IMG/VR virus record: IMGVR_UViG_3300025288_000016 | Span: 64,431-96,958 of that record | Length of the DNA stretch: 32,528 nt | Strand: one strand, 5' to 3' | From: a virus | Taxonomy: Duplodnaviria > Heunggongvirae > Uroviricota > Caudoviricetes > Crassvirales | Shown here: positions 1 to 32,528 of the stretch, one piece after another | How positions within the stretch are numbered: the stretch's first letter is position 1 | Layout: each line of letters opens with the position of its first letter | Notes under the pieces: model-generated | What the model was told of the DNA's origin: nothing | Database searches by the model: none | Seen by the model: only the letters and a program-made list of their open reading frames with translations | Position numbers and translations under genes: made by a program

Positions 1-1586
1 TGTAATATTGGGTTAAATTCACTAATAGGTTCATTTTTAATATCTTCAAGCATTTGTTTGTAAGATTCAGCATGTCTATCTATTGTAGCATCAGAAACAT
101 TAGCTCTTTTTTCTCCTCTTTCTATTTGTAATTTTATTCTTTGTTTAGCTAATTCAGGGTTTAACTCCATTAATTTATATTGAATATTAGCATTAGGAAT
201 TTCCTTTTTAATGGCTTCAATAAAAGGTAATCTTTTTTTTTTAGTTAAATTAGTAGTATCAAATACAACTTGTTTACCTTGTTTAATTGCAGTTACAGCT
301 CTTTTAGCTGCTTCTTCATAAATTTCTTTATCTTTAGATTTATTATTTATATCCCCTGTAAATTCTACTCTCATAGTATCAGGTTCTATAACTACTAAAT
401 TTTCTTGGGGTAAAGATTTTATAAATGTAGATTTACCACTACCACTTATACCAATAGGTAGTATTACATTAGGTTTTTCTAAAATCTGTGAATTATTATC
501 TTGATTTACAAACTCTTTAAATCCATCTATATCTGACTCAGAACCTAATATGTGTATTTGTTCTGGTTCAAATACTCCTATAGTATCTCCATGTTGGGAC
601 TCTATTTTATTATTTAACTCTTTTTGTTTTATAATATCATTTTCAATCAATTCTTTTGTAGATAATGTTTCTAAACTTTTAGCATCAAAAATATCTTTTA
701 AAATAAAGCCATCTTTATTTTTTAAATCTAGTTTTTGAACATCTGTAAATTTATTCTTTCTTTTTAATCCAAATCCTTCATCTTCTAAATTTTGTTCTAG
801 TACTTTAGGATTTTTTAAATTTAATACTACTTTAACTACATTACCATAAGTTTTTGCACTTTGAATAGACGAAGTAAAATAGAAAGCCTTGGGTTGTCTA
901 TAATCATTTTTATTATTATTAATAGTAGATTTTCCTATACTTTCTTTACTAAATATATCTTTTACAGTTCCACCATGATAAACAATATCTTTCACTTTAC
1001 TATCAGGAAATATAGTATCTAAGTATTGAGAATATTGCTGAGGTGTACCTATTTTAGCTAATTTAGGATTAGAATTAAATAATTCTTCTACATCTTTGGT
1101 ATTAGTAGAAGATGCTTTATCTGTAACTGAATTTAAAATTAATTGTTTTTGTTCTTTAGGTATTTGGAGTTCTGTTAAAATTCTATCTAAAGACCAATTA
1201 TTCTTTTTCCCTTTAGTAAAAGTTTGTTCACCTTTAGTAGAAGATAGTATATCTATAGCTTTTAAGGTATAATTTACATTATTATATTGTATAGGTGTAA
1301 TCTTATATTCATCTACAGCTATTTGTAATATATCAAATAATTTATTATTAGGTTCAGCTCTAAGTATATATCTATAACTACCATCCAAATTTTTAACATA
1401 TTTAGATTGTGTTCTAAATAATTGTTCATTATTAGGAGATGTTATATTATATTTTTCAGAAGCTAACAATGTTAAAGCTTCATTTAATTCATTAAATTTA
1501 TTTAAATCTTTAACAACTCTAGCATCTCCTAAAGCACCTTGTTCTTTAAGATATTCTAATGATTTTATTTCTATTTTACAACTCAT
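1..1586 (-). CDS. Polyvalent cargo protein (partial, >=528 aa): N-terminal region, ART-PolyVal-like ADP-ribosyltransferase fold, AAA_33/PNK-like P-loop kinase
   Basis: Manual translation from ATG at 1586 (MSCKIEIK...) has no stop before base 1. ART-like motifs: IVYHG (972-980), AFYFTSS..AKTYG, VVLNLKNP, DGFI, VFEPEQIHILG. Kinase motifs: GISGSGKST (426-452), EPDTMR, VVFDTTNL...R. Absent from the ORF track. Confidence 0.85.
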   Translation of the reverse strand, partial: MSCKIEIKSLEYLKEQGALGDARVVKDLNKFNELNEALTLLASEKYNITSPNNEQLFRTQSKYVKNLDGSYRYILRAEPNNKLFDILQIAVDEYKITPIQYNNVNYTLKAIDILSSTKGEQTFTKGKKNNWSLDRILTELQIPKEQKQLILNSVTDKASSTNTKDVEELFNSNPKLAKIGTPQQYSQYLDTIFPDSKVKDIVYHGGTVKDIFSKESIGKSTINNNKNDYRQPKAFYFTSSIQSAKTYGNVVKVVLNLKNPKVLEQNLEDEGFGLKRKNKFTDVQKLDLKNKDGFILKDIFDAKSLETLSTKELIENDIIKQKELNNKIESQHGDTIGVFEPEQIHILGSESDIDGFKEFVNQDNNSQILEKPNVILPIGISGSGKSTFIKSLPQENLVVIEPDTMRVEFTGDINNKSKDKEIYEEAAKRAVTAIKQGKQVVFDTTNLTKKKRLPFIEAIKKEIPNANIQYKLMELNPELAKQRIKLQIERGEKRANVSDATIDRHAESYKQMLEDIKNEPISEFNPIL

Positions 1587-1596
1587 TTTTTATTTA

Positions 1597-2094
1597 TTAA
1601 TCTAATAATGTTTCTCCTATATAATTATCAATTATTAACATATCATTACTTAATGCTAATATATCTAAATTAGTAATAGCTTTTCCTATTTCTTCTTGTT
1701 GTTCTTTACAATATTTTAAAGCTAAACTATATAATATATGATTATTTAATTTTAAAGCTTCTGAAGCAAGTTCTTCACATTCTTTAGTAATAAGTAGTTC
1801 ATATTCTAATGTTGCTTCAAATACATCTTGTAATGTATTTAATTCAATAACTGGAGAGCTTAATGGCATTAGAGTAGGTGTAATACCATAATCTAATAAA
1901 AAAGATTTAGCCCAGTCAGAATGATTATTTTCTTCATTAGCATATATTTTATATAATTTTGAAGTATTTAAATATCCATTATCATTTAACCATAAAGACA
2001 TTTGTTCGTATAATCTAGAAGACTCTTCTTCTTTTTTAATACGATATTCTAAAATATCAATTACTTTTTTATCAAGTAATACTGTTTTTTTCAT
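1597..2094 (-). CDS. Ferritin (non-haem, FtnA-like)
   Basis: 165 aa. Ferroxidase-centre pattern: EEESSRLY, EENNH, LEYELLIT, EQQEE. Confidence 0.85.
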   Translation of the reverse strand: MKKTVLLDKKVIDILEYRIKKEEESSRLYEQMSLWLNDNGYLNTSKLYKIYANEENNHSDWAKSFLLDYGITPTLMPLSSPVIELNTLQDVFEATLEYELLITKECEELASEALKLNNHILYSLALKYCKEQQEEIGKAITNLDILALSNDMLIIDNYIGETLLD

Positions 2095-2117
2095 TATATT
2101 TATTATTAATTATTTTT

Positions 2118-5100
2118 TTAACATGGATTTGTAAAATCAAAACCTATATTTTTTAATATATGTTTACCATTTCCTAATTTACTATTAGTATTTAAAGTTT
2201 TAGATAATTCAGCTGGTATATCTTTTAATCTTGTGATATATGATGGTAAAACTTTTCTAGAATTTAAATCTAAAATAGTCCATCCTTGTCTTTTAACAGT
2301 ATATTTATTAATACCTTCAGAATTTTTTTCTGTATTAAAACCTAAATTAAAATTAGTAGCAACAAATTTAACATTAGGTTGATTTTTTATTTCAATTGGA
2401 TATGCTTCTAATTCTATATCAATATCAGTTATAGGATGTTTATATTTAAATATTTCTTTTTTCTGAATTACTTTTATATCTTCTTCTTTGATATTTAAAG
2501 AATCATTTTCTACAAAAGTACTATTATTTTCTGAATTATCCAAATTTTCAATTGGTTCATTTATAACTTGTTTAGTTATAGTAGAATTTTCATTATTAGT
2601 AACTACCATATTACTGTTATATTCATTTATAATTGTATTATCTTTTAATATAGAAAGATATACTTCACTATTTATAGAAGAAGGATTAATTCTATTTTTA
2701 GGAAATATACTTAAAAAGTTTTTACCATTATTATGACCTAAAGAATATTCAACTATTTTATTACCTTTATTATCTTTATATCCTAATAAACTAGTTCTTA
2801 AATAATAAGCTTTATCTTTTTTAGTTCCTACAAGTTTGTAATAATAAGTATAAGGTTCTTCCATTTCTTTTTCAAATATAATTTTTGTTAAATATGGAAG
2901 TTTATCTCCTTTTTTAATATCAGATAAATAACCTGTTTGGTAATTATCACCTTTAGAAATAGGATTTATTTGACTTATAAAAGTTCTAATAGTAGTAGTA
3001 TTATCATCATAATTATTTCTATGAAATTGGTCAATAAAATTATTATCAATAAAGTTATTATAATCAAAAGTAATTTCTTTTAAATAACTATTAAATCTAT
3101 TTTTATTAAACCATTCATAAGGTATATATTTATGAAATTGATTTATATTATTATTAAAACCTGATATTAGATATGAATATTTAACTAATTTTTCAGCAAA
3201 TTTGGGGTGTGAATCAAATAAATCTTTCCATGAATCTGTTAATTCATTTTGATAAGATACAGATTTTCTAACACTAGGTAAAGAGATAAATGAATACCCA
3301 TCTAAAGAACTAGATTTAATATATAATTCATTAATAATAGTATTATTTTTAAGTTCACTTTTTATTTCCTTTAATTCGCTAGGTAGATTTTTAATTAAAT
3401 CTAATTTTTCTTCACTAGTTGTTTGTAAAGCTGGAAAACTAGATAATATATAAGAGTAATAAGTCTTTTCTAATTTATCAGCTAATTCACTATTTTGAAG
3501 TTTCTGACCATATAAACCATCAGAAATAACATTAAATGTAGATATAGTTGTATTATTAGCACTAAAAAAATATTTAGGATTAGCTTTCATAATACTATAT
3601 GGAAAATTTAATCCATTTTTAATTACAATATTTTGATGAGTGTCTATATTTTTTCTATGTAATTTAGAAGTAAATCCTTGTAATGAATTTTTTTTAGACT
3701 CATTATTTCTAATATTTCTAATTTTATTAATAGCTATAATTAAAGAGTTTATATTTTTACCTTTACCTTCTACATCTATTTTACTAGCACTAACATTAGC
3801 AGATAATTTTTTAGCATCTTTTATCCATTCTTCAAATTTTTTAATAACTGATAATTGAATATCTATATTAGAATCAGTATTTTTTATTTCATTTCTTAAT
3901 TCTTTTAAACTTATATCACTAAAATTTCTAGGTATTACTTCAAATATACTTTCATAAACATTAACAAATTCTTCTTTTAAATTTTTAAGTTCTTCAACTA
4001 ATTTTGGATTATTTTTTAAATCACTAGATTTTAATTTAAATGTAGTTAAAAATTTTCTAGAAATATCTCTAAATAAATTATCTTTACTAGTATTATAAGC
4101 TATTAAAGATTCTTCAGATTTACCAAGAGGAAAGTTACCAATTTGTTTAATCTGATTAATATTAATTAATTTATTAAAAAGTTTTCTTTTATTTATAGTA
4201 ATGTTATTAATAACTATTTTTTCATCAGAAATATTTTCAGAAGCTTTTCTTAATTTAAATTTTTCATTAATTCTACTAGTATCATTAATACTTTTAGATT
4301 CTTGATTAGTTTTAAATTTAACATAATTTTTAAGAATAGGTTGTGATAAAAAAGCATTAACTTTAAAAGGATGTACTCCTGCCCTAATAAGCATAAATCC
4401 TAAATCATTAGTTTGAGTAACCCAGTTACCTTTAACAATATAAGAGTCTTTAGCAATATCAACAAAACCATTAACAAGCATCATCATAGATACATTTAAC
4501 TTAATTTTATTAAATTTCTGAGCTTTCTCTAATGTAATATATTCATCATTATTTAAACCTTCATTAAAAGACTCTATATATTCTTTTAATTCTTTAGAAT
4601 TTAATTCTTCAGACCATTCTTCATCAAATTTAGTACCAGAGCCATTATCATTACCCCATCCTAAAAAATGATTAAAATATAAATTACCCATTGAACCTCT
4701 TACAGAATCAACAAGTTGGTTAATATTTTGACCTAAACCAGCTTTACCTAATCTAAAGTCATTTTTTAATTCTAAATCACTAATAGCATCAAAAGACATT
4801 AAATCTTCTATGGGTTTATCTGGAAATAAATTTTTTATATCTTTTTCTATAAAATCTAAATCAATAGGATTCATTACATCAGGTAATACTTTTTCATTAG
4901 TTAATACCGCCTTATATGCTTTAATAAGTCTATTTTGTAAAGCTTTTTTAGATTGTTGATATAATGGATTAATTTCACCATTTTCATCTTTAGATAAATG
5001 AACATACTGTAATTTATCAGCTATTAATTTTTTGTCTAAATATTCATTATTAAAATCATTATAATATTCATTATTTAAATCATTATCTCCTAATAATATA

Positions 5101-8100
5101 TTATTTATAAATAAGTCATATATTTGTTCTCTATCTAATATATCAATATTTTCTCCAGATTTAGATAAAATACTTTTAATAACATTAAAACTTAATTGAC
5201 TATCTTTAATATATTGTTCAGCAAATAATTTATCTTTTTTATGAAATATTACATCATAAGAAGGTATCATTAAATACATCTTATCAATATCAAAGTCAGA
5301 ACCAGTTTTAGTAGTAATACCAGTATAAGCAATAACAGTATCACCCATCTCTTCTGGTAATATACCCATTACTTGTAATGCATCATTTGAAGGTAAACCT
5401 TGATTAGGAATTCTATATCCTATAATATTTTGTAATATTTCTTGGTCTATCTTACCACCTTCATATTTACCAGTTTCTTCATTTAACTCACCAAATAGTT
5501 CTTTAGAAGATAATTGTTTATAATTAGGTATATATTTAGCAATAAAAGAGCCTGATAAAAATATTCCTGCTGGAGATAAACTTTTTTTACCATTAACTTT
5601 TCTATAACTACCTAATTTATTTTCATCAAACCAAGGTGTAAATATCATATTTTTACCAATAGCATCTTCTTTAGAAAGACCATAATCAGCCATTTGTATA
5701 AATCCACCACCATTAGTTTGTATTTTAACTAATTCTTTATTAATAATAGAACTAAACACATTTTGAAACATTTGAAAAGCTCCAGGAATACCATAAGGAG
5801 ATAAACCAGCTTCTAATGCTTTAATAAAATTTGAGGGTACATCTTTTCTAGTTTTTAATTGGTCTATTAAAGAATTATATAAACTTTCTTCATTATTTAT
5901 TTTAAATGTATTTGGATTTATTCCAAATCTATTAATTATATTATTTTTACCTTTATCTGAAAGAGCTCCTACAATATTATTAATATAATCAATTAAATCT
6001 GTACCTTTTATAATACTATTATCTAATTCAAAATCTTCATTTAAATTAAATGCTAAACCTTGAAATATATTTTTTTGTATTTGAGAACCTATATCCGTAG
6101 ATTTTATACCTTTAGTTGGTAAATCTTGTTGTAATTTCCAATTAGAATTATCAAGTTTAATTTTATTTAAACTAAAATTATCAATTACATCACCATTTTC
6201 ATTATGAGTAGTTACTGGTATTGGAGAACCTACTTTAATACCATCTTGGGTTATTAGTTCATGTATTTGGTCATTATAAGGCATAGTATCACCATTAGCA
6301 TCTTTAGTCATTTTATTAAATAACTTCTCTAATCCAGTACCTTTAATTAAATTAGGTACTAATACAGCTTGAGAATACTTTAAAAATGTAGGTTCACCTT
6401 TTTCATTAATTCCAAAATATACACCTTTTAATGGTTGAGCTACTAATTTTAATTCTTCATTAGTAAAAGTAGGAGTAATTTCAAACATCTTATTATAAAC
6501 AGATTGTCTCTTAGAGTCCCATTTACCTAGTTTTTCTAAAATAAATTTCCAACGTTCTGGAGTTATCCAAGCTTGCGCATCTGTACTATTAATTTTATTA
6601 TTAGCATATTTTTGAATTATATCTTTTGGTAAATATTCACGCATTTTATCTAAATCTTGAGCACTAATTTCTACAGATTTAATAATAGAAACATTAAAAA
6701 ATCTTTCATTAGCTTTAGGGTTAAGCCTCATATATAAACCATCAGTATAACTAGCAGGTACTCTTTTTTTATAATCTGTAATATTTTTATAGTAAGCAAC
6801 ATCACCAGTAAACATTTTAGAATATTCTACTTGTGAAATAACACTATTAATAAATAAATCACCTGCTATTTGTAAAGGAGCTTTTTCTTTATTAGATTTA
6901 TTTACATACCAATTATAAATAGATTCATCTAAAGTTTTATTTACTCTTTCACCATTTTCATTTAATTCAAATATACTATTTTCATATAAAGAATTATAAG
7001 TATTTTTTATACCTTTTATTAGAAAATTATTAATTAATTGACTAATTTCATCTTCAATAATATCTAAATTATCATAAACAGGTTTTCCATCTATATCATA
7101 TAATATAATATCATTATTTTCTTTATCTTTAATATTTAAATTAGGTAAAGATATTATACCATTTTTAATTTTAATAGATAATGAAGGAAATAATTGTGAT
7201 TGTAATGCATTTTTAGAACCTAAATGATAATTTGGTAATAAATTTTCACCTAATTGAATCATTTCATATTCATAACGTATTCTATTATAATCAGATTTAA
7301 AATAATTATAAAATACTTTTGTTATATTTGAATCAATTACAGTTTTACCATTTTCATTTCTAGTATTGGCATATTTATTAAATATTCCTTGTCTATCATT
7401 TCCAAAATGAATTTGACGTTCTGTAGCTTTATCTGCTGCTAATGCAGTTTTATGATAAGTTTTACCACCTTTTCTAGAATTTAATACTTTATGTATATAA
7501 TCATTAAAAGAATCAGTATAAGATAATTCTTTATTATCTACAGCATTTACAGAATCTCCTTCTAATTGTACAGAATTAAATATATTACTTTCTATTTCAG
7601 ATAGTCTTTTTTTAGATTCAGCTAATCTTTCATTTTCATCTAAAATTTCAGAAGCTGTTAAATAATACATCCAGTCTGAACCTTTATTATATTCAGTAGA
7701 TAAAAAGAATTTATATAAAGAATTAGGGTCTTTTTTCCATCTTTCTATTCTTAAATCAATATAAGAAGGTAATGAATAAACCCATTTAGTCTTACCAGTA
7801 GTAAATACAGAAGCATCTGAGCCTTCAGACATATAAAACGCTTCAGCTTCAGACATTTGTCTAAAAATATTTTGATTACTAAAAAAATCTTCTTTAATAT
7901 CTTTATAGTTAATTAAACCAAAAGATATATCTGTAAAAGTTTTATTTAATTTATTAATTTTTTCATTAAGTGAAACTTCATTATAATTTAAATTATTAAT
8001 ATAATAATTAAATCCTTTTTCTGTAAATTCTACACCTAATTTATTTAATATTTCTTTTATATTATTTAAATGAGGTATTAAATCAAGTTCACTTTTAATA

Positions 8101-9323
8101 TTTTTTAAATCATTTCTAAAATTATCTAATTTATTATTAGTTTCTATATTTAAATTATTTATACCTACAGTAGTTAATTTCTTATTTAAAAAATTAAATT
8201 CCCATTGAGACATTAGTGCACCTTTTCTACTACCTACATCAGATAAATTTCTAATAATAGTATTTCTGCTACCATCTTTATTTGTAACTGTTTCACTACC
8301 TAAATAATTATTTTTATATAATGTAAAAGCTGAACTAAATTGATTTTTAAAATTATTATCATTACTTATTTTACCAGAACTTAATAAATTATGTAATTTA
8401 TTAAAATATGGTTTAACATTTGATAATTCTTTAATAATATCTAAATAAATATCAAAAATATCTTCTGTTTCTAAAGCAATTTGATTACTTAAAGCTTTAT
8501 TTAATGTATTATAAATATCATCAAAAGGTATAAATTCATATTCATCAAAATCATTTGTTTCTTCAGAAGTGATTAAAGATAAAAATAGTTTAATATTATT
8601 ATTTACATTATTTTTAGTACCTTTTAAAAAAGATTCTTGGCGCATTAATTCATCAGGAACTAATTCCTCACCTTCTCTAGCACCATCTTCATCTTCAGAA
8701 ATATCATCTTCTTTATAATTAATTTTTAAACTAGAAAAATAATCTTTAACTTCATTAACCCATTCATTTAAATATTGAGCAGATTGTTCTAATGCTATAC
8801 CTTTTACAAATATATCAGGATTTTCATTAGTTTGTAATTGATTAGATTTTGTTGTTATAAATTCTTTTAAAAAATCTCTAAGATGTTTACTACTTTTTTT
8901 AGTAAATTCTAAAGTTTCATAATTAAAATCTATATTAGAAATATAAAAATTAGATGCAGCAATTTTAGCAAATCTTTTAATATCATTTGTGTCAAATACA
9001 GACCTAATACCTTGGTCTTTATAAGGATAAAATATAGGTTCATTACTTTTATCTAGAAAATAATATTTATTTAATTTTTTATTAAAAAATAATTTAGGTT
9101 CATTGTTTTCATCTAATTTATCTTGAAAAAATTTAGTATCTTCAAAAGATTTTTCTTTAGTATTATGATAAGTTATATAATCACCAAATATTTTTATAAA
9201 TTCTGGTGTTCTAAAATAAGCTAATAATTTATCAGCTTCTTTTTCATCTTTAGTAATTTTAAATAACTCATTAAATAATAATGATGTTTCTTTATTTGTA
9301 TTTGATAATCTTATACAACTCAT
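2118..9323 (-). CDS. Virion-packaged RNA polymerase (phi14:2 gp66-like), about 2401 aa
   Basis: GSDFDIDK catalytic loop (DFDID at 5283-5297) preceded by GYRIPNQG; also KRV.....T and TDAQAWIT motifs. Start reassigned to the ATG at 9323 (MSCIRL), which forms an ATGA overlap with the upstream stop. Confidence 0.9.
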   Translation of the reverse strand: MSCIRLSNTNKETSLLFNELFKITKDEKEADKLLAYFRTPEFIKIFGDYITYHNTKEKSFEDTKFFQDKLDENNEPKLFFNKKLNKYYFLDKSNEPIFYPYKDQGIRSVFDTNDIKRFAKIAASNFYISNIDFNYETLEFTKKSSKHLRDFLKEFITTKSNQLQTNENPDIFVKGIALEQSAQYLNEWVNEVKDYFSSLKINYKEDDISEDEDGAREGEELVPDELMRQESFLKGTKNNVNNNIKLFLSLITSEETNDFDEYEFIPFDDIYNTLNKALSNQIALETEDIFDIYLDIIKELSNVKPYFNKLHNLLSSGKISNDNNFKNQFSSAFTLYKNNYLGSETVTNKDGSRNTIIRNLSDVGSRKGALMSQWEFNFLNKKLTTVGINNLNIETNNKLDNFRNDLKNIKSELDLIPHLNNIKEILNKLGVEFTEKGFNYYINNLNYNEVSLNEKINKLNKTFTDISFGLINYKDIKEDFFSNQNIFRQMSEAEAFYMSEGSDASVFTTGKTKWVYSLPSYIDLRIERWKKDPNSLYKFFLSTEYNKGSDWMYYLTASEILDENERLAESKKRLSEIESNIFNSVQLEGDSVNAVDNKELSYTDSFNDYIHKVLNSRKGGKTYHKTALAADKATERQIHFGNDRQGIFNKYANTRNENGKTVIDSNITKVFYNYFKSDYNRIRYEYEMIQLGENLLPNYHLGSKNALQSQLFPSLSIKIKNGIISLPNLNIKDKENNDIILYDIDGKPVYDNLDIIEDEISQLINNFLIKGIKNTYNSLYENSIFELNENGERVNKTLDESIYNWYVNKSNKEKAPLQIAGDLFINSVISQVEYSKMFTGDVAYYKNITDYKKRVPASYTDGLYMRLNPKANERFFNVSIIKSVEISAQDLDKMREYLPKDIIQKYANNKINSTDAQAWITPERWKFILEKLGKWDSKRQSVYNKMFEITPTFTNEELKLVAQPLKGVYFGINEKGEPTFLKYSQAVLVPNLIKGTGLEKLFNKMTKDANGDTMPYNDQIHELITQDGIKVGSPIPVTTHNENGDVIDNFSLNKIKLDNSNWKLQQDLPTKGIKSTDIGSQIQKNIFQGLAFNLNEDFELDNSIIKGTDLIDYINNIVGALSDKGKNNIINRFGINPNTFKINNEESLYNSLIDQLKTRKDVPSNFIKALEAGLSPYGIPGAFQMFQNVFSSIINKELVKIQTNGGGFIQMADYGLSKEDAIGKNMIFTPWFDENKLGSYRKVNGKKSLSPAGIFLSGSFIAKYIPNYKQLSSKELFGELNEETGKYEGGKIDQEILQNIIGYRIPNQGLPSNDALQVMGILPEEMGDTVIAYTGITTKTGSDFDIDKMYLMIPSYDVIFHKKDKLFAEQYIKDSQLSFNVIKSILSKSGENIDILDREQIYDLFINNILLGDNDLNNEYYNDFNNEYLDKKLIADKLQYVHLSKDENGEINPLYQQSKKALQNRLIKAYKAVLTNEKVLPDVMNPIDLDFIEKDIKNLFPDKPIEDLMSFDAISDLELKNDFRLGKAGLGQNINQLVDSVRGSMGNLYFNHFLGWGNDNGSGTKFDEEWSEELNSKELKEYIESFNEGLNNDEYITLEKAQKFNKIKLNVSMMMLVNGFVDIAKDSYIVKGNWVTQTNDLGFMLIRAGVHPFKVNAFLSQPILKNYVKFKTNQESKSINDTSRINEKFKLRKASENISDEKIVINNITINKRKLFNKLININQIKQIGNFPLGKSEESLIAYNTSKDNLFRDISRKFLTTFKLKSSDLKNNPKLVEELKNLKEEFVNVYESIFEVIPRNFSDISLKELRNEIKNTDSNIDIQLSVIKKFEEWIKDAKKLSANVSASKIDVEGKGKNINSLIIAINKIRNIRNNESKKNSLQGFTSKLHRKNIDTHQNIVIKNGLNFPYSIMKANPKYFFSANNTTISTFNVISDGLYGQKLQNSELADKLEKTYYSYILSSFPALQTTSEEKLDLIKNLPSELKEIKSELKNNTIINELYIKSSSLDGYSFISLPSVRKSVSYQNELTDSWKDLFDSHPKFAEKLVKYSYLISGFNNNINQFHKYIPYEWFNKNRFNSYLKEITFDYNNFIDNNFIDQFHRNNYDDNTTTIRTFISQINPISKGDNYQTGYLSDIKKGDKLPYLTKIIFEKEMEEPYTYYYKLVGTKKDKAYYLRTSLLGYKDNKGNKIVEYSLGHNNGKNFLSIFPKNRINPSSINSEVYLSILKDNTIINEYNSNMVVTNNENSTITKQVINEPIENLDNSENNSTFVENDSLNIKEEDIKVIQKKEIFKYKHPITDIDIELEAYPIEIKNQPNVKFVATNFNLGFNTEKNSEGINKYTVKRQGWTILDLNSRKVLPSYITRLKDIPAELSKTLNTNSKLGNGKHILKNIGFDFTNPC

Positions 9324-12300
9324 AATCCACATTTAGTTTTAATCTGTTCTTCACTTATATCTTTATTTTTTAATAAATCAAAAACAGCTTTTACTTTATC
9401 TTGTATTTTATTATATTTTTTAGCAACAATTTGTATTTCTTTAATATGAACTACATAATTTTTAGACAAAGCAATATATATTTTAGAAGCTTGTTCGTCT
9501 GTTAATTTAGAAAATTCAGTTTCTTCTTTTAAAGAAGGTTTTTCAATTTCTTCTTTTTTAGATGATACAATAGTTGGTGGTCCAAATAATTCAGATAGAG
9601 CATCTATTTGTGTTGTATCTGTAATTTCTATACCTTTAAATTTACCTGATTTTTCTTTAGGAGTTTCAGTTTTTATAATAGTTTCAACTTTAGGTTTAGC
9701 TACTTTAGTTTTATATATTTTAATTAAATCTTCATTAAATTCAGATAATTTACCTTTAATTTTAACTTGGTCTTTACCTAAATATATTGTAGTTTTACCT
9801 TGAAAAGTAGGTTCACCTATTTTAGCATTAGTATTTAAAGTTCCACTATTAATTAAATATTCTAAATAAGCTCTATTTTCATCAATATTTAAATTATTAT
9901 TATCAGTTTCTTTTTTTCTAAATTTAATTTGATGTCTTTTATTTTGAGTTAAAGTATAAATAAATAAATCTTTACTTTCAGGAGTTTCAAACTGTTCTTT
10001 AGTTAATTCTTTATCAAATAATAGTAATGTATTTTTAATAGTAAATTTAACTTGAGTTTTAGGATTTTTACTTCCTTCCCAAACTAAAAATTCTATTAAA
10101 TCTTTAATAGTAATATCATTAATATTTTTATTTAATAAATCTAGTACATCTTTAAAATTAACTTGAATTTTATTCCATAATTCTTTATCTAAAGATGATA
10201 AAGTATTAGTTTCTTCACCATTAAATCTATTTTTATATAATTCATATAATAGTTCTGCTTTATCTTTTGTTAATTTCTTGATATTTAATTTTAAAGGAAA
10301 ATCTAATCCAGCAGCAGTATGAATTTTAAGATATACCTCACCTTTAGCTAATCTCCTATTAACAGGAAATATATCATCATTAATATTAATTAATGTACCA
10401 AAATTATCTACAAAATAAATATCTTCTTTTTTAATTTTAGAAATATCACCTGAGAACTCATATAAGCCAGTTATTAGGTTCTCTACAACATTATCTTCTA
10501 TTTGTAGTGTTCCATTACCTTGTCCTACAATTGGAACGCTTATATCTTCTATTTTAGTACCTTTAGCTAATTCTTTAATTATAGTACTTCTAAGTTCTTT
10601 AGATGTTTTATTAAATATTTTATTATAACCTTCTTTATCAGATTTAGTTTCTAATGGTGCAAAAATATCATCTGTTAATTTAATATTTAAAGGTAAATGA
10701 TTTATTAAAAATTCTATATCTGTAAAATCTTTATTATTAAATAATTCTAAAGCTTTCTTTTGATTATCTGAAAAACCTTGTTTATTAACTTCGATACCTT
10801 TTTCTTCATTAGTTTTATCTCTAGGAGTTCTTTCAAATTCTAAAGCTGCATCAGATATAAAAGATAATTTTTTACCTTTATTATTATCTGTTATAATAAT
10901 TCTAGGTTGATTTTTTTCTTCATATATCTCAGTAGAAATATCTTCTTGAACCTCTTCAATAATATCTTCAATTGGTCCTTCTGTTACAAAATTAGAAGTA
11001 TTTATAGCAGCAGTAAATGTAGTGGGTTTAAATGCAAATTCTTGACCATCTTCTGTTTTAAAAGAAATATATCCTTTTTTAATTGCAGTAATTTCAGCAG
11101 ATAATCCTCTTCTATTTTCTGGAATACCTTTAACATCAGGTATAGTAACAGTTTCACCTACATTAAAATTATTAGATAAATAATTTAAAGCTTCTTCATT
11201 TAATCTATCTTTTTCTTGTTCTTCTAAAGTAAGTTTTGCATTTTTTTCTGAAACTTTTTTAGAATTTTCACTAATTTTAGATTGGATTTCTTTACGTTTA
11301 CTATTAAGAGTTTCTTTTATACTTTCAGAAGCTATATTTTCTGGTATATTAATATCATCTAATTCATCTAAAGTTTTAGCTAAATTTATTTTTTCTAATA
11401 CATCTGTTGTTTCTTTTTCAATAGAATCTTGTTCTTTTCTAATTTTATTAGCTTCTTTTACTTCTTTACTAAAAGCTTCTTTTACAGATTTGTTATCCCA
11501 AAATGCATTATTAAGTTTATCAATATCTCTTAATTTATTGTTTAAAGAACCAATTTCATTATAAATCTTACCAATTCTATTATCTATAGTTGATAAATCT
11601 CTTACTTTAGCAGGATTATTTTCTACATCAATATAATTAATACCTCTTTCTTCTAATAAAGTATTAAAAGTAGCCTTTTTTTCTTGTAATTTTTGTTGAT
11701 TATAATATTGATTAGATTTATTATTTAAATAGATATCAGTTAATTTATTATAAAATGCAACTTTGTCATTAGCATTAGCTTCAGGATTGTTTAAATCAAA
11801 TATAGATGGAGCAAAACTTTGAAATAAAGTATTATCTTTTTCTAATTTTTTAGCTTGTTCTAGTATATTATCAATAAATTTTTTATTATCAGTTTTATCA
11901 GCTTTATTTAAAGATGCTAATTCTGAAGAAGTTTCTAAATGTTGTCTTAAAACATCTATTCCTAATTGTTCATTAACAATAAAAGGTTTAATTAAATCTG
12001 TAAATACTTTTTGTTTAATATCACGAACTAATTCAACATCACCAGATTCAGATGCTAAATCATATAATCCTGACAAATATTCTAATTGATTACTGCTTTT
12101 AATTTTTTCTGCTAAAGCTTTAAAATTAACTTTAGGTACTTTTTTATATTCACCATTTTCTAATATTTCATCAAATATTACTTGCCCATCTTCATTTTTT
12201 TCATAAGTATCTTTGTGAAATATATTATAAGCATCATCTAATACTTCATTACCAGCAGTTATTAATTGATTTGTAATATTTTTTTCTTTAGTTGAACTTT

Positions 12301-13579
12301 TAAAATCTTGATATGAAGTCATACCTCCACCAAATAGTGTACCTAAAAACATAGCTTTTTGTCCATCTGTAGAAGAAAACATTTCAGCATAAGCTTTAGG
12401 TATTTCACCAACAGAATCTAAAAATCCTGCATCTGGATTATTAACAAAAAATTGTTCTGAAGCAGATTGCATACCTTCTTCCCATAAACCTTCAGTTACA
12501 CTACCTTTTATAAATTGTCCAATAGCTTGACCAGCTTTTTGACGTAATGTAGGATTATTTAAAGCTTCTAATCTTCCTGTACCAGCTATAACACCAACAG
12601 CTTTATTACGAGGTTTTCCCCATAACATTTTAGACATCATAGCATTAGGACCAATTAATATAGCAGCATTAGCTAAAAATACATTTCTACCTATTTCAGA
12701 AGATTTTTTTAATTCATTATTATATTGTTCTTGAGTAATTTCATTATTAGCTAATTTTTGTTGTAATTCTTGTTCATAAGAATCCATTGCACCTTTAGCT
12801 TCTGCACCTGCTTCAAAAAGTGTATTAGCCATTGTACCAGTAAATAAATCTGCATTTTTAGCAGAAGTAGGGGTTAATGGTGAATCTATTCTTTTTAGTT
12901 GTTTAAGTATATCATCTGCATATTTAGTTTTAGCAGCCATTTGAGCATACTTATTAGTACCAAGTATTTTAGCACCAATACCAAATTTATTTATAGCTGC
13001 ACCTGGAGCTAACATAGATACTATATAACCTATACCATCAGCACCTTCTGTAGCCCAAAAATCTATAGCTGTAATATTATCCCATAAATTACCTTCACTT
13101 ACTGCTTTTTTTACATATACAGGTAAGGCTTCACTTTTAATATATTCTTCTGCATCACCTATAGCTCTTATCCAACTATTATTAAAAGCGGTTTGTATAA
13201 AATCTGTATTATCTTCACCAGAAATAATATCTCCAATTTGACCAAAACCACCAAAAACTACACCACCTATTACTCCAGGCATTTTAGCAACTTCAGACAC
13301 AACTTTAGTGCCTATTCTTAATATTCCTGCACCTGCTTTAGTTATCCAAGGTTGTCTTTGAGCTCTATTTTCACTAATAGATTCTCGAAGATTACCATCT
13401 TCATTTACAGTAACATTTGGAAAAAAAGCTTTATCGTACCTACTATCACCAAAATCAAAATCACCTCTAGCTACTTCTGTAGAAGGTGTATTAGCATATC
13501 TATATTTTTCTTTTACAGGTTCTGTAAAATTATCATAAATATCAAATTTATCATCATAGTTTAATTCTTCTTCATCCAT
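9320..13579 (-). CDS. Large virion cargo/ejection protein (1419 aa)
   Basis: Lies between cargo genes and the RNAP. Gly/Ala-rich hydrophobic segments in the N-terminal third (GVIGGVVFGGFG, VFLANAAILIG, MFLGTLFGGG), then coiled-coil-like sequence. TAATG overlap upstream, ATGA overlap downstream. Confidence 0.65.
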   Translation of the reverse strand: MDEEELNYDDKFDIYDNFTEPVKEKYRYANTPSTEVARGDFDFGDSRYDKAFFPNVTVNEDGNLRESISENRAQRQPWITKAGAGILRIGTKVVSEVAKMPGVIGGVVFGGFGQIGDIISGEDNTDFIQTAFNNSWIRAIGDAEEYIKSEALPVYVKKAVSEGNLWDNITAIDFWATEGADGIGYIVSMLAPGAAINKFGIGAKILGTNKYAQMAAKTKYADDILKQLKRIDSPLTPTSAKNADLFTGTMANTLFEAGAEAKGAMDSYEQELQQKLANNEITQEQYNNELKKSSEIGRNVFLANAAILIGPNAMMSKMLWGKPRNKAVGVIAGTGRLEALNNPTLRQKAGQAIGQFIKGSVTEGLWEEGMQSASEQFFVNNPDAGFLDSVGEIPKAYAEMFSSTDGQKAMFLGTLFGGGMTSYQDFKSSTKEKNITNQLITAGNEVLDDAYNIFHKDTYEKNEDGQVIFDEILENGEYKKVPKVNFKALAEKIKSSNQLEYLSGLYDLASESGDVELVRDIKQKVFTDLIKPFIVNEQLGIDVLRQHLETSSELASLNKADKTDNKKFIDNILEQAKKLEKDNTLFQSFAPSIFDLNNPEANANDKVAFYNKLTDIYLNNKSNQYYNQQKLQEKKATFNTLLEERGINYIDVENNPAKVRDLSTIDNRIGKIYNEIGSLNNKLRDIDKLNNAFWDNKSVKEAFSKEVKEANKIRKEQDSIEKETTDVLEKINLAKTLDELDDINIPENIASESIKETLNSKRKEIQSKISENSKKVSEKNAKLTLEEQEKDRLNEEALNYLSNNFNVGETVTIPDVKGIPENRRGLSAEITAIKKGYISFKTEDGQEFAFKPTTFTAAINTSNFVTEGPIEDIIEEVQEDISTEIYEEKNQPRIIITDNNKGKKLSFISDAALEFERTPRDKTNEEKGIEVNKQGFSDNQKKALELFNNKDFTDIEFLINHLPLNIKLTDDIFAPLETKSDKEGYNKIFNKTSKELRSTIIKELAKGTKIEDISVPIVGQGNGTLQIEDNVVENLITGLYEFSGDISKIKKEDIYFVDNFGTLININDDIFPVNRRLAKGEVYLKIHTAAGLDFPLKLNIKKLTKDKAELLYELYKNRFNGEETNTLSSLDKELWNKIQVNFKDVLDLLNKNINDITIKDLIEFLVWEGSKNPKTQVKFTIKNTLLLFDKELTKEQFETPESKDLFIYTLTQNKRHQIKFRKKETDNNNLNIDENRAYLEYLINSGTLNTNAKIGEPTFQGKTTIYLGKDQVKIKGKLSEFNEDLIKIYKTKVAKPKVETIIKTETPKEKSGKFKGIEITDTTQIDALSELFGPPTIVSSKKEEIEKPSLKEETEFSKLTDEQASKIYIALSKNYVVHIKEIQIVAKKYNKIQDKVKAVFDLLKNKDISEEQIKTKCGL

Positions 13580-15462
13580 TATTTTTTCTTTTTAATATTA
13601 GTAGAAGTTGCACCATGAGCTCTTAAAAATCTAGATTGTAAGTCTTTTTCTGTAACAGGAATAGGATTAATATAACCTCCTTCTGGAGATTCAGTATTTA
13701 TAATATAAGAATGTTTTTCACCATTTATCATAATAGGTGTAGAAAGATAAACTACTACTTTATCTTTACTTTTTGGTATTTTATAAGGAATATCTGGAAA
13801 TTTATTAGTATTTATAAATACATCATTAAAATCTTTATCTGCTTGAAATTCTGGTGAATTTATTTCAGTTCCAGACCTACTAACTAATATATTTTTAATG
13901 TCACCATTATCATTTCTATATTGCATTCTTATAGGTGATACAAATAAATTTTTATTTTCAATATTACCGTATTTATCAGTCAAAAAGTTTTTAGGACTAT
14001 AATAACCTGAATACTTTAAATTATCAAAATTCTTTTTAATATCAGAAGGTAAATCATCATAAGAAATAACTTTATTAGAACCTTCTATAAAATATTTTCT
14101 TTCTTTAGGATTAGATTGAACTAATTCAGCTATTTTTTTAGGAGATGACCCATCTACACCTACACTTCTATCTCCATAAGATTTAGCAAAATCATCTGTA
14201 ATAATGAAATCTTGTCTTATTAATTGCTTATTTTTATTAAAATATTCTTGAACTAAACTAGCAGCTTCTGGAGAATATTTATTAAATCCTTTAGCTTCGG
14301 GAGTATTTACTATAATATTATCATATATTCTGTTATAATCTTCTAATTCTTTTGGATTAAGTTGATTTTGTACAGTAGCTATATATTCTTCTTTAGAAGT
14401 GCTTCCAGCAAAAACTTGACCACTTGCATTTAAACCTGGTCCTGTTCTAACAAATTTTGGTCCACCTCCTGCTGTTAATACTTTCCCTATATTATTAAGT
14501 TTATTTAATATATTAGTACTATATATTTCTACAGATGTAGCTTCAGCATACTCACCATTAGGTTTACCTTCTTCAGGATAATCTAAATCACCTTTACTAG
14601 GAGCTACATATTGATATTTTTCACCTGTTGTATCTAAACTTTTAGTTTCTTTTTGTAATCCTAAACCAGCATTAATAGTATTAGAAATAGTTTGTTTATC
14701 TAAACCTTGCCAAGTTGCACTTTGAGCACCTAAACCTTTATCATTAATCCATTTTTCTTCAAGAAATTTTCTTGCTACTTCTATATTAGGAACATTAGTA
14801 GTTTCTACTAATTGACCATCTTTAGTTACAAGCATCATACCACCTGTTTCTGTTGGTTCAAATCTATAACCTTTTTCATTCATTTTAGTTATAGTTTCAG
14901 AATTCATCATCTTACCTACTTCAAATATATCTTTTTGTAAATCTTGATAAGCAGCTGGCATTGGTGCTTGAAAATTTTCTATTTTACCAGTTTCATTAAA
15001 TTTTTTAATATAAAGTTCTTCAGCTTCTTGTAATTTTTTTTGTATTTCATTTGGTCCATAACCAATTTTAGTAGCATTAGCTAATACTTCAGCTTTACCT
15101 TGTTCTAATGATTTCTTAGCTGCTTGTACTTTACCTAATACACCAGTAGGTCCAACACTTGTTTGATAATCTTTATTAAGTCTTAATATATCACTTTTAG
15201 TAGTATTATTAAATCCTTCTCTAGCTAATAATTCAGAACGTTTATTTAATTCATCATATAATCTTTGTTGTTCAGCTTTAGCTACTTCACTATGAATATC
15301 TGAAGGGTCTATTTGAGCTAGTTGTGTTTCAATAGCACCAATACTTTCAGACATAGCATCATGCTGTTGACGTTTATAAGCAGGAACTAACATTAACTCC
15401 TGTAAAGTCATAGGATTAAATCTAGATTGAGAAGTCTTAGTGTATCTATTTACTTGTGCCAT
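13579..15462 (-). CDS. Putative virion cargo protein (627 aa)
   Basis: Long ORF coupled to both neighbours. N-terminus (RFNPMTLQELMLVP) resembles crAss-like cargo-region proteins as I recall them. No catalytic motif recognised. Confidence 0.55.
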   Translation of the reverse strand: MAQVNRYTKTSQSRFNPMTLQELMLVPAYKRQQHDAMSESIGAIETQLAQIDPSDIHSEVAKAEQQRLYDELNKRSELLAREGFNNTTKSDILRLNKDYQTSVGPTGVLGKVQAAKKSLEQGKAEVLANATKIGYGPNEIQKKLQEAEELYIKKFNETGKIENFQAPMPAAYQDLQKDIFEVGKMMNSETITKMNEKGYRFEPTETGGMMLVTKDGQLVETTNVPNIEVARKFLEEKWINDKGLGAQSATWQGLDKQTISNTINAGLGLQKETKSLDTTGEKYQYVAPSKGDLDYPEEGKPNGEYAEATSVEIYSTNILNKLNNIGKVLTAGGGPKFVRTGPGLNASGQVFAGSTSKEEYIATVQNQLNPKELEDYNRIYDNIIVNTPEAKGFNKYSPEAASLVQEYFNKNKQLIRQDFIITDDFAKSYGDRSVGVDGSSPKKIAELVQSNPKERKYFIEGSNKVISYDDLPSDIKKNFDNLKYSGYYSPKNFLTDKYGNIENKNLFVSPIRMQYRNDNGDIKNILVSRSGTEINSPEFQADKDFNDVFINTNKFPDIPYKIPKSKDKVVVYLSTPIMINGEKHSYIINTESPEGGYINPIPVTEKDLQSRFLRAHGATSTNIKKKK

Positions 15463-17158
15463 TTGAACTTTCTTTTACTTTTTTATCCATATCCTCTTTT
15501 GTAATTTGTTCACCTTTTTCATTAACAAAATACTTACCATTCCAAGAATATCCAAACATATTTTTAACCATTTTTTTATAGGATTCTTCTTTACCTATAT
15601 TACCAATATCTTCAAATAATGCACTTCTTTGAGCTGATTTAGCTGTATTATAAGCTCCTTCATCTTGTGCTTTTCTTTCTAAATATCTTTCATTTAATTG
15701 AGCATTAGTTGTATCTTTTTGAAGATTACTTTGAAATTGAAATTTATTTTCATTTCTATTAATATCTTCACCTTTCATATAAGCATCACTAATGGCTTTA
15801 GTTTTATTTAAATTAGCAGCAAGTAAATTAGTACTTAACGCACCTAAATTACCACCTGAAGATTCAGAAAGAGCTTTATTAACATTATTTTGATTAACTT
15901 GGTTAACTATTTGTTGTTCATCAAATAATTGTGGTTTATATACATTATCTAATCTAGTACCTCTTTCAGTAATAGGTTTTTCTATTTTATTAGTTAAATT
16001 ATCTAAAAGTGGAGCATATCTTAATATACTACCATAATTATTTTTTAAAAATTCACCTGTTTTATTTAAAGCTTTTCCAGTAAAAGTTTGTTCAGCATTA
16101 GAGTGTTTTCCAATACCAAAAGGTTGAAAATTAATACCTCCTCCATCAGTATATTCATTTGTATAACCTCCATTGCTAAAATTATCTGTATAGCCTGAAT
16201 CATTATATTTAGCTATATTAGCTTTAGGATTTAAACTTGTTATATGATTTAATTGTTCTTTGTATAATTCTGCATTAGCAGGATTTTTTTTAGTATTTTT
16301 TAAAGTATGTCTACCATCTTTATTTGTTTTTATATCAAAATAATCTAAATCTTTATATTTACCTAAATTTAAATTATGATTTGGTTTAGACGCTCTAATA
16401 GTATCTATAGTTGCAAAAATTCCACCTTCATTATGAGGGTCATAGTTAGCTGCATTATTACTAAATATACCTTCTCCTAAATCTTGAGATTGTAATTTAT
16501 CATTTAAATCAGATAATTCTTGAGAATTTAAATTTCTTTGTATTTTTTTGTCTTTTTTTGGGTCAGTAGTATAACCACCTATTTCATATGTATTAGGTCT
16601 ATAATTATTTGATTGTTTAAAATCAAAGTTCATATTAGCTTTTGCTGCATCTTTTTTAGCTTTATTACCACCAATTAATCCAGCAATACTACCTATCACA
16701 GCACCACCAGCAGCTCCCCAAGGACCTAATGCACTACCAGCTTTAGCTCCTGACATAGCTCCTGACATAGCTCCTCCAGCAATATTTACATCAGGTGCAG
16801 CAGTTCTACCACTAGTATCTATTCCACTTTTACTAAACGCCATATTACCTAATTCTAAAGCTCCTCCTGCTAAACCTAAAGCTCCAGAGACACCAATACC
16901 ACCATCTTCAGTACCAGTTTCTTCTAAATCCATACCAAACATACCTTGGTTTTGGTCTTGTGGATTAGATATTTCCATATTTTGTTTCAAATACTCTTGA
17001 GCTTGAGATAATCTTTCTAATAATTCTTGTTTAGTCTCATTAGATACTTTATCATTCCTACCTTTAAATTTAGCTTCTATAGCTTTACTAGCATCTGCAA
17101 AGGATTTACCTTTTGTGTAGGATGGTAAATTAAATTCCTTTATTAAATCTATATTCAT
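15446..17158 (-). CDS. Cargo protein 1-like, C-terminal part, with glycine-zipper membrane segments (570 aa)
   Basis: GIGVSGALGLAGGALELG and GSALGPWGAAGGAVIGSIAGLIGG segments. Position downstream of the muzzle gene as in crAss001 gp45. Confidence 0.6.
   Translation of the reverse strand: MNIDLIKEFNLPSYTKGKSFADASKAIEAKFKGRNDKVSNETKQELLERLSQAQEYLKQNMEISNPQDQNQGMFGMDLEETGTEDGGIGVSGALGLAGGALELGNMAFSKSGIDTSGRTAAPDVNIAGGAMSGAMSGAKAGSALGPWGAAGGAVIGSIAGLIGGNKAKKDAAKANMNFDFKQSNNYRPNTYEIGGYTTDPKKDKKIQRNLNSQELSDLNDKLQSQDLGEGIFSNNAANYDPHNEGGIFATIDTIRASKPNHNLNLGKYKDLDYFDIKTNKDGRHTLKNTKKNPANAELYKEQLNHITSLNPKANIAKYNDSGYTDNFSNGGYTNEYTDGGGINFQPFGIGKHSNAEQTFTGKALNKTGEFLKNNYGSILRYAPLLDNLTNKIEKPITERGTRLDNVYKPQLFDEQQIVNQVNQNNVNKALSESSGGNLGALSTNLLAANLNKTKAISDAYMKGEDINRNENKFQFQSNLQKDTTNAQLNERYLERKAQDEGAYNTAKSAQRSALFEDIGNIGKEESYKKMVKNMFGYSWNGKYFVNEKGEQITKEDMDKKVKESSNGTSK
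16744..16775. repeat. 12-nt tandem repeat (tagctcctgaca x2.7) encoding GAMS-GAMS-GA
   Basis: Exact DNA repeat read directly from the sequence. Confidence 0.9.
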
Positions 17159-18048
17159 AATCTTAATCTATTTGAAAAAATATATTTACCACCTTTTAAT
17201 TCAAAGGAAGTCTCATTTTCTTCTACTGTATTTTGTTTTCCGTTGTTACCTATTCCTTGAGGTATTCCGCCTAAAGGATTTTGTTCATGAGTTCCACCCC
17301 CATTAAACTCATTTAAATTTTTATCTATATTATTAGAATTAATAATTCCACCATTTACTTTCATATTTGATTTACCTACCATAGATAATATATTTTTCAT
17401 ATAATCATTATTAGTTGAAACAGAAGTATTATCTGTAACTATTTCAGACTCAAATTTTTCATCCTTAATAGGGGCTGTCCAATTAGTTTGATTAAAAGTT
17501 TTAATTTCTGGAGTCCTATTAAAAGTCATATATTCACTATTATTTTTTGAATTAAATTTTTTTTTATAATCTTCAATAGAAGAATTAAAGGAATCTATTC
17601 TTTTTGCTCTATCTTTATCTGCTCCTGCCCAATGATAATTAGCCCAAAAATCTGTTATAGATTCTTCACCTTTTACAACTTTAGCTAAATCTGCTTTAGG
17701 ATGTTTACGCATATTACCTAAAAATAAAATATCCTGTTGTTCAGAACTTAATGTACTAGCATCTAAACTATCAAATTGAGTTGCTTTTTGTAACCATTCT
17801 GGAACAGGAATATTATTATCATTATAATATTTTTTAGTTCTTTTAGCAGCTGTTATTGCACCAGCATTTTTACCAACTTCAAATTGGTATTTACCTCTAC
17901 CAGGACCACCACCTTGTTGAACTATTTCAGGGTCTAATGTACCTGCAGATTCATGATATGCAATAGTATCAAGAAGGTTAAGGTAGTCTTTTGGACTACC
18001 ACCCTTCTCTTCAATTAATTTTTTTATGAGTTTTTCCCTTTCATTCAT
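17155..18048 (-). CDS. Lysozyme-like (muralytic) domain fused to cargo protein 1 N-terminal motif (297 aa)
   Basis: IAYHES (candidate catalytic Glu), GPGRGKYQF, LSSEQQDILF. C-terminus GGTHEQNPLGGIPQG...VEENET...YIFSNRL is a motif I associate with crAss-like cargo 1. Confidence 0.65.
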   Translation of the reverse strand: MNEREKLIKKLIEEKGGSPKDYLNLLDTIAYHESAGTLDPEIVQQGGGPGRGKYQFEVGKNAGAITAAKRTKKYYNDNNIPVPEWLQKATQFDSLDASTLSSEQQDILFLGNMRKHPKADLAKVVKGEESITDFWANYHWAGADKDRAKRIDSFNSSIEDYKKKFNSKNNSEYMTFNRTPEIKTFNQTNWTAPIKDEKFESEIVTDNTSVSTNNDYMKNILSMVGKSNMKVNGGIINSNNIDKNLNEFNGGGTHEQNPLGGIPQGIGNNGKQNTVEENETSFELKGGKYIFSNRLRL

Positions 18049-18055
18049 TATATCA

Positions 18056-18087
18056 CAAATATAAGATTTTTATTCATTGTTTCCAAA
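18056..18087 (-). promoter_or_regulatory. Bacteroidota housekeeping-sigma promoter (-33 TTTG / -7 TATATTTG)
   Basis: Minus strand reads TTTG-gaaacaatgaataaaaatct(20 nt)-TATATTTG, ending 7 nt before the ATG at 18048, inside a 70-bp intergenic gap. Confidence 0.75.
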
Positions 18088-18118
18088 TAATTTAATGTAT
18101 TATTTATAATAATAAATA

Positions 18119-21100
18119 TTATATTTTATAATATACAATAATATCATGAAGGATTAACTTATAATTACTAGTATTATCTAATTCTAATTTTAAAAATATC
18201 CAAGGATTTCTAATTCTGTTTCTATCTTGTCTTGGTATATCAGCTTGCCATTCTCTAAATTTACGTCTAATATTACTTCCTCTATTTACTATTAATGGTA
18301 TTCTACCAGAATCTTGGTATTCATTATAAGCTTGTATATGAGTTAATGTTTTATTAGGTTGGTCTATATCATTTAAATATAATTCTGAATTGTAATGTAT
18401 ATTATTAAAAACACAATCTATATCAGATTCAGGATTTACTTGTAATATAATATAAGAAGGTTGTTTTATACCAAAAAATTTATTATAATCACCCTTATAT
18501 TGTTCATATAAAGTATTATTATTTATATTAGGAATTATAAATTTTTCTCCTTTATTAATATATCTAGATGGAATATAAGTTTTTAAATCTATAAATTCAT
18601 CTTTTAATTCATTATAACACCATGTGAAAGAATCATTAGATTGTAATAATGATATATATATATCATTATTATAATTATCATAACCAAATATAACACCCTT
18701 TCCTAATACAGGATTATCTTCTTTAATTAAATTATAATTATAATTATTATTAAAAAAACTATGCATTCCTTTCAAATCGGTTAATAATGGTCCAATAGCA
18801 TCAGGAACTCTTCCTACAGCTTTATTTAAAGCATCATAATAGTATATACCTTTTTTAGTTGGAACTATACCCCATTTATTAATAGAACCACTTTTAGTAG
18901 TAAGATAAACAAATTTATATAATATATCACCACTACCTAATTCTAGTCCTAAACCATCTGTACTTTGTAATTGTACTCTTGGATTAATTAAAATTTGAGC
19001 AATAGCTTCATCTTGAAATGCATATAACATATCATTAAATGAAACAATATTATTTATTGGTCCATATTTACCATTTAAATCTAGTAATTCATTTTCTAAT
19101 ATATCAGTCCAGCTATCTACTGATTCATTTGGTATTTTTAATTTAGTAGATTGAATTCTTGTATCAAAATTTTTAATTTTTTTAAAATTAAAATCAATAC
19201 TAGTATTACCAACTAAATTAGGTGATTGTGAATAAACTCTATTATAATTATGATAATTTTCATATCTTGGTTGAAACTCAGAATCCCACTCAAATAATGA
19301 TAAATCATTTCTATTTTTTAAATCTACATAAGTTTCAATTGGAAAAGATACTATTTCTGTTAATTGTAAACTTTGATGTTCTAAAACTTGTGTATCTGTT
19401 TTGGATATTCTTGCAAATTTATAATTATATATATAAGTATCTCCAGCATTATCTATTTCTATAGAAGTAGAAGTAAGTGGTTTGTATTCGCCTATAGGTA
19501 TATAAGTTGTTCTAGTTTTATCTTCATAACTATTACCTCCATAAATATTACCTAAATAAATTGTTATTTCTGGTATAGTTATTTCTGTTAATAATAATCC
19601 GTTTGAATTAGATATAGTAGATTCAGAAAAAATATCTTCTAATCCTTTTCTAGTAGAACTATTATTTCCTTGTGCAAAAGTTAAACATTTATTTCCATAA
19701 CTATTCATATTAACAATAGCATCTTCATTATTACTTCTATCTGTTAAAAATCCTTCTAAGGTATTAGAATATTTTAATGTTCCATCTCCATTATATGAAG
19801 TAATTCCTTGACCTCTTTCTGTTACTTCAGGAGAACCATACACATCATAATAATTATTAGTAGTATTAGGATAATATGTTGAATATTCTCTATGTATAGA
19901 TGTAAAATCCATTATTTGACCACCATGAGTTGCAGGACCAAATAAACCCATAAATTTTACATCTACATTTGATAAAAAATTTGTAGTTACATTATATTTA
20001 ATATCTTTATCTACTACTTCATTAACTACATTTATTCTTTTATACCATAAATTATTTTTAGTATTACTAACTAAACCTTTTACTTTAAACTTTAAACCTG
20101 TACTAAATGATAATCCTGAATTAAATAATATATCAGGACTATTTAACTGAAATAATTTAGTATATTGCCAAGATTGTTGTCTTTTATAATCTAAAGCTAC
20201 TCCAGAAAATATTTCTTCTAGCGCAAATTCTGAATTAGGGTTAGAACCATAAGGACCTTCACCTTCTTCATTCATCATTCTAAGATGGTCTGTTTGTATT
20301 AATGGTATTATATTGCTTTGAAAACCTCTAGTTATAGGAATAGGAAATTTAACTAAATCATCACTTTCAAGTTTTCTATTATTTTCAATTTTCCAATAAT
20401 TAAAATTAGTTACATTTCTAGTAGTTTGACACATCATTTGAGTTAATGCTCCTTGACATAATATAGTTCTGTCATTTAAAGTTCTATCTGCTCTAATAAT
20501 TCTATAACCAATTGGAATTTCTTCATTTGAATTAAAATTATATGTGTTTAACCATGTATAAAAAGATGATAATAATTCAACTTTTAAAGTATTATAATTT
20601 CCTTCTAAATTACCAACAGGTGCTTTAAAATCTGCTATCCATTTTGGAGGAGAATTTTGTCCTAAACCATTAAATAATTCAATACCTATTCTATATATTT
20701 CTTCATCTTTTAAAAATCTATAAGTATTAACAGGATTACTTAATTCTGATGATGTTTTTTGAACTATTTCATATTTTAAATATTTTCCAGTACCTCCTAA
20801 TATAGTTGAATTATATTGATATTTACGAGTATCATATTCTAAATTTATAGCATCATGTTTTAAGGGTACATTATAAGTAGAAGTAACAGTAGTTTTATTT
20901 ACTGTTTTATTAATTAATCCTCCTGAAGTTAATTGTGGGTCATCCCATATATTAGTGGTTGTTGAATTAATAGAAAATGAATAAGCTCTAAAATCTAAAC
21001 TTTCAGGTAAATCAAAAGAACTATCTTTTAAATTTCCTAAAAATAATCTATTATCCTTAGTTTCGATATGTTTAGGTATAATAGGATTACTTCCTAAAAA

Positions 21101-22102
21101 TATAAATTCTTCAAGAGTTAAAGAAGATATAACAGAACCATCATCAAATACTTTAATTTCAGTCCTCCCGTTTAATTCTATTTCTTCTATTAAATTTATA
21201 GAAGGTATCTGATTAAAAGATGTATATTTAATAGCATAGATATTTATATGAGTATATGATATATCTATATCTGTTATATTAACTACAGGTATAGAACCGA
21301 CAATTTCATTTAAATCTCCACCTCCTGAAGTAATTCCCTTAGATAAAGGAACTAGTTCTGTTAAAGGTGATAATTTAGTTTGTGAACCATTTAATCTATA
21401 TAAATTATAAGCATATTGTATCATACCTGCTGTATGAGAACCTCCACTAACTATATCAGAGATATAAGGTTGACTAAATTTTACATCACCAACAAAATTT
21501 ATACTATTTAAAGGTATTTCAATAAGAGGGTCATTTCCATCTATATTAGAATATGTTATATTTATATATCTAATTTGTTTATTACCATCAACCCAATAAA
21601 CTTTTTGTATATTTTCATTTTCGTAATTAAATATAGCTTGTATAGGATTATTTACAGAAAAACCTAAATTTCTTAAATATAATAAAGTTAAAGTATAATC
21701 TTCTTCTAATACATTTGTAACTAACCATATACAATCCATATTATTATCATCTGTAGTAAATAATATAATATCTTCTCGTGTAGTAGTATGACCAATAATA
21801 ATATGATTAGAAGATGTAGTAGATAATTCTCCACTAGCTAATTGTTGAGATATTTCATTACCATTTTTATATGGTAAAATATTATTATCATAAGTAATAA
21901 TATTAGTACTATCATTAATAGAAATATTAGGAATAGTAATTACTAATTCATTTCCTTTTTCATTATTAATACTTCCTGTAGATTGACTATCTGTTGATAA
22001 TATTTTTATATGACCAGCCTCAAAATAATAATGAAAAGGATGTTTACTTTTACTAATATCTTGAGTAGCACCTCCAAATGTATATTTTACTTTTTTATTC
22101 AT
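18119..22102 (-). CDS. Muzzle / tail stabilisation protein (crAss001 gp44-like, P22 gp10-like), 1327 aa
   Basis: Size, beta-rich composition and position after ring protein 1. Motifs such as KDNRLFLGN, IYRIGIE, WIADFKAP and RKFREW. Confidence 0.8.
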   Translation of the reverse strand: MNKKVKYTFGGATQDISKSKHPFHYYFEAGHIKILSTDSQSTGSINNEKGNELVITIPNISINDSTNIITYDNNILPYKNGNEISQQLASGELSTTSSNHIIIGHTTTREDIILFTTDDNNMDCIWLVTNVLEEDYTLTLLYLRNLGFSVNNPIQAIFNYENENIQKVYWVDGNKQIRYINITYSNIDGNDPLIEIPLNSINFVGDVKFSQPYISDIVSGGSHTAGMIQYAYNLYRLNGSQTKLSPLTELVPLSKGITSGGGDLNEIVGSIPVVNITDIDISYTHINIYAIKYTSFNQIPSINLIEEIELNGRTEIKVFDDGSVISSLTLEEFIFLGSNPIIPKHIETKDNRLFLGNLKDSSFDLPESLDFRAYSFSINSTTTNIWDDPQLTSGGLINKTVNKTTVTSTYNVPLKHDAINLEYDTRKYQYNSTILGGTGKYLKYEIVQKTSSELSNPVNTYRFLKDEEIYRIGIELFNGLGQNSPPKWIADFKAPVGNLEGNYNTLKVELLSSFYTWLNTYNFNSNEEIPIGYRIIRADRTLNDRTILCQGALTQMMCQTTRNVTNFNYWKIENNRKLESDDLVKFPIPITRGFQSNIIPLIQTDHLRMMNEEGEGPYGSNPNSEFALEEIFSGVALDYKRQQSWQYTKLFQLNSPDILFNSGLSFSTGLKFKVKGLVSNTKNNLWYKRINVVNEVVDKDIKYNVTTNFLSNVDVKFMGLFGPATHGGQIMDFTSIHREYSTYYPNTTNNYYDVYGSPEVTERGQGITSYNGDGTLKYSNTLEGFLTDRSNNEDAIVNMNSYGNKCLTFAQGNNSSTRKGLEDIFSESTISNSNGLLLTEITIPEITIYLGNIYGGNSYEDKTRTTYIPIGEYKPLTSTSIEIDNAGDTYIYNYKFARISKTDTQVLEHQSLQLTEIVSFPIETYVDLKNRNDLSLFEWDSEFQPRYENYHNYNRVYSQSPNLVGNTSIDFNFKKIKNFDTRIQSTKLKIPNESVDSWTDILENELLDLNGKYGPINNIVSFNDMLYAFQDEAIAQILINPRVQLQSTDGLGLELGSGDILYKFVYLTTKSGSINKWGIVPTKKGIYYYDALNKAVGRVPDAIGPLLTDLKGMHSFFNNNYNYNLIKEDNPVLGKGVIFGYDNYNNDIYISLLQSNDSFTWCYNELKDEFIDLKTYIPSRYINKGEKFIIPNINNNTLYEQYKGDYNKFFGIKQPSYIILQVNPESDIDCVFNNIHYNSELYLNDIDQPNKTLTHIQAYNEYQDSGRIPLIVNRGSNIRRKFREWQADIPRQDRNRIRNPWIFLKLELDNTSNYKLILHDIIVYYKI

Positions 22103-22104
22103 AA

Positions 22105-22827
22105 TTAATTAAATCTACGAAGTCTTTCTTTTTTACCTGCCATTTTAAAGAAATTAGAATGAGCATTTGTATTGATAATTATTCTATTTATACTATTCAT
22201 TATAGCTTCAACATGGTCATAACTTTGTATTTTTATATCTGAATTAGCAGAAGGTATATACCAACATTTAGCTGTTTCTATTCTATCCCATGCTTGTTTT
22301 GTTATTTTACCAACATCATATAATGGTCCAAAATATCTAAATAATATATAATATTCAATAGCTAAAGCAACCTTTTGATTATCTGGTATTAATGGAAAAC
22401 CATCATCATCTACTGGTAATCCTCTATATGATATTTCTACATAACCATCTGTAAAAGAAGTTTTTATAATACCTTCTTCAACTACATATGTTGATTCATT
22501 ATTACTTACAGATTTACAATTGTTTCTATTATGAAAACTATCAGTAGCTAATGTCATTGGTATTTTATAATTATCATCATCATCTTTATCTACCATATAT
22601 CTAATTTGTTTTATTTCAACAACATCTTCTGGTAATAAAGCTTTATTATATTGTAATTTAATAGGTGGGTCAGATACCTTATTAACTAAAGAAAGAGGTG
22701 CACCAATTAATCTGATACCCTCTAGCGCATATTCAGCAGCTAAATCATAAGTTAATTCAGCAGCTAATGGATGGTTCATAACCTTCCATAATATTGTTTT
22801 TAAAGATTTTACTTGTCCATTATACAT
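22105..22827 (-). CDS. Tail ring protein 1 (crAss001 gp43-like)
   Basis: KVMNHPL...EY, YRGLPVDDDGFPLIPDN and terminal KERLR match my recollection of gp43-like ring proteins. Conserved synteny. Confidence 0.8.
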   Translation of the reverse strand: MYNGQVKSLKTILWKVMNHPLAAELTYDLAAEYALEGIRLIGAPLSLVNKVSDPPIKLQYNKALLPEDVVEIKQIRYMVDKDDDDNYKIPMTLATDSFHNRNNCKSVSNNESTYVVEEGIIKTSFTDGYVEISYRGLPVDDDGFPLIPDNQKVALAIEYYILFRYFGPLYDVGKITKQAWDRIETAKCWYIPSANSDIKIQSYDHVEAIMNSINRIIINTNAHSNFFKMAGKKERLRRFN

Positions 22828-22848
22828 GGTTAAATATTTTTAAATTTA

Positions 22849-23358
22849 TTAATATAATAAAAATGCATCTAGATTATCTTTGTCTTTATCTAATAATCTA
22901 GAACTAAGTTTTCTTGTAAATTTTCTATTAGCTTTGAATTTATATAAACTTCTATATTTTAAATTACATTTAAATTTTTTACAATAAATTCTAAATACAT
23001 AACCTGATGTATGATGATTACTATATCTAACTAATATTTTTTTTTCCTTTGCTTCTTTGTCTTTCTCCCATAAATTATTTGTAGTTTTCCAATCTACAGG
23101 TGTTGTATTAATAACTTTACCATTAAGTAATCTAGGTTTTCTTTTATCTTTCTTTATCATTACTTCCATACCAATATAAGGAAGTTGATATATTAATGTA
23201 CTTTCAATTATTAAATTGATTATTTCTTCATTAAATTCTTCAATAATTTTTTTATATTTACTATATGATATATTACTATTATATTGTTTTTTATAAAATT
23301 TATAATAATCTGAAATACCAAAATCTGATTTAGCTTTATGAATTCTTTTCTCTTTCAT
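22849..23358 (-). CDS. IHF/HU-like DNA-binding protein
   Basis: Basic 169-aa protein with YQLPYIGMEVMIKK, PVDWKTT and HTSGYVFRIY. An IHF-like gene between ring genes is typical of crAss-like phages. Confidence 0.7.
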   Translation of the reverse strand: MKEKRIHKAKSDFGISDYYKFYKKQYNSNISYSKYKKIIEEFNEEIINLIIESTLIYQLPYIGMEVMIKKDKRKPRLLNGKVINTTPVDWKTTNNLWEKDKEAKEKKILVRYSNHHTSGYVFRIYCKKFKCNLKYRSLYKFKANRKFTRKLSSRLLDKDKDNLDAFLLY

Positions 23359-23374
23359 TTAATATCTTGTATCA

Positions 23375-24061
23375 TTATATATCTGTACTATCATTTTCTT
23401 TATCTTCTCTAATTTGTTTTATTTGTAACAAATCATTAATTATTTCTCTTCTAATAGTATCTATATGATGAGGTTGTAATGGATAATCAGTTTCTAATTC
23501 ATCAAAACAAACCGATGGTGTAGAACAATCACAACAGTTCTGATAATTACTTAATTCTAATGGGTCTTCAAATATACCTGTTACTGTAATACATTCTAAT
23601 AATTTATAACTTTCTTTATCAGGTGATATAATATATATATATTCATCAGTATCTATAAATGCATATAAACCTCTTTTAAAAGACGCTCCATCTATATATG
23701 GTACTTTATCCTTATTAATAATATTAAATGGAATAGCAAGTCTATTAGTGGGTTTAATTTTAGTTATACCAGTTCTAATATGAAGCTCTATAGGAGTAGG
23801 TATAGGTTGTTTACTTTTTAAAATAGTTTGGCAATCATAATTAACACTACATTCATTTGAACTAACTTCTTCTAAAGACAGACAAAATGTTTGTAAGATA
23901 GAATTATCTATAGTTCTTTGATGATTGTTTAAATCTTGACGTAAATATTTTACTCTTTTAATATTATATAAATATATAATATATCTGTTATCAATTTCAC
24001 TATCATCAGTGAATTCTTTAACACCTTCTCTTACATCATATATTAATTTTTTTAGTTTCAT
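23375..24061 (-). CDS. Tail ring protein 2 (crAss001 gp40-like)
   Basis: LIYDV......DDS, QTFCLSLEEV, SKQPIPT, GIFEDP, DYPL and terminal DKENDS pattern. Confidence 0.78.
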   Translation of the reverse strand: MKLKKLIYDVREGVKEFTDDSEIDNRYIIYLYNIKRVKYLRQDLNNHQRTIDNSILQTFCLSLEEVSSNECSVNYDCQTILKSKQPIPTPIELHIRTGITKIKPTNRLAIPFNIINKDKVPYIDGASFKRGLYAFIDTDEYIYIISPDKESYKLLECITVTGIFEDPLELSNYQNCCDCSTPSVCFDELETDYPLQPHHIDTIRREIINDLLQIKQIREDKENDSTDI

Positions 24062-24073
24062 GGTTATAATTAT

Positions 24074-24127
24074 AAAAAAGTCCTGCCCTCAATAATGAAG
24101 ACTAAATTCGCTATGAGAGAAGGACTT
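24074..24127 (-). terminator. Stem-loop followed by U-tract; putative intrinsic terminator or regulatory hairpin
   Basis: AAGTCCT (24078-24084) and AGGACTT (24121-24127) form an inverted repeat, extended by an imperfect inner stem around a 17-nt loop. A T6 run lies at the 3' end on the minus strand. The large loop is atypical. Confidence 0.55.
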
Positions 24128-24157
24128 AAAAATGAAAAAATGTAATGTATAAACTTT

Positions 24158-25093
24158 TTATTTATTTATTAGTAAAAATTTATTATAATTAGTATTAGAC
24201 ATCTCAAATAATCTATTTGTATCTAAATCTTTCATTATATGTTTAATAGTACCTCTATTAGAGGTTACTGATTTAATTCTCTTTAAATTAACACCACCAG
24301 ATATTGGTGAAGTTTGTTTTATTAATCCATTTAATACACCAAAATGTAAACTAGGATTATCTAAATATTTTAATTCATTATAAACTTTTTCAAGTTGTCT
24401 AACATCTTCATCACAATAATCTAACATAGTAGACATTGCATTAGGACAATTTTTATAAACTATATCCATCCATAAATCTATAGTTGTTTTATTTTTACCT
24501 TCAAATCCTAAATATTTAGCAATATAATCTAATCTATTTGAGTTAAGATTTAATTTACTTTTAACTAATTTTAATGTATCAAATTGTTTATAATTAGGTA
24601 ACATAGGTATTCTATGAAATAATGCTCTAGTTTTTAACCATTTTAAATCAAAATTATCTCCATTATGAGCAACTATTAAATCAGCCTCATTTAATACTTC
24701 AACAAATTGTTCAATTAAAAATTTATCACATTGATTTTTATCCCAAGTTAAATTATATACTTGTGTTTCTCCCAACCATTTATAACTTACACATATGATA
24801 GCTCTTTCTTTAATTATATTTTCTGGTGATATATTTAATTTATAACCAGCTCTCCAAAACCAACCTATATTAGGTGAAGTTTCAATATCATATATTAATA
24901 TTTTTGCAGAGTTATTATTTACTTTATTTTTTATATTTTTTACTTCAGCTCTAACTTCTGAAAGAGCTTGTTTACATTTTTTTATTGTAGTATTAAAACC
25001 TCGTTTATTTAAATAATATCTTAATCTTTTACCACCTTCTTTTAGATAACCATTTTTTTCTCTTAAAAATTCTTTAATTTCTTCTACTTCCAT
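24158..25093 (-). CDS. DEDD 3'-5' exonuclease (RNase H-like, RNase_H_2/PolB-exo type)
   Basis: ExoI ILIYDIETS, ExoII AHNGDNFD, ExoIII YCDEDV. Confidence 0.85.
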   Translation of the reverse strand: MEVEEIKEFLREKNGYLKEGGKRLRYYLNKRGFNTTIKKCKQALSEVRAEVKNIKNKVNNNSAKILIYDIETSPNIGWFWRAGYKLNISPENIIKERAIICVSYKWLGETQVYNLTWDKNQCDKFLIEQFVEVLNEADLIVAHNGDNFDLKWLKTRALFHRIPMLPNYKQFDTLKLVKSKLNLNSNRLDYIAKYLGFEGKNKTTIDLWMDIVYKNCPNAMSTMLDYCDEDVRQLEKVYNELKYLDNPSLHFGVLNGLIKQTSPISGGVNLKRIKSVTSNRGTIKHIMKDLDTNRLFEMSNTNYNKFLLINK

Positions 25094-25146
25094 TTACATT
25101 TCATATTAGTCAATAAATAACTTTCTTTTTGTTACTTTTTCTTTGT

Positions 25147-25178
25147 CAAAGGTACAAAAAATAAATGAGAATACCAAA
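25147..25178 (-). promoter_or_regulatory. Bacteroidota housekeeping-sigma promoter (-33 TTTG / -7 TACCTTTG)
   Basis: Minus strand reads TTTG-gtattctcatttattttttg(20 nt)-TACCTTTG, in the intergenic gap upstream of the exonuclease. Confidence 0.75.
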
Positions 25179-25209
25179 TAAAATGATATTTATTTACTAA
25201 TTTTTTTTA

Positions 25210-25821
25210 TTATAATCTAAAATATATACCTACTTTAACTGCTTTATTGTTAATATCATACCCACCTTTATAAGTTTTGTTATGTTTTTTATTAACTAAT
25301 ATAAATCCTGGGGCTATAGATGGTTCAGTTAATACAACAGGGTCAGTTGGTAATATAAAATCTCCACCAATATATAACTCAGCTTTTCTTGGTACTGGTA
25401 TATTAAGTGTAGTATCTATTATTATAGTTCTTTCTTTAGTTTTATAACTAGATTGAGTTTCTAATAATGTACCTCTAACTTTATTATATGTATTAATTGT
25501 AATATTTTCATCTTCAAATATATTATTATATTCTCTTAATGTAATAGCATCTTTGTAAGCTTTATTTTTTTTAATACTATCTTTTAATTTAATATATTCA
25601 TTATAATAAGTTGAATCTATAACTTTTTCACCAGGTAATATTTTTACTTCACTAGGTAATTTGATAGTATCAAATTCTTTTTCTACAGAAGGAATCTTTA
25701 CTGGGATATTAATATTTACTGGAATATTATCTATTTCTTTTTTAAATATAAAATATGATACAAAAAATCCTACTAACAAACTAATAAAAGTTATTGTTAT
25801 ATATTTTTTATTGATTATCAT
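25210..25821 (-). CDS. Membrane-anchored protein in the lysis cassette (spanin position)
   Basis: N-terminal hydrophobic helix (YITITFISLLVGFFVSYFIF), no Cys, beta-strand-like C-terminus. ATGA overlap with the endolysin. Confidence 0.5.
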   Translation of the reverse strand: MIINKKYITITFISLLVGFFVSYFIFKKEIDNIPVNINIPVKIPSVEKEFDTIKLPSEVKILPGEKVIDSTYYNEYIKLKDSIKKNKAYKDAITLREYNNIFEDENITINTYNKVRGTLLETQSSYKTKERTIIIDTTLNIPVPRKAELYIGGDFILPTDPVVLTEPSIAPGFILVNKKHNKTYKGGYDINNKAVKVGIYFRL

Positions 25822-26303
25822 AATTTTATATATTTAGTAATTGATTGTCCTTTCCAATTTTTTTGTTTAATAGCTCTTAATATTTCTTTTTTATTATTTT
25901 CTTTTTTTAAACTAACATGTACCCACGCAGGTTCTTTATCATTTCCAAATTCCCAAATAAGTTGGTCAAAATTTAAATTATCTCTTACAAAATTAAATAT
26001 ATCTTGATTTGTAATCATACCATATATATCTGAATCTATATCTATTGCTGAACCAGTAATATGGTCAGATGTTTTAGAACCTCCTACAGCGTTATTAAGA
26101 GCTTCACATCTAAAAAATGAAGTAATACCTATTGGGACTTCAAAATGGGCTATAATAGGCTCAAATACATTCTCAGCAACATATTTCATTGTTGCTAATA
26201 TTTCTTCGCTAGGATTATTATCTATATTTTTTCTAATACCTGTATCTGACTTAATTGCGTCTGTATAAGAAATATGTTCACTAATTTTTTCCTTCCATCT
26301 CAT
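25818..26303 (-). CDS. Endolysin, peptidase M15A family
   Basis: SFFRCEALNNAVGGSKTSDH, GSAID and WVHVS give the H-D-H zinc ligands of M15. Confidence 0.88.
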   Translation of the reverse strand: MRWKEKISEHISYTDAIKSDTGIRKNIDNNPSEEILATMKYVAENVFEPIIAHFEVPIGITSFFRCEALNNAVGGSKTSDHITGSAIDIDSDIYGMITNQDIFNFVRDNLNFDQLIWEFGNDKEPAWVHVSLKKENNKKEILRAIKQKNWKGQSITKYIKL

Positions 26304-26628
26304 AACTATCTAATTTAGCTTTTAATTTTTTAATATATCTTTCTTGATTAGATATAGCTCTTATTAATTCTTCATTTAAAATTTTCATTTTAGTTAAATC
26401 TTCTTCTAAATCATTTATCTTTTTCTTAAATCTTTCTTCTAAATCATTTATTAAATCTTGATAAACTTTAAAATTTACAGTTATATTACCTAAATTATCA
26501 CCAGTAACAGATGCTCTATATTTATCTTCAGAAGTTTTTTGTAAATTTCTTTTAGTAAAGTACCAAACAGTAATACCAACAAGAGGAGACCATATTAATT
26601 CTTTCCAATTTTGTATTATAAAATCCAT
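26281..26628 (-). CDS. Putative holin
   Basis: 115 aa, single N-terminal hydrophobic segment then a charged coiled coil. Overlaps the endolysin start. Confidence 0.5.
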   Translation of the reverse strand: MDFIIQNWKELIWSPLVGITVWYFTKRNLQKTSEDKYRASVTGDNLGNITVNFKVYQDLINDLEERFKKKINDLEEDLTKMKILNEELIRAISNQERYIKKLKAKLDSYEMEGKN

Positions 26629-26661
26629 ATTATTTATTTGTGTTTTTTTATTAATAATTTT

Positions 26662-27045
26662 TTAACAAGGTGAGCCTGTACTATTTTTATATATTATTTT
26701 TAAGTCTGTTTCTCCAGATGAAGTATTAACTCCAGTTATATTTAATACTATTACTTCTGTTAATACAGTATTTCCTAAATCTATATTTAAACTAGTAGCC
26801 CCAGTATGTATAAAAGTATATGTTCCTGTTGTACTAATAGTAAAATATCCAAATCCTGTATTTAATTGAATATTATAAATATTAGGTAATACATTTATTG
26901 AAAAAGTTAATTGTATTGTATCTCCTATTTCTGCATTTATATCCATTGCGCTTGAAGTATAACAAGTAAAACTTGTTACAACTTCACTTCCAATTAATGG
27001 TTCTATAGCAGTAATACTATTAATATTTAGTGTAAAAGTTGCCAT
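26662..27045 (-). CDS. Hypothetical beta-rich protein (possible virion decoration)
   Basis: 127 aa, Thr/Ile-rich. N-terminus MATFTL resembles the upstream gene's MAIFTL. Confidence 0.4.
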   Translation of the reverse strand: MATFTLNINSITAIEPLIGSEVVTSFTCYTSSAMDINAEIGDTIQLTFSINVLPNIYNIQLNTGFGYFTISTTGTYTFIHTGATSLNIDLGNTVLTEVIVLNITGVNTSSGETDLKIIYKNSTGSPC

Positions 27046-27048
27046 ATA

Positions 27049-27786
27049 TTATGATGTAAAAATTCCTGAACCAGCATCAGCTATTTCAAATTCAAAAGTT
27101 TGTATATCTCCAGTTGTAACAGTTAAATCTGGCACAAAAGTTAATAATCCTGATGCTATATCTGTAAAACTAATTGTTTGATTTATAACAATTGGTACTC
27201 CATTTAATTTAATTATTCCAAATAATGGTAACCTAGTTATTTTTAGTTGAGAAGCTGAATCTCCTTCAGGGTCAGAATAAGGAGGAGTAGTACCTGTTGT
27301 AAAATCTGCAACTGTAAATATTATTGATGCTCCATAATTAGTAGTTAAAGAATTATCTCCTACCACAGAAGGTGGTAAATTTTCTTTAGTTAATACTGAT
27401 AAATTCATAGTTCCAATTAATCCAGAATAAGTAAGAGACCCTACATCAGATAAATCATAAGTAAATTTATCTATATAAGCAGTAATAGTTCCAATATCGG
27501 CTATATAAGTAAATAAATTACTATTTATACTTGCAACTGGAATTTCATCATTAATTATTACTGCTACTGCATTCAAATATAAAGTTCCTGTAGTTGGTAA
27601 AGATAGTATTTTAATTGAATTTAAAGTATCTCCTTCAGGGTCATTAAATGTAGGTACAGTTTCACTAGTAAAATTATTTACTGTAAATATATAAGTTTCA
27701 TTATAATCTATTGATAACTTATTATCACCTATTTGATTAGGAGGTAAATTTGTATATGAATTTGTTGTTAATGTAAATATTGCCAT
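27049..27786 (-). CDS. Protein with two tandem cadherin-like/Ig-like domains
   Basis: Two ~123-aa repeats (NLPP..GDN...IFTV..FT..T.P...DPEGD....KI..LP..G...LN). Identical 16-mer atctccttcagggtca at 27259-27274 and 27628-27643. Confidence 0.6.
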   Translation of the reverse strand: MAIFTLTTNSYTNLPPNQIGDNKLSIDYNETYIFTVNNFTSETVPTFNDPEGDTLNSIKILSLPTTGTLYLNAVAVIINDEIPVASINSNLFTYIADIGTITAYIDKFTYDLSDVGSLTYSGLIGTMNLSVLTKENLPPSVVGDNSLTTNYGASIIFTVADFTTGTTPPYSDPEGDSASQLKITRLPLFGIIKLNGVPIVINQTISFTDIASGLLTFVPDLTVTTGDIQTFEFEIADAGSGIFTS

Positions 27787-27860
27787 TATTTTGTTTATTA
27801 ATTATCTATAAAAATATTAAATTTTTTATGGTTAATTGGTTTTTATAGTTTAATTTTTTT

Positions 27861-30113
27861 TTATAAAGAATCCCAATACAAACCTCCGTCTATACTGTAT
27901 TCAAAATCATTAGGTGTTGCTGTATAGTGTATATACGCAGCAATTACATCTTTATCTAAATCTATTACAAGCGTGTTTTTGTTTCTAATTTTTAGCGCAA
28001 ATAGATGAAAATCAACTCTAACAATAGTTCTAACATTTACATCATCTCTTTCAAGTATTGGAATTGGCTGTGTTCTAGGCTCTATTAAAGTCGGCATTGT
28101 AACCGTTCCAAAAGAATAACTTGAAGGCATTGTTAATAATGAGTCTATTGTACAATTATCGAAAATAATTTCGTAATTCATACCAGTTCCCCATACTGTG
28201 TTTGAAGCTATTAACCCACTTCCTTGGAACGTACAATTTTTAAAATAGAATTTTTCTGGTATATTATTAGCAATATTACTGCCTAATATAATTAAATAAT
28301 CTTGTATATCTGTAAATAAGCAATTTTCAAAATACCAATTCCCATCTTCAAAATCAATAGCTTCGTTGGTTCGAGTGTTATTTATTTTAAACTTTTTAAA
28401 AGTGCTATTAACAGCTATAATTTGTGCGTCACCATAATTTCTATAAAATCCATCTAAAGCAGGCGAGGTTGTATTGTCTATTTCAACCGTATCAAATACT
28501 ATTTGTTCCTCTTTATTGTTACCGTCTTGAAGTCTGAAAGTAAAATCTTTAAAATTATTTCTATAAACATAAACTTTAGGCAATGTTATTGAATATCCAG
28601 TTAAACCAATAAATTCATTATCATGTATATCTTTAGTCCAATTTAAACGGTCTACATTATAATTTGTAAACGTGTTATTATTACACTTACCTCTACCATT
28701 AATAATATTATTACTAAAAGTATTGTTTCGCCATTCAGCAGCATTTGTTAATGCAACTTTTGGTGTTCCTGTATTTCCAGAGACTATTATGTTGCCTTTA
28801 TTTGTTCCTGTTCCTGCATTCACTGTGCCTGTTGATTGAAAATCATTATTAGTAATACTACCATAAAGCAATTGATATATAAATATACTTGCATTTCCTT
28901 CACCTATAAATATATTGTTAGTTATATCTGCATTAAGATTATGCGTTAATAACAACATATTGAATCTTGTATTAAATGTATTATTTCTAATTATTAAATT
29001 TCTTGAAACAGCATCTTCGCAATTTACATGATACCTAGTTGTATCTGGAAAAGCTGGTACAGTATAATATCTTTCAGTTGTAAAAAAGTTATTATTTTCT
29101 ATTATAGCGTGCGCTCCTATATTAGCAATGCCACCCCTATGGTTATCGCCAATCGACATATTTCTAACAATTGTACCATTATTAGGATTGTACTCTAACC
29201 GATGATACATGATGTTCGGACTTTCTTGCATCCCGTTTAAAGGATTTACATTTACTTTCATTTTTACAATACCACTTACATCTGGAAAATTGTAAGATTC
29301 AAAATATTGGCAATTATCAAGTTGTGCTAATAAGGTATTGTTTATATTAAAAAACTTAAAAGTAACATCTTCCATGTCATATTTTAAAAGCCTATTAAAT
29401 CCTACTCCGCCTGTTAATCCAAATCTATCATAAGTGTTTGGGTTTACGTTATAAAATATGCTCTCAAATCTTCCATCTGGTTGTATGTAATAATTTTTTT
29501 CTGTTTCTTCAAAAGCAATAGTTTTTGACCCATAAACAATAGATGCAAGCATGTCTGCCATAAAACCAGCTGCATTACCCCCATCTACAATTATATCTTT
29601 ACACCCTTTCCCAGAACGCACCAACATCGTATCTTCAAACTTTATTTCAGACTGAGTTGCATAGCTTCTCTTATATCTATCTCCGTCAACTGTGCCAAAT
29701 TTTAAAATGATATTTTCACAAGATTCTAAATTTATAAAATCGTGTTTTAATAATACATTGTTTGGGTCTGGAAAGCAATCTATATTTACTTTTCTAAAAT
29801 CTAATATTAAGGGATTTAATGCTGTTTTTTTTATATTTGTTAAATATAAATATGCCATTAATAAACCGCCATATAATTCGTGAATACTTTCTTCATAATG
29901 AACATCTAAAGTGTCAGCATCAAAAACAATATATTCCTCACCTAAAGCAACAGCATTATCAACCATTGCTTTAGTGAAATTTCCGTTAACATCGGGAGTT
30001 AAAAAATAAGCATTTTCAGGAAATGTTAATGCATTATCAGGTTGAAATCTAGCTTGTATTTTAGACTTAAATCGTAAAGGGATGATATTCCAAAATCTTG
30101 ACGGTATTTTCAT
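27861..30113 (-). CDS. Right-handed beta-helix tailspike / putative polysaccharide depolymerase (750 aa)
   Basis: Asn-ladder repeats (IIENNNF, IIRNNTF, ITNNIF, ITNNDF, WRNNTF) and DNHRGGIA. Adjacent to the tail fibre with a TAATG overlap. Confidence 0.7.
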   Translation of the reverse strand: MKIPSRFWNIIPLRFKSKIQARFQPDNALTFPENAYFLTPDVNGNFTKAMVDNAVALGEEYIVFDADTLDVHYEESIHELYGGLLMAYLYLTNIKKTALNPLILDFRKVNIDCFPDPNNVLLKHDFINLESCENIILKFGTVDGDRYKRSYATQSEIKFEDTMLVRSGKGCKDIIVDGGNAAGFMADMLASIVYGSKTIAFEETEKNYYIQPDGRFESIFYNVNPNTYDRFGLTGGVGFNRLLKYDMEDVTFKFFNINNTLLAQLDNCQYFESYNFPDVSGIVKMKVNVNPLNGMQESPNIMYHRLEYNPNNGTIVRNMSIGDNHRGGIANIGAHAIIENNNFFTTERYYTVPAFPDTTRYHVNCEDAVSRNLIIRNNTFNTRFNMLLLTHNLNADITNNIFIGEGNASIFIYQLLYGSITNNDFQSTGTVNAGTGTNKGNIIVSGNTGTPKVALTNAAEWRNNTFSNNIINGRGKCNNNTFTNYNVDRLNWTKDIHDNEFIGLTGYSITLPKVYVYRNNFKDFTFRLQDGNNKEEQIVFDTVEIDNTTSPALDGFYRNYGDAQIIAVNSTFKKFKINNTRTNEAIDFEDGNWYFENCLFTDIQDYLIILGSNIANNIPEKFYFKNCTFQGSGLIASNTVWGTGMNYEIIFDNCTIDSLLTMPSSYSFGTVTMPTLIEPRTQPIPILERDDVNVRTIVRVDFHLFALKIRNKNTLVIDLDKDVIAAYIHYTATPNDFEYSIDGGLYWDSL

Positions 30114-32528
30114 TAATAAGTATTTATATATTTAATTGCGCCCCTATCTCTAATATCTGAATTAGCTGCCGTTGCGTTGTTTGTTACCCATATAAAAGCT
30201 GATATGGTAACTGTTGGCATGTTAGTTGTTATAACTTGATTTGTGCTAATTTCTGCACCTGTACTACGTGTAATTCTTGTAACTTTAACAGTTACCGAAG
30301 TACCTAAAACTCCATATATTTCAAGAGTATAATAATACAATGTTGTATCTGTGGCGGGGTAATCTGTTCCTAAATCAAAACTTGTTGTAACTCCACTTGC
30401 GTCATTATGAATAATATGAATATTGTTGCTTGTTGATAGTTTTGCTATTCCTAACACATTTGTCTGCGTGTCAGGCTCTATATTTGTCGGGTCACCAAGT
30501 CTATAAGCAGAAGATAAACCTATTGAAAATCTATCTCCCGAAGCTACTACGCTTCGATAAAAACCTCTTTTCATGTAAAATGAATTTCCATTAAAAACCC
30601 CTAAAGCTTGTCCGTTTTGTGAACCAATTGTGCCTGCTGTTGTACCACTGCTAAATACTATATTTATAGGATAGTCAAATGAGTTAGATGCTCTTATAAG
30701 AGTAAGATTATTATGTATTCTAGTATTTGTGCCATTAGTGCCTGTATATACATTAGCAGCATAAGAAGGCAATAGCCATTCTTTATTGTAAGTAATAAGT
30801 TCTTTAAAATCCTGTGTAGCTATTTCTGCCATTGTGGATAGTGAACTACCACCCCCACCACCAATAACTAAATCATCTAGCTTTTGTGCTACTTTCTGAA
30901 CCGTATCATCTGTTATTGCTAAATTGCCATTAAAACCACTTGCATCTACTGTTACTTCACTTGCTGTTTGGTCTGCGGTTGCCCCATCTTCTACGTTTAT
31001 AAGCGTTCTAACTTGTGTAGGGGTCAATTCTTCACTATCTCCACTTCCTGCTGTTACACGCCCTAAAATAGTACTTGTAGCCACATTTTTGACTACATCA
31101 ACCGTTCCACCACCACCCAAATCAGCAATAGCCTGTGTAGTTGTTTTTTCAAGTGTGCCTGCGTTGTTTATAAGCAATTCTTCTGTGCCTGTTAAACCTG
31201 CGTTGGCTGCTTTGCCGCTAATGGCTGTTGGTTGTATATTACCAACTGTTAAATTGGTGGCTGTGCCTGTTAAATTAGTTCCTGCACCACTAAAAGAGTT
31301 TGCTACTATATCGCCTGTTTTATTTACACTAAATGTATTACTGCTATTATTTTGACCTACAAATGTAAATCCTGTGCCTCCACTTACTACGTTTGAGACT
31401 AATCCATTTGATGCAGAACCTACTACTGTATATACACCATTTGCTCCTGTTGACCCAGAAGCTAAATTAATAAAGACACCTGTTGCGTTCTCTCCTGTTA
31501 TGTCTGAATAAAATCCTACTCCTCCCGCTCCTGTAACTGGTGAATTAATTCCAAATCCTGAAACTCCATTTATAGTAGTATTATATGTTCCGTTATTAAA
31601 GGTTTTAGCTCCTGTTATTGTTTGAGCAGTAGTTAAATCTACATAATTGGCATTTGTTGGTATAGCTAAATCATCTAATTTTTGTGCTACTTTTTGAACG
31701 GTATTGTCTGTAATAGCTAAATTACCATTAAAACCGCTCGTATCAACACTAACCTCACTTGCGTTATAAGTAGTTGGCACTGCTATATCAAAATATAGCT
31801 CATGTTTTTCATCTGGTAAAATAGTGCCTATATAAGTTATGCTAGTTCCACTAATAGTATAATCAACTCCTTCAATTACTTTTAAGCCATTTATAAATAG
31901 TTTATGTTGGCTTGGTATGGTTTGCCCTATTGCCCATGTGGTTTCGCCACCAACGGTTGTATAACTCATAGGTGGAACGTCTGTTCCACTTGCTATAACT
32001 GCTGCATCTAGTTCGTCTTTTAATTCTTCAACGGCTGCTTGTCCATCTGTACTCGTAATGGTTAGATAAGGCGTAAAGGTTGTGGTTGCCATAGTGCCAC
32101 CGCCACCTAAAGCACCTTCAATAATATTTCCACCTGCATCAACTTGTAGAGCATATGTAGGTGTTCCAGTATTCGCTCCAGAACCATAACTTGAATTATG
32201 AAGTTGACCTCTTAAATAAGTGTCTGTAATACTGCTATTACCTAAAGTAGCTGTATTACTTCCGTTGCCTATTGCATCATAACCTATAACTATTTGATTT
32301 GTTTGGTTATTTATTGATGATTTAGAATATGCTCCAAGAAAAACAGAATTGTCTGAAATAGTGTTTGCTGTTGAACCATCAGAAAGATGAGTGCCAGAAA
32401 GATATCCTAAAGCAAGGTTATTGTTTCCTGTAGTGTTAAAAACTAAAGAACTTACTCCAACTCCTGTATTTCTTGACCCGCTGTTAGCTTGTAACGCAAG
32501 TACCCCAAAAGCAGAATTATCATTGCCA
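30113..32528 (-). CDS. Mosaic tail fibre (partial; 5' end beyond the window, >=804 aa)
   Basis: The frame of the 659-aa ORF stays open from 32092 to the window end, encoding NTTGNNNLALGY-type repeats, GNGSNTATLGNSSITDTYL and TYALQVDAGGNIIE. Downstream it carries QTITGAKTF and TILGRVTAGSG fibre motifs. Confidence 0.8.
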   Translation of the reverse strand, partial: GNDNSAFGVLALQANSGSRNTGVGVSSLVFNTTGNNNLALGYLSGTHLSDGSTANTISDNSVFLGAYSKSSINNQTNQIVIGYDAIGNGSNTATLGNSSITDTYLRGQLHNSSYGSGANTGTPTYALQVDAGGNIIEGALGGGGTMATTTFTPYLTITSTDGQAAVEELKDELDAAVIASGTDVPPMSYTTVGGETTWAIGQTIPSQHKLFINGLKVIEGVDYTISGTSITYIGTILPDEKHELYFDIAVPTTYNASEVSVDTSGFNGNLAITDNTVQKVAQKLDDLAIPTNANYVDLTTAQTITGAKTFNNGTYNTTINGVSGFGINSPVTGAGGVGFYSDITGENATGVFINLASGSTGANGVYTVVGSASNGLVSNVVSGGTGFTFVGQNNSSNTFSVNKTGDIVANSFSGAGTNLTGTATNLTVGNIQPTAISGKAANAGLTGTEELLINNAGTLEKTTTQAIADLGGGGTVDVVKNVATSTILGRVTAGSGDSEELTPTQVRTLINVEDGATADQTASEVTVDASGFNGNLAITDDTVQKVAQKLDDLVIGGGGGSSLSTMAEIATQDFKELITYNKEWLLPSYAANVYTGTNGTNTRIHNNLTLIRASNSFDYPINIVFSSGTTAGTIGSQNGQALGVFNGNSFYMKRGFYRSVVASGDRFSIGLSSAYRLGDPTNIEPDTQTNVLGIAKLSTSNNIHIIHNDASGVTTSFDLGTDYPATDTTLYYYTLEIYGVLGTSVTVKVTRITRSTGAEISTNQVITTNMPTVTISAFIWVTNNATAANSDIRDRGAIKYINTY
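30870..30964. repeat. Direct repeat copy 2 (ASEVTVDASGFNGNLAITDDTVQKVAQKLDDL)
   Basis: Near-identical peptide to 31668-31762, with synonymous DNA divergence; 798 bp apart, in frame. Confidence 0.9.
31668..31762. repeat. Direct repeat copy 1 (ASEVSVDTSGFNGNLAITDNTVQKVAQKLDDL)
   Basis: Partner of 30870-30964. Confidence 0.9.

Follow-up and report, generated by a model that had tools for sequence, protein, structure and literature searches.

Facing terminal cysteines suggest that the giant cargo proteins of crassviruses are tied end to end into one thread

No phages are more abundant in the human gut than the crassviruses, which share with other podophages a problem of delivery: megadaltons of folded protein have to pass a tail channel of 25-50 Å, and in N4, T7 and crassviruses alike the way in which this is done has yet to be settled. 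The ejection proteins of N4 and T7 are large, reside in the capsid and are presumed to unfold on passage through the tail, like the crassvirus cargo considered here. They also lack cysteine; gp50 (3,500 aa), gp51 and gp52 of N4 contain none in 4,294 aa, and gp15 and gp16 of T7 none in 2,065 aa. However, these proteins have no facing pairs of terminal cysteines, and the N4 virion RNA polymerase is a single chain from another RNA polymerase family than the crassvirus enzyme. A link between chains that is cut on entry is familiar from two-chain (AB-type) protein toxins. Their interchain disulfide keeps the chains joined while they cross the membrane, and its reduction in the cytosol of the target cell frees the active part. 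The toxin chains arise by nicking of one polypeptide and their disulfide lies within a fold, whereas the arrangement proposed here would join separate gene products end to end at flexible tails, three in series.

Homologous cargo genes have been described in the crassviruses phi14:2 (gp67-gp66-gp65) and crAss001 (gp47-gp50-gp49). Both sets have the same order, hereafter A-R-B (R being the virion RNA polymerase, RNAP), and the same layout of terminal cysteines as the locus analysed here, and in both, as here, the muzzle and the small cargo genes come first. Packaging of the RNAP in the virion has been established by mass spectrometry for the phi14:2 and crAss001 homologues only (record annotation; PMC10172136). 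Other crassviruses encode fused polyproteins (for example p-crAssphage gp44, proteins of about 4,500 aa in Suoliviridae and of up to 5,639 aa in IMG/VR) that match in domains and domain order and are just as poor in cysteine. The linked chain proposed below would mimic these polyproteins, which have a peptide bond in place of the Cys-Cys link and no junction cysteines. The phi14:2 preprint follows the opposite direction of thought and suggests that the fused polyproteins are cleaved; if this happens before packaging, those lineages would do without a link. We found no literature on cysteines in these cargo proteins, including in the phi14:2 and crAss001 papers, no paper describing facing terminal cysteine pairs, and no discussion of cysteine in N4, including in a 2026 N4 paper.

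The window examined here is a stretch of 32,528 nucleotides from a Crassvirales genome (IMG/VR record IMGVR_UViG_3300025288_000016, positions 64,431 to 96,958). It contains a Crassvirales cargo block, recognized by its marker domains and by the order of its genes (muzzle, cargo protein 1, cargo protein 2, A, R and B). The start of the block is marked by the muzzle protein, which also serves as an internal control for cysteine content (Table 1). Family searches against Pfam and PHROGs gave no match for protein A or the RNAP; BLAST assigned all three of A, R and B, protein A being the homologue of phi14:2 gp67 and crAss001 gp47. The RNAP matches phi14:2 gp66 (PDB 6VR4) over residues 15-1680 (phmmer E 1.6e-215; tblastn 30.6% identity at 89% coverage) and carries the catalytic DFDxD motif as DFDID at residue 1343. 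On the basis of this homology and this motif the 2401-aa protein is identified as a predicted Crassvirales virion RNA polymerase of the phi14:2 gp66 type. The DFDxD motif is common to all three phages (at 1361 in phi14:2 and 1483 in crAss001), as is the zincin motif of B, and RNAP identity to the window is about 30% for phi14:2 and 23% for crAss001. Residues 233-296 of the 297-aa ORF match positions 4-65 of the crAss_CARG1 profile and residues 14-64 of the 570-aa ORF match positions 75-126, and by these matches the two ORFs are assigned as halves of a single cargo-protein-1 domain.

Table 1. Features of the cargo block in the window, in the order in which the minus strand is read.
Feature	Position	Strand	Remarks
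Muzzle protein, 1327 aa	18119..22102	minus	crAss_MUZ, E 1.6e-213; 6 internal Cys
Cargo protein 1, N-terminal half (assigned), 297 aa	17155..18048	minus	crAss_CARG1; 0 Cys
Cargo protein 1, C-terminal half (assigned), 570 aa	15446..17158	minus	crAss_CARG1; 0 Cys
Cargo protein, 627 aa	13579..15462	minus	crAss001 gp46 equivalent by position (synteny); 0 Cys
Protein A, 1419 aa	9320..13579	minus	Proposed chain starter; no Pfam or PHROG match
Sole Cys of protein A (residue 1417, ..KTKCGL*)	codon 9329-9331	minus	TGT
Virion RNA polymerase (RNAP, R; predicted), 2401 aa from MSC start	2118..9323	minus	Proposed middle link
RNAP Cys 3 (MSC)	codon 9315-9317	minus	TGT
RNAP C-terminal Cys (last residue, ..FTNPC*)	codon 2121-2123	minus	TGT
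Ferritin-like gene, 165 aa	1597..2094	minus	PF00210, E 7e-14; 2 internal Cys
Protein B (polyvalent protein), N-terminal 528 aa	3..1586	minus	Proposed chain terminator
Sole Cys of protein B (residue 3, MSCKIEIK)	codon 1578-1580	minus	TGT

The locus also differs from those of phi14:2 and crAss001 in two other respects. A ferritin-like gene sits between the genes for the RNAP and B, outside the proposed chain, and because it separates the two genes the cysteine rule described below is independent of gene adjacency. In addition, B is larger than its counterparts and carries ART-PolyVal and AAA_33 (kinase-like) domains beside the HExxH zincin motif at residue 709; it is complete in the genome (1,909 aa, L099:88-5817:-) and still has a single cysteine. 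The start of the RNAP also deserves comment. The earliest ATG in the long ORF (9330-9332) arises incidentally from the Lys-Cys codons AAA-TGT of protein A, and the second (9321-9323), in an ATGA overlap with the stop codon of protein A, gives the MSC start that is seen in relatives.

The analysis followed an earlier note on this DNA, which had reported only four cysteines in the six cargo ORFs, all near protein ends. The codon positions that it gave were correct, all four being TGT when read directly on the minus strand; the count also holds with protein B complete, for 7,223 aa in total, and a check for internal cysteines that might have been missed in the cargo ORFs found none. There is one cysteine in A, two in the RNAP, one in B and none in the other three ORFs, and all four lie within 3 residues of an end that faces the next protein. 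The frequency of cysteine in the rest of the genome (1.09%) predicts 79 in the cargo block, and the position-specific base composition of the cargo genes predicts 96. The deficit corresponds to a Poisson P(<=4) of about 1e-28, and the four cysteines would all land in the four terminal triplets that face a junction with a chance of about 8e-12. Neighbouring virion proteins were likewise confirmed to have internal cysteines: in addition to those of the muzzle there are 8 in a 228-aa, 5 in a 311-aa and 9 in a 750-aa protein.

In order to determine how far the pattern extends, we surveyed 72 Crassvirales lineages with RNAP identities of 21-53%, which included 57 IMG/VR clusters as well as phi14:2, crAss001, p-crAssphage (BK010471.1), crAss002 and Suoliviridae. 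Terminal cysteines, the conservation of which the earlier note had left to be checked, are kept across this range. In phi14:2 they are found in gp67 (..NTIC*), gp66 (MAC.. and ..QECK*) and gp65 (MSC..), and in crAss001 in gp47 (..RCNS*), gp50 (MSKRC.. and a Cys at -9) and gp49 (MAKKC..); p-crAssphage, cr110_1, cr8_1, crAss002 and nine Suoliviridae follow the same rule. A pair of cysteines was present at 40 of 43 split junctions between A and R, by a strict window, and at 56 of 57 between R and B. Of the three A-R misses, one (lineage L048) has its cysteine at -18, and the other two (L075 and L081) lack an adjacent gene A, which leaves the R side alone visible; the sole R-B miss (L050) is a miscalled start. 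The two ends that face no partner, the N-terminus of A and the true C-terminus of B, have no cysteine in about 60 examples examined of each. In total, 198 of the 344 cysteines in 380,982 aa of surveyed cargo proteins are terminal, and the internal frequency is 0.038%. As a baseline, a terminal cysteine occurs in the remaining ORFs of these loci in only 2 of 103 cases at the N-terminus and 3 of 103 at the C-terminus. The C-terminal cysteine is the last residue in 26 proteins and the second, third or fourth from the end in 36, 16 and 12, respectively, while the N-terminal one occupies residues 3-7. A cysteine further from the end was observed in L048 and in crAss001 gp50, as given above. Lysine is found at -2 of the C-terminal cysteine in 41% of cases against a background of 9.4%; lysine flanking cysteine would favour the reactive thiolate.

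The cysteine pattern covaries exactly with the split or fused architecture of the genes. Fusion of A with R (21 cases) and of R with B (12 cases) removes the termini at the fused site and with them the terminal cysteines; none of the 12 R-B fusions ends in cysteine, and the six fully fused A-R-B proteins (4,536-5,639 aa) contain no cysteine at all. When one junction is fused, both flanking cysteines vanish together and do not persist inside the fused protein, and the other pair is unaffected, which is to be expected if the two were partners. The fused proteins of L020 and L022 align with split sister lineages on either side of a variable, cysteine-free linker. On the RNAP tree the architecture changes at least six times at the A/R junction and at least four times at R/B, and all independent contrasts agree with the rule; the contrasts are few (5-6 and 3-4), and a sign test gives p 0.06-0.25 per junction. 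The central idea of the earlier note, that the C-terminal cysteine of one cargo protein is linked to the N-terminal cysteine of the next, is thus supported both by conservation and by joint loss upon fusion.

We consider it probable that a disulfide joins the C-terminal cysteine of each cargo protein to the N-terminal cysteine of its successor, as a reducible stand-in for a peptide bond that would make the cargo a single threadable chain. Proteins A, R and B would be packaged and would pass largely unfolded through the narrow tail. Selection would have purged those cysteines that could cross-link the cargo, outside the cell, into a branched mass that cannot be threaded, while sparing one thiol at every terminus that a gene split produces. 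The absence of cysteine elsewhere, which the N4 and T7 ejection proteins share, would then reflect the same constraint, namely that ejected proteins cross-link end to end only. The earlier note attributed the purge to exposure to the periplasm; oxidation in the extracellular virion, together with the need for threadability, is the more likely cause. The disulfides would form inside the assembled virion, and the product, A-S-S-R-S-S-B, would be one uninterrupted thread of about 5,700 residues with the topology of the undivided polyprotein that related phages encode. Protein A, which lacks an N-terminal cysteine, would start the chain and B, which lacks a C-terminal one, would end it. We lean slightly towards the wider picture in which crassvirus cargo is generally joined in the virion into one thread of about 5,000-6,000 residues, ejection is a single threading event with A in front, and the reducing cytoplasm of the host cuts the links to leave three separate proteins, a working RNA polymerase among them. 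From these comparisons we infer the bond within each facing pair, its disulfide nature, the time of its formation and its purpose, which may be single-thread ejection, co-packaging in a 1:1:1 ratio, or both.

Some circumstances count against this reading. The cytoplasm in which the cargo proteins are made is reducing, so that disulfide formation would have to wait for assembly or lysis and would require ends that are already close, and gut crassviruses live in anoxia. Structural disulfides are present in crAss001 virions, which speaks for the reading, but the available portion of that paper describes no anaerobic handling of the particles (PMC10172136). The tails themselves are alike, both at the C-termini of A and R and at the N-termini of R and B, which leaves the specificity of pairing unexplained and makes A-B products or circles of R conceivable. 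Complex prediction with residues 1200-1419 of A and 1-220 of the RNAP gave a score of 0.00 and poor pLDDT for both pieces, which speaks neither for nor against the link.

Covariation with gene architecture shows that two cysteines act jointly but not by what means, and the facing thiols might instead be joined through a shared metal ion (Zn, Fe or Cu, for example) or another non-disulfide bridge, with the same chain logic. The packaging or metal-binding tag that the earlier note offered as an alternative may likewise account for the chemistry of the link. Neither the reducing cytoplasm nor an anoxic habitat would prevent a metal bridge from forming, and a ferritin gene does lie between R and B in this phage. 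We nevertheless regard such a bridge as unlikely, given that each terminus has a single conserved cysteine with no conserved His, Asp or second Cys nearby that could complete the coordination of a metal, and that the ferritin gene is missing from the closest relatives (L004 and L005). It is more doubtful that the cysteines are not partners at all but independent sites of acylation, other modification, virion attachment or packaging that new termini acquire. The ejected T7 proteins gp14 and gp6.7 have their sole cysteine at residue 2 and no obvious C-terminal partner, and the generic tails are not pair-specific. However, a tag on protein ends should also mark the N-terminus of A and the C-terminus of B, the cysteines appear and vanish always as a facing pair, and their positions vary, unlike those of the fixed lipobox and CaaX motifs. 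A different topology, in which R closes on itself through its two cysteines and A pairs with B, balances the cysteine numbers of the three-gene architecture and draws on the fact that R alone has two. This seems very improbable: an A-R fusion would still need the cysteines at the C-terminus of A and the N-terminus of R, both of which are lost, the same objection follows from the R-B fusions, and a circular protein could not be threaded through the tail channel.

There is similarly little reason to expect that the thiols serve enzymatic end-to-end ligation, for example by thioester transpeptidation, or processing by the zincin protease of B, with a true peptide bond or a controlled cleavage as the outcome. 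The HExxH motif of B is conserved and the fused polyproteins indicate that a peptide-bonded version works, but no intein, sortase or ligase-like sequence lies beside the termini, cysteines 1-4 residues from the ends leave no room for split-intein halves, and we know of no thiol requirement in zincins, which counts against processing by B. That the pattern arises artificially, by chance, from AT-rich composition or from overlapping start codons, has a negligible probability and is already refuted by the comparative data. It is true that the cysteine codon of protein A overlaps an ATG (AAATGTGG) and that several unrelated genes of this genome end in cysteine where they overlap the next gene. Composition nevertheless predicts 96 cysteines where four are observed, and the pattern recurs across 58 clusters at 21-53% identity. 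An effect of the junction or gene overlap at the nucleotide level was rejected as well: the overlap in phi14:2 is a single base, the crAss001 partner gene is on the opposite strand, and the pattern persists with three genes or 0.5-1.2 kb inserted (L011, L014, L018 and L025) and with the ferritin gene inserted in the window.

Three known motifs were also considered and rejected. A split intein would need about 100 aa for its N-intein, at the C-terminus of the first protein, and about 35 aa for its C-intein, at the N-terminus of the second, with cysteines at the splice junctions; the cysteines here lie too close to the ends for that, and Pfam and PHROG searches returned no intein family match. 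In the bacterial lipobox, L-x-x-C comes after a signal peptide, around residues 15-25; here the cysteine follows the start Met at residues 3-7 with no hydrophobic signal sequence. The CaaX prenylation box needs a cysteine fixed fourth from the end, and the observed distance varies from 1 to 4.

The end-to-end tie suggested by these comparisons is, to our knowledge, previously undescribed for crAss cargo, and, if real, it would supply a natural instance of a protein-protein connector that reduction can open. The rule itself, by which cargo proteins carry cysteine only at the ends that border a gene split, one at each, needs nothing but sequence to be recognized and makes the question of ejection testable in cultured phi14:2 and crAss001. 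It may also serve as a signature for spotting ejected proteins, and would explain why fusion and fission of the giant cargo genes are frequent and apparently neutral.

Additionally, the rule helps to correct start-codon calls in crassviruses. In L055-L064, L076 and several GenBank Suoliviridae the ORFs look broken under table 11; they read through when TAG is taken as a sense codon and then obey the rule, except in L076, where the start of protein B was not placed. Some oddities count against the model: L061 and L076 are irregular lineages, and L039 has an additional split within the RNAP, with a cysteine on one side only.

The window, in which every large gene is on the minus strand, covers the final 32.5 kb of a genome of 96,958 bp (24.8% G+C). 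The giant cargo proteins encoded there in order (A, the virion RNA polymerase or RNAP, and the polyvalent protein B) belong to a gene block of a known and ordinary kind. The RNAP matches PDB 6VR4, which is gp66 of phage phi14:2 (E 1.6e-215), carries the DFDID motif at residue 1343 and shares 30.6% identity with its phi14:2 counterpart across 89% of its length. B carries the domains or motifs ART-PolyVal, AAA_33 and HExxH, and a ferritin-like gene is inserted between the RNAP and B genes. The long RNAP open reading frame opens three codons upstream (MWIMSC), its first ATG arising from the AAA-TGT codons of A, while the second ATG, which shares an ATGA with the stop codon of A, provides the MSC start common to relatives.

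An earlier note had reported terminal cysteines in otherwise cysteine-free cargo proteins and had proposed a disulfide daisy chain, in which the C-terminal cysteine of one protein is bonded to the N-terminal cysteine of the next; all of its cysteine counts and coordinates proved correct on direct check. The six cargo ORFs, with B taken at its full genome length, contain four cysteines in 7,223 aa, where 79 are expected from the 1.09% cysteine of the genome's other proteins and 96 from the position-specific base composition of the cargo genes. The deficit has a Poisson P of ~1e-28, and P is ~8e-12 for four cysteines landing in the four junction-facing terminal triplets. Base composition was rejected as the cause of the pattern, as it predicts many cysteines rather than few.

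Cargo genes, terminal cysteines and related features (plain coordinates are those of the window; L-numbers denote genome loci, L001 being phi14:2, L002 crAss001 and L099 the genome holding the window)
Feature	Coordinates	Strand	Evidence or remark
Protein A, 1,419 aa	9320-13579	-	upstream of RNAP; without family match
crAss-type virion RNAP, 2,401 aa	2118-9323	-	PDB 6VR4 match, DFDID motif, phi14:2 identity
Protein B, 1,909 aa in genome	L099:88-5817	-	downstream of RNAP; extends beyond window
Muzzle protein	18119-22102	-	Pfam crAss_MUZ, E 1.6e-213
Cargo-protein-1 domains, two ORFs next to muzzle gene	15446-18048	-	Pfam; ATGA overlap
245-aa and 127-aa genes	26662-27786	-	neighbouring
A cysteine	TGT 9329-9331		residue 1417, ending ..KTKCGL
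RNAP N-terminal cysteine	9315-9317		residue 3, MSC
RNAP C-terminal cysteine	2121-2123		last residue, ending ..TNPC
B cysteine	1578-1580		residue 3, MSC
phi14:2 A (gp67), 1,797 aa			sole Cys is last residue
phi14:2 RNAP (gp66)			Cys at 3 and -2
phi14:2 B (gp65)			sole Cys at 3
crAss001 A (gp47)			sole Cys at -3
crAss001 RNAP (gp50)			Cys at 5 and -9, plus one internal
crAss001 B (gp49)			sole Cys at 5
Suoliviridae (nine genomes)			A fused to RNAP, A-R giant ~4,300-4,950 aa
Intestiviridae (p-crAssphage, cr110_1, cr8_1, crAss002)			B fused to RNAP (R-B giant)
phi14:2 g069	L001:28984-30246		C-x7-8-C pair
crAss001 gp45	L002:37335-39863		C-x7-8-C pair
L039 RNAP	L039:7397-19391		extra split
L049 ORF, 253 aa	L049:14350-15111		between RNAP and B
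cr110_1 gp40	L090:11310-11360		internal M-S/V-C
crAss002 gp33	L096:11297-11400		internal M-S/V-C
L050	L050:15837-15870		internal M-S/V-C
Annotated thioredoxin genes, p-crAssphage and cr8_1	L094:26248-26526; L095:27281-27550		few kb from RNAP block

We scanned IMG/VR with the RNAP of the window and obtained 80 loci (21-53% identity), in which ORFs were called and A, R (RNAP) and B segments were assigned by BLAST against three reference sets. Clustering at 85% identity gave 58 clusters, and the RNAP-core tree comprised 72 lineages drawn from IMG/VR clusters and GenBank genomes. Where A and R are separate genes, cysteines are present on both sides under the strict window in 40 of 43 junctions; the exceptions are L048, with a cysteine at -18, and the crAss001-like genomes L075 and L081, in which gene A is non-adjacent. 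The pair is found at 56 of 57 split R|B junctions; in the one exception, L050, the ORF is over-extended and MVC falls at its residues 11-13. Among the surveyed lineages no cysteine occurs at an N-terminus that opens the chain or at a true C-terminal end of the chain, and the terminal pair is missing at all fused junctions (21 A-R and 12 R-B); the six fully fused proteins, of 4,536-5,639 aa, have zero cysteines.

Altogether 198 of the 344 cysteines in 380,982 aa of surveyed proteins are terminal, and the internal frequency is 0.038%; among 103 other ORFs from the same loci, taken as a baseline, two have an N-terminal and three a C-terminal cysteine. The C-terminal cysteine lies at most four residues from the end in 90 of 96 cases, and of 102 N-terminal ones, 59, 18, 16 and nine sit at residues 3, 4, 5 and 6-7, respectively. 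Internal cysteines are absent in 40 of 57 uncultured lineages, in phi14:2 and in the window; in gut genomes they reach 0.2-2.4 per 1,000 residues, which would fit a milder oxidative pressure in anoxia. Two lineages, L061 and L076, do not follow the rule regularly, and the RNAP of L039 is additionally split into 1,943 aa and 871 aa by an inserted 1,161-aa ORF, with a junction cysteine on one side only, in the second part (MGC). Under table 11, cargo genes of L055-L064, L076 and the GenBank genomes cr125_1, cr60_1, cr4_1, cr114_1 and cr56_1 (L085-L087, L091, L093) contain 5-78 in-frame stops each. Reading TAG as sense gives long ORFs in L055-L064 and L076; in the five GenBank genomes every in-frame stop was read as Q, whatever the codon.

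The named relatives differ in architecture. Gene 47 of crAss001 is opposite in strand to genes 50 and 49. The A-R giants of Suoliviridae have a C-terminal cysteine at -2 to -4 in eight of nine genomes and at -11 in cr10_1, and B has an N-terminal cysteine at residues 3-6 in all eight genomes from which its gene was retrieved. In Intestiviridae the zincin-bearing protein in the position of A has a cysteine at -2, and the R-B giant has one at residues 3-5 and none at its C-terminus. Internal M-S/V-C sequences lie 10-32 codons past the annotated or longest-ORF starts in cr110_1, crAss002 and L050; they agree with the family-wide N-terminus, that of L050 directly follows the upstream stop, and these giant-gene starts are probably miscalled, the internal sequence being the likely true start. 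Thioredoxin genes are annotated near the RNAP block of p-crAssphage and cr8_1.

If the C-terminal cysteine of one protein and the N-terminal cysteine of the next serve only each other, their joint loss is expected when the genes fuse. Once genes are fused, neither flanking cysteine survives inside the joined protein, and the other junction keeps its pair. The fused L020 and L022 align with split sister lineages on either side of the R/B junction, where a weakly conserved linker of about 80-100 residues reads ..C-stop/M.SC.. in split forms and has no cysteine in the fused ones. Architecture has changed at least six times at A/R and at least four times at R/B on the RNAP tree, and all independent contrasts are concordant (sign test p 0.06-0.25), although the sign test falls short of significance by itself because these contrasts are too few. 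Judged from these sequence comparisons, facing cysteines probably serve each other. The joint loss on fusion would not be expected with an RNAP closed on itself and A paired with B, nor with terminal cysteines that act as independent tags; tags would be expected at the outer ends of A and of B too.

Overlap with the next start codon was also considered as a cause and rejected: the overlap in phi14:2 is a single base, the crAss001 genes are on opposite strands, three genes are inserted between R and B in L011, and gaps of 0.5-1.2 kb occur in L014, L018 and L025. The ferritin insertion of the window and the 78-170-nt spacers of Intestiviridae rule it out as well.

For a link between facing cysteines, a disulfide would be the simplest chemistry. 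Structural disulfides are numerous in crAss001 particles, both in the tail and around the portal vertex (PMC10172136). Lysine is enriched beside the C-terminal cysteine, reaching 41% at -2 against a background of 9.4%. By general thiol chemistry, a neighbouring lysine would favour a reactive thiolate. The cargo proteins would be synthesised in the reducing cytoplasm and then packaged, and their thiols would oxidise after the particle leaves the cell. Internal cysteines would produce branched or knotted cross-links unable to thread their way through the tail; links from end to end would preserve a single thread, equal to the polyprotein of fused lineages, and would be reduced inside the host cytoplasm. 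When the bond forms, how specifically the ends pair and in what order the proteins are ejected are inferred; the terminal tails are generic, so that a specific pairing is uncertain. According to the phi14:2 preprint, polyproteins are possibly cleaved before packaging, in which case lineages that have them could do without the link.

The ejection proteins gp50 (3,500 aa), gp51 and gp52 of N4 (L097) and gp15 and gp16 of T7 (L098) have no cysteine, against 0.5-1.4% in replication and structural proteins of these phages, which supports a general constraint of this kind on ejected proteins; no discussion of their cysteines was found in the literature searched. T7 gp14 and gp6.7, both ejected, have a single cysteine at residue 2 (MCW.., MCF..). 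The phi14:2 RNAP preprint, the crAss001 structural atlas (PMC10172136) and the 2026 N4 ejection-protein paper do not mention cysteines in the proteins they define, and full-text literature searches returned nothing relevant. The terminal-cysteine rule is an undescribed feature of the crassvirus cargo block. The closest parallel to it is the reducible disulfide that joins the chains of translocated two-chain toxins.

The crAss_CARG1 (cargo-protein-1) domain of the window is divided over two ORFs, profile positions 4-65 forming the C-terminal end of the 297-aa ORF and 75-126 the N-terminal end of the 570-aa ORF. The same layout occurs in L004 and L024; crAss001 gp45 is a single protein. The layout reflects either a genuine split within the domain or recoding. 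This junction has no cysteine, so the terminal-cysteine device is not used at every split of the cargo block. Smaller cargo proteins of the cargo protein 1 type carry a lone C-x7-8-C pair (e.g. 369/378, 390/398) in several lineages, namely phi14:2, crAss001, L028, L031, L039 and L043; the pair is absent from the versions in the window. The ORF between R and B in L049 ends in ..IKRIKNCN, which copies the RNAP end ..QTRIKECN. The neighbouring 245-aa and 127-aa genes of the window match phi14:2 virion protein g080 and have near-identical N-termini (MAIFTLTTNS and MATFTLNINS), and the C-terminal end of the 127-aa copy, ..GSPC, is similar to that of the RNAP.
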